Assembly: GCA_965649825.1 (NCBI GenBank)
Contig: OZ287698.1
Coordinates: forward strand, 201,949-265,948
Length of the DNA stretch: 64,000 bases
Reading direction: 5' to 3'
Origin: Penicillus capitatus
Taxonomy: Eukaryota; Plantae; Chlorophyta
Under the pieces are notes generated by a model. The model saw only the letters and a program-made list of their open reading frames with translations, ran no database searches and had not been told where the DNA came from. The first letter of the stretch is position 1. The number at the start of each line of letters is the position of its first letter. A program made the translations under genes and the position numbers. This document shows positions 1-64,000 of this stretch, piece after piece.

Positions 1-231
1 AGGCCAAGATCTAGATCAGATACAGCTACATTAACCCCACCATGGGATGAAGAACCATGTGTAGTGGTAGATGCCATTGGCAATCACATGTGGCTGGTAG
101 AGGGACTCCTATTTGGAACCGTTTCAAGAGTGCATGACGATCAACTAAGACACATCCCGCGTCAGACCACAGCGCAGCTGGAAGCGTGTCGAGATGGGAT
201 GATGAAGGCAAGTAATGAAGATCATTTCTGA
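1..231 (+). mobile_element. 3' end of a Ty3/Gypsy-type LTR retrotransposon pol (integrase C-terminal region), truncated by the window edge
   Basis: Frame 1 is open from base 1 to TGA at 229-231 and reads ...LTPPWDEEPCVVVDAIGNHMWLVEGLLFGTVSRVHDDQLRHI.... This resembles the W.GP..V....N....VE.L..G....VH...L integrase C-terminal pattern. Not in the ORF track because it has no start codon. Confidence 0.55.
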
Positions 232-598
232 ACATCGTCCCGTGCTCAGCACGGTGGTAACATCACATCATGCGTATAAGTAAAAAGAGATTCGATTAGA
301 TTTGTAACTTCTGCGCACGAACTTTCTTTTAAGAACTTTACTGCGTCTTCTGAAGCAACGTTTAACATAAGACATCATCGATCGAGACGATCGTTGATTC
401 GCACGACAGATGCACTTTCTGGAACCGATGGATTTGAGGATGTCGTCTCAGTGAAAACCGAATCGATTGACTCTGTACCATACGAAGCCACGTCAAATGC
501 AGTAAAGTCTTTACGTTCTTAACGGAATATTGGTTCACTGACAAGGACAGTGATGGACCTGTCGGCAAGATTGCGATGTGCTGATGCGACTGTCTTGT

Positions 599-1176
599 GG
601 AAGAGGGGGGCACTGTGTTCTGGGACACTCGGGGTCTTGTCATTTGGGGTTTTGGGCCGAGAAGGGGCCTTTTTTATGGTTCCGGGGCAGTGCTGAGACA
701 CTTGCCTAGGCAGGTCGCATCACAACGAGGGTATTTAAGGGACAGTCCGCACCTGTTACCACCTTGCTCCAAACAGTTTGTAAAGTCTTCCGCTGTGGTA
801 ATCTTTCGTCCGGCCCGATCGCCGACAGGACCATCAACGGAAAAGTATTGTCTCGACAAATGCTTCAATTGCCGCGAAAGTATTGCCACAAGTTTGTCCG
901 GGACACTTTTTCCTGGTCACTAAACGATACAATCTTTTTTGTGAAGAGAGCCTCGGGTTCGTCGAGGCAGAGGATGTGTACTTCGGACGGGGAAAATGTC
1001 CGCGGCAATACGAACAGTCTTAAAGGTGGAGCCCTCGGCTTCGATGTCTAGTTACTATTGCCACGCAGCTTCCTGTACGACTCGATTTTTGTTGAAAACA
1101 CGACGGATACGCTCTTCGTCCACTACCAATCATGCTTAGTAGCGTTAGTGAATCCTTTAACGCGTCTTCTGACACA
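599..1176 (+). mobile_element. Putative polypurine tract plus 3' LTR of the Gypsy element
   Basis: GGAAGAGGGGGG (599-610), then CAC, then TGTGTT at 614; the candidate end GACACA at 1171-1176 gives TGTGT...ACACA termini. TATA-like TATTTAA lies near 732. There is no second LTR in the window, so the boundary is unconfirmed. Confidence 0.35.
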
Positions 1177-2474
1177 GGGTGTGACTGGGGTTTGCCGAGA
1201 TCTGGCAGAAAAAACGGTCATCACTGAGTAATGTTACTTACTTTTTGCAGCATATCAATGTCCGACTTCGATGCCATGCATTGCGGAAGATACCTGATGA
1301 TCGGAACTAACCGGGATTGCTGCAAAGGAAAGACTGTTTGTTGCGTTATAGTCCATGAATGATCTGTGACTGTGTCAAGAATACTTCAGTTTCCGCCTTA
1401 GGCTATCTGGCGAGAGGTCGCTGAATCGCGCAAACCGTTCGCGTGGCGCCACGCCAGCAGACAATCTAGTGACTGAGCCTTTGACGTGAAGAAGATTAGA
1501 GGCTTACGTAATGGCGTGACGTTCCATGGTCCGAGATGTTTAACGTGAGAACTGTTCTGTTGTTTCGTCTAGCTATGTAGCTACGCATTACCGACGGGGT
1601 CTCCCAGCGCGACTCGCCATCCAGTCCGGACTCGCCGTCAGGTCGACGCTCACAGATGGCATGACGACGAGAACGAGGTGTTTAAAACAGGGCAGAGTGC
1701 AACAAAGGACATTTTTGCATTGTTTGTCTTCGATCCGCGCTTTTTTTCGAAAAGTCGCTTACAACGAACAGAAAGAGTCCAACCACAAAAGATCGATAAA
1801 TCAGACCTGGTTTTACACAAATGGGACCAGTGAAGGCGGAACTTGTGTTGTGATAGTGTGTGCAGACTCTAAAGCGAAATCTCGAAACGATTCGATCCAA
1901 ACCGTTCGTCAGACTGGGACGGCCAAGCAAGACTCTACCATCTGTTGTCGGACAGATCGGCGCTTCAGAGGTTTTCGGTCACGATAAAATATGATCGTCG
2001 TAACACCAGGGCCAGGATTACTTATCTCCCTTCAATCTGTCACAAGAATCCCTTTGCCGTCTAACGTGTTTCTGACTAGACGCAGAAATCGATGGCAGAG
2101 GTTCTGGAAGCGCGGCTGCCCAGATCCACAGAATTTGGGGATAAACATTGCGTCATGCAGAGGATCTGCCATTGACTATCAACGAACCGCCACTGCACTT
2201 CAATCCGACGTCTCGTTTCCAGTCGACTCGATGTCCTTGCAACTCGATAGAGACTTTTTCAAAAATGATAAGAATCTGTCAAAGTGAGACATCCTTCTGA
2301 GAGATTTGGAAAATTGGCACACCTGCCAAGAAACATGTCCATCCACCTCTGCTTTCATTAACCACACTGAAAGAGATTTTCATTTTGAGTGCCCATTGAG
2401 AAAACCTGTGCTTTGATGAGCGATTGAAATCAATACAGATAGATCCGACAGCCCGCGTCCTTTACGCCTCGACG

Positions 2475-5214
2475 ATGGCAGGTACGTGGCCCTGTCTGTT
2501 GCTGTTTCTCTTTTTCCTTCGTTGTCGAATAAATCGCGTCCGCGCGGTAGATAGAGCTCCGATCTGCGCAAGAGAGAGATTGGAGACGATTTTGAAGCAA
2601 CTTCCCGATAAACGTGCTGCTTTTGGACCATGGGAACTACGCACCGCCCCCTTCCTGAATCTGCAAGACATACTAGAATGGGAACCGGAGTTGAGGCCTC
2701 AAGACAAGCACTGTCGTTCCTCCATCCCTTTACAAGAATCGTACCGAACACATAACCCCCTTTTTGCGACAGAGTCTTCATCGACCGACCCGTCAACCGC
2801 CAATCTGTCAGATTTCACATCTGTTATTTTTCCTAAGGGTCTGTCTCTAGCGTCGCTGAAGAGAAGAGGGAACGTTTTCTTGTGAGTCATGATTATGGAG
2901 GTGGGTATTGGGAGGATCACTATTATCAAGGCTTTCGCGGAAAGGACACGTATTATCATATCTATGACTTTGATCTCATCGACATCTTCAACTTCTTTAC
3001 ACACGATCGCTTTCCGTCCCGCCGCCTGGATGGACACAACTAGCACACAAACACGGAACACACGTCCCTCCTTTACTGGACATCGCCCAGATGACGATAA
3101 CCGTCGCCGTTTAGGTTCTTGGAACGTTTTTGGTCGAAGGAAAGGAAGAGGAAGAAGGATTTGAAGACTGTCTTTCGATGCTGATGAATGACGTTATCCG
3201 CCAGCGTCTCATCGAACAGTTAGTGAAGATCTGCACATTTTTTGGATTCGAAGGGTATCTCCTGAACTTCGAGATCGATCTGGTCCGTGACGTTGATGAT
3301 CTCCTTCCATTTATGTCGACGGAACCTGTTCTGTCCCGCAGTCGAATCGAACAGACGTATCACATCTCATGTCAAATCTTCTCACTTTTGTTGACGATGT
3401 GACAGCCCAAGTGCACGCAACGGTTCCCGATGGACGCGTCCTTTGGTCAGAGATATCACACTTTTGTTTCTCTGTACTTAAGGATAATACTCTTAGGTAC
3501 GATGCGATTGCCTTTAAGTATGAGGACAGGGCAAAAGAAGGAGAGCTTAAATGGCAGGACTACTTGAATGAAGCCAATGTTCCTTTCTTCAAACACTCAG
3601 ACGGAATGCTGACCAATTACTACTGGCACCCAGACACGCTGCAGACCGATGTCCAAAACGCGTCCTCTAGACACATCGATGTCTTCAAAGGTGTGACTCG
3701 AGTGGACCTTCTGCCGTTTGGCGCATCTGCCAAGATCAGGTATCGATGTCTTTGCACGTGGCATCCCTTGTTATGCCGCTGGCCTTGGCTGTCTGTCTGC
3801 CATCGAGCAGATACAGAAATTCCACCTCTCGTGTGGCCTCTTTGCCCCTGTCTACTTCCATGAAACCTGCCCACCGGAGCGATCTCCAGTTCTCGACTCA
3901 GCAGAGTTCTGGAACGGAGTGCGATCCCGACAGAGCGCCGCTATCTGCACAACTGACAGTGACTGATTAGGTCAAGAAGGTGTGGAAATGGATACGCTTG
4001 CCAGCACAGCTGCCATTCCTGACGCATTTCTCCCTTGGCCACGGCCGTCGCTTCTTCATGGAGGGATCTGTTGTCCACACAGATGCATGGTTTGATCTAT
4101 CGTGGCAGGATGTCATGCCTTTGCACCAATACCGTACCTGCCTGCATGCAGCACGTCTTCTCACAGTGTTCTGGTAGGCCGCGCTGAAGATGGGTTCAAT
4201 GGCGGCGAGAGTCTTCTCTTAAGGGATTCCACATGCAGTGCGAATTCTCCTACTCATTTCCCACTTTACAAAACGCATTTCCGGTTAAGCAACTATCCAC
4301 AAGTCCCGTCATCCATCGACGACCAGTGTCAGCCTAAGGTCGTCGAATGTCTGTAGGTCATGGTCTCACTCGTCTACAGCTCAGAAGCTAGTGTCGGCCT
4401 ATGCCTTAAGCTCAAACATGAGCACTATACATATAAAGACTTTATGCTAAACATAACATCCAACGAAATCTTATTGCTTCCTGAAAAAGTAAGGCATACG
4501 GACAGGGACAAAGATCTCTCTGAAATCTTAGTATAGACCGATTCAGAGTCTAGCAGCATTGAGTGTGTGGAAAGCGTCATCGAAGAGAACGCTACAGAAT
4601 TCAGCAGTACAGCAGATGTCGAATTCTACCCCACAGAAAAAAGAACCTGGAAGAGGCTTAGGGCTAGCCTATGCACAACGGATGACATGAGGGATTACTA
4701 CATTGATCGCATCAGCATCATTGGATATCCAGCATCTGGTACAGAATTTGAAGCCAGGATTGGACAGCTTTGGATCTGCCCTTTACCAATCGCCCCATTT
4801 CACCATCCAACCGATTTCGCTGCGACAGATGTTCGGATATATCCGGAGCACTGCTCAGGTCATACGTCGTGGCAACATCTCTCTGTCGTCTAGGTCTGCG
4901 AGTCACGGGTCTTGTCTGTCATAGATGGTGGTGGTGGTGGTAGTCACGCATGGCGAGTGTTTGATTGTCAGCTGATTTGGACAACCACGTCCTCGCGAAC
5001 GGCTGTTTTTGTTCAAACCACATCCAGCGATACATCCATTCGTCCAAATATCTTCCTGGGTTGGACAACATCTCAGCATGGGTATTGGATTAAGAATCTG
5101 AAACTAAAAAGCGACGTGAACGGTCTCACGTTCCGTCTGAGTGTACTGGATGCTCAGGGAAAATGGACCGCTCTTTCAGATGCACCTGCCTGTCATGTTC
5201 CTACTGCGATATAA
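2475..5214 (+). CDS. ENGase: Endo-beta-N-acetylglucosaminidase (GH85, ENGase), about 11 exons, with one apparent -1 frameshift at 3011-3013
   Basis: Spliced motifs RFLVSHDYGGGY, DLIDIFNFFTH, VPPPGWTQLAHKHGTH|VLGTFLVE, FGFEGYLLNFE, RVLW|YDAI, SDGMLTNYYW and FKG|IDVFARG match GH85. Hydrophobic N-terminus from ATG 2475; stop TAA at 5212-5214. Confidence 0.88.
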
Positions 5215-5618
5215 AACAGCCCTTTATTCTCTAGCGAGAATGGAAACAATGTGCGGAAGTATCCGAGATCGAGTCCCACCATTTTTGATTTGCATCAACA
5301 GCAAAACTACTTGCGTGCACAAGCGAAAAGAAGACGCCCGAAAACAGATGCCCACCGTCAATACCAGAAACTGGTAACTTTTGAATAAAACAGCGAGATA
5401 TAGGTAGAGTGGTAGTAGTCTACACAAAAATGAATAACGTGGAAGTGTTACCAGCCAGAATGAAACGTCAAATGGCAGGTTGGTTGAAACGACGATAACA
5501 ACGTGACAACGATGATGATTAATCCACCCACGAAACGCCCGTGGTTCCGTTCTTGGTTAAGAGCATCCAAGGAGATGTCGCGAAACCAATCGTGGTTCGA
5601 TCCACATTTCCAAAACTG

Positions 5619-6782
5619 TCATCTGGGACACACACAACCAAGCAACCGTATGGTATCCAATCGACGGATCGTATGGAGATGCCAACTTGAAATGGTGATT
5701 TTGCGGTTGGCCGTTGTATATGACACATGCTTGGTTTCATAAACAGTGGATTCCGGCGACAGGCGATTGATCGATGCACGTACTGCTTCTCCGTGACTCA
5801 CTATGAGAATATTGCTTCCAAAAAACTGATCGCATATGGTCTAGAACACGAGCAAATGATCATCTAGTATGTAAGCGCCGCCACCGTAGGTTCACGCACT
5901 TCCATTTCTTGAACATAGCGATCGCATGCTTGCTCGACGTTTTCTACTCGTCTTGGCAATGGCTTGTCTAGAACGGTTGCGCTTCCTTGAAGGCCACACA
6001 AACAGGGTTCTATCGGATGCACACAAACCCCATCTCGCACAAAGGATTCCATACATACGGAAGACTGGAGGTCACCGTTTTGTATAAAAGACTTGATGGC
6101 GTCCTGTAAATTGGCGCCGTTCCACATCCACGTCTCCAAACCACTGTTTGCTCTCCGATGATCGAATCCTGCCAGCGTTCGAGGCCCGTAAATCTGACAC
6201 ATGGATATCGATGTCACATCATAAAGAGTGAGAATGGGTAATGATGGACTTCTGAGAATTGCCCGTCGATGATGAGATGGTCTAGATCTAACCCAAGTCC
6301 AACGAGGATTTCTGCACTCGTCTGTAAGCACCTCAGAAAAGGCGATGTCACAACATAGTCTATGTTATATGCTCCGAGCACCGAAACCACAGAAGCAGCC
6401 TGTCGCCATCCGCCACGTCGCACTCATATATATGACGGCGAAGACGGTCACTTGATTTCGACCGCGCGGAGCAAGTGGAGGATCCCATGGACGACTCGAC
6501 CTTCGCGTAAAATTCGAGTCGACTTCGTCTTGCCTTAATCCGTGACGCATGACCAGGAGGTACTGCTGTCGGACTTTGTCTGAAGACACCGAAGAACGAG
6601 GATTCGACACCCGGATGCATCGAAAGGTTTCGAGACGAACTTGCTTCAGAAGAGGCGTCCGTTTTTGGACTGAGGAGTTCCTCGTCTTCGGCAGAAGAAA
6701 CGGGAGCCCCTCTCGGTCTGAAGCCAAAGAGTTGGGCAGCGCATTGCCGCAAACAACTGAATGCCGAGGCGAAACAAGACAT
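5619..6782 (-). CDS. Histidine phosphatase (phosphoglycerate mutase-like) family protein, multi-exon
   Basis: LLVMRHGLRQD (RHG motif), WDPPLAPRG, VVTSPFLRCLQTS and LIVSHGEAV are hallmarks of the histidine phosphatase superfamily. The exact ends are inferred. Confidence 0.85.
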
Positions 6783-6895
6783 TTGGAACAGTGAGTGGTT
6801 GCAAGACGTGTGTCACAAACGAAGTTTGCCGACGATCAATGTCATACACGCGACAGCACCGACCACCACTTCCGCGAAGTCGACGGGAACGCACT

Positions 6896-7811
6896 CTAGA
6901 TGATTTTAATGATTTCAATGTCGAAAAGCAAGGTCTTATCGATGAAGCCCTGATTCTCGATCACAAAACTGAGCGCTCGGCGGCCCTAAGGTTGACATCT
7001 CACTCATTATGGCTCCCATTCTCACTCTTTCTTACGGAGAAAGTGGTGGGTTTTGGACCGACTGTCTTGAAGCTGTTGTTTGGGTAGCCGAGACTCACCG
7101 GTACAACGATGCGACGGATGCTTCCTGTCCGGCGGATATTATGATCATAAAAGAGTGACAAGTGTGAGACCTCGTTGCATGCCATAGAGTGCTTCTTCGA
7201 AGCCAGGGATGACTTCGTGGGCTCCCACTTTGACGGCAAGGAATTCTTTTTCGTCTCCCATAAATGCGCCTCCTTTCGCCTACGACATCGTCTAATGAAC
7301 ACGAAGAAGAGTGAGAAATAGAGTGACGGTTGTCCGTAACCTTGTTGCGGGCTTCAAATGGGCGGCCATAGTATCCAATGGTGTAACCATCCCAGTCGAT
7401 CAGCACCACATCACCTATCCATCCATCCACACTCCTGTAGACGACGGCGATGCGATCTCTTGCCTTCTCGGACGACAGGACCGGTCCCGGATTCCAAGTC
7501 TTTGTACTGGAGACCCGAGTCTGTTGTCTTAAAATCTGGATAGCTGCCGCCAAATCGTCTTGGACTGCGGAGAGGCAGGGCGGAAGGCATAACCTCATCT
7601 GTGGCTTGCCATAGTCTTTCCCTTTCAGAGCTTCCATTTCCGTCAACTCTGAAGCGCCGGATCTGTCCATGAGGCTAAATAAAGATCCCAAAACAAAACC
7701 ACCGCCGGTCAGGAAGGCTCTCCTAAGAACAAAGCGAACGTTTGCCGTCGCATTCGTGGACATGCACCGTAAACATCGACCTGGTACGCATAGATTTAGA
7801 GAAATCGCCAT
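6896..7811 (-). CDS. FKBP19: FKBP-type peptidyl-prolyl isomerase, chloroplast thylakoid-lumen FKBP19 type
   Basis: DWDGYTIGYYGRPFEARNK|AKGGAF, GFEEALYGMQRG|SIRRIVVP..LGYP and NQGFIDKTLLFDIEIIKII* match plant FKBP19. The start codon is uncertain (7811 or further upstream). Confidence 0.9.
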
Positions 7812-8106
7812 CACATAGCACCACCCCCTTTCGCAGCGGTTCGGCACCAGTCCATAGCTTCCGTCTGTAACCAGCGCTTCCCTCAGTCTCATCGAGGAGA
7901 GATATCTGCGTTCTCGACCTCGCTGACGTCGGCAGTAGTGCATGGAAAGATGCAGCGCAACACAACGGCATGGTTGGAGTCATCATCGGGAAGGTGCCAA
8001 AAGCGACGCCGCCGCATTTAGATTGATGCGACCACGCCCTTTTGGGCAATCTTCGATACGCTTTCTCTCGCGCCAGACGTTTGCCATCGAAAGCGCGGTC
8101 AGAAAT

Positions 8107-9434
8107 TTAAGAACTGAAGAAAAGTCGTAAGGTATTCTGATAGATTTGTTCGGCAAGAACGGCGGGATCGATTACCTTGACGGCCGCCACGACATCCAGC
8201 ACTTGCCTGTCACATCAATGTCCTTATGAAAAGGCAATGGGTCCTGTCGAATGCACCTGACATGACACGGTTCGTTTCTGCCCTTGATCGGCAATACGCC
8301 GTCATGCTTCTTCTTATCGACCGCTTTCAAAAGATGCTCTGGGCGAACGTACGGCTTGCTGGCATGAGAGTTGCGAATCTCACAGTATGGACAGTCTGTC
8401 TCGATCATCATTCGATCCAACGGAATGGCAGACATGGCTTGAAGATTCTCTGCCGTCTTTAACGAGCAACCGTTCACACCTAGAGCATCGAATGCCAGAA
8501 ACGGCATTTCTAAGCAGGGCGGATTCTGTGCACCGATGTAGATGTTATCGAGGGCGCAAAGATTGGCAACATCTTCTGCCGTGCCTGTAAACGAGTGCAC
8601 CACGCCGCCGTAGAATCGAGACTGGTTCTAGACGCCATCCCAAAGTACGACGGTATATCTTCCACCGTCCGATGCGCTGCGGAGACGGACCTTTTGCAGA
8701 ATCTCTAAGAAATCGGATGCCGCTTCGCGCATGTGCAGAAACCTACAGTCCCTCATTGAAGAGCGAGATCGGCTGCCGGGTACGCCAACATGGGCAGATG
8801 CGTTTGCTCCGTCAGCCAAAACTGTGCGGCGAAATGCACGAGCTGTGTTTCTTTGCTGCAGAACTGCAGACGATCGTAATCTACAGAGAAGCGATCGCAG
8901 ACAAATCCCCACTCAACGGACGTGTGCGTGATACCGAGGCCACACTCTCCGATGGCAACCACTTTTCCGATCTCTTTCCCGCGCTGTGCAATTTCAAGCA
9001 ACGCTGTCAAATGCGACTCGCCGTTCTCGTCCAGTTCATCGCATCGGGTTGGATGCACACCGACGGTGCTGTACAAGGCGCCTAGGGCCACACCCAGCAT
9101 CGCTTTCTGAGATTGAGCGACAGGTCGCCTCACTGTTCGATTCTGCCAATGCCAGTGCCTGTTTCGAACTTTCCAGATCCCCTCCCGTCACGATGATCCG
9201 CTCGACATCTGTCGCGAACGTCGTGATGGGGAGGAGCGAACGTGAGGATTGGAGGGACCTGATTGCCTGGCCCTCTGCAGTACGGCATCGAGATCCGGTG
9301 GATGTACGGGCTTCCCGTAATAGATGCCTTGGTACATTTCATCCGTCAAGTTCGCTGCAATATCTGCCACAGTTGTTCTCTCGGCTCGACCGACAGGCGA
9401 AGCAACGAATGGCGCGTTCACCAATCAATCGCAT
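8107..9434 (-). CDS. TATDN1: TatD-family DNase (TATDN1-like)
   Basis: MRLI|[58 protein letters not shown] and C-terminal [14 protein letters not shown]. Confidence 0.93.
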
Positions 9435-9737
9435 TTTGTGAGACAGACAGCGCGTTGCCTTGTATAGGAATCTCGTGGCAGGATGTCGAAAAAACGGTAC
9501 GGCATGAAAGACGCTCATCGTCGCACAAACCAACGGCCCATACCGCCTCCAAAACGATCGTATTGGTCCTTTCTATCTAATGCAGTTCGGAAAAGCGACG
9601 CATGCGATCCAGGCCGAGCGCGCTGTCAGCGTTAGGATCCAGAGAGGAGATTGCTCAGCGGTGGACGCGGAGGGTGTCGTACAGAATCGCCCGAACACGT
9701 CCCGTCTCTGATCGCGATTCTGACGGCGTTGTGCGGA

Positions 9738-11043
9738 ATGGCCGTTCTCTTAGACTTCAGTCGCCCGTCCCTGCCAGCTCAGCTCAGACAACGCGATGCC
9801 CGAAGATATTCCCGTCGACGTCTCATTGTGTTCCTAGCGCAACAACGGACTGTTCGTGTCATCCATGCTCAGAACGAACCGACTTCCCAAATGGCGAAAT
9901 CTGCCAGTACCTGGCCAGAATCGATATCCAATCATTTTCATCCCTCCTCGAACTGCACGTCATCGCTTCGGGATCGCGCAGAGCGAAGAGGAGGCGGGAA
10001 TGGAGGTCCACCTACGGAAGGCAAAGGTCCCGGAGGAAATGGAGACGGCGATGCTGAGGGATCCGATGACGAGATACCTGAACTGCTCACTTTAGCCCAG
10101 GCAGAATCTCTGGCGGCTGAGAAAGGCGCACAACTGCCTGCCGATTTCATCAAAGCTGCCAAAGGATCTGGACTCAGAGCCGCCACCCTGCACAAATTCC
10201 TCCACCTTCAAGTAATCGCTCTCGATTTCTCACACTTTTGAAGAAAAGAGTGATCTAGTCTTTGGCGTGGATCGGATTTCTCGTCCGGATGTTTCCTTGG
10301 ATCCGAGATCGTTTCATCGCCGATCCCTCTTACCTCTTCAAGATCTTCACCGAAGTAACCGTCGATTCCGGTCTGTCCCTGACCCGTCCGTCTCCACTGT
10401 GAAAGAGGAGATGATGTGACTGGTAGGGTGTGCCACACTGGCCGAGATCCGCAAACGCGGCGCCGATTTCTTCAACGAATTCGAATTCTATCTATCGGAT
10501 CTGATCGTCGGTTTGGTTCTGGACGTGGCATTGGTGAGTCTGCTAGCCCCTGTGGCGGTGATCGGCAAGAGACCTGCGTCCGCCGCCAAGACTGGTCTGT
10601 ACAAATACCTGGCGCGTTTACCCAGTGCCATGTTCGAAGCCAACATCCCAGGCGTCCGTGAATACTCTCTATCCCAACGCATTGTCGGCTTCTTCTACAA
10701 AGGCATTCAGTACAGCGTTCTGGGTTTCTTCTGTGGACTGGCCGGTCAGGGATTGGCAAATGTGTTCATGGACCTGCGGCGTTACCTGGCTGGCGGCGCC
10801 ACGGAATCCGACGTCGCTGTTCCCCCTCTCTTCGAATCGGCACTCGTCTGGGCTCTGTTTATGGGCGTCTCGTCCAATACACGATATCAAATTGTGGTGG
10901 GGCTAGAGCGCGTTGTTGACTTGACGATTGCGAAGAGAGTGCCACAAATCGCCTATTTCACGACCATTCTCATCCGATTTGTGAACAATATCATCGGCGG
11001 CGAGAATTTTATTGATATGGCCAGATGGGCAGGAGTTCAATAA
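9738..11043 (+). CDS. RETICULATA-RELATED (DUF3411) chloroplast envelope protein
   Basis: A transit-peptide-like N-terminus and a Gly-rich stretch (GGGNGG...GGNGDGD) are followed by SDLIVGLVLDVALVSLLAP, PSAMFEAN, ALVWALFMGVSSNTRYQIV and NNIIGGENFIDMARWAGVQ*. Confidence 0.9.
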
Positions 11044-11120
11044 CGCAATGGTCACTCACTCTGTAAGGGGACGGTGCGAAAAAGCGAGATTCTTAGACGC
11101 AGGGTTTTGTGTCGCGAATC

Positions 11121-11928
11121 CTACAGGAACACAGCAACATCCAAGAAATCACCCGTCTGGAAATTCAAATCCTCTAATGTCTTATGATCATCTTCGCCAA
11201 CACGGGTCGAATGAACAAAGCCAACCTAGACAACAACAAACATCACACTTTTGATCGATCTCACTCTTTTAGGATCGGTCGCCGTACCTCCTTCATGACA
11301 TTGCGACCGTGACGATCGGGATAGATAAAAGAGAAAGACAAACGCGCGTTGGATTCTCTTGCATGACGGTCCACATCTGAAAAAGAGTGAGATCTCGATG
11401 ACAGCATAAGTGTGACCTTTGATCAGTTCCGTCAGCTCCCGGAGTGTTGCATCTTTCCAGGTGTGAATCTGCAACTCGTTCTTGGGCTCTCTTCCGCGTG
11501 GCTCAAAGTCCCGCAGCACGTGATGTCCACCAAACTATATTCATCACGCATATCGATTCTCACACTTTTCACACTTTTTACTTTCTCACCTTGATGAAGA
11601 CACGAAGAAGCAAAGGGCAGACCTGTATGATCGGCAGCTTCCTTTCGGTGTCTATCGTGTTCGATGGTTCACTTTTTCGCGGTCGATGCGTTTGGGCGCC
11701 TCTGTGATTTGACTGCGGATGTTCGGCTGTGGATAGCTTCCGGGATTGAGCCCTTCGGCATTGAAGCTCCCAAAGGCGCCAGAACCGGAACCCCCACTAC
11801 GCTGTCGTCGAAAAGCTAAAACGCCAATGGACACCGTCGCGTTTCTGATGCGGCGGATGTTGTTTACGTGGTCTATTCTGGACGTCAGCTGCCGCTTCTT
11901 CTGCTGCGCGGCGCAACGATGATGCCAT
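11121..11928 (-). CDS. SAP18: Histone deacetylase complex subunit SAP18
   Basis: Spliced PKRIDREK|VCPLLLRVFIK, ELQIHTWKDATLRELTELIK|D, FSFIYPDRHG and LNFQTGDFLDVAVFL*. The start ATG at 11928 is inferred. Confidence 0.93.
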
Positions 11929-11986
11929 ATCGATCGTCGTTGACGGAAAAATGATCCAATTTTGCATCGGCGTCGTCCCAAAGGCG
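11929..11986. promoter_or_regulatory. Very short divergent interval between SAP18 and COX10 (putative bidirectional promoter / overlapping 5' UTRs)
   Basis: 58 nt lie between the inferred start codons (22 nt if the in-frame ATG at 11951 is used). Confidence 0.5.
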
Positions 11987-13483
11987 ATGTTCCGTACCCT
12001 TCTGCGCGAGTCCCTATGCCAAACGCGTCGTCTCGTGTCATGGCGGCAATGCCTCTGGCGATCGACCTTATCTCTACCCGAGTCCACCTACCAATGGCGA
12101 ACGTTGAGACAGAGATTTGGCGATTATAAAAAACTGGCCAAAGCAAAGCTCAGTACCTTTGTCGTATTCTCAGCCGGCACTGGCTTCGTCTTAGCTTCCC
12201 CTGACGAAATCGGTTCAGATCCCGCGGCCACGCATGTGACTTTTGAAGGTTGGCGGCTGTCGTGCAGAGTGGAGTAAGCTCGGCGCAACGGTTGTTGGTA
12301 CGTTCGGCGCTGCCGCCAGTGCCAATGCTCTGAATCAAATCTACGAGAAGGAACGCGATGCCCTGATGCTGCGCACTCGATTGCGTCCATTGCCATTGGG
12401 TCGTCTATCAGTCCCCCATGCGATGGTCTTTGCTCTCGCATCGGGTTGCCTCGGTCTCACTCTTCTGTCACATCACGTCACAGCCCATTTCACAATCACA
12501 CTTTTTGACACGACATGTCTGTAGACCAACGCGGTCGCCACGACATTGGCAGCCAGTAACATCCTGCTGTACGCTGGCATTTACACACCGCTCAAACAGG
12601 TCACACATCTCAACACGTGGATCGGTGCGATTGTCGGCGCCATTCCTCCTCTCATCGGGTGCGTCCCTCTCCCTGATCTCCGCCTCGGCATCGATCGGAT
12701 CCCGATGCAGATGGTCTGCCGCATCGGGGTCGTTAGATCCGGGAGCGTGGCTGCTGTTCTCTGCCCTGTACTTCTGGCAGATTCCACACTTTCTCGCATT
12801 AGCCTGGACCTACAAAGCCGACTACATCCACGCAGGTAACGACCACGTCAGCAAGGTCCCATCACAGAGATGCTGCCTTATGTATGGATCACAGGATTCT
12901 GTATGATGTCGAAACTGGATCCTAACGGAAAGCGACTGGCGGCCTGCGCCTTCCGTAACTGCATCTACCTCCTCCCCCTGAGCTTTCTCTCCGCCTACCT
13001 CGGCGTAAGGCGATGAATAAAAGAGTGAGATTCTGAGTGTGACCGATAGCTTCTGTGTCTATCTAGATCACGACGCATTGGTTCTCCTACGAGTCCTTTT
13101 TCATGACAATGGGATTTGCCCTTTCGGCATCGACCTTCTATCAGAGGCCCACTAAGCAGTACTCGAGGACGCTCTTCCGTTCCAGCATCGTATACCTGCC
13201 TCTCTATCTGCTGGCTCTTCTTTATCATCGACTTCCTGCTTCGGCGCATCTCACATGGGGCCAGCTGATGGATGTGCTCAGACAGGGATGGCGTCGATCA
13301 CGAGATGCTGTCACATCATTTCCGGATTTAGAAGATGATCTTTCGGATCAACATCTGGCGCTCTTTGCGCCATTCCCTTTTGTTCCGCTGCCCACTGCCT
13401 CAACGCCCTCATCGTTTTTGTGGGAAGGATTGGATGACGTCATTCAAGAGTTTGACCAAAAGTCAAGAAACGCACTTGTATGA
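11987..13483 (+). CDS. COX10: Protoheme IX farnesyltransferase (heme O synthase), mitochondrial
   Basis: [80 protein letters not shown] and [20 protein letters not shown]. Confidence 0.95.
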
Positions 13484-13717
13484 CCCATTGGCAGGCAGAC
13501 GCCTCTCCTCGACGCCTGTCGTATGTTCGTTCGTGCGTTCGTTCGCGTGTGTAATGTTTTGATTAAGACCTCCGCGGCGTCGTCGTCCTCCTGCGATATC
13601 GATTACCCGTTTCCAGCAAAGCTGCTTACTCGACGCGTCGTTTCTGCTGTGTCTCGTGTCTCTGGTCGTCGGGTCGTGTGATATCTTCTTTTCATCTGTG
13701 AAGTTGGTTGTTGATTG

Positions 13718-14300
13718 ATGATGGTCGGCAAATCAGGATTGCGACGCAGTTCAGGGGGACCTTGCAGCCATTGCTCTGTCACAGTGACGCCGTGTTGGCG
13801 CAAAGGACCACCCGAAAAACCGATTCTCTGCAACGCATGCGGTGCCCGGTATCTGGTCAAACGTACGTTGGACGGATATATGCCTGGTCAACGGAATGGA
13901 GCGCCGACACGACATAAACGAACCAATACACGCGAGAGAAAAAACGACTCTTCCAGTAGCGAAGTGGATCCATTTGAGCCACCACGAACGAACAAACACA
14001 CAAAGCAAGACCCCGAGCACCACCCATGCAGCAGCACTGCATCCGCCATCAACACCTGTAGGGTGCTCGAGATCGCCAGCCGTCATCGCAGTTTGCGTTC
14101 CTATCACACATCAACAGAAACGGTAGATCACTTGAGTGGTGGTATGGATGATGGAGTGACGGTGCGTCGGCTGTGTATAGGGATGTTTGGAGAATAAGGC
14201 ACGTATGGCAGCCTGTACATTAGCACTGCTGCGTTGTACGGCTCTTTCTGCATCTTCCCGCTCGTCCTCGTCATCTTCCTCCAAGTCCGTGCAGTACTGA
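13718..14300 (+). CDS. GATA-type zinc finger transcription factor
   Basis: C-x2-C-x18-C-x2-C ([27 protein letters not shown]) is followed by a basic region. The unspliced ORF stops at 14197; a 37-nt intron (14162-14198) would extend it to TGA 14298-14300. The 3' end is uncertain. Confidence 0.8.
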
Positions 14301-14972
14301 GCTGATGAAGCAGTACGATGAGATCGATCGACTGAGTGCGTTCCTACGATCGATCTTCGCCGACGCCGTTGTCGCCATAACAAAAATATAGAGACTCCTT
14401 CCTCTACGCAAGGAGCATCTATCACCAAGATGGCACTCTCGATGGAGCAAAGGTGTTTTTACTTCTTTTTGCATCCTAGAGTTCTTAGATCTTGGCATTT
14501 TGAATAAACCCATGTGTCAATGGGAAGTTAAGGAGACCAGTTCAGTCGTGTCCACGAGAGGGGTTCCCGATCTTGCTCCATTCATTCTGTTTTGTTTCAG
14601 TTTTTGATATCTGTCTCGTCGTAGGAGTCCCCTTCATCATAATAAAAATGCCGAACGTGCATTGGGGATGCAGCATCCGTGCGACACAGGAACTGCCCAC
14701 CACACACACAAACATTCCTCATCATTGATTCTGTCTCGTTGTTGTCGTTGTCGTTGTTGTTTTGATAATCGTTTTGATGGACTCTCTGAACTGGGGAAGT
14801 AGCTCTCTTCTTTTTCGGTTTTGGGCGCGGGAGAGTAGAGAACCAACAGATAGACATGCACTGCCATGAAGACAGATGCTGTCCAATTGCTTTATTTATC
14901 TTGTAAGAATGCATAAGGAGTCATTCCAATGAACTGAGTCAAACGAACGAACACACGCACGCACGCACGCAC

Positions 14973-17900
14973 TCACTTGCCAAACTGTAAGCAGTGCTTG
15001 ACAGCTGACTGTCGCACACGCCGCCTCTCGTCATCCAATCTCAGCATCAACTCCCTTCGCACCTAATACATTTTGATCTAGTTGATCATCGAAGACATGT
15101 AGAGTGGCGGCGCGCCTCTCACTTTTTTCTCATAGTGCTGGTTGTCTTCCATCGTGAGGATCCTTCGAAATGCAGTCATCATACACGACATGGCCTGGAT
15201 GCGCACTTCTGCGTCTCTTTCATAGGACACAGATCCAGTCACAGTCTCCATCGTCTCGTTCTTGAAGCATCTTGCACGACAGACAAGGTTCATGTCTTCG
15301 ATGTCATCCACCAGTCATGCTCACTTGAACATCTCTGACGCCTGTGTTGCGTCCAACAGACCAGAGAGCACGGCGAGCGTGGAGATGAGAAGTGGATCGG
15401 TATGCAGATGCATCGTCGTCTGCGTTGTGTGGAGAAGTTCAATGAGCTTCAGCATCCAGGGTACGATGTTCTGCCCTTCCATCTTGACAAACGCTGCAGC
15501 AGACAGGTGCGATGAGAAGACATGCTGTCTGTCACGCACCATCGGCTGCCCCACGGATGAGCGATCCAAACGCCAAGAGGCTTCCTTCGAAACAGCATTT
15601 CTCTTCCAGTCTTGGGAGGATGGTCTTCAGACAGAGGGTAAATGCACGCTGTCGGTGGATAGGTGTCTGCCACACATCGCTGCCTTCGATGGTGTCATCA
15701 CACATCGTCACGTGTTCTCCGTGGCTGTCCGATACGATAAACGGAATGCCGGTGTTCACAAGACCTCTGCCGGATGACATTGTATGACTCTCCCGATGCC
15801 AGAACGCATGGAGGATCTCGCACAGACAAGGCAAAACGCTTTCGATGGCGAGGAGACACGTCTTGTATGAGCATGGGCTGCTGATGACCGCTTTGAGACA
15901 GGCACAGCTCAGCATGGCCAATCCGGATATGCCATCTGTCTTTTCGGCTATGGACGCCGCTAGTGCTCTCCCTAGACTCTCCATACATGTCTGCTGAAAA
16001 TCCTCTGCTCTGCCGACATCGCTCTTCAGCAGGCGGAATCCGGCAGCAGAAGCAGCTTGGAAGGACAGACTGGGTTTGTTCTTGCCGTGTTCGCTGTCTT
16101 CTAAGGCAGATGCTGAATTGATGCATTCGGCAAAGAAGAGCAAGGCTGTGTTTGTATCGGCCAACGCATGATGGACATGCTTCAGTCCACAGAACACGGC
16201 AAACTTCCACACAAGAGGCCGCCCACCGACCTTCTTCCGCGATACCTTCTCAAACACCTCTACACAAGACAGGGAGAGAATGTCATGGAGGTGTTTCTCT
16301 CCCTCTCGACGTGCCTTTCTGCTTGAGATCGTCAGCTCTCTGCATCAAGGAAGAAAGCAAGAGGCGAAGCTCTTCCAGTAAGTCAAGAGACAGATTTCTG
16401 CCCGTGCTTTCTTTAATCGATGTCTCTTCTGTCAGAGCTGCCGAAGCATCCTCCTTCGATCCGTCATCATTGCTCAGGACGAATGTGATGAAGATGTCCA
16501 ACAGCAAATGTGTGATGGCCATATCCGTTGTCTCTTGCGAAGCCAGCAACTCAGTTCTCAAGAAATGCAGAACGGATGTGACAAAGCCCTACACCAGACA
16601 GACATGGGCGCGTCATCCACACATCACACTTTCGCATATGTGTGACCTGATTTCGACGATCGATGGATGCCAGTGTCAGCCAATGCTGCAGATGGTCGGC
16701 CACGTGGACCAACAACTGACGTCTGCTGCTTTCGCCTGTAGATGCCACGATGGATAAGATTCCGAAGGACAAGTCTCCAGGCGTCTCCGATTCGCCCGTG
16801 TATACGTGCTTGGAGGAACTCTCAGAGTGACCGTCCTTCGGAAGCAGATGTAGTATGCAAAGACGTCTCCATTCCTCACGCATCTGCACGGCTCTCTCTT
16901 TTGGTCGATCGGCATACAGCATGAACCGTAGGATGGCCAATACGGTGGTCTGCTCTGAGACTGAAGCATCGGCCGCCCAATCTGTGTCCAACGGAACGCC
17001 ATCAGCCAGGCATGAAAACAGGATCGTCGATCTGACCTGCTAGTCGAGAAAGAATCGATTGTGTTTGGGATATCCCATCGGCATCGGGGAGAAAACTGAG
17101 GTGCAGATTCAGATAGAGCAGATCGAGGCTTAACAGCGACATGGTCGAAATCAGGCCTGTCGATCGCACCTCTTTCGTCTGTTCTGTATCCTTCTCGATA
17201 TCTGTTGGCACCAGATCAGAGGGGAGAGGGGATGCGTGCCACAGTACTTGACAAGAGGAGCAATGCAGATGAGAAAAGCTCGCCCAGCGGTTTGAAAACG
17301 GTCGTCAGCAAACTGCCCGAATCCTCCTTTTCATGAAGGATGTGACACAGTTCATGAAAGGTCTCGTGCAGGACACGGATATACCGATGCACAGGACTGG
17401 CATGTCTACTCGATTCGATCCCTGTACAGAACAGTGCAACACAGAGATGAGGGTCGATGAAGGAATCATGTACCGTGACCTGCAGGCCGAGATCGCCATT
17501 CCTCATAAACCGTGCTCAAATCCTGCATGAGCGGATGCAGTATGCTGCCTATAGACTTGAGTATGGAGCGCCGGCTCATCCATGTCACCTAGGCCGATGA
17601 CGTGACGGCATGCGTCCAGCAGCGCCATCCGTGCTCACTTTTTTCAGCAGAATGACTCCTGGATCATCTAGAAGATCCCCCATCGTCTGATCCAGACCAT
17701 CCACATTCCTCAGTTTACGACGCACGTCCCGCACGTGTTCGTCTGTGAAGACGAGGTCTGGGAACAATTCAGCCTCTACTCCCTGCACATCTCCCCCATG
17801 TCTGCATCAACAGATGATGTGACAGGCGTCTACTGCTTCTGCATCGACTTGGCAGAGCGATTGGACAGTTTGGATGGCCACGTGCTGTAGCTCACTGTCT

Positions 17901-19143
17901 AGATCTGCCCTATCTGCAAAGATATGTCTCTTCATCTCCGACCACAGAGATCCGAAATACTCCGACAGGATCTCCACAGGAAACTTCGCAGCTCCGCACT
18001 GCAAACACTCGAATGCACTCCGTATCGCCACCCTTCTAGAATCTTCTGCACCAGTAGGGAGACTTGATGGTCATCACCTGTGATCCGATGTCAGTTTCTC
18101 AAGTACGAGCGGCAAACAGTATTCAGCGAATGCTGCTGTACACGTCATGGCTGCATGGAGTCCATCGGTCAGCACTTTGGAAGTGACAACCGTCTGTTCC
18201 TCCATGACAAAATCGTCTACACCAAACGCGGCAGTCCTTCTGGCGATACAGAATGGAGAATGCCTGTGTCTGTTATGGGAAAGTAGCACGAGACGACATC
18301 GAAAAGCTCTTCCGCAGCTTCCTCGATGGCAGATGTCTTTTTCAAGAGCTCCACTGTGGAAGGGATGATTTTGAAGACGGTCAGCAGACAGCGCGGATCT
18401 TTTTCGCCATCGATCGATCCCACAATCCACTCCACCAGATTCAGATCCTTCCGCTCTCGACAGATCTTCTCTCCCATTTCCTGAAGCTCTCTTCCAGAGA
18501 AGAGCTCTGCCTAAGCGATTCGCGATACCGTGTCAAGGAGCCGATGGAGGAGCTGAAGTGCGACGACACGTTGCGACGACCGAAGAGATGGCACATCGAT
18601 CGAGGCAACGACGGTATCCACCAATACCAGCAAAGCTTCCACTTGGAGAGGCGATGGATGGGGAAGGGCAGAGACCATTGCCAGACATCCATGCAATCCA
18701 CTCATCATACAAGACCTAGTCGGGATGGTATGCCAGCAGCCAGAGGGTGTCGAGATCGGACCAATCACGAAGACGCGATGCAAAAAACGTCGCCAGAATG
18801 AGAAGCTGCTCGGAAGCTAGCGACTGCAAAGACGGTTCCACCACCTGAAGCGTACTCTGTCAGCAGGCACCTGTCATGAGTGGTATACAGACTTGTATGA
18901 GGACAGCGCACAGAGGGTCCCTCTTTTGGACATCTGCTTTAGATAGCGCATCCTCCAGGGCTTCAATCTGATCAGGAGAAGGCGTTGGCTTCTTGTGGAG
19001 AGATTTTCTACCGATGGACGGTATCTTACGAGTCGTTCGATCGAAAGGTCTCCTTTCTGAAGGGATTGCTGCAGTGACAGTATCGTCTCGCTGTTGTCTT
19101 CCTCTCGCAGGGCGCAGTGAAAAGCGCGGGTCACATCAGCCAT
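14973..19143 (-). CDS. MMS19: MMS19 (MET18) cytosolic Fe-S assembly / DNA repair HEAT-repeat protein, many exons
   Basis: The N-terminus contains WIVGSIDGEKDPRCLL and ELFDVVSCYFPIT; the C-terminus reads EVRIQAMSCM and LRLDDERRRVRQSAV...*. Both match the MMS19 N- and C-terminal domains. Confidence 0.9.
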
Positions 19144-20793
19144 GATGCTCACGCGCAATCAGGGAGGGAACTGTCAAAGACATGCGCCCCTTGTGATATG
19201 TGACGTTCTCAAGGGTATGATGGGGGATGAGGCCGATGCCAAGTTGCATGGGCAATCTCTGACGTGCACCTCACACTCAAGTCTGTGACATCTTGGCTTC
19301 TCACTGTTGGGGACGCCAATGAGCTGTCGTGTCCGTACGGTCTGTCCTGGGGAACACGTCGGACAGTCGTGCGCCTTCGTCGGTGCGGAACCGTCGTCTT
19401 CGCATACGTGCGTAAAAAATTGCGCCTTCAGTAGAACGATTGGCCAGTTTCTGTCAGAAATTCGTGAGCCGTTGGACGCCTCGCCACATACACAGTATAT
19501 TTCTGTTATGGAAGACCCCTTGTACAGTAGACACATGCTTCGTCTCTGCCGTATTATTGTTATGTCTGTCCACATTCACCACCTGTCCTATTCATTTCTA
19601 TGAAGTTTTCAGAGTATTCTTATCTTCGGTACACAAAGTTAATGCCTTCTGGAATCTCGGTCACCGTGTTCGCCATGCATCTCTCCGTTCTTGTGCATAA
19701 AAAATTTAACTTGACAACGAACGCCGCAGAGCGCAGATGAAGAGACAGTTCTCAAAGCAAGCTGTCGTTCAGCAATCTTTCATCGATGAATACATAAACC
19801 GACCCAACCGTCGAAGCAGGCATTAACACAGAAGACAATGGATTCTGAGTATCTACCTCCTGCTATCTGTTGTCATTCGGTCAAGCGCGTTTGGCATCGG
19901 CCATGGGTGCCGCGTAGTGAATATTTTAAAAGCCAAAACGTTTGACACCTAATTCATCATGAGTCTCTATTTAATGCTTCGATCGCAGCATCCCATCAGT
20001 TCTGTGTCTCGCATCGGACTGTCATCTTTCCGATCCCTCGTCACCAATGTGACAGCATGGTTCCGTACCATGAGGAGTTCACAATGTTCAGTGAGGTTCA
20101 CTTCCTCTGTGCAGCACGTTCAAAATCGCCATTGTCTGTGGTGTCGCAAGGCAAAGCCAACAAACAATGTTGCTCTCTTAAGATTTAGAATTGGTCGTGC
20201 TTACAGCCCCTTTTAGGTTAGACATCAGAAGCGCAACTGTGTTCAGTACAAGACCAACGATCGACAAGCACTGCGACAGAGATGACTAAGGAGAAGAATA
20301 AAATGTGTCTCTCTTAAGAGTTGTCGCGTAGAACAGCTTAACAGCGAGAGCTTCATCTTCTTTCTCGCGCGATGCCTGTTGTCAAGATGCATCTTCTGAA
20401 TTCGTCAGACGCCAGCAATGTCCAACCATTCACGACTGTTCTGTCGTAAAGATGTCGGCACACTGCCCTCCCACATCATGAATTGACTGGAGACGACAGT
20501 GTTGAGGATCGCTGTTGCGATTCGGTGCAGTAATCCGTGCTAGATAACAAATCTAAGCGGATAGGTGCATGGATATTATCGTCTATTGTGCAAGGCAGTA
20601 TTTGCCCTGAGGTATCTACTTGGCACTTATAACAAGAGGCATCGTTTCGACTGTTTTACTCGGCCAGCAGTTGATCATCAATGTCACAACGCATGGAGAC
20701 TTAATAAAGGTGCCATAATGATAATGGACATGTTCGAGAAAAAACAGCAAAATCTGCCAGAAGACAAAGAAATTTGCAACTTCCTCAGCCGCC

Positions 20794-21046
20794 TTAGTCT
20801 CCTCCGTTACCTCCACCATTCCCGCCTCCGTTACCTCCACCACCATTCCCTCCTCCGTTTCCGTCTCCACCTCCATGGCCACCGTAGTCACCACCACCAC
20901 CACCACCACCTAGAAAGAAATTTGAATTGTTCTTTTCGTAAGTAAAGAACGGCAGTTGCTAGATGGATTGTTGGATCACCTGCGCTTGTCGTCCTGGATC
21001 TACCTCCGCGATCCTCGGTCATTTCTTTGCCGCAACACGCACCCAT
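20794..21046 (-). CDS. 60-aa glycine-rich peptide with an N-terminal myristoylation/palmitoylation-like MGACCG motif
   Basis: Exon 1 (21046-20980), a 70-nt GT-AG intron (20979-20910) and exon 2 (20909-20794) give MGACCGKEMTEDRGGRSRTTSAGGGGGGGDYGGHGGGDGNGGGNGGGGNGGGNGGGNGGD*. Confidence 0.6.
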
Positions 21047-21355
21047 GGTAAACAGATTCAACACAGGGCACGTCCAATTCCACCGCTTAACTCTCTTGCG
21101 GTTGTTCGCCGACTTGAAATGGAAACGCACCAAAGATAGACAAATACCAAAACACCACAGGCTTTAACGGAATCCCACACATCCATGTCTAAATGAATGC
21201 ATCTGTTTACCATTTCCGGGATTTGTTCGTGTCTCAATGACCACCATTGTCTCTCATCGCATCTCACAGCGACCCCTCGCGGTTCTCGCCTTGTTGCGCG
21301 TTCACCTGGTAACCCGTTTCCGGTCGACGCTTAGAAACCGGATAGAGAGAAATCG

Positions 21356-21835
21356 ATGCGAAGCCGAAGTCCATACGTCCCATCACGCTCGCCGATGTCG
21401 AGTGAGAGCGAGGAGTTCGACGTTCCCAGCGACGCAGCGTTGCTGTATGATCCCTTATCCGACGACCGAGATGCGCAATGGGTGGGGAAAATGCGAAAGG
21501 GACGAAGCTCTGATGCCATACTGAGCTGTCCGTGCTGTTTCGTCACCCTCTGCGTCGACTGTCAGCACCACGACTCTCAGCAAAACCGTTACCGAGCCAT
21601 GTTCGTCATGAACTGCAAGGTCACACATCTCACTCACCTATGCCGTCACATCAGCCTCCATCCTCAGGTTATGACAAACGAAAAGGAATCCCTTTGTCGA
21701 TCCAATGCCGCTCGTGGTCGCATGGCCGAGAGTGAGGGATGCATTGTAAAGTGTGAGAAGTGTGAGTGTGAGGTTGGGTTCTACGATGCAGATGAAGTGT
21801 ATCATTTCTTTAATGTGTTACCAAGTACTGCCTGA
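21356..21835 (+). CDS. EAPP: E2F-associated phosphoprotein (Eapp_C domain)
   Basis: LLYDPLSDDRDAQWV, SDAILSCPCCFVTLCVDCQHH, YRAMFVMNCK|V, CEKCECEVGFYDADEVYHFFNVLPS*; one in-frame intron. Confidence 0.9.
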   Translation: MRSRSPYVPSRSPMSSESEEFDVPSDAALLYDPLSDDRDAQWVGKMRKGRSSDAILSCPCCFVTLCVDCQHHDSQQNRYRAMFVMNCKVTHLTHLCRHISLHPQVMTNEKESLCRSNAARGRMAESEGCIVKCEKCECEVGFYDADEVYHFFNVLPSTA

Positions 21836-21844
21836 ACGGCACGG

Positions 21845-22747
21845 TCATGACATTGGCCAAAAACACGCAACACACAAACCCAGCACAGCGCCGCCGACGA
21901 CCTACATCGATCCTTTCGTTGAATGACGGACGTCACATCAAAGATGGGTCACACTTCGCGTCGGGAGTGACCCAGTACTTCCTTCAGCGTGGTTTGATCT
22001 CCCATCTCCGAACGCAATCCAGACACCAGCTGATTGAGGATCTTTGCTTGATATCCTTTGCGCAGCAAAAGAGTGAGAATATGTGTGACCACGCTTTGAT
22101 GTGGCACACCTGCATGTCGACGGATACCTGCCGCATCGTACATAACGATAGCACTGAAGCAGAAGGCCATAGCAAAGAGAGGACTTCCCAAACCTTGCTG
22201 CAGTGCCACAGATGTGGTCACAGCCTAGAGGGATGATCATCAAGAGTGAGAAAAAGAGTGAGATGGCCTTACGACACAAGCAGAGGAATGAGAGGAGGGC
22301 ATACCTCCCGACATCACCAGCGATCTCAGATCAAACCGTCCGTTTCTTATGTACTCCGTGAAGAGCTATTCTTGACATCGACACCTCAGCCAGTCCATCG
22401 CTCTCACTCTTTTCTCAGTACCTTGAGCAGCTGCGCGGCGGCGCACGATATGAATCCGGTCACCAGGATTCGGTTATTCGGCAGATCACTCCATCCATTC
22501 CCGGGCAGCGTCGGAACAGACAACGACGCCAAGGTCACACACATCCTCCTAACACCAATGTCGCCGCTGAGGCTTTTGTCCACAGACAGCGCCCGGTCGA
22601 CCTATCCGGTCTCGTGTTTTTCGCAAATGGCCGATTCGCATGGCGCGGCAGAAGACAAGGCGTCTGTCGATGCGGGATCCTTCCAAAGAACCGCCCGTTG
22701 TCGCGATCGACGCAGTGCGTGGACCGAAGAGAGAATACAGCTGGCAT
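21845..22747 (-). CDS. Acid phosphatase / vanadium-dependent haloperoxidase-related protein (DUF212)
   Basis: AQLLK|LFT, SGGMPSSHSS, IVMYDAAGIRRHAG, AKILN and LKEVLGHSRRE|VVGGAVLG. The start is uncertain. Confidence 0.9.
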
Positions 22748-22863
22748 TGATGCGTCTCTACGTCGGTGATGCGCAGTAGATGATCATTTCCAATACGTTT
22801 TATGCATTTTCCGTTGTGATTCATCAAAACAACAACTTCAGCGGAAAATACTGAAGAAATCTG

Positions 22864-23272
22864 ATGAAGCTCTTGGGCGTGTTAGCGTTTGCGTTCGTTT
22901 TGGCGATGATAATCGGAAACGGCGGTGCTCAGAATTGTGTTGACAACATCAGGGGCAACGGTCCGTGCGCCTGCACAACGACCGGACGCTTCGACAAAAA
23001 CACCAAAGTTTTCGACACAAATGACAACAGAGACGAGACGACCGATACGGGGGCGAGGGGCTGTGGCAGACACGTGGGAGACGACTGTTTCTGTTATGTC
23101 AAAGACCGCGACAGTTGCAGAAGGAGAATCAACAACGGCAGAGAAGACGACAGACTCAGGTCCTCCACACACGTTGCCCCCACTCACCTACACCTCTGTC
23201 CTCTCTAGAGCCTCGGATATCCAAGATAGCACGGATTACGATGGCGTGGGCTTCCGTGGATGCCCCGTATAA
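22864..23272 (+). CDS. 119-aa secreted 8-cysteine protein of unknown family
   Basis: Signal-peptide-like MKLLGVLAFAFVLAMIIGNGGA. Removing a 49-nt GT-AG intron (23160-23208) restores the frame to TAA 23270-23272. Cys pattern includes CAC, GCG, CFCYV and FRGC. Confidence 0.7.
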
Positions 23273-23379
23273 AAAATTATCCTCGTTGGGAGAGGGGGGG
23301 CTGGAGCAGTCAGCTGTCGGTTTTCTGTACGTTGTCCCTGTGCCATAGTGTGAAGATGTTCTTATCCGCTGTTTTCTTT

Positions 23380-25043
23380 CTACAAGCGTCCATCCATACA
23401 TTGAACTGCTTTTGATGCGGCATCGTCCAAGTCATTGGCAGAGACGATCTTTACTGTGCTTTGAGTGAGAATCCGTTTTCCTTCTTCGACATTGGTGCCT
23501 TCGAGTCTCACCACCAGAGGCACATTTAACTGAACGGTTTCGGCCGCTCGTACGATTCCTTTGGCAATAACATCGCATTTCATGATCCCACCTACGATGC
23601 AGAATAATCAAGCGACAGACACAAGGGCAGACGGGTATGTTTGGGACCAAAAATGTTGACGAGTATTGCTTTGACTTGTTTGTCGGTGGTGAGAATCTTG
23701 AAAGCTTCAACCACCTGTTCTTCTGATGCACTACCACCAACGTCTAGGAAGTTCGCGGGAGATCCTCCGTTAAGTTTAATGATGTCCATTGTGGCCATCG
23801 CTAAACCGGCGCCGTTTACTAAGCAGCCGATGTTTCCATCCAATCCTATGTAATTTAGGTCGTAATGCTCGGCTTGCACTTCTCTAAATGCGATGATCAC
23901 GCACACACATTATCTATCAATCAACAGTAAACTATCATATACCTGGGATCTTGTTGGGAAGCATCTTTGAGTTGAAAGAGGGAGACCTGTCGGAACGATG
24001 CGTTGTCGTCGAATCCGAGTTTGGCATCTGCCGCAATAAGCGATCCTTGTGCATCCTCTGCCAGAGGATTGACCTGGAGGCAGGCGGTGCATCGGAGATC
24101 GAACGGCGAAGTGGCGGCTGCACCTCAACCATGGTGCAGTCTTTTTCGATGAAGAGGTGATAGAGGCGTTTAATTTGTTGTGCAGCTTCCTCTTGGCTTC
24201 CAGATACCTTTAGGCCTTTGACCATCGCGTCCGCTACCTGATCCGTGATCCCTGTACGACAGGTGATGTCTCCATCACACGTAAGACGTTTTCTTGACCT
24301 GTGGAGCTATCGACTGGGATCTTAATGATCTTTTCTGGATATTTCTCTGCCAAGTCCTCGATGCTCGTTCCTCCTTCGCTGCAGCCGATCATCACCGGCC
24401 CGTTCGATTCTCTTGAGCGCAACGGTCACGTCACGTCACATCAAGCGCACTCTCACCGATCGAGCAAAATGGCAAAGTATTTTTCGTTCTTCAATTTCAT
24501 TTTCTGAGCCACGTAGAGTGTATTGACCGGTTTGCCTTGGGGTCCTGTCTGTTTTGTCACCAAGATCTGGTGCATCATCTTTGCGGCCAGTGCTCTGGCA
24601 TCGTCAGCCGAGCAAATGTGCACGCCGCCTTGAAATCCATTCTTAAATGTCCCCAATCCTCGACCCCCTGCCAGAATCTGGCTCTTCAATACCACCTAAT
24701 ATAAGAGCTCCCCTTCATCATGAAGGACCATTTCTGCAAACGAGTGGCTGGTACTTCGTTCTGACTGTCTTTCATTTTGGACACGGCGCTGTCCAGCGCG
24801 TCCAGTGATGTGACAGCTATTCCCGGCGGCACGTTGATTCCATACTCGCGCATCAACGCCGCGCCCTGAAACGACGTTGACCGTCGGGCATGACGTCGAT
24901 CGGCGCACCTGAAATTCGTGGATGTTCAAATAGCGCAGCGTCTGGTATCGAATGGCGTCGATGCGCCGTAGAGAGGGACAAATACGTCGCCACATTCCAC
25001 AGGACTCGTCAAATCGATTCACATTAAAGCACAATGCAAGCAT
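23380..25043 (-). CDS. SUCLA2: Succinyl-CoA ligase beta subunit, mitochondrial
   Basis: [70 protein letters not shown]|GIMKCDVIA and VVRLEGTNV. The start may be a downstream ATG. Confidence 0.95.
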
Positions 25044-25092
25044 TTATATCCGTCCGATACACACATCCACACATATCCATGCCCCTCTCCAA

Positions 25093-26699
25093 TTACAACT
25101 GTGACAACAGACGTTCGACAGCTGCATGGACATTGCCACCCGTTGCCTGAAGAGCCCGAACATTGGCATCGCGATCGACGAACCCCATCTCTTGCAACTG
25201 CTGAAGCTGATTGGCGTACGTGGTCTCGGGATCGGACACTTGAGGGACGCCGATCAACGATCCCATATTGCCGCCGCCGCCGCCTTCTTGGGGAAGATTC
25301 AGTAATGGACCCAGTCCTGCGCTCTGAAGAGATTGGAGTGACTGTTGGATCTGCATCAGAGGCTGCAGCACTTCGGGTCGCATCAGAGCTTCGGGATTGG
25401 CCAGCAGTTCGCGTGCTCTTGGATTCGTATTGAGCATTTCTTGCAATCCAGGTACGGCTTGTGTCATGCGATCCATCATTTCGGGAGAAGACATCAGTGA
25501 CTGTACCATCTGCTGAAAGGCAGGATTCTGCATCATCTGTGTCATCTGATCTGGTGATAGTCCTCCTACATACACCCTCGCATTCTCTCACACTTTTTCG
25601 TTTTTGGCACGTTTGTACCGGGAAGATTTCCAGAGCCTCCACCGAGAGGATTGTTTGCGGGTGGTGTGGTCGTCGGCGGTACAGCAGCAGTGGCCGGCGG
25701 CGATGATGTGACAGGTGCCCATGGATTCGGCAGCGGTGCTGTATTAACAGCTCCAGATGGCGGCGGCGCCGCCGATGTCGGATTGGTCTGAGTGGCGGCT
25801 GTGCTTGGCGGCGTATTGAATAGGGCAGCAAACGGATTGTCTGCGTTTCGTCCCTGGGCCGTTGCGTTCATGAGCGGCTGCTGAACATTCTCATAGATCT
25901 GCCTCAGGGCATTGAATCCACCAGGAAGAGATTCCAAATTGCTCATGGCTCTGTCAACGTTGCGCATGTGTTCTTGCATGAGATTGGGATTGGAGACCAG
26001 ACGAAGGGACTCACGAATCAGCTCGGGATCATTCATCACTTGTGCCAGTTCAGGATTCTGATCCAATAACTAAGAACCCCATCCATACCATCAGCACACC
26101 ATAATTAGTCACACTTTGATCACACACTTGCTGGAAGGCAGGATTGTTTCGCATGAACGACTGAACGAGTTCAGGGTTGTTCATGACCGACTGCATAAAG
26201 GCATCGTGCAATCCATTCATGCCCTCCGGCATCTGTCCATCAGACACAACGCGATCGCCTTTGCGTTTAGGAGACAGCAGAGATAGGTGCATCACACCTG
26301 TCCTCCCAATAGACTGGCAAAAGGATTCGACTGTGGGGTGGAGGGTGGCACAGGAGGTGGAGATGTCGCTGCTGTAGACTGAGCAGGAGGTGAGGCTTGT
26401 GTCGTTCTGCGTTTTCTGGCGAGATGGACCACACACTCCGGCGTCACGCCTGTGTTGGCACAGCGTTGTCATGAGAGCGAGCATGAGGATACATTCAGTT
26501 TCGCACCATAGCTTTGCAGAGTGTCTTCGTCCTTTAGAATGCGTCCTCTGAAAATGAGGCGCTGTTCGTCTAGCGGAATGTCGTTGATTTTCCTGAGCTC
26601 TTCTTTGAATTCGAGGACGGTGATGTCGGGCGACGCTGTTACGGAGACGCGAGGGCCGCCAGATGACGACACGACGTGGATACAGATGGGTTCGCTCAT
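25093..26699 (-). CDS. DSK2: Ubiquilin / DSK2 ubiquitin receptor (UBL-STI1-UBA)
   Basis: UBL domain ([20 protein letters not shown]), STI1 repeats ([33 protein letters not shown]) and UBA domain ([38 protein letters not shown]). Confidence 0.95.
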
Positions 26700-26774
26700 A
26701 CCTACCAAAGAGAAAACGGTCGTAAACAATAAATGGGCAGCGCAACGCAACGCAACGAACAAACACACGACCGG

Positions 26775-27760
26775 ATGTGGAAATTCCTTCAAAATGGTGC
26801 CATTGTGACGGCGTCTAACGACGAAATGCTTCTCAGAGCACGATCCGTCGTACCCACTGCCGTATGGAAACGATGCGTACGAGCACAGTACGGCGCCTCG
26901 CCGGATATCGAAGGGTTGTAAGGCCGGTGAAGGCAAGAGTGAGAAGTGGTCAACAGGTATCGGACGTTGAAGGAAGCGACGGGTGTTTGTGAGGTGGAAG
27001 TAAAGAAGAGTCGCTTTGTGGCGAGGGCTTGGCCGATAGCCGATGCTTCGGAAGTAAAGAGATGCGACGGTTAGAAATGACGCTTAAGTACTGTGCACAC
27101 CAGGCGCAGCAATACATCAAAGATCACAGCGATCCAAAGGCTGACCACAACTGCTACGCCTATAAGGTCCGCTCTCACACCCCTTTCTCACACATCTTGA
27201 CGATCTGGATGGACAGATCGAGTTCGAATCGAAGTATTCGGATGATGGAGAACCGACCGGAACAGGAGGCAAACCGATCTACAGCGCCATCGAAGCCGAA
27301 GAGATCGATCACGTCTGCGTCCTCGTCACACGGTAGCTCCACACGCGCCGCGTTTTGCCTCTAGATCACGGTCTAGGTACTTTGGCGGCACCAAACTCGG
27401 CGTCGGTCCTTTGGGACGTGCCTACGGCGATGCAGCACGTGAATGTCTTCAGTCCGGCGAGACGGTCGAAATCCGTCCAACGGTTCAGCCTCTCCGATAA
27501 CCCCCTGCCTTGCAGACACTGACCTGGCGTTACAGGTGGATGCCGTCGGACGGATGTACTATCATTCGATCTTCAAGCTGAACTCGATTCTGAAACGGCT
27601 GAACGGGAAGATCGTGAGCAAAGTTCCCACACACAGTGGACTCTGCGTCGTCACTTTCCGCATCGAAGAACAATACTATGACGATTTTAAATGTTTTGTG
27701 TATGACCTAACAGGGGGTCAGTCGACGCTTTTTGTGAGAAACAAGACAAAACTCCATTGA
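26775..27760 (+). CDS. IMPACT / YigZ family protein (UPF0029 plus C-terminal DUF1949-like domain)
   Basis: EVKKSRFVARA, DPKADHNCYAYK, SDDGEPTGTGGKPI and VLVTR|YFGGTKLGVG. The start is ATG 26775 or 26826. Confidence 0.9.
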
Positions 27761-27764
27761 CACA

Positions 27765-29620
27765 TTAACGCATCTTCTTCATCTCCTCCTCCATCTGTCG
27801 TCCTCGATTCTCCTGCCACTTCTTACAGAATTCCATAAACGTGGCGAGGTCCACTTGATGGCGTTTGGCAAACTGAGGATCGGACAGCGTAAAGTCCATC
27901 GGTTTGCAACCGACTTCTTTGTCTCTTGCTGCCAGCCACTCGTAACGCGGCCTCAATCTTCGAACCAGTGACGTGCGCAGCAGACCGACATGCCTTGACA
28001 GAACGTCACGCTCCGATAGCTACAAGACACCAGACACGTCATCCGATGTGGAGAGGGGGCCCGATCACGACGTTAAGAATCTTCCGAATAAACTTCAACT
28101 TTTCCAGCTGTAGATGGGATTGCAGATTGAGACCCATGAGTCGGGGAAATTTCCTGTAGACTCTGACGATCTCCTCAGGCGTCAAACCGTAACTCAACGC
28201 AAGAGCGTAGCCGTTAGCCAGTTTCTCAGCGGAGTAGATAAACACCTGCGGTTCCGCCTTGATGATCTGGCTAGACAGACAGACAGACAGACATGACCCG
28301 AGAAGGCTGACAGAATCTTATCGAGACCTTCTTGATAGCTTCGTCATTGAACCCGATGGACTTCAACCAGTGAACGCGATTCTTGATAGCCCTTTTAATA
28401 TTGTACCCGACGATACTGCTTTCTCTGTTTTGCACGTTGCATTCGGAAAAGATCCGTGTGCTCGATCTGCTTACCGTTTAAAAATCTTCCCCACCTCTTC
28501 ATGAGTGAACCCCAGCGTCATCAGGTACTCCAGTTTGCTGTCAATCGTGTCAATCCTAAAGCTCATGATCCGTGGGCGTTTGCGAACAATTGCTCTCATA
28601 AAGGCCTTAAACACGATCTTGAGTATTCCTTAGGTGATCGATACGGAACGTGTCGCACCTCCGGGATCTCGTACTTCTCGACGAGGAGTTGGCGAAGCTT
28701 TTCGAATCGTTTGTCGAAGTCCAGCGAGCACAGCACTGGAAAATCGAGAAACACCTTCCTTGTGTCTTCCTTGTCGTTTCCCAGCTCTTTGAACCTGTCG
28801 ATCAGTCTTTGGGAAACGCTCTCTCCTGGAGCCATCTATCTCTTCAGCCAGCAACGAAAACGGTCGACATTCATGGCTTACGATTGGTGAGAAGAGCTGG
28901 ATAAGAGCAAAACAGTTTTCTGAGCTCTTCACGTGTGAGATTCCATCTGGATTGATACTCTCTCACTCTTTCTCTCATGGCTCCGAGATCTCGTCTCAGG
29001 AGGCGAGGGTATCTGTCAACGGCAATCTCAAATGCAAGGGTACGGAGTGGGTGGATGTATGGGGCGACCTCCTGATAGCCTTGCCGATTTCTTTGTTGGT
29101 GAGTCCTATCTCTTTGTAGAATTTGTAACATTCGAGAAATCGATCGTCAGGAATCGGCCGGATGGTGGAAAAATGATTCATTTCTTTAGCCGTCAATCCA
29201 ATAGACCGGGCGACCTACGTGATGCTTCAGTATGAGTGACGTGGCGGCGGAGGCGTGAACCTTCAGAGCTTGCTGATCCCATTTATCCGCTGTAAAACGG
29301 AGCATTTCGGGTCGGCCCTTCTTCCTCGACCACGCACTGTTCTCCGTAGAACCCTTCCACGAAGAGAGCGTCTCTGTCGTGCTGAAGATCGAAAGCGTTC
29401 CTGTCAGAAACGAAATGGGTTCAGTGACCTGTCGGCAGCTACAGTGGAAACGTGACGTCCATGACTGATGCAGTATTGCCAGCCTTGTTGCGGCCATGCC
29501 TTCTGCGTCGGCTTGGCAGATGGCGAGATCCAGACCAATGCCAAGGCCGAGAGAGTCGTCGGTCCCTTGCGAACGAGTCGATGCCATGCGCAACGATACA
29601 TGTCGTACGGTCTTCATCAT
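27765..29620 (-). CDS. mTERF-family helical repeat protein (organelle-targeted)
   Basis: Repeats such as GLTNKEIGKAIRR|YPRLL, ELRKLFCSYPALL, VFLDFPVLCSLD and GLTPEEIVRVYRKFPRLMGLNL, plus the typical C-terminal RPRYEWL...LSDPQFAKR. Confidence 0.8.
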
Positions 29621-29666
29621 TGACGACGATACCAGAATCTATCGCGCTCGACCTCTTCAATCTCGA
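29621..29666. promoter_or_regulatory. 46-nt divergent interval between mTERF and RPA32 start codons
   Basis: Inferred ATGs at 29620 (-) and 29667 (+). Confidence 0.45.
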
Positions 29667-30788
29667 ATGGCACAGTTCGAAGGCGGTGGATATCTCGAAT
29701 CGTATCTTTCTTATGGTTCTTCTCGCCTGAACGTGTTTCTCTCCTAGGCGTCCGAGTGACGCACACGAGGGCACGCCCCGGAACGTGTACAGCAGCGTAT
29801 GTCTATGATCGCTGATGGCCGCTGATACGGGGGTCGTTCTGTAGCGCACTCAAGACACCAACACGTTGAGAGCGTTCACTCTCCGCCAGTTCAAGATGGT
29901 TCAGTCGCAGCGTCGTTGACACGTTGTAAGACGTCATGTCGCATAGGGTCACGAGTCGATGCAAGAGAGCGCAGCCGACGCCGTTTGGATCGACGGCAGC
30001 GAGACGAATAATGTCGAGATATGCGCGACTCTTTCGGGTTCTTAGGTTGGACGTTGTGCAGGTTGTCCTGGTGGGCGAGATCATGTCTATGGAGGAGCAG
30101 ACCACCTGCTGGAGGTATATCATCGATGATGGTACCGAAGTGATTAGTGTAAGGCGTTTCAAAGAAATGAAGAGCACCGGTCCTGATGAACCCGAAGTCC
30201 GTGCCGATTAAAAATTACATCCTAAGTGTGAACGTTGATGATGACAGGAGGACAGAGATGGGCTGGAGGTGGGGATGTGGGCGAAGGTGCACGGACACTA
30301 TCGTCTATTCGCAGACGGAGGCTTCTGTGGCGCATTTTCGATCCGTCCAGTGATGGATTTCAACGAAGTCGATCGCGAGCTCCTCTGATCTGCAAAGAGC
30401 CGTTTGGATGTAGATCACGTGCCACTTCGCCAGATGCATCCACCAGCATCTCTACTTCACCAGAGGACCTCCTCCCTCGCGAACGACGAAGCAGGCCGTC
30501 CCCCAAACGTCCTTCGGCGGAGAGAGTCTGCGCCGCACCTCCGTTCCGCCTCCGATGACGACAGCGGTAGCGACAGGAGGGGAGGCACAGGGTAGTGGAA
30601 GTAACGAGATGTCGGAGGCCGTCCGGCATCTGCTGGTGGGAGGAGAGGAGTTGCACATCGATGAGATCTGTCGCCGACTGGAGGACGACTTCGGGAAGCG
30701 GAAGATCAGAGATGCCGTCAAGGAGATGGCCGACCAGGGACTGCTCTACGTCGGATCCTCCGAGGACACATACGCGTGGAGCGGATAG
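29667..30788 (+). CDS. RPA2: Replication protein A 32-kDa subunit (RPA32/RPA2), copy 1, 7 exons
   Basis: MAQFEGGGYLES|RPS, NTLRAFTLRQF, WIDGSETNN|VVLVGEI, YIIDDGT, WAKVHGH, FSIRPVMDFNE|ITCHF and a C-terminal winged helix. It splices in frame throughout. Confidence 0.85.
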
Positions 30789-32435
30789 ACAGTCCAGACC
30801 CGAGTGTCTGGATGTGAGGATTGCCGAATGAGACGCATGTGCGTGATTTAATGTGGGCAGAATCGCGTCATGCCTAATAAGAATCTGCCTCGGAGGTTTG
30901 CTCGCGACAAACAGTCGACTTGACGCCAGCGACCTCGTTCTGCTCGCCGCTCCTGCGATTCTCTCTGAACTGCCTCGTCAGAATAACTCGTCAGAAGCGC
31001 GTCCGTCTGTCCCGTCGAACTATTCGCCGCACCTAAGGAAGCGTCGTCGTGCCTTCGCAAAATGGTCTGTCCCATGCGTTTCATCCTGGTCGCCGTCTCC
31101 GCGGCAGTCGCCCTGGCCATGGCCTACGGAACGCTGGCCCACATGCAGGAAGAGTCCTTCTCCGCTCCCGACTGTCCAGAGAAGGTACAGCTCTCCCAGC
31201 GTCCGAACTGTCGCTCGGCAACTGTCCATGGCAGGAAGAGACATGGTGGTCGAAGTGGAGAAGACGTCTCGGGTGCCTGACAGACATGTTCACGGGACGC
31301 TACCTGTACAGTCTCTATACGAAGAGAGCGGCTGTCTCCGAAGCCCGTCATGTGAAAGTGGCATGACATCTCATCTGCACCAGAGGCTCTCCGAAGCCGG
31401 AGCACGGATCTCGAACATGTGATTGAAAGACTGCTAAGTCCCCTCCATTTGGTTTCGTTCTGCGATACTTGTAAAAACAAGTATGAGAATGATTGTACAC
31501 CCGACCTCTTCTCTGCTGTCTGTCGCGTCAGTCACGTCGAGGACTCTTGCGGCGATGGATACGCGAACACCCGTCTTTGCGAACCACCGCCTCTTTGAAT
31601 TCGTGCGTGCGTGCGTGCGTGGTCGTTATCGCGAGACAAGAATCAAACTGTAATTCATCACTCTATTGTCGCCAATATTATGTCCACGTCGGTTTTCGTT
31701 GTTCTTCATTGACTCAGAAGCCGCGGATGACACGAGTTATCAGGAATGGGTGAGTCATTGGAGAACGCCTTAAACAATCGTTCTTAAGAAAGGAGGCGCA
31801 TACTGTGCCAGTTATCTTATCACTGTTACGCGTTTTCCTCTACTACCTTACGGACTTCAAGAGAGCGACTCCTCTTTCTCCTAGTCGCGCAGCAGACGAT
31901 GGGTGCAGCAACCGTATTGCTCTCGCATGCACGTGAATTGGACGCAGCGCTGAAAGCACTCTTGTGGACCGCGTCCATAATCTTTTTGCTTTCACAACCC
32001 GCAGCGAGTCAGACGCTTGACACCTCAGGTGCCTTGAGATGAATCGCCGCCGCCATCGGAAAACCGTTCTTATCGTTGTTCGAAGCTCTTGGGGAATCTC
32101 TTCATCGACACCGCCGCGCCATTTTTACTCGCTGTCTTGATTCGTGCGTTTTCTCTGCGCGGTCGAAAGTTGACGGTTCCTCGAGCGAATCTCGACGCGT
32201 CGTGATTCTCAAACGATGTTGTGCAGACGGTGGCTGCATTCTGAAGACAGAAGAGATTAAGACACTCCTCAAAGGGAGAGTGTGGCATATCAACGACACT
32301 GTGCTCGAGGAGCACGACCTGCAAGACATCATCAACTGCACAGGAAAGGGGGATGTTCTGTCTTTTTCCACGGAGAAGACTATCCGCCCACGCAATCGGC
32401 TTGTCATCCCATGGGACTTAACGGTGACGAGAGGT
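30058..32435 (+). repeat. Inverted segmental duplication, arm A (partner 49041-51411)
   Basis: Near-identical to the reverse complement of 49041-51411 (scattered substitutions and small indels). Weaker homology continues to about 29667 / 51802. Confidence 0.95.
31062..31366 (+). CDS. 84-aa small membrane protein of the plant MCPLR...DMASGRYL type, copy 1
   Basis: Exons 31062-31184 and 31235-31366 give MVCPMRFILVAVSAAVALAMAYG...GCLTDMFTGRYLYSLY. All six coding differences from copy 2 are synonymous. Confidence 0.75.
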
Positions 32436-35400
32436 GCACGTCAAGGACATTCCCTTTCACACAGTGCCAACCAAACCATTATCACCTGTCCAGATCGAAA
32501 TCAGGGCATCTTTTTCATTAGGTGAGCCTTTTCCATTGACTTTTGCATAGCCATCGTCTTGTTGTTTGCTTTATCTCTACTGCCAATGCCAACATAATGT
32601 GTGATGGGTTTGTTTAATGGCAGGAATGTAAATGTGACGTTCGAGGATGTCTGGTTTTCTGATTGCAAATTGTCGTCAGCATCCAATGTCTCTGGCTTAA
32701 TTCAGACGGAAAGATGTTTTTCTGCTTCCCTAGGATTTTCGATCCGGCTGTTTCGTGTACAATTCAAGATGAACACGAATACAGGTGGTTCGGCTGGTCT
32801 ACACATAGAAGACCCTTCATGTTCCGACATCGTCATGAATGACGTCGCTTTCATGAACAACACCTCCCTGAATGGATCCTGTCTTTCCTCTCAAAACAGT
32901 TTGGAGAATATTAGGCTAGTGGGCAATGAGGTACTCTTTATCAACAATGGAGTTTCGATTCTTAACTTTCCGTCGGTTCTTTACTTTCCCCCGCGGTCAA
33001 AGACTCTGATCTTGGTACTCTTCGCATGGGATAATAACCATTGTCTTCTAGTTGAAGAAGGAGAATTGAGTGTTTACAATGCGACTTTTGTGCGGACGAG
33101 AGGTAGTGATTTCAGATTTCCTCGTAGCAAAATGCCTGCTTCGATCGGTGCCAAAAAAGCCAACGTTACCATATTCGGTGCACTTTTTTCCAGGAATCAT
33201 CGAGCAATTCGCCTTGACGAAGAGTGCAATTTCATGGCTGTTGGCTCCTTGTTTTCTCGCAATGGTTTAAATAACATGGTGGGCTCCGCTATCTTTGCGA
33301 TTCGACCTCAGAGCATTCGTCTTGTCTCGACGGTATTCGAAAAGAACACATTTTCATACAATCCGCGTGGTGCTAATGAAGGAACCGTTTACGTTCGTGG
33401 CTCGAGCGGTGTCATCAATAGCTCGCTTATCGATGTTTCTCATTGCCAGTTCCGCGAAAATCGTGCCTATAACGGTGGGGGTTTTCGGATAGCAGATTTC
33501 CACCGTGGAAGAATTTTGGTTAATTCGACGACGTTTTCAGGGAACGGATGGGAGGGTGGGGCTTGGCATGAAATTAATCCTGCCGGATATGGAGGTGTCT
33601 TTTACATCAAAGACTGCAATGAGGTATCTTTCAGAATTCAGAGATCGATATTTGATTCGAACAGAGCAAGTTCTTCTGCCGAACAAGACAGCGGGGGCGC
33701 GATATATGTTCAAAATATCACTGGCGAGCTTCGCATTCATCGCTCGCGGTTCCACGACAATATAGCTACCGATAGTGGAGGTGCCATTAGTGTGAAACAA
33801 CCAGAAGTTACTCTCTTGACGGTGAACGTGAGCGACTGCTATTTCATGCGTAACAGATGCTTTTTTCTTGCCAGCATTGTCCCATCATTTGGCGGTTCCA
33901 TCTCTGTTATCGGGAATGGTGTCGAGCTTGATATCAGAAGAACCATTTTTAGAAACAACTCAGCTGATAGTGGTGGTTCTATTTATGCTGAGTACATTCG
34001 CCTCCTGCGAATGGAAAGATGTACGTTTCACAGCAATTTTGCGTCACTCTTGGGAGGGGCAATGATGACTGTTGATTGTGAACCATCGGAACTGCGAAGG
34101 TCGCGCCTGGTCAACAACACGGCCCAACACGGCGGCGCCATTTACTCTGGATCAGAAGAGATTTCCATGTACAATTGTGTTTTTGCCAGAAATAAGGCAA
34201 GCGGTAATGGCGGAGCATTAGCTACCGTTACCACATCTGCTACTATTCTTTGTCACTCTTGCAGATTCTATTCCAACTCCGCTAAGAAGAATGGCGGGGC
34301 CATTCACGTCTTTCCTGCCAAGTTTCTGAGCTTGAACGATGTTGTCTTCATGAAGAACAAAGCGTCCTTTTGGGGAGGTGCTGTTTCCATTCTTCTGACT
34401 GAAGTTTTCAATACTTGGTCGATATCTTCGATCAGCCAGTGCAACTTCTCAGAGAATCAAGCAGCTCTTGGAGGTAAGTGATCCTGTTCTAGACTTATCG
34501 AATCTGAACCGTTTGTTTCAGGCGCTGTACATGTGGCAGTTGACAGTCCGATGAATGGACTGGAGACACAGGTTCGTAGACAAAGAAGATTCGGAGGTGA
34601 GTTTAATAAATGCCGCAAAATGGACCGAGCAATTTACCTAGGTTCTCCTTTCCTTCCCACTTACACCATCTCCGACCGTTACTTTGTCAACATCACGCGC
34701 ACAGACTTTGTGAAGAATATAGCAAGATCTGGAGGGGCCATTTTCGCAGATGATAGCAGGGTTTTTACGATCGAGTGCTTTTCCATCGGTTCCAAGAAAT
34801 CCTGGATTGGAGGTCCCGATCACAACCACACGGGAGAAATCAGCTGCACAAATATGCAGTCGAATAAAGTCAGTTCTGAAGGATACGGCGAAGATGTGGG
34901 GACCACGCAGAGGGGATTCACCTGTGACCTCGTCTTCCAAGACGGGAATAGGCGAAATATCTCCAGTAACTCATCCATCGCACTAAGCAACTGGCGAAGC
35001 GGCGATCCGTTTCCCATCGTCGAAGTTTCAACCTTTGATAGCTTTTATCAAAGCCCGGCACTGACAAGGACTGTGAACGCTTCCAGCACTTACGCTCTAA
35101 CCCGTGCGATGCAAGGATACGACGCGTATGTCAGTGCCAGACTCCAATCAAGAGACAGTTTCTTGCTGAACACCCTTACAGCCAATGTCGTCAATGGGAC
35201 CAACAATATCTCCGTCGGAGGCGTCTTCGCGCGTCCCGAAAACTACTCCTTCCATGTCTGGATCGGAGAGAGAACTGAAGTGAATGTTACTGTTCATGTG
35301 CATGTCCGAGAGTGTACGATAAACGAACAAGCAAGTTTGAATGAAACGGTGTGCATCACGTGTGATGCCAATCACTACAGTTTCAGTCTCAAAGGCGAAG

Positions 35401-37157
35401 ACGCATGCCGCATCTGTCCAGAAAATGGCAACTGCACATCGCCATTCATCGTTCCTCATGCGGGCCACTGGAATGCCTTTCCATGCTCAGACAAGATGCA
35501 GAAGTGCATTCGAGAAGAGGCATGTGTTGGAGCAGCATCAGCTGCCGTCATGGAGAACCTGGCGTCCATTTCCCAAACGTGTGATATCCCTGAAGACCTC
35601 ACGCATGGCTACCGGATGGCTCTGTGCGAAAACGGATACTCCGGCCCTCTCTGTGGATCGTGCACGGATGACAAAGGCCGATCGGCAGGCTTCACATGCT
35701 CAGATTGCCAGAGCACCGAAATCTCAGTGGGATTTATATCCGCATTGGTGTTGATAGCGATCTCCGTTGTCGCTTACCAGATCAGGGAACATTTGAAAAA
35801 GATTTTCAGGTATGCTCATTCATACATCTAAGTTGCAAAGAGTACTCAAGCACATTCTTACAGTGAGAGCGATTCCGGACGGCAAACGGGGACGACGAAC
35901 AGTTCTGGCACACCGGCTGTTAACCCCACAGGCAATTCCGCGTCGGTTGGGACCTCGAAAGAGAAATCCGTTCAGCTCCTATCGGTACCGCTGAGTGATC
36001 ATGAGCATGCAAAGAACTAGAGCGCTGTGTTTGGGTCAGGTTCTACTGAACTTTCTGCAGATGCTTGCATTGGCCCTGTCTTTGGACTTGGGCTGGTCAA
36101 GAATCTTTGTCAATCTTTTCAAGACTTACGGTACTGTTGCCCGATGTCACCATCAGATATACTCATCGACGTGCATGCTGTCGCAGATGCTGTGAGTGGT
36201 GCAGGTCAATCGGTGCTGAGCCAATCATTCTACTGCCTCATTCGCCACTCTCAGTCCATTGCATCTCCGTCTCTTCTGCAGAAGACGGGTGTCATCTTGT
36301 TAATCTTTTCCATCACTTCTGTCATCAGCATATTCTGGTTCTTCTACGCTCGCAAGAAAGGCATGTCCACTGCTGTTTTTCTCCGGAGATGCCTATTGAC
36401 CTTCTTAGTCGCATTTGATTTCCTCTATGTCAACTTGGCTACGGCGACTCTTAGTTTCTTCAACTGTGTTAACGTGCACGACGGTCTACTTCTGGAAGAG
36501 CTGGATGTCGCCCACAAGTACTGGGCAGACGACACAGATGTCCAGTGCTATGAAGGCAGCCACAAGAAGTTTGTCTTCCTCTGTGCCATCCCATCACTGC
36601 TGTTTGTCTGTCTCTTTCCCTTCAGCATATTGATCATATTGATCGTTGTTCGCAACCAAAAGAAGCTCGATTCGAAATGGTCGAAAGAAACACTGGGTCA
36701 GCTCTTTGATGCATACTCTGAGAAGTACGTATACTGGAACGTTTGTATTTTGTTGAGAACGGGTCTATTGTCAAGCATTGTGGTTTTCGCTTATTCGTTG
36801 GGAGGTAATTTGCAGGGAGTGATGGTTCTATTCGTTCTTGTGTCTGCTCTCTTTGCACAATCCTCTTGCCGTCCCTTCAAGGAAGGACTGGAACTGGTTA
36901 ACCGCATGGAGGGCTATTCGCTCTTGCTAGCGACATTCACTCTTTTGGTCGGGATTGTTTTGCACGATCCAAACACCAAGTCGCGTCAATGGAGTGACGC
37001 CCTCGCCGGCATCACAGTTCTTGTTAACATCGGGTTTGTTTCTGTGCTTTTCTTTCTGATTGTTAAGTTTCGTACGGAGCATTGTGACTGCCGTCCGTGC
37101 AGAAGATCTATTCCGAGAACACACTCGATCGTTCAGTTGGAACTCGCAGAAGCGTAA
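32039..37157 (+). CDS. Large Pmp-like (GGAI/FxxN beta-helix) repeat, Cys-rich and multi-pass transmembrane receptor/adhesin-like protein
   Basis: Many F..N.A...GG(A/S)I repeats in 32601-34481; Cys-rich CxxC region (CITCDANHYS, CRICPENGNC, YSGPLCGSC); hydrophobic helices in 35995-37157. The first exon and start codon could not be resolved. Confidence 0.8.
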
Positions 37158-37840
37158 GAGGCCTTCGTGACAGAGAGAGCATTTCTCGCCTTGTTCAACG
37201 GATTTTTAAAACGCAAAATTTGATCCTTGAAACACACTCACTCACTGTGCCGGCGGGCTATTAGATCCTTGATTTGTTGTTAGCAAGTGTTTGTAAACAC
37301 GAATGTTTAATGAAAGACTCGACGTTCTTTGGTGCTTCCGTTAGGAGTATCGTATAAACGCAACGAACGGTCTCTTCTGCACATCTCTTCTACGTCTTCA
37401 TCGGCAAACGCATTTAGACGTCCACCGCAATGTGTTCGTCGTAGTCTGCGTTTTCTCGGTGCGAACAAATAAAGTGACTCGAGAGCACCATGCGAACATA
37501 CTTCGCTCCACAAATGCCACAACAGCTTACAAGGTGCCACAGATTCGGTGGCCCTTTTCGGAAACTTCACTTTTCGCCTCTGTCCACCGGCCATTGCAAT
37601 TGTGGGGCATAGATGAGTGATCACGCCGTTGGCGACAGATGCTCTTGACAGAGACGGATGCGACAGGTTTAGTTAGACAAAAATCGTTGCTGGCGAGGAA
37701 AGATCGTCATTGTAAACAGAGGACGTTAAGGTTTTTCGTCTCATTAAGTCTTTACTTACTACTCTTTCTCGTACGACACTTTCGTTCCGCCGTTTAAAAC
37801 CCTTGCCGAACGACGGTGCCCGCACGCGTGACAACGAACG

Positions 37841-39289
37841 ATGCTGCCTTCTGGCTCTCAGTCCGGAGTTCCTGACACCGCCCCCGACCCGGTGCGCACG
37901 GCGGTTGCTCAGGCCGCGAACACGGTTCGGTACCGGCGCGACCTGCGTCAGTCCCATGAGGTGCTCGAGGCCATGAGCAAGGATGAGCTCATCCTCGTTA
38001 ATACCGCACTCCGAGCCTGTTCTACTCAGCTCGCTGCCACCCTGGACCCCGCACAGCTCATCGAGAAGATCCGAGCCTACCTGACTGCAGACGAACAAAG
38101 AGACAACACCCAGCTACGCCTCGCTAACAGACTCGAGCAAACGCGCAATCAGCTCCTCCTGGCGCCTGAAGCCCCAGACACGCCCATGGGGGAAGAAACA
38201 AGCACGGCGCTTCTCTGTCGATCGCGTCACTCGGTGCCGCCGAGCCAATTTCTCAGAGCACTCTCCGACGACCACCGTTCGTCTCTCTTTCAAATAGAGA
38301 TGATCGTCCCGACTTTCATCCCAGAGGATTCTCCACTGCGGACTCGTCTCTCCCAGGCTTTCTCCGAGATGCACGAGGTGCACACATGCATGCTGTTCTA
38401 CCACAGCATCACGGATTGGACACACCCCGTCGCGCATCCATCGTCCTCCGCACCAGCGGACAGAGCCCAGGCAGCGACAGAAACCGGCACCGGCAGCGAT
38501 GCTCCTAGATCATATCGGGATGCCGCTCGACAGTCCATGACTACAGCTCATTCCTCGACCCAACCCACAACGACCCCCGCACAGAAGCAACGAATCGCCC
38601 AGGCCAGAGAGTTACGCAAGAAAACTCAGGAGATAAAAGCACAGATCAGGTATGATGAACGCAGTTTCCAGCTATGCCCAGTGACGTTGAAGGGAGACCG
38701 TCCGTCGTTTCGCCAGCTCGGTATCAGTTTGGAGCGAACGTTAAAGATCACGAACTTGAAGGAACATATTGAAGACATCCGATCTGATCACGGCGGCCGA
38801 TACTATGTCCAAATCCGAGCCGATCTGCTCAAGTCATTCGAGAAAGCGCTCGATCGATGCCTGGAAGGTGGCGGCGACTCATGGGACTTGGAACTGACGG
38901 ATATTGGAACGTTCACGGTCAACAACCCGTATCTATCACCCACCAAAGACAAGGTCCCAGTGGTCATCAGCAATGTCGACGTGGACATCGACCCGGAAGC
39001 AGCCATCACCGCCATTGCTGAACAGAACGCATCCCGCTGGAAGATACCGGCAACAGAACTCGAAGAATCGCATTTCGCAGCCCTGCATCGACTGAATCGC
39101 AGAAAACGAGACTCTTCAGGACAGCCCCTCCCGGAATAGACACCGAGCAAGAACTTGAAAGTCTTCGTTTCGAAGACTCTCCAGGAGCAACTGCTGGACC
39201 CCAAGACCGCGTTTGCCGCCATGGACTACATGGTATTGCCCATCCGCCCGTTCGCGCGGTTCCCGAGTGCACCCCGAGGAATCTCCTGA
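37841..39289 (+). mobile_element. Non-LTR retrotransposon (LINE) ORF1/gag-like gene, with a premature stop and 3' truncation
   Basis: The 432-codon ORF has SYRDAA and VPVVISNVDVDI...RL.R motifs. It continues past TAG 39137-39139 (probably a former TGG) as TPSKNLKV...DYMVLPIRPF, which is typical of LINE ORF1 before the zinc knuckles. No knuckles or ORF2 follow. Confidence 0.7.
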
Positions 39290-39884
39290 TCCACCATTTC
39301 ATTTACATTCATCCTTGCTTGGCCTTTCTGTTCGGACCGCTTGAACATTGTTTGCTACACCCCATGTACAGATGCACTCCTGATCTTACCAAAAAGGAGT
39401 TGTAAAAGCAAGAAATCTAAAAAAGTCTTTACTTACTCAGGTGAATTTCCACAGATGCTATCTTTCCCTATTCGGCAACTGGAGGGAGGAGTGTCGCCGT
39501 CTGAGGGATCTGCTTACTCCTCTTCTCTAATATCTGCCTCTGATGGTCCGGAAGTCGGCAAATTTTCGGGGACGAGTACTACGAAGTTGACTCCTCGATC
39601 CTCGGAACTCCGCCTGGAATCGTAGAGCCCAACGTTATGGACTACCTGATCCGCGCCCTGCTGGAGAAGTTACGCGTGTTCCTCGTGGCGGAACCGATTG
39701 AGGCGCTTCTGGAAAGTCGGGTATAGCGGTGTGTGTGGGATATGGGCGCGCGGAATGTTTTGTTCGGTGTTATCGTCGGCCAGAGTGGCAGAGAGAGTGG
39801 AGACGGGAAGGTCTTACAATAACAAACGAAAGGGCAAACACAGGGCGAATCCTAAGCTTTTTATTCAGTCTAGGCGATGTGACA
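39290..39884 (-). mobile_element. Possible degenerate LTR-retroelement fragment abutting the LINE
   Basis: On the minus strand it begins TGTCACA at 39884, with AATAAA shortly after. A reading frame with scattered TAA/TAG stops runs from about 39600 to 39290. No diagnostic domain was recognised. Confidence 0.25.
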
Positions 39885-40756
39885 GTCTAGGTAGATGAGT
39901 CATCCTACTTCCACGACCAGAGAAAAGCATCTCTTGAAGCCCAAGGGTCCCTTCTGACAAGACAACTAACGTCCCTTCATGCACATAACCGCTCTCCTCC
40001 AGGACAGTCACATTTTCATGAGAGTATTGGCGACAAGGAGTGTGAATGTTAAATGAGGTAAACCAGAAATGATGAAATCCTTAAGCTTGTAAGATCTGGT
40101 TGTGCCACGAGGGTAAGACCTAGTCCGCCAACAAGGACCTTTCCGGCCGCAAACTTCACAATCATTTGTCTTACTTTAAACACATTCGTGTTTTCTCTTG
40201 TAGAACAGTTTTTTGAATACTGTTATGCTTAGAAATTGCTTTCGCGTGGGCGTAGTTCTTTGTCGACAAATAGTGAGCACTTTTAAACAGATTGATGTTT
40301 GTTGCAAAACCCCCTTTTTTATAATCTAACATGACGTTATGATTCCCGTCATGTTGTCGTCATGCTCATTGTCATTTTGCGGCCTGACAATACTATGAGG
40401 AATAAAGTCAGGACTCGATGTTCTCCTTCATGTGTTACTTCTGTTTCTCGTTCGCGGCAGAATGTAAGGTAAGAGGTGCACAGCAAAAACATGACGCGAC
40501 TTCTCCAACTTTAAATATTATGAAGGAATGGATTTCGCGAGATCAGAAGGACATATTTCCTCGTCGGGTGTAATTAAATTTTTATAGCATTGAACCACTT
40601 TGAATAACGAATGGAAGATAAAGCCGACAAGCATGGAAGAATCTGTGACACTTCAAGAGAACCAGCCAGACGGATAGAATCGTTCATGGACGCGGAAAAA
40701 GTGACACTGTCATTAAAAGCCTTCATGTCTTTACTCTTCGAGTCATCCATTTGCAA

Positions 40757-42403
40757 TCAAAAGTCATTTAAGGATCTCAAACACGGAAACCTGTTAAACA
40801 GCATCTGTTCGTCGCCTTTCTCCAGATTCGGACAAGATATCCACAAATATCTGAGTCGAGGAAACGTGCCTTCCCCGAAAAGGCCGAGGGCGTCGAATTC
40901 CTGACTCATCCGTCCTCCGCACCGAAGTCTGAGTTCCTGAAGCTGCGTCAGCACAGTGAACTGCATTCGGAAACTGTCCAGGTTGGCTTGTTTAGATGAA
41001 CTCCGATAGGTGAGATACGTCAAATTAGACAATAAGGCGAGAGACTGGAAGGCCTCAGGATCCAGATCGTCTCGTGCAGAAAGGGACAGACTTCGGAGAC
41101 TCTTCAGCTGGGACAGTATGTGATTCGACAGAATGGACCGGCGTTCATCACACCACAGCAACTTTGTCAGGTTCGTCAACTGTCCGATGTCATTGCTCAG
41201 ATTTTGTGGTACTTGGTGCAAATTGCCCAGAGAAAGACACTTCAGTTCGCTGAGAGGAGCAATGCTTCCTTTGATCGATGCTCCTCTCAAGGTCAGAGAT
41301 GTCAAGCGTGTCAATTCTGGAACATAGACTGAAACGCGCCTGGGCTTCCCGAATGAAGTGTACACCACCAGGCTGAGCGACTGTAGGTTCGTCAGAGAAC
41401 AGAAGACGTCGCCGATGGAATGTCTCGGGTAACAATGCATCGACAGAGCGAGACTTCTTAGGGTATCGATTGCTGCGACGACTGAGAAGAGCGAATCGAG
41501 AGATTCTTCTGACTCAACGATGATAATGTGCATTTCGAGCACTTCGAGTTGATCAAAGCACTTCAAACCTGTCCACATCCTTGAAGGCTCGACGGATCTC
41601 GCACGAACATTACTCAGATTCAAAGATCGGAGAGTGCCAGCGTAATGCCCAACAGTCTGAAAAGACAGAGTGAGTAAGGAGGATGACACAACAGTTAAGT
41701 GATATCTTACTGCAAGGAGTTTGGGCGCGAACATCCTTATGGAAAACTCGGGGAGCGCCGTCAACTTTGTCATGGCAGTCGAAGGGAACAAGATCTGATC
41801 GCTCCCGTTTCTCAATAGATTGCAGGGCACAGTGAGTTCACGGAGTCCTTTGAGTTCTGTGAACGGGGTCCATGATCTCGGGTTGACATCCGGCTTCCCT
41901 GTGGTCCTTACTGTCAGCTTTGTCAGTCCTGTTAAGTGCGGAAGCGCATTGTGCAAATTCTCACACGACGCCGCTCTGAGGCACACTCCCAGTGACTGCA
42001 GTCGAGTGTACATTGCTGCATGAAGGCGTAGCACGTCGTCACGGGTTCCATCAGTGACGCAGTCCAACAGATCCAGGTGTTTAAGCGAGGACATACCCGC
42101 CAGCTGTCGAGCAATGCCGAGGTCATCTGATGGGAAAGCTCCAGAGTACGAGACTTCGACAGCGTTGGGAAAAGTGGCCAACACTTTGCTCAGATGTTCT
42201 CGAGGCACCCGTCGAAGCTTGACAGGTAGGGTATTGCATAAGGTGTTCCACTCTCGACACACGCGACGACACTCTTGAAGGCCGTCGTCGATTAGGTGGC
42301 CGAGCACTTTTCGAAGAAACCAGTCCTCCTCGAGCAGGCGGCCGATGAGATTCGGGGGACGACCACGCCGTCGTATTTCTCCGGAGAGGGTTCGCTTCGA
42401 CAT
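40757..42403 (-). CDS. F-box-like / leucine-rich repeat protein, paralog 1
   Basis: F-box-like LRKVLGHLIDDGLQECRRVCREW is followed by LxxLxxLxL repeats (LTNLQSLSL, LTRLTSLTL, LSQLKSLRSLSL). One in-frame 54-nt intron; clear paralog at 52302-53978. Confidence 0.85.
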   Translation of the reverse strand: MSKRTLSGEIRRRGRPPNLIGRLLEEDWFLRKVLGHLIDDGLQECRRVCREWNTLCNTLPVKLRRVPREHLSKVLATFPNAVEVSYSGAFPSDDLGIARQLAGMSSLKHLDLLDCVTDGTRDDVLRLHAAMYTRLQSLGVCLRAASCENLHNALPHLTGLTKLTVRTTGKPDVNPRSWTPFTELKGLRELTVPCNLLRNGSDQILFPSTAMTKLTALPEFSIRMFAPKLLAVRYHLTVVSSSLLTLSFQTVGHYAGTLRSLNLSNVRARSVEPSRMWTGLKCFDQLEVLEMHIIIVESEESLDSLFSVVAAIDTLRSLALSMHCYPRHSIGDVFCSLTNLQSLSLVVYTSFGKPRRVSVYVPELTRLTSLTLRGASIKGSIAPLSELKCLSLGNLHQVPQNLSNDIGQLTNLTKLLWCDERRSILSNHILSQLKSLRSLSLSARDDLDPEAFQSLALLSNLTYLTYRSSSKQANLDSFRMQFTVLTQLQELRLRCGGRMSQEFDALGLFGEGTFPRLRYLWISCPNLEKGDEQMLFNRFPCLRSLNDF

Positions 42404-42616
42404 GAGAAAAACGGTCCACTTCGCGGAGGTTCTGTTCTTCAAGGAGGGTTTCAAAGTGGTTGTCGCTGAAGAAACGTCGCCTTGCTATTTGACGGCGCCT
42501 ATTTCCTTTAGACGTCCCGATAATGTAACACACACGTAATGCGAAGAAACTGTCTTTTTTAGAAGATCCTTGCGCGATGAGGCTTTGTGACCGTGACAGT
42601 CACATCAGTGACAAAG

Positions 42617-45600
42617 ATGGAAGGAAGCGGCTTCCGCTGCCGGACACCTGGAATAGCCGGTCGCAATTCAATCTCGCCGGTCAGGACGCCCTTTCTGAGG
42701 CAGAGCCACTCCGGAAGGCACAGCGATGGACGATGGTATGAGCGAAAACTGGGTGTGCAGATAATATGTCAAGGTAAGAAACGTGTCCCCCGAGTCCATC
42801 TCGAGAAACCGCTTAGCGCAGCGCGCAAAAAGAAGACAACGACGATAAACTATGCAAACAAGCATCGTCTGACATCAAGTGAGGCGTCATTCGACGAGGG
42901 GAATTGCAAGAACGTTGTCTAGGCCCGGTGAGATATGACGTCGTGGAAGGAGAGGAAGACGCACAGTTTGCCTTGGGGAGCGAGCTCGTGCCGCTGGACG
43001 AACCGGTTCTGATCCGGTTTCGACAGCGAGGCTACTTCCCACCGCTGGGTCCACTGATTCCGCGCATCCCGGGACTGGAAGTGTTGATGACGCGGGACCT
43101 GGAGCTGGCAGACAGGTGGGTGAGGGAGAGAAGAGTAAGGAAGACGGAGTGGATAGGATACACAATCCGCCAACGCGTCTTCGATCTCAAGAGGGGAGCC
43201 CTACTGGCCTACTTCCCAGAAGACGATCCGTCGACAGGTATCTCCATTCGACGATGGCTTCTGTCGACTCCTGTTGCAGAGACAGACGAGGTGAGGACGC
43301 GGTCGGAAGAAAGCGAGATAGAGGAGAGTGAGCAGAAGGTTCGAAACTCGGCCGCAGATGAAGAGCTGTGGATGAGGCTGGATGCGTACAATGACTACGA
43401 CCACGAGGCCAGATTCGATGTTCATCCGACCGGGCAAGAGATCTCGGAGACAGCAGACACAGGATCGCATCCTCTGACGCCTCTGGAAGACGACCTCGGG
43501 CCACTGGACGACGAGGTCATCGAAGATTTACTCGATCATGGGAGTGCCTCGTATGACGAGGATGACGTCGAACAACAGACGGCGCATGATCCCTGCAGCA
43601 ATGGCAGAAGAGACACGGCCGACAATGATGGGGTTTCGGTCTGGGACGAAGACGACGAAGAGGGGCCGAGGTTCGATTCCGCTGCCGATTCGCTCGGCCA
43701 TCGTCCGTGCATCCCTTCCTTCTGCTTCATATGAACAGTGTTCTGTTGCAGAGGACTTCGACTATTACCCGTCGGTAACTGCAAAGCCGCGGTGGAATCG
43801 CTACGTGGGTCGATTAAAGCCCGGCCAGAAATCCATCTTTTACAAGCTCGGCAACGTGGTGATCGAAGACAAACGGCCACCGCAGTACAAAGAGGTTGAA
43901 GCGCCGCCACCTCTTCCACCTAAGGTCTTCACGAGAGATCCGATACTCGCCTCCGTCTGGATGGAAGACGGGGATCAGCCGGATCCGAAGCCGCTGCCGC
44001 CAGACGCCGTCCCTGTTCGGATGAACGCCGTCTCCCTCCTGGCACTGTGTCACAGGAACCACGTTCTGATCCTGCAGCTGAGGAGAATGGCAGGCATCGG
44101 TCCGGCCTTGTTCAATCTCCTCCACTCCAGATCCATCAGGAAGCTGTCGTTCGCCCACACGGAGACATCGGAGCTGCTCTCTCCACTCGGCATCGACGTC
44201 CAGGGAGGGTGCAGCGTCGTTGAGCTGATCCTTAAGTACAGGGAGTTCGCCGCATCGAATCTCCAACGGCGGATGCGCTGCAGGGCCACAGAAAGGAGCG
44301 ACACCAGCGACGAGCAGCACCCCCTCCAGCAGCTGAAGGAACACCAGGTGGCGAGTGTCGTCACCGGCGTCGACATTTCGGACCGCGACTTCTACACGGA
44401 GGAGTGGAACAACCCGCTCCTGTGCGAGAGGTAGACGTCGAAACGCTCGGGCGGCTGCCTCGTGAGTGTGAATCCCTCAGGGAAGTGACGTGTGCGGCAA
44501 AGGAGGCCTTCGCCCTCTATGCCATGGCGAAGGCGCTGCTACGGGCCAACCGGACGCACTTCTTCGACATCGACATCTTTCTGAAGAATCCTATACCTCC
44601 ATCCTATCTGGAAACGGCCAAAGGCACGCCGGCCACCATCAGACGTCCACTCAGGGTCCAGCGCGGCGTCTTTTACGAGGACATGGGGAAACTGTTGGAA
44701 GGCATCTCGTTCAATCTCGATGTGACCCTCACCAGGTGTGCACGTCACACTGCAGATCGGCTGTCGACACTCGCGCGAGCAGAGACGTCAGCGTGGCCCA
44801 GCAGTGGGCGGAGAAGCGGTTGTACGAGGAAGACGTGCAGTACATTGGTTTCAATCAGGAGTGGGTCAAGGGCAGAATCACCGAGATCAGCGCCATCATA
44901 ACCATCGCCACCGAGAAGGAGATCCTGATCTGCCAGCAGCTATACATGCCGTATATTCCGGACGCGCTGAGGAGAATCATCCACAACAGAAACATCAAGA
45001 CATGCGGACCAGCTTCGTCACTCGGCGTCTACAAGAAAGGCCTGCGGGATTTTTGCCTGAGAGGTTACGAACATACGTCCCGCGTTTTTTTGAACCTGAT
45101 CGGAAAGAGGAAGAGAAAGAACATCCCGAAGGTGCTGAGGGATCTGAACTTTCGACTGCTGGCGAAGATGCTCGTGGCAGTTGAACGGGAGGACGAAGAC
45201 AACGTGTCGGATGCGGTGCGATGGGACAAGCCTGTCTTCTCTGAGAGAGAGGTAACCTTCCGCGCCATCCTCTGCTAAACTGCACTGGCGTCCGGCACCA
45301 GATCGAGTATCAGGCATTGGAGGCGTGGATTGGGTGGGCGCTGACACACATTTTCTCTCAGTGCACGTTCGATCACTTAGAAAGGCTCCGTGCCTACTTG
45401 CAGGTCGACAGGCCTTGACGGTGGATCCTTTCCAAACGATCTGCCGTTGGTGCAGGGTCCTTCGTTCGTTCCGAGGAGAAAGAAGGTCACGCCGAGTGTG
45501 CGTCGTCGATACGGAGTGGACGAGACGCAGGGATCGACGATACCAGAGGGAGAAGAAGAGGAGGCGTTGGAACGACTGGCGTCGGGGTCTGTCGAGATAA

Positions 45601-45671
45601 CGCACAAAGATCTCAACAAACTGATCAACGTGCTCTGTCAGCGAGAGCAAGGGGTGGCAATGGGGACGTAA
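42617..45671 (+). CDS. Protein with tandem degenerate WRN/RNase D-type 3'-5' exonuclease-like domains and a transit-peptide-like N-terminus
   Basis: Three repeats begin (V/T)TRD...A..W (LMTRDLELADRW, VFTRDPILASVW, TLTR|DVSVAQQW), with IGFNQEW, LLALCHRNHVLILQL, W.KP.FSERE|IEYQALEAW and W.NPLLCER|EVTCAAKEA. Exons join in frame to TAA 45669-45671. Confidence 0.7.
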
Positions 45672-46788
45672 GCGGAGGATTGATTCCTGTAACGATCAGA
45701 GTCTTTTGGTGCCGAGACGAACACGGACATCGACAGAGCTTTTGGCTCTCGACATGGATTGCCGGGTGCTAGTCGTCGAGGCCGTTGAATGGGGCAGAGT
45801 GACGGAACGCTTTCTTACACACGCGCCTCGACGATGCAGAAGAGGACCTCCACCTCGCTGGTAGAGATTGCGAAGAGTATTCGTTAGAACGATCTCTGGA
45901 CGACACCACCGCGTTCCTTCGATACCGAGAGGGAAGCGCCGAGGAACGTAGAGTCTTTCACTAAACTTCGTGTTAACATATGCTTACAGCAAATCAAAGA
46001 CATGCTTGTCCGCAGCAACAGTGAGTGTGTTTAAAGAATCGAGTTTTGCGTTCTAAAATTCCGTCCGACAGAGGAAAACGCTGTCGCTGCTTCGAGGACC
46101 TCGTACCTACGTATAATTTCCATGTAAAAGGTCAAGCGTGTCGGATGAACAGCACTTGCTCGTTCTTCTTTGATTTCGTTTGTGTGTTGCGTTTTACAAG
46201 TTCTTTCTTCTTGCTTTCGCACGTTTGTTCAGAGCTGCTTGCTGACACATCGCGAGGAATCGAGTGCCATTGTTATCAGAGTGTCATTTCTGGTCTCCCT
46301 GCAAGCTGGATCACGGACGCATAATCGGTTTGGACAACAATGTTCGAGAACTGCAAACGGGATAGATTCGTAAACGGCAAGGCGTTTTGTGTGATCTTCA
46401 ACTTCCGAGATCTAACCTCAACCTCGTCGTCCAGTGTTTGCTTTAGTCTCTAACTAACCCTGTTCGAACGCAAATCTCTTTCGGAGAGGAGCTCGATGTC
46501 GACTACGCCCACGTTGTCTGTTTCGGTCTCCATCCGAACGAAGTCCTATCGTCAGGTACTAGCCAGGTGTCGTGCATTATTCCCTGCTCCATCTGTTTCT
46601 GACGCCGGCCACGTCAATTGACAGGACTCGAGCTGGAATGTCCTTTCATTGCGGTAAACTTGGCATAAATGAAGGCACGGCATCTAAGTGTTTGTCTTTT
46701 GTAGCTATTCTTGCCAGCGGGTTCAGGTATTGTCAATAAACCTGCGCGTCGCAGCCTTCGTCTATGTTCTCGTCCATCCTTGCAAGAT

Positions 46789-48197
46789 ATGGATCGCAGA
46801 AGTTCCGCCGAGAGTAACCACGAGCTCTTCGGCGTCCCCTTCCATAGCCAAACCTCGCGATATGAAATGGTACGTCATCGGAGACAGCACCGACTCAGTT
46901 CCCCTCCGCCGTCCACTCAGACTCCCTTCCTCACTGAATACTCTTGCACGACTGATCACCCGGGCCTCGCTGCACTTTTTAGCGCGCCTTTTCCTCTTGC
47001 CTCGCCGCAGTGCCTCGAGAAAAGGAACCACCGTTGGCCTGTAGATGGAAAAGATCGTCAAGGAGGAAGTGGGTACATCATATTGGACAGCCTGGGATAC
47101 TGTTCAGAAAGAGCACGTCACTGTCAAGCGATACATAAGGGGACCTCATGTAAGCCGCCCTGGCGGGCCATTATCATCTACATGCATAGTGTGCCGACTC
47201 CTCAGGCGGACGAGAGCGTAACGAGAGACGTGCACAACCAGAGAGCGCTTCTGCATCCACACATCACTCGGATGCGCGAGGTTAGAACAAGGTGCTTCGG
47301 CGATGACGATCCGGATGGGCCATGTCGTAGATCGTCGTGGGGAAGTTGTCGTTTGACGTTGTCATGGATTTCGCGCCAGGGCGAAATCTGGCTTACTACG
47401 CCGACCAGTTCGCCCCACTGTCCGAGCGCCATGCACGCCACTTCTTACAGCAGCTGGTCATCGCCGTCGATTTCTGCCACAGGCGCGGGCAGTGTGTGGG
47501 CAACATCTGTCTGGACAACCTCGCCCTGAATTCCGAACTCGACATCGTCAAGCTGCAGAATCCGAGACTGGGCAAAGTAATGCTCTCTGCGCGTCGCTCT
47601 GGATGGAAAAGAACAAGCAACCGTGCAGAGCTTCGTGGAGCAGTCAAAGTCTCGCAGTCTTGCAAACGCCTGCGACTATGCGTCGCCGGAAACAGTGAGT
47701 TCCGAAGGCGTCAAGCCGGAAGACGGTTGCGCTGTCGACGTCTGGGCAATCGGAGTCTGTCTCTTTGCCCTGCTCTACGGTTACATGCCCTTCTCTGACG
47801 AAAAGCACGACACCGACGCCACACGCGTTGCCAACACGCGTGCTCGCATTTTGGCCAGAAGACTTGAAGTTCCGGACCGCCACATCGAACACCCTTTTCG
47901 GAAGAAGCGGATCTCGGCAAACTGCTTGGATCTCTTATACCGCCTGCTGGAGCACGATCCTCGAAGTCGCATCGCGATACCGGGTACGCTGTTCGGTTTT
48001 CGTCCCTTGGACTGAGAACGGACCGTCTAGAGGTTATGCAACATCCGTGGTTTCTCAAAGGATTGCCCGAGGGTGCTTTGGAGCTGAACGATTCCATCGA
48101 GCGCGCAGATGCCACGCTTCCCGAGCTCGACAAAGGAAAACGAAACGATTCTATTGTCCGGAGGTTCCTGTCTTGCGGATTTCCGTCCATAAAATGA
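46789..48197 (+). CDS. SnRK2/CAMK-group-derived pseudokinase
   Basis: VTRDVHNQRALLHPHITRMREV, LSERHARHFLQQLVIAVDFCH, DYASPE, DVWAIGVCLFALLYGYMPF and RIAIP|EVMQHPWFLKGLP give a SnRK2-like scaffold. HRD is replaced by VGN, DFG by NPR, and the beta-3 Lys is absent. Confidence 0.8.
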
Positions 48198-49040
48198 TAT
48201 CTTTGATCAGGACATCAGTCAATAAATCGATCTTCGTCTGTACATATACCGCCTGATGATCCGTATTCTGTTTTTTGCCTTTTCCCTATTCTTTAGAAGA
48301 ACTAACGAACATAATGTTCATTCATCCAAGTATTGTGCGTGAAGTTCCTTACCGGGAGTTAGCGTAATAATAACGGCGACTGCTCAAGCTGTGCCAATTC
48401 GAGGTGGTCGTATTATGATCAAGTGAACGATCTTGTCACCTTGGTGGATCTCTCGTGTTTGAAGAATGCTGATCGTTCGTTCCTGCATCTGCCATCGTCT
48501 CGCGCCTCGACGGAATAACACACACGGGTGTACAGCACCCGATTCTATCCGCGTGATTGTCTGAAATGTTGGGATTGCCACTGCCTCGTGACGTCTACCA
48601 GATCATTGTGCTGCACGGAAGGATGCGGCGTGACTAGCACGCATCCCCTTCTCGTCATATTCGTAAAGGGCGCCGTTTTGGCCTAAAAGGCAAAGATATC
48701 GCCATCTGACTGCAATCACTATCTATCCCGCTCACAGCTTGTAGGTAACATTTCATATGCTGCAAGCCACAGAGCTGAATTCCGCAGCAAAGATATCGGT
48801 GTTAGACTGTCGTTGGATTTCCGTCCGTCGTCCAGTTCAGCAATACTTTTCATCTTCTCAGGATGAGAGGAAAGCCCCCGCCTTTGATTATGTCTGGCCA
48901 AGCATAATGAAGTAAGAACTAACTGACCATCGCGATAACGACCAGATAGAGGTCTTCTTGGTCTAACCAAGTGATGAATGTAAAGTGGGACTCCTGATAA
49001 TGGTAGATGAATCCTCGCCAGAATGCCGAAGTAGATGTGA

Positions 49041-49441
49041 CACCTCTCGTCACTGTTAAGTCCCATGGGATGACGAGTCGATTGCGTGGGCGGATAGTCT
49101 TATCCGTGGAAAAGGACAGAACATTCCCCTTCCCTGTGCAGTTGATGATGTCTTGCAGGTCCGTGCTTCTCGAGCACAGTGTCGTTGATATGCCACACTC
49201 TCCCTTCGAGGAGTGTCTCAATCTCTTCTGTCTTCAGAATGCAGCCACTGTCTGCACAACATCGTTTGAGAATCACGACGCGTCGAGATTCGCTCGAAGA
49301 ACCGTCAACGTTCGGCCGCGCCGAGAGAAAACGCACGAATCAAGACAGCGAGTAAAAATGGCGCGGCGGTGTCGATGAAGAGATTCCCCAAGAGCTTCGA
49401 ACAACGATAAGAACGGTTTTCCGATGGCGGCGGCGATTCAT
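49041..49441 (-). pseudogene. Truncated 5' fragment of the Pmp-repeat gene
   Basis: Copy of 32039-32435 only. It carries a +1 insertion (GAGAAGCACGGACC versus GAGGAGCACGACC) and a GT-to-GC change at the putative first donor. Confidence 0.75.
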
Positions 49442-50102
49442 CTCAAGGCACCTGAGGTGTCAAGCGTCTGACTCGCTGCGGGTTGCGAAAGCAAAAAGAT
49501 TATGGACGCTGTCCACAAGAGTGCTTTCAGCGCTGCGTCCAATTCACGTGCATGCGAGAGCAGTAAGGTTGCTGCACCCATCGTCTGCTGCGCGACTAGG
49601 AGAAAGGCGTCGCTCTCTTAAAGTCCGTAGGGTATTAGGGGGAAACGCTTAACGGCGATAAGACAACTGGCACAGTATGCGCCTCCTTTCTTAAGAACGA
49701 TTGTTCAAGGCGTTTTCCAATGACTCGCCCATTCCTGATAACTTCGTGTCATCCGCGGCTTCGGTGTCACCAAAGAATAACAAAAACCGACGTGGACAGA
49801 ATATTGCCGACAATAAAGTGATGAACTACAATTTGATTCTTGTCTCGCAATAACGACCACGCACGCATGAATTTAAAGAGGCAGTGATCCGCAGACGGGT
49901 GTTCGCGTATCCATCGCCGCAAGAGTCCTCGACGAGACTGACGCGACAGACAGCAGAGAAGAGGTCGGGTGTACAATCATTCTCATACTTGTTTTTACAA
50001 GTATCGCAGAACGAAACCAAATGGAGGGGACTTAGCAGTCTTTCAATCACATGTTCGAGATCCGTGCTCCGGCTTCGGAGAGCCTCTGGTGCAGATGAGA
50101 TG

Positions 50103-50407
50103 TCATGCCACTTTCACATGACGGGCTTCGGAGACAGCCGCTCTCTTCGTATAGAGACTGTACAGGTAGCGTCCCGTGAACATGTCCGTCAGGCAGCCGA
50201 GACGTCTTCGCCACTTCGACCACCATGTCTCTTCCTGCCATGGACAGTTGCCGAGCGACAGTTCGGACGCTGGGAGAGCCATACCTTCTCTGGACAGTCG
50301 GGAGCGGAGAAGGACTCTTCCTGCATGTGGGCCAGCGTTCCGTAGGCCATGGCCAGGGCGACTGCCGCGGAGACGGCGACCAAAATGAAACGCATAGGAC
50401 AGACCAT
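50103..50407 (-). CDS. 84-aa small membrane protein, copy 2
   Basis: Same exon structure and identical protein to 31062-31366; the intron donor GT is retained. Confidence 0.75.
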
Positions 50408-50681
50408 GTTGCGAAGGCACGACGACGCTTCCTTAGGTGCGGCGAATAGTTCGACGGGACAGACGGACGCGCTTCTGACGAGTTATTCTGACGAGGCAGT
50501 TCAGAGAGAATCGCAGGAGCGGCGAGCAGAACGAGGTCGCTGGCGTCAAGTCGACTGTTTGTCGCGAGCAAACCTCCGAGGCAGATTCTTATTAGGCATG
50601 ACGCGATTCTGCCCACATTAAATCACGCACATGCGTCTCATTCGGCAATCCTCACAGCCAGACACTCGGGTCTGAAACTGT

Positions 50682-51802
50682 CTATCCGCTCCACGCGTAC
50701 GTGTCCTCGGAGGATCCGACGTAGAGCAGTCCCTGGTCGGCCATCTCCTTGACGGCATCTCTGATCTTCCGCTTCCCGAAGTCGTCCTCCAGTCGGCGAC
50801 AGATCTCGTCGATGTGCAACTCCTCTCCTCCCACCAGCAGATGTCGGACGGCCTCCGACATCTCGTTACTTCCACTGCCCTGTGCCTCCCCTCTTGTCGC
50901 TACCGCTGTCGTCATCGGAGGCGGAACGGAGGTGCGGCGCAGGCTCTCCCCGCCGAAGGACGTTTGGGGGACTGGCTGCTTCGCCGTTCGCGAGGGAGGA
51001 GGTCCTCTGGTGAAGTAGAGATGCTGGTGGATGCATCTGGCGAAGTGACACGTGATCTACATCCAAACGGCTCTTTGCAGATCAGAGGAGCTTGCGGTCG
51101 ACTTCGTTGAAATCCGTCACTGGACGGATCGAAAATGCGCCACAGAAGCCTCCGTCTGCGAATAGACGATAGTGTCCGTGCACCTTCGCCCACATCCCCA
51201 CCTCCAGCCCATCTCTATCTTCCTGTCATCATCAACGTTCACACTTAGGATGTAATTTTTAATCGGCACGGACATTGGGTTCATCAGGGCCGGTGCTCTT
51301 CATTTCTTTGAAACGCCTTATACTAATCACTTCGGTGCCATCATCGATGATATACCTCCAGCAGGCGGTCTGCTCCTCCATAGACATGATCTCGCCCACC
51401 AGGACAACCTGTATACCACACGAGCGGAGGATCCGAAAAATTCACGTGGTAGGTTTCAACGTTCGTCGTCTCGTGGCCGTCGATCCAGTATGAGCGGGAT
51501 GCAGCCACCTGCATCTCCTCATGGCCCTGCGCAAAAGGACGTCTCGCGGAGCCACCACCGTACTGACGGAACCCTCTTGAATTGGAGCAAAGTGAATGCT
51601 CGCAACTCATCAGGATCTTTAACACGCTACAGAACAACGTCTCCCGTATGGATGCGTCGACCCGTGATGACCTACACTGCCATAATTACCCCGAGATGGA
51701 CCGTTTCGGGCGTCACTCGGACGCCTAAAAGAAACTGAGTGTTGGATGGGAAGGCGAGTTGGAGATGTACGATTCTAGAGAGCCTCCTTTGAACTGCGCC
51801 AT
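50682..51802 (-). CDS. RPA2: Replication protein A 32-kDa subunit, copy 2
   Basis: MAQFKGGSLES|RPS, ELRAFTLLQF, WIDGHETTN|VVLVGEI and an intact C-terminus. It stays in frame if intron 2 uses a shifted GTAGGT donor. Confidence 0.75.
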
Positions 51803-52301
51803 CCCAACGTAAAAGACAGCGATCGCGATAGATTCTGTCCGGTTCGTTCTGGATGATGTTTGATTGTCGTTCGATGAGCGTCGTGACGGATAGAGCCGTC
51901 TCGTCTCGAGGAACAGACGACCTTGTCAGCCATCCATTGGACTGGGTCTCACCGACCGGTCGGCCGACGGAGTGCACATTTTCAGAGGGTCGCAGCACGA
52001 AAAAGCAGGAAGGATGGTCGTCGACGTCTGTTTGATGGTCAGTGTCTTATGCCGCACGAATTGTCCCAGGTGCAGATTTCTGCAAGGTGTCTGTCGCATC
52101 AAGTGTGCTCGCTCGTTAATACTCGCGCCACAAATGACGATGATATGATCGCAGCACTCAACGTATTCCGCCTTCACACTGAGCGCGGTCACATCACCAG
52201 CGCGTCTGAACGCAAGAGGAGCCGTCGAGATTCATTCGACAACAGCTATTTTGCAATCCTTTCCTGAAGCAACAGAATCTCCGCGAAGCGCCTGATTTTT
52301 C

Positions 52302-53978
52302 ATGGCGAAGCAGACGGTCTCCGGAGAAACACGACCGAGTTCCAGTCCCTTCGACTACATTGGCCGCCTGTTCGAGGAGGACAACTGGTTTCTTCGAAAA
52401 GTACTCACTTACCTAATCGACGACGGTCTTCACGAGTGTCGCCGTGTGTGTCGTGAATGGAACAACGCGTGTAATACCCTCCCTGTCAAGCTTCAACAGG
52501 TGCCTCGAGAACATCTGAGCAAAGTCCTGGCCACTTTTCCCAACGCTGTCGAAGTCTCGTGCGCTGGAGCTTTCTCGTCAGATGACCTCGGCATTGCTCG
52601 AAAGCTGGCGGGTATGTCCTCACTTAAGCATCTGGATCGACTGAGATATGCCACCGATCAAATGAGCGCCGGAGTGGAAGTCCATCATACAGAAACGTAC
52701 ACTCGACTGCAGTCACTGGCAGTGTCCCTTCAGACGGCATCATTTGAGAATTTCCGCAATGCGTTTCCGTACTTAACAGGACTGAGAAAACTGGACGTGA
52801 ATGGCATGGACATCCCGTATGGCGATCTCCCATCATGGACCCCATTTGAAGAACTCAATGAACTCCGTGAACTCACTCTGTTCGGCGGGTCACTGAAGAA
52901 CGGAAGCAATCAGATCATGTTCCCTGCACCTGCACTGACAAAGTTGACAGTGAACGTTGAGGTTTTCACAAACATGTCTGTGCCCGAACTCCTTTCAGTA
53001 AGATGTCACTTAACTCCAGTTTCATCCTCCTTACTCACTCTGTCTTTTCAGACTGTTGGGCATTACGCTGGCACTCTCCGATCTTTGAATCTGAGTAATG
53101 TTCGTGCGAGATCCGTCGAGCCTTCAAGGATGTGGACAGGTTTGAAGTGCTTTGATCAACTCGAAGTGCTCGAAATGCACATTATCGTCGTTGAGCCAGA
53201 AGAATCTCTCGATTCGCTCTTCTCAGTCGTCGCAGCAATCGATACCCTAAGAAGTCTCGCTCTGTCGATGCATTCTTACCCGAGACATTCCATCGGCGAC
53301 GTCTTTTGTTTTCTGACGAAGTTACAGTCGCTCAGCCTGGTGGTGTACACTTCATTTTTGAGGGCCAGGCGCGTTTCAGTCTGTGTTTCACAATTGACAC
53401 GCTTAACATCTCTAAAGCTCGGAGGAGTATCTATCCGAGGAAGCTTTCTTCCTCTCAGCAAACTGAAGTATCTTTCTATGAACAAGTTGCCGCGATCATG
53501 GGAGGATCCGAGCAATGCACTCGTGCAGTTGACGAACCTGACAGAGTTGCAGTGGAACGATGAAGGTCGGTCCATTCTGTCGAATCACATACTGTCCCAG
53601 CTGAAGAGTCTACGACGTCTGTCCCTTTCTGCACGAGACGATCTGGATCCTGAGGCCTTCCAGTCTCTCGCCTCGTTGACTAATTTGACGACCTTCGCAT
53701 ATTGCAGTTCATCTAAACAAGCCAGCCTGGACAGTTTCCGAAAGCAGTTCACTGTGCTGACGCAGCTTCAGGAACTCACTCTTGAGTGTGGGGGAACGAC
53801 GAGTCAGGAATTCGACGTCCTCGGCCTTTTCGGAGAAGGCACGTTTCCTCGACTCAGACAGTTGGTGTTGTGGCATCCGAAGCAGAAGAGAGGCGACGAA
53901 CAGATGCTGTTTAACAGGTTTCCGTGTTTGAAATCCTACATGCCGAATGAACCAAGGATTCGAATAGCAAGGGTGTGA
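52302..53978 (+). CDS. F-box-like / leucine-rich repeat protein, paralog 2
   Basis: LRKVLTYLIDDGLHECRRVCREW plus LRRs; same in-frame intron as paralog 1. Confidence 0.85.
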   Translation: MAKQTVSGETRPSSSPFDYIGRLFEEDNWFLRKVLTYLIDDGLHECRRVCREWNNACNTLPVKLQQVPREHLSKVLATFPNAVEVSCAGAFSSDDLGIARKLAGMSSLKHLDRLRYATDQMSAGVEVHHTETYTRLQSLAVSLQTASFENFRNAFPYLTGLRKLDVNGMDIPYGDLPSWTPFEELNELRELTLFGGSLKNGSNQIMFPAPALTKLTVNVEVFTNMSVPELLSVRCHLTPVSSSLLTLSFQTVGHYAGTLRSLNLSNVRARSVEPSRMWTGLKCFDQLEVLEMHIIVVEPEESLDSLFSVVAAIDTLRSLALSMHSYPRHSIGDVFCFLTKLQSLSLVVYTSFLRARRVSVCVSQLTRLTSLKLGGVSIRGSFLPLSKLKYLSMNKLPRSWEDPSNALVQLTNLTELQWNDEGRSILSNHILSQLKSLRRLSLSARDDLDPEAFQSLASLTNLTTFAYCSSSKQASLDSFRKQFTVLTQLQELTLECGGTTSQEFDVLGLFGEGTFPRLRQLVLWHPKQKRGDEQMLFNRFPCLKSYMPNEPRIRIARV

Positions 53979-55457
53979 AGGCCCGTGATGACAAACTTCC
54001 TTCTGCATCATCTACAAACGATTCTTACTGTCTGGTTGATTTTTCGACGTCTGAATGAATCTTCTGTACTTGCAGCTCTACCTGTTACATGTTGTTTTTG
54101 ACAGTTGCTTAAGGATATCACGGCCCAATTGATAGTGATGAGTAAGTGATGGCCCTTCTGCTTTGTTTTATTTCATTCTTCGACCGGATTAAACCAGCAG
54201 AAGTCACAGTGTTCTTCACTCTGCGCTTCGTTTTTGTTCGTCGATGAGCAACAACGGCAACGCATTAGAAAGAAACAGCAAGTACGCCCTATCTATCACT
54301 TTAAAGAGGATAGGCTTTGTCACCGTATGAGGAGAATACACTAATGTTAAAATCAAGATCGTCCTATTGTGGTCGGAGCCTGAGAATTCTTGAAGAAAAT
54401 AGACGTGGATTCGAATCTCGCTCGTAGTGCAACCAGATCTTCAAGGCTTGCAGATCTTCGGCATCGATCGATTCCTCTTCGTTTGATGTCATCTATCTGC
54501 ATTCATACTTCCCATTTCTTGGACGCGGTTGGCATCTAAGTCCATCTTCGTCTGACAATCGTAGGCATCGGATGTGTAGAGCTCACAAACCTTGCTTGCC
54601 GTTCGACATTGTGCCGACAATCAAGACTATCTGGTGTTGATATAAAGTTCTAAATCATACTTCAATATACTGTGATGCTGCTGTCAGAGATCTCCGATGT
54701 GGTGGTACGCAAGGTCTCGGCCAATTGTGGTCCAAGGATTCCACTTTCGCTGGACCAATCCCGCAGTACGGCCGTTAACTTTGTGCCCGTTCAGTTGATC
54801 AATCGGCTGCGCCTCGAACAGACAGGGCAAAGCAAAGGGTTCATGGACTGCGCCAGCTAAAGATCACTCGTTGCTAAATGTGGTAAATCAGCTGATCTGA
54901 ACAGCATCCCTGTCTCCTTCATATTCGTGCAGTAATGAGCAAGAGCTGACATGTCGCAACTGGGTTTTCATAAGCAGCTTCGTAGTTATGCAATGGCGAG
55001 CGAACCTTCATTTGGCCTCCTCCAGTTCCAGTGATCAGAATACAGCCAGTTCAGCAAAACTCTCCGCGATGGGTTAAATCCGTGAACCATGTCAAGGCGT
55101 GAGCAGCTGAGTTTGGAAAGAGCAGCTGACGACTCTGCTTCGTCGCCGACTTGTGGAAATCCCGTTTCGAGGAGTTAAGCAGAATCTCCACGTGCGCAGC
55201 TGGTTCTCGTGTTTCGTTACTGGCACTGACTACGATGTCAAGGCTAGGAAAAAGAACGTGGTGGAGATCGATAGCCCTTGGGTATCTTCATTGAGACCAG
55301 TTTTTGATTTCCCATTAAAAGAATTCGTCCGACCCGAAGTGCCGTACCTGATATTCTTAGCTTGTTTATTGATTTGTTCCACCGGCAAAGATCTCGACGA
55401 GGTATTCGTCGCGGTGAACCAAAACACCTTCTGACGAACATTCGTTCGAGTTACCGT

Positions 55458-55603
55458 TGTCAGTGGACAGCTGTCCACCTTCGTGCAGCTGCCACGGGAC
55501 GCGTCAAATGTCACATCGACGCGTATAAAGACCGAACATTAATTGTCAGAACAGTCTTTTAGCTTTACGCCTTCGTCGTTAACCCGTCCTGACGAACACG
55601 ACA
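55458..55603 (+). repeat. TRIM 5' LTR (146 bp)
   Basis: Direct repeat of 56062-56208; contains TATAAA. Confidence 0.92.
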
Positions 55604-56061
55604 TGGTTTCGGAGCGACAAAGATTCCGGCGATAGAATCCCGTCATCAAAGTCTGAAGACTTTCCAAGACACGACCGTGGTGACAGCGTTTTACCTACCA
55701 CCTGCAGTCTGTAGTTCGTTCCACCGTCCGAGTTGCTGTGTTTCAGTTTCACGCTGCGATAAGCGTGCTGTTGCGCATTGTTGTGTTTACGTTCATTGTT
55801 ACTTTGTCCGTGTTTACGTTTTCTATCTGGGTCACCACGGACGTGTTGTCGCTGTGAAGTACGGTTCGAATTTCCAGAGTCGGCGCTGAAGTCTCAGAGA
55901 CGTAAGAGCTACAAAGCTGCGGCGAATGGGCCGCAGAGGGAGAAGCCACGTGACGATGGCCCTGGTTCGACTCCTGGCCAGCCTGATGACATCCCGACTA
56001 TCGTGAAATGTGTTCCGTTCGCATTATTCGGAGTCTGCACAACGGAAAGGGGGCGGGCACA

Positions 56062-56208
56062 TGTCAGTGGACAGCTGTCCACCTTCGTGCAGCTGCCACG
56101 GGACGCGTCAAATGTCACATCGACGCGTATAAAGACCGAACATTAATTGTCAGAACAGTCTTTTAAGCTTTACGCCTTCGTCGTTAACCCGTCCTGACGA
56201 ACACGACA
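56062..56208 (+). repeat. TRIM 3' LTR (147 bp)
   Basis: Direct repeat of 55458-55603, preceded by the PPT. Confidence 0.92.
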
Positions 56209-56431
56209 CCGTTTACAGAACGACGACGAGGTTAACGGCGATTCACCCTATATTGGAGAAGTGGGCAGCAGTTCTATTCTCTCTCCCTCTCAAGGCGCCG
56301 CGAACGACTAAGTAGAGAGAAAGGCAGACGCGTTTGTTAAGACGGTAACCATACGAACACACTCGAGTCCCTTCTCTCCACAACAGCGTGCATCTACCAG
56401 AGTGCGTGTTCACTGGTATCCGCAGGAAAGA

Positions 56432-56494
56432 CGGTCACTGAGCTACGTTCGACGAAGTCGGTCACAGAGCTACGTTCGACGAAGTCGGTCACAG
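56432..56494. repeat. 27-bp tandem repeat, about 2.3 copies
   Basis: CGGTCAC(T/A)GAGCTACGTTCGACGAAGT units start at 56432, 56459 and 56486 (partial). Confidence 0.9.
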
Positions 56495-56613
56495 TCGCCA
56501 CCTGGATGTCTCGCCAGACGAACGTTTTCGAGAGGTCGGGCACGGTCGACAGCAAGCAACACACTGAACCGCCGTGGACCGTCGAGGCAAGTGGCAACCA
56601 TGCGATATTTGCG

Positions 56614-59600
56614 ATGAGAGTTCTGTACTTTCTTTCAGGCGTTGCGACGCAAAGGTGAGAGTATTCCACGTCGCCTCTGCGTCGATTCATCTTCAAAGGT
56701 GACCTCAAAAAATCGCTGAGAGTACAGGTTGCAACACTGCTTGCAACAGATATCTGCTTATCTGAACGCGGCTAAGACGTCTTCCACCCGCGCTCCTCGT
56801 CTTTGTCGGGACTGGAAAGCACCGGATATCTTCTTCAACGGATTTGAATGGGAATGGGTTTTGTGCGTTGAATCCCAACAGCAGAGGGCAACGATCACCA
56901 AGAACTGGGACTGGGTCGCATCACGTCGAGCATTTTTCCGTCGAGCACAATGGCCTCGTTCGCCGACGACTGTTTCCCAGCGCGTACATGTGTGTATTGT
57001 TGTTCATCCGGTTTTTTTCTTCAGTTCTTTGTTAAGGGCGACTCCGAAGAGATCTACCAGCTCGAGGTTGAGGGACATGGTTTGGTTCAGATCCTTCGAG
57101 AAGGAGAGTGCTTTGCGTGGCGGATTTCGGAGAAATTGGGATTGTTCTCAAGGACTTTAACAGTTCCGCTCTATTGCAGGGATCTCTGCAACCCGGATAA
57201 AGCGATGCGAGATCTGGCCCGTCTGTCGCCGAGTGTTATACGTCGTCGTGTTCGCCTCGTGTCTGATCGAAATCACGGCATTGATCCATTTATCTTCGTG
57301 GGCGATCTCGGGCTCCTGGGTGGCGGAGACAGAGAACCTCCGTCTACCTTTGATGCGTATGGATATCAAACTGCCGCCCAATGCAGCACTTCTGGTTCGA
57401 TGACACGAAGAGCCCTGACTCGTACAGGGAGTTCACTGATCCGGAGGATCTTTGCTGAAAGAGACTACAAGAGTCTGGAAGAATTGGTGACGGCATTCGA
57501 CAAAGAAGACGTCCCCGAACATAAACTCGGCTTGGGAGAGCTGATACGGAAAGTCATCTGCTCCTTCAATGACATGCACGTTAGAGCAGTGACAAACAAT
57601 CGAGGAGAGGCGGTTCGAGAGTATTTTGCTCTGTGTAAGCTGGACAGTGCGGGTGATGAGCATCTGCTTTTGCTCAAGGACTTCTTCGACGGTCTTCGAG
57701 ATAAACTGTATAGTGACGTTCTGAACAACAGACATCTAATGGAGGCAATTGAACATACGCTTCAAAGTGTCGACAACGAAGTGTTCGAAGACGATCCGAG
57801 CTGTCTTGTTCACCTCGTGCAGTTTCTACTGGAAGTGTTTGATCCGGAGAGAACGAGCTTTTCCAGAGAAATGTTCCCCGTGCAATGCAGCGCGATGCAT
57901 GCTTTGCATCAAAGTGTGAGAATCCTTCATGACATTAGTTCGAGCAGTTGGGATCCGAACAAGTTTGAAGGACCTTACGTCAAGTTCAAAGACTGGTGTC
58001 AAAGAGTGATCGATGCTGCTGAGCATTATCCAGTAAAGTATCACGCAAAGCTGTTGCAGCAGAGTTTGACATTATTGCAATCATCTAAGCGAGGCACCCG
58101 GCACGCAAATAATGCAAGGCGCATTGCAAACCTTCTCTATGGGGAGGTCGGAGTTTACCAAATGGTGCGAAAGGCCATCCTTCTCGACTTCGATCTGGGA
58201 AATGCAGAAATGACCGTGAGGGCATTAGAGCAAGCAAAACAAAACAGAATCATCCACGAGGCGCAATGGCATAAGTACCTTCATGCCTTGGATGTTGCGC
58301 GTTTCGCTGCCATAGAAGATCCATTAGCGTTTGAAATGTTTAACAACCTCCTCTTCACTCTTGTGCTCGAGGAAAAGGGCTCAGACCGTGAACAATGCAA
58401 GATCACGAGGTTCGCTGTGGTGGAGATGCTGTATAGCCTCGCTATCCACGGGAAGGATGGCGCGGTCCGTAAAATAAGTTGCGAGATTCTCTCAAGCCTT
58501 GTCGAACAAACAGATGAGTGGGACTGGTTAAGCGATCCCGATCTTTTTCAAGAGCTGCTCGAAAACCTTTCAGAGCTGAGCTTCCGGGGCTACGAAGAGG
58601 AAAGGCGCAAAGCACACAGCGCCATAGACAAACTGGCGGCAAATGTACAAGGCGCAAAATGCGAACAAGTGTTATCTAAGTGGCTGGAAGAGAAAAACAT
58701 TCATCAAGGCATCCAGCAAATCTCGTCCGCCCAAGAGGGGGCAGTGGTGAGCAACAGACTTTTTTATCAAGTGTGGAAGAGTGTGAAGAGCGCGTTGTCT
58801 CGTGCGGAATCCGAAGCCCGTCGACCGACGAAACACCATGGTTTGTTTTCACCTCTTGTTGTTCACTATTTCGCCGGGAGGAAAATCGAATACAACGAAC
58901 TAGTCAATGTGTTCGAATTGAGCAGCGAGTCGGTGGTCGTAAAGACAATAGTTGGCCCGGGTGGGATAGGAAAATCTCAACTCGCGGCAAAGGTGTTCGA
59001 ACATCTCAAGAGCACGAGCAACTATGTCGACGATTTTTGGATCCCTTCCGACTCCGAGGAGGGCCTCTCAGCTGCTTTCTTGCAGATCGCAGAATACCTA
59101 GAACTCCCGACAGACACCGAAATTCCAAAGATTGTGAGACATATTCAAGAAGAGCTTCGAGAATCGCTTTGTCTCTATGTCTTCGACGATGTATCGGATC
59201 TCGATATGATTCGCAAATATCTTCCCCAAACAAACGGACATGTCATTGTCACGACGAGAGATGGCGGAGCACGAGACTGGGAAGGAAGTATAGTTCGACT
59301 GGAGCCGTTTAACAAGCTCGAGGCGCAAGATCTAGCTGGCAGATTCGGATATGGAGGATCTTCCGACGGGAAGGTTTTAGAGGAATTATTTGATTTATTG
59401 CCTCGGGTTCCGCTTGCCCTTACACAGTTCTTTTCGATGATGAAGCATGAAGAATTGAGCCCTGCAGAGTGGCTAGATCGGGTGCAGCGCTACGACGCCA
59501 CAAAAAGGGAAGTCGAGGTGATCGAAATGCTGTCTGCGAAACATGATGGTGAGGGAGCTAGCGGGATGGTTTTCGTATTCAACTCAAGCATGAGAAGAAT

Positions 59601-61596
59601 TTCAGAAGCGCCCAACGACTTGGGAGCACATTCGATCGATCTTCTCACTAAGTTAGCACTACTCGACCCAAATGGGGTGCCCATCGAAATGATGTATAAA
59701 TGGTACGGATGCGAGGACCTGCAATCAAGAACAAGGACTCGAAAATCTGTGAGGCTCCTTGAACGCTTCTCTCATGTCTCATGGAATAGAGAGAAGAATC
59801 AAATCTTCATACACGCAGAGACGCAACTTCTAGCAAGACACGTCCTTTTAGATATCGGAGTAAATATCTCTGATCAAGAGGAGAGTGGAGAACAGACGAA
59901 AAAAAACGTTAAGAGCCATATCAACAGCATAGTTCAATCGATCGAACAATACATTGGCGATTGGAGAATGGACCGTTTGAACCGAGAATTATGGACTTTG
60001 CTTGCACAGAACACAATTTCATTGCTTAGACATTGCGAAAAGCAGAAGGGTGTCGACTTGGGATTCAAACTAATCAAACACATATCAACGGCCTATGGGA
60101 AAATGTGCATGTTCCGTGAATCACTCTTATACACACAAAGAGCGTTCAAAATGTGTGAGCGCCTTCACGGTGAGGCCGATCACGCAGACCTTGTTGACTG
60201 CATGAGGAACTATGCCATTGGGCTCGCAAGAACGGGAAGAGACAACGAAGCCTTGCCGCTCTACAAGAGAGCTGTAGAGATGTGCGAACGCCTTCATGGT
60301 GGCGCGGATCATTCGGATCTTGTTGCTTGCATTAAGAGCTATTCCGTCGGACTCGAACGAACCGGAAAAGACATCGAAGCTTTGCATCTCTACAAGAGGG
60401 CTCTCGAGATGAGTGGACGAATTTGCGGTGGCGCGGATAACCCCGACCTCATTGATTGCATTAAGAACTGCGCTATCAGTCTAGCAAGATTAGGAAAAGA
60501 CAACGAAGCTCTGCCGCTTTATAAGAGAGCTCTCGAGATGTGTGAACGCCTTTACGGCAATGTGGATCATCCGGACCTTGTCGATTGTATCAGAAACTAT
60601 TCCGCAGGACTCGCAAGAGCGGGAAGAGATAATGAAGCTTTACCGTTTGACGAGAAAGCCCTCAAGATGTGCGAGCGCCTTCACGGTGTTGCGGATCATC
60701 CAGACCTTGTCGCCTGCATCAGGAACTATGCCTTGGGACTTGAACGATCAGGAAAAGACAACGAAGCGTTGCCTCTCTATAAGAGGGCTCTCGAGATGTG
60801 CACGCGCCTTCACGGCAACACGAATCATCCAGATCTTGTAGATTGCATTAAGAGTTACTCTATCGGACTTGCAAGAACGGGAAGAGAAAAAGAAGCCTTG
60901 CCATTTCGCAAAAGAGCGCTTGAGATGTGCGAACAATTGCATGGTGATGCGAGTCATATGGATTTCGTCGCATGTATCAGAAATTATGCCATCGGACTCA
61001 CAAGAACAGGAAGGGATGACGAAGCTCTGTCGCTCTATAAAAGGGCACTCGAGATGTCTGAGCGGCTCCATGGGAATGATGACCATCCAGACCTTGTCAC
61101 TTGTATCAGAAATTATGCCGTTGGTCTCAAACGAAAAGGAAGGCACAGCGAAGCTTTACCGTTGCACAAAAGAGCACTCGAGATGTGTGAGCGCCTTCAT
61201 GGCAACACGGATCATCCAGACCTTGTTGATTGCATTAGAAGTTATGCCATCGGACTTTCAAGAACGGGGCGAGAAGGCGAAGCTTTGCCACTTCGCAAGA
61301 GAGCTCTCGTGATGTGTGAGCGTCTCTACGGCGACGTGGATCATCCAAACCTCGTCGCTTGCATGAGGAACTACGCTATTGGCCTCGAACGATCGGAAAG
61401 TAACAACGAAGCTCTCGTGCTCCTCAAGCGGGCTTTCGAGATGTGCAAGCGTCTCCACGGTGACACGGATCATCCTGATCTCGTGGCTTGCATCAAGAGC
61501 TACGCCATCGGACTTGCAAAAGCGGAAAGGGACGATGAAGCATTGTCGTATTCGAAAAGGGCAAAGGAAATGCTTGAACGACTTGGTAACGAATGA
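56614..61596 (+). CDS. NLR-like STAND protein: helical/ARM-like N-terminus, NB-ARC domain and 11+ TPR repeats
   Basis: Walker A IVGPGGIGKS, Walker B CLYVFDDV, GHVIVTTRD and GLPL-like RVPLAL, then eleven 43-aa repeats (EALPLYKRALEMCERLHG..DHPDLV.CI..Y..GL.R.G). The 56950-61596 ORF is certain; two short 5' exons from ATG 56614 are inferred. Confidence 0.92.
60118..61590 (+). repeat. 129-bp-unit coding tandem array (TPR domain)
   Basis: Eleven full units and one partial unit, recognisable at DNA level (for example ...AAGAGxGCTCTCGAGATGTG...CGCCTTCAxGG). Confidence 0.9.
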
Positions 61597-62885
61597 AATT
61601 TTGGATTTACTCTTAATTAATCTCCATTTCCTTTCCGTCTAAGATTAAAGAGTCTTGTGCTTGAATTTCTGCGTCGAGAGGGATGCGTGACTTAATTTAA
61701 TGACCACATGCGAACTTGTTATTAAATACTTCCGTCAGAGACGGGCATGTAACGCAGGCAGGTTGAATACAGAGAGCGTTTAATAACCGATCGGGATCCT
61801 TTCTGGACTCTATTGACGATGTCGTCTCGAAAGGTAGGTAGGTGCCAGAGACCGGTCGGTCCATTAGCCAACGATAGTTCCGCTGACGTTGTTAAATGTA
61901 TAGTGTTCTTCTTATTTGATGACATGGTTTGTATCGAATGACGTCTTCCATGTGACTAACGAGCCTGTCAGATGAGCTTATCTCAAAGAACCTCTTGTTA
62001 AGTCACTTCTTTATGATGCGACAAAGCCTATCCTGACTAATAATAGTTAAACCTTACATTAGGTGATGTAGCCAAGCTGCTTCTTTTGTTAATTGCGAGT
62101 AACACGCAACTCCTCTGTTGCCTATTCTTATTTTTTCCGTCAGAAGAAGATCAATGACGATGACTTTGTGGTGTATAACAAGAAAACAGCGCATACATAC
62201 ATGTTACCCTTTCGATTTCCTCATCTGTCGGCCATCCATCGACCGCTTTCTTTTTCTTGCTGCTGCGATATGCGGACTTACGATCTTGCCAGATCGCTCG
62301 GTGAATTCATTCCTGACTTTTCACTCTGCTCTCGGTTGCCTTTCTCTATTTCCCTGGGGGTAAAATTCTACTTGTAGTCAAATCGACGTCGCTATCCATT
62401 GTTCATGCCAAGAAGCATCACTGAATCCAAATCTTAATGAGACACCACATTCGATGACGATCGACGCAACGTGAACTTCGCCGTCAGAGATCGCTCATGT
62501 CAGTACGAGATTGATCCGATGGGTCCATTAAAATCGAGTTCTGTGTGTTGCCTTTTATCGAAAATGGACAGCAGTTCATCCCACAGCTTCAAAGTGCTCA
62601 ATGCCATATGCTAGACTGCACAAAAAAGAAAACAGACAGACAAAGACCGATTTTCCCCCACTTCAAAACCACGGTGACGCACTTTTATCTACACTGCATG
62701 CTACGACCGTCTAAACTGCAGACCAGTTACCGATCATCTACAGGAACCGTCTCACAGGAGAGACAAGATGGATTTGCAAGCAATGGAAGAAAGCTATAAG
62801 CTAACATGTGTCAAGAAGAAATGAAATGTGCAGAATTACAAGAATGAGAACCAATCCATCCATGTACGAAAGAAAAATTGGTGTT

Positions 62886-64000
62886 TTAAGCTTGAGAGTC
62901 AGATTGGTTCGCAAGTTCGAATTCTTTCAGGTTTTTCTCTGTACTAGCGCTGTGCGGCGGCTCTTCTTTCTTTGGAGTCTGTGCCGTGACAACAATGACT
63001 GAGATAACAATGATTCCGGCGCCCACACTCGAAATCGGCGATACGCTTTCGGACAGGAACACCATTCCAACAATGCCAGAAAGCAGCATGTTTGTCATGT
63101 AGAGGGATGTGACTTTCGTGGGCGGTCCGATTTGCAAAGCACGAGTTGAAGCGAGTTGAAGGCCAATGCCAAGCAGGCACGTGGCACCGTAGCACAACAG
63201 ATCCAATCTCGAATGCGTTAGACTGATCGGCATCGGAAATCGCGTAACTAAAAAAGGAATGCTCAAGAAAAAACAAAATAGATGCATGTATGTCGTAAAC
63301 ACGATGGTGGGCACGCTCTTACCAATATACCTTCAACACAGACGGTCTTTAGAGAAGGGGAGAACGGAGCGAGGACTTACCGTATGAGAATAAAAGTACA
63401 AGCCATGAAGATGTTGGTCACGATTCCGGCACCGACGCCCAGAATGCGGGTCGTATCCCATTCGCTATCATCTCCGAAGAGAAAAGGAGGCTGCGCGACA
63501 AGAGCATTGCCAATAACGCAGCCACCGACTCCGAACCAAGAAAGGAACCCCAGACGCTCCATCCCAAACGCCCAGGACAGCAGAGACGTCGTCACTACAT
63601 CCACCCATCCACGCCTGTCATCACGAAGATCGGGTCGGGGTTACCGGGATAGCTGTTTGCAATGAAGGACGAAATGGAGAGTGGCAATGCGTATGTGCTC
63701 ATTGCCAGCCCAAAGAAAGCAATGGCTCCAAAAATACCACGCAGGAGAAAGAGGGGGACGAGGTGCCGAGGCTCGATCAGCGATATTCCTTTCCACCAAC
63801 ATGTGCCCAGAAGGACGATTGAGCAGAAGCAGGAACGTATCGCCGTGATTTGAAAGACTGAGACACGAGCGGACAAGATCTTGATGCAGGTGACGTTCAA
63901 AGCGACCCCAAGGGCAGCCGTCAAAATCAGGAGGACATAGTTGTCGAGGTAGAACCTACCACCACCACCGCAAACCCTCCGTTCAGTGCCGGATGCATGA
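62886..64000 (-). CDS. EamA / DMT (SLC35G-like) transporter, 5' end outside the window
   Basis: VSVFQITAIRS, LFLLRGIFGAIAF, YALPLSISSFI, LVAQPPFLFG and RALQIGPPTKVTSLYMTNMLLSGIVGMVFLSE; stop at 62886. Confidence 0.88.

Follow-up and report, generated by a model that had tools for sequence, protein, structure and literature searches.

The perfect 14-bp inverted repeat that brackets an exon of the SAP18 gene probably consists of two opposite-facing copies of one short intronic sequence family, harbored by introns of about 50 nt, the SAP18 pair itself being a by-product of that family; we place the probability of this reading at roughly 0.55. The family is strongly over-represented in the window (the whole stretch of DNA that was analyzed, 64 kb long), almost confined to introns, and lineage-specific. 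Its reach exceeds the SAP18 pair, as it is an intron-restricted and strand-symmetric feature of the mini-introns of a siphonous green alga. The duplex predicted across the SAP18 exon is best taken as a side effect of how dense the motif is and of its near-random orientation, not as a demonstrated device.

The SAP18 locus and its inverted repeat

The sequence-only reading of this DNA had described the repeat as perfect over 14 bp and as split between two very short introns flanking an 89-nt exon. Both descriptions hold: the two arms match exactly, and the minus-strand translation of SAP18 bears out introns of 62 and 40 nt around the exon. The features of the locus are the following.

11257 to 11270, plus strand: arm 1 of the inverted repeat, GATCTCACTCTTTT, the antisense copy in SAP18 intron i4
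11381 to 11394, minus strand: arm 2 of the inverted repeat, GATCTCACTCTTTT, the sense copy in SAP18 intron i3
11226 to 11287, minus strand: SAP18 intron i4, 62 nt, purine type, GTACGG..AAAAGAGTGAGA..AAAAGTGTGATG..TTTGTTGTTGTCTAG
11288 to 11376, minus strand: SAP18 exon between the repeat arms, 89 nt, DVDRHARESNARLSFSFIYPDRHGRNVMKE
11377 to 11416, minus strand: SAP18 intron i3, 40 nt, pyrimidine type, GTCACACTTATGCTGTCATCGAGATCTCACTCTTTTTCAG
11535 to 11589, minus strand: SAP18 intron i2, 55 nt, purine type with tandem antisense units, GTGAGAAAGTAAAAAGTGTGAAAAGTGTGAGAATCGAT...

The gene lies on the minus strand, with translated exons at 11590-11622, 11417-11534, 11288-11376 and 11121-11225 and introns of 50, 55, 40 and 62 nt; an additional intron of 52 nt upstream of these four is probable. 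In the SAP18 pre-mRNA, arm 1 reads AAAAGAGUGAGAUC, while arm 2 ends 4 nt ahead of the CAG acceptor of i3, the A of its UCUCAC being 11 nt from the 3' splice site. The exon junctions are backed by two intronless JGI contigs from relatives, L001 and L005, in which SAP18 is convergent with the RER gene, the same arrangement as in the window. The protein encoded by L001 has 89% amino acid identity to that of the window. On the simplest reading, both contigs are probably metatranscriptome cDNA, and the cDNA-like L001 includes the 89-nt exon as normal.

By simple arithmetic, about 0.05-0.1 perfect 14-bp inverted repeats within 400 nt are expected in a random sequence of the size of the window. Given the motif family, the 14-nt match is not exceptional, because 12 of the 171 pairs of copies share at least 13 nt, irrespective of their distance or orientation.

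The motif family in curated introns

The introns considered here, about 30 in one 64-kb window, were curated by homology and reading frame. Ab initio gene finding (Viterbi decoding with codon usage, a periodic Markov model with self-training, and ORF chaining) failed because codon bias is very weak, at 0.03-0.09 nat per codon. Open frames chain on both strands of the window, and the existing annotation of the source contig (metagenome assembly ENA ERZ25074695) consists of prokaryote-style gene calls only. The curated introns number five in SAP18, two in RER, seven in TatD, three plus one uncertain in FKBP19, four plus two uncertain in COX10, three in DUF212, and one each in the phosphatase-like gene, Eapp and MMS19; the models of i0, f0, c0, c1 and the phosphatase-like gene come from reading frames alone. 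The RER protein is closest to that of Caulerpa lentillifera (80% in the last exon), with 58-60% for Bryopsis and Ostreobium quekettii, and the FKBP-RER neighborhood is common to the window and Bryopsis. On these grounds, the source is placed among the Bryopsidales as an uncultured green alga, with C. lentillifera as its nearest relative among sequenced species.

The curated introns are 40-63 nt long, have YAG acceptors, and are lower in GC than their exons. Their donor sites had been called weak, and this proved correct: only the GT is constant, C occupies position +3 in 9 of 27 curated introns, and a canonical GTRAG is found in about five of the 27. Donors of the form GTCACA recur (i3, c3, Eapp and MMS19); GTCACAC as a general donor was rejected, given its internal position in DUF212 intron d3. 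U12-type signals (the RTATCCTT donor and the TCCTTRAY branch site) occur in no curated intron. Besides those of SAP18, the introns and copies to be considered are as follows.

6194 to 6249, minus strand: intron of the phosphatase-like gene, 56 nt, sense copy; the gene model is built on open reading frames only
6986 to 7035, minus strand: FKBP19 intron f3, 50 nt, two antisense copies
7125 to 7170, minus strand: FKBP19 intron f2, 46 nt, sense copy from +2, the donor thus being GTCTCACACTT
7280 to 7340, minus strand: FKBP19 intron f1, 61 nt, sense copy
10212 to 10258, plus strand: RER intron r1, 47 nt, a sense copy and a weak antisense copy
12455 to 12466, plus strand: exonic copy in COX10, TCTCACTCTTCT, encoding part of GLTLLSHH
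13005 to 13066, plus strand: COX10 intron c5, 62 nt, antisense bipartite cassette
22056 to 22109, minus strand: DUF212 intron d3, 54 nt, sense copy 11 nt from the 3' splice site
22225 to 22272, minus strand: DUF212 intron d2, 48 nt, two tandem sense copies
22366 to 22421, minus strand: DUF212 intron d1, 56 nt, antisense copy at +9

The core of the family is TCTCACWCTTTT. At up to two mismatches, the 14-mer occurs nine times in the window, against 0.93 expected, and the 11-mer TCTCACWCTTT has 14 copies against 0.12 expected; the most frequent 10-mer of the window is TCTCACTCTT. Exact copies of TCTCACWCTT number 19, all but one of which lie between 6.2 and 29 kb, among intron-rich housekeeping genes. 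In the annotated block 6895-13066, 24 introns make up 1215 nt, or 19.7%, of 6.2 kb. Eight of its nine exact copies are intronic (binomial probability about 2e-5), the motif being present in eight of the 24 introns, about a third. The ninth, at 12455, is the exonic copy in COX10, which stands just upstream of intron c3 (12477-12524). The earlier claim that the motif recurs in introns of many unrelated genes, in both orientations and at variable distance from the splice site, stands for the phosphatase-like gene, FKBP19, RER, SAP18, COX10 and DUF212, with the exception of this COX10 copy. Two further copies in the window are also coding, at 21749 (Eapp) and at 57912 (an NB-ARC-TPR gene).

No copy was found in confirmed intergenic DNA of the window, in the spacers of its 32-64 kb part, or in 6.6 kb that precede the window and contain an LTR retrotransposon and an ARC6-like gene. 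Likewise, none occurs around the orthologous genes in 23.6 kb of O. quekettii or in 25 kb of Bryopsis. The family therefore lacks the intergenic copies that would mark a MITE or another dispersed DNA repeat. A long minisatellite as the source of the motif was rejected, as TRF shows only two-copy arrays, and Rfam gave no match within the window. A metagenome scan for TCTCACWCTTT N95-125 AAAGWGTGAGA returned 11 loci, all of them unrelated long palindromes. Searches of the accessible literature turned up no account of the motif, nor of introners in Bryopsidales.

Confirmed introns hold eight exact copies in sense orientation (6194 intron, f2, f1, r1, i3, d3, and two in d2) and five in antisense (f3, i4, i2, c5 and d1). 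When 12-mers with at most one mismatch are counted in genes of known strand, the ratio of sense to antisense is 10:10. In all eight sense copies the A of UCUCAC is situated 11-41 nt from the acceptor and is followed by CUUUU, so that these copies have the position, the yUnAy core and the pyrimidines of a U2-type branch point with its polypyrimidine tract. Judged from position only, the sense UCUCAC and its U-run are most plausibly just that. The enrichment is not limited to the sense strand, however, as a branch point would require, since five of the 13 exact intronic copies are antisense. The latter read AAAAGWGUGAGA, occur in purine-rich introns devoid of a pyrimidine tract, and are often followed by GUGUGAY, which is a plausible branch point.

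In both orientations the family is often bipartite, with RTCACAC followed after 4-17 nt by TCTCACWCTTTT. Moreover, some flanks are shared by copies of opposite orientation: ATCGA- is common to i3 and r1 (sense) and to i2 and i4 (antisense), whereas CCCAT- is common to the 6194 intron (sense) and f3 (antisense), along with the exact 16-mer CCCATTCTCACTCTTT. These flanks lie outside any obvious splicing signal, and we regard them as the main argument for copying or flipping at the DNA level over independently selected RNA signals.

Origin of the family and possible pairing between introns

The sequence-only reading had offered a decayed introner as one possible source of the motif. In that case the motif would be what is left of a mobile element that created the introns by inserting itself in either orientation. 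The idea is not without appeal, as the family is repeated, lineage-specific, intronic and present in both orientations; one complete mini-intron is the cassette alone (i3, GTCACAC..TCTCACTCTTTTTCAG), the GTCACA donors are recurrent, and introner classes that are short and have a conserved branch motif provide precedents (Micromonas IE-C, about 67 nt; PMC3879977). The ages of the intron positions tell against it. Nine motif-bearing introns (i2, i3, i4, r1, r2, f1, f2, f3 and c3) could be compared with Bryopsis, Ostreobium, Chlorella or Selaginella, and all nine positions were matched exactly or within one codon. For SAP18, the positions of i1, i2 and i4 are common to Bryopsis, where the introns measure 516, 824 and 308 nt, and to Selaginella, and those of i1 and i4 also to Chlorella. 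The i3 position is absent from Bryopsis and Chlorella; in Selaginella, an intron falls within one codon of it. Both RER positions, r1 and r2, are common to O. quekettii and Bryopsis, which carry four to five additional introns, and those of FKBP19 f1-f3 are common to Bryopsis. The COX10 protein search gave no bryopsidalean genome match, so Chlorella served for its intron positions and was found to have c3 in common. On account of these shared positions, the motif-bearing introns are regarded as old and shrunken, and not as the product of a mobile element; cassette-born novel introns with GTC donors were rejected on the same basis, c3 and f2 being ancient in position. Furthermore, only the core of 12-16 nt aligns among the introns of either class, with a mean column identity of 44% in both, in place of the near full-length similarity of introners; the exceptions are i3 against the reverse complement of i4 and, in part, i4 against c5, which resemble each other over at least part of their length. 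Neither terminal inverted repeats nor target-site duplications were seen at the ends of the curated introns, and the lineage has, on balance, lost introns rather than gained them. An origin from introners is therefore contradicted for the introns compared, and we regard it as extremely improbable.

The other proposal of the earlier reading was an RNA-pairing code that defines, skips or circularizes exons. Opposite copies in neighboring introns would pair and loop out the exon between them; alternatively, the duplex would hide the branch point of the pyrimidine-type intron together with its pyrimidine tract. Several observations are consistent with it. The complementarity of i3 and i4 extends beyond the 14 bp: when two gaps are introduced, 28 of 35 positions are complementary (score 36; the highest in 500 shuffles was 24), 35 of the 40 nt of i3 align to the reverse complement of i4, and the predicted duplex (the 14 bp and an outer helix of 9 bp) appears in the MFE and centroid folds of both a 211-nt and a 385-nt context, with z-scores of -2.1 and -0.2, respectively. 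DUF212 d2 is complementary to d1 across about 24 nt, and this duplex is likewise predicted in the MFE and centroid folds (z = -0.4), that of FKBP19 f2 and f3 being weaker (z = -0.5). Inverted complementary sequences predicted to pair are thus present in flanking introns (i3 with i4, d1 with d2); in all, four inverted pairs bracket exons, two in SAP18 and one each in DUF212 and FKBP19, and no purine-type intron lacks a pyrimidine-type partner within its own gene.

Nevertheless, the pairing does not exceed what motif density and random orientation would give in this small sample. Opposite orientation in adjacent introns, for which an excess over chance had been suggested as a check, is found in four of six cases, where 2.9 would be expected (p about 0.3). 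Across a matrix of nine pyrimidine-type and five purine-type introns, complementarity averages 26.0 within genes and 24.3 between genes (permutation p = 0.21), which gives no sign of pair-specific matching, and scores of 30-32 also occur between introns of unrelated genes. In three of the four larger contexts the z-score is only -0.2 to -0.5. The reading frame would be shifted if either the 89-nt exon or the 118-nt one were skipped, the 89-nt exon is present in the relatives' transcripts, and 12-14 bp is short in comparison with known circularizing repeats. The pairing code is consequently left unsupported, and we regard it as very doubtful.

A general hairpin structure within the introns was also rejected, the mean z-score of 20 single introns being -0.12: motif-rich introns are nearly unfoldable, as they are almost all-pyrimidine or all-purine. 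In RER r1, a hairpin between the sense and weak antisense copies is predicted (z = -2.1). The strongest complementarity occurs in two pairs whose members lie close together, i3 with i4 (124 nt apart) and the 6194 intron with f3 (796 nt). Such proximity may point to short-range copying or to template switching, although it is not statistically secure; the notion that local inverted copies are longer than distant ones was rejected, the difference not being significant.

Two further explanations were weighed. According to one, the family comprises two complementary RNA signals: UCUCAC with its U-run would be the branch point and tract, the A-run with GUGAGA would be a tandemly duplicated, U1-binding enhancer resembling a 5' splice site, and slippage would amplify both in introns of minimal length. 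It draws strength from the fact that the reverse complement of TCTCAC is GTGAGA. Furthermore, the antisense units in f3, d1 and i2 resemble the real donor repeated in near tandem (among them GTAAGAAAGA followed by GTGAGAA, and GTGAGAAA followed by GTAAAAA, GTGTGAAAA and GTGTGAGAA), sense units stand in tandem in d2 and f2, and extra U1 sites could help the weak real donors. It is rather unlikely nonetheless, since it predicts neither an identity of 12-16 nt nor the common non-signal flanks (ATCGA, CCCAT), the GT of the antisense unit is preceded by A or T and not by G, and a GTGAGA inside the intron would be a rival donor that shifts the frame. According to the other, the motif is a signal of double-stranded DNA, either a protein-binding site or an element defining chromatin or linkers, akin to an orientation-independent intronic enhancer. 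Orientation is indeed independent of transcription, and there is no bias between the genomic strands (eight copies on the plus, 11 on the minus), copies are spaced by about 120-185 nt, and density differs strongly among neighboring genes, SAP18, DUF212, FKBP19 and RER being rich and TatD, MMS19 and ENGase poor. Yet promoters and intergenic spacers, where such sites are expected, have no copies, and the sense copies always fall inside the branch-point window, so that we consider a DNA signal of this kind quite unlikely.

The reading preferred here, a single intronic family in two orientations, combines a splicing role with an origin at the DNA level. The sense core would act as a branch point (UCUCAC, of the yUnAy type) and pyrimidine tract, as suggested by the constant placement of its A within 11-41 nt of the 3' splice site. 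The antisense core would give rise to introns rich in purines (AAAAGWGUGAGA, with the subsequent GUGUGAY likely being the branch point), in which the copy itself may be neutral or may serve as a U1-like intronic site. The exact reverse-complement identity, inclusive of the shared flanks, would stem from copying at the DNA level or from small inversions among mini-introns that already existed; independent selection of two RNA signals appears to explain this identity less well, and copying or inversion among existing introns would be the most economical account of why the reverse complement is kept. The SAP18 exon would be bracketed by an inverted pair because neighboring introns each contain a copy in an orientation close to random. 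A copying process should leave intergenic copies, yet none were seen, so this reading has to suppose seeding or selection that is specific to introns.

A more elaborate version can be put forward tentatively, although we doubt it as a whole. A strand-symmetric cassette of roughly 12-35 nt may have spread or been flipped among shrunken pre-existing introns, producing a pyrimidine flavor (UCUCACUCUUUU) and a purine flavor (AAAAGAGUGAGA); this cassette, and not the near-informationless donor, may mark the intron, and duplexes between opposite flavors could modulate splicing order or exon inclusion.

Comparison with known systems

If the pattern were true genome-wide, the architecture would be unusual, with ancient introns cut to about 50 nt, near-informationless donors, and a strong two-orientation internal signal in about a third of the introns. 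It bears on how minimal introns are recognized once the classical signals decay, on the homogenization of short sequences between introns at the DNA level without the creation of new introns, and on how often complementary repeats around exons that look designed reflect nothing but motif density. In addition, it would provide a practical signature for gene annotation of uncultured Bryopsidales in metagenomes.

In animals, reverse-complementary matches in flanking introns promote exon circularization or skipping. The algal introns are similar in that inverted repeats occupy both introns around an exon; however, the animal repeats usually span tens to hundreds of nucleotides within long introns, whereas here they measure 12-14 bp (28 of 35 positions when gapped) within introns of 40-62 nt and are in no excess over chance.

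Extended and conserved motifs at the branch point and the 3' part of the intron are known from species with few or short introns, such as TACTAAC in yeast and GACTGACG in Ostreococcus (Irimia and Roy 2008, PMC2483917; PMC3879977). Like these, the algal family is a lineage-specific consensus far longer than yUnAy, lying toward the 3' end of short introns, with a pyrimidine run and YAG after it. Unlike these, its reverse complement is about as frequent, its distance from the 3' splice site varies from 11 to 41 nt, and it is present in about one-third of the introns. The introners of Micromonas and other algae, which include the short IE-C class of about 67 nt with a conserved branch motif (PMC3879977), are also repeated intronic sequences of green algae that are lineage-specific and virtually absent outside introns. 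Introners, however, are similar over their full length, occupy new positions and inflate intron number, while in the present case 12-35 nt are shared, the positions are ancient, and introns are being lost and are shrinking.

The BOC1 mini-introns of Mamiellophyceae are shorter than 75 nt and AT-rich, with weak or non-canonical splice sites and no discernible branch motif (PMC3879977). The introns described here resemble them in being very short (40-63 nt), lower in GC than the exons, endowed with very weak donors, and clustered in some genes; the BOC1 introns are described as lacking a conserved signal, whereas the signal is strong in this alga, which is a bryopsidalean ulvophyte and not a mamiellophyte. 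Finally, Hypoxylaceae fungi have internally symmetrical introns and (stw)introns with terminal inverted repeats of 45-55 nt (PMC8469720), where both arms belong to one intron and near-identical copies occupy novel positions, while the algal arms are usually in different introns at old positions. What the two systems have in common is that intronic families arise from donor-like and branch-like complementarity and are able to form double-stranded RNA.

Gene-by-gene density of the main motif

The density of the main motif (the TCTCACWCTTT family, with sense and antisense copies in mini-introns) differs from one gene to the next; it is gene-specific. The TatD introns (8207-9258) are GC-rich, with 54-62% GC in five of the six listed and 46% in the intron t7, and the motif is absent from them. 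In the neighbouring genes FKBP19, RER and SAP18, the motif is abundant and the introns have 35-55% GC, those endowed with an exact copy falling at 35-44%.

Splice sites and other recurrent intron sequences

The 27 introns curated by homology and reading frame between 6194 and 22421 span a narrow range of lengths, 40-63 nt, and their 5' splice sites are nearly information-free: GT is the sole constant, C occupies +3 in 9 of 27, and about 5 have the canonical GTRAG. FKBP19 may also contain a GC-AG intron (about 7415-7467, minus strand; approximate boundaries), without which its reading frame is broken; the Bryopsis FKBP19 has no intron at this position.

Window-wide, a second word, TGATGTGACAG / CTGTCACATCA, is over-represented besides the main motif (GTCACATC occurs 23 times) and shows the same two-way behaviour. 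In one orientation it forms the intron 3' end (..GATGTGACAG|), and in the other it gives rise to unusual GTCACAY donors, as in SAP18 intron i3, COX10 intron c3, Eapp and MMS19. Example sites of the second word are:

8207-8256
about 3354-3402
10371-10426
11410
12477
16646
21620

Palindromes centred on GATC are also over-represented across the window, namely TCGATCGA (18 copies), ATCGATCG (15 copies), TGATCA, AGATCT and GGATCC; within introns they often adjoin the main motif. Introns with such palindromes are:

11226-11287, minus strand, SAP18 intron i4
11377-11416, minus strand, SAP18 intron i3
12659-12710
7125-7170
22225-22272

Furthermore, i4 and the COX10 intron c5 (13005-13066, plus strand), both 62 nt long, share the layout GTA.GGCGA..TAAAAGAGTGAGAT..GTGTGAY..TCTAG, despite belonging to separate genes with divergent transcription.

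Duplications, repeats and a mobile element

A large inverted segmental duplication of 2.4 kb (30024-32436 versus 49041-51446, 90-99% identical) encloses a block of about 16.6 kb of long intron-less genes (PMP-repeat, LRR). An inverted pair of LRR paralogues is 82-88% identical (40771-42331 versus 52377-53937), and a perfect 104-nt direct repeat has copies 604 nt apart (55458-55561 and 56062-56165). The tandem array at 60141-61601 consists of ten 129-nt units; they code for the TPR repeats in an NB-ARC-TPR protein of 1548 aa (56950-61596). Immediately upstream of the window start lies an LTR retrotransposon (L022 2371-6864) that has reading frames for protease, reverse transcriptase and integrase; no copy of the main motif occurs in it.

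RER introns compared with Bryopsis and Ostreobium

Comparison of RER (9738-11043) with L003 and L004 shows that four to five introns kept in Bryopsis and Ostreobium were lost in this lineage. The surviving ones, once 300-1900 nt long, have shrunk here to about 50 nt. This lineage and Bryopsis have a conserved FKBP-RER gene order.
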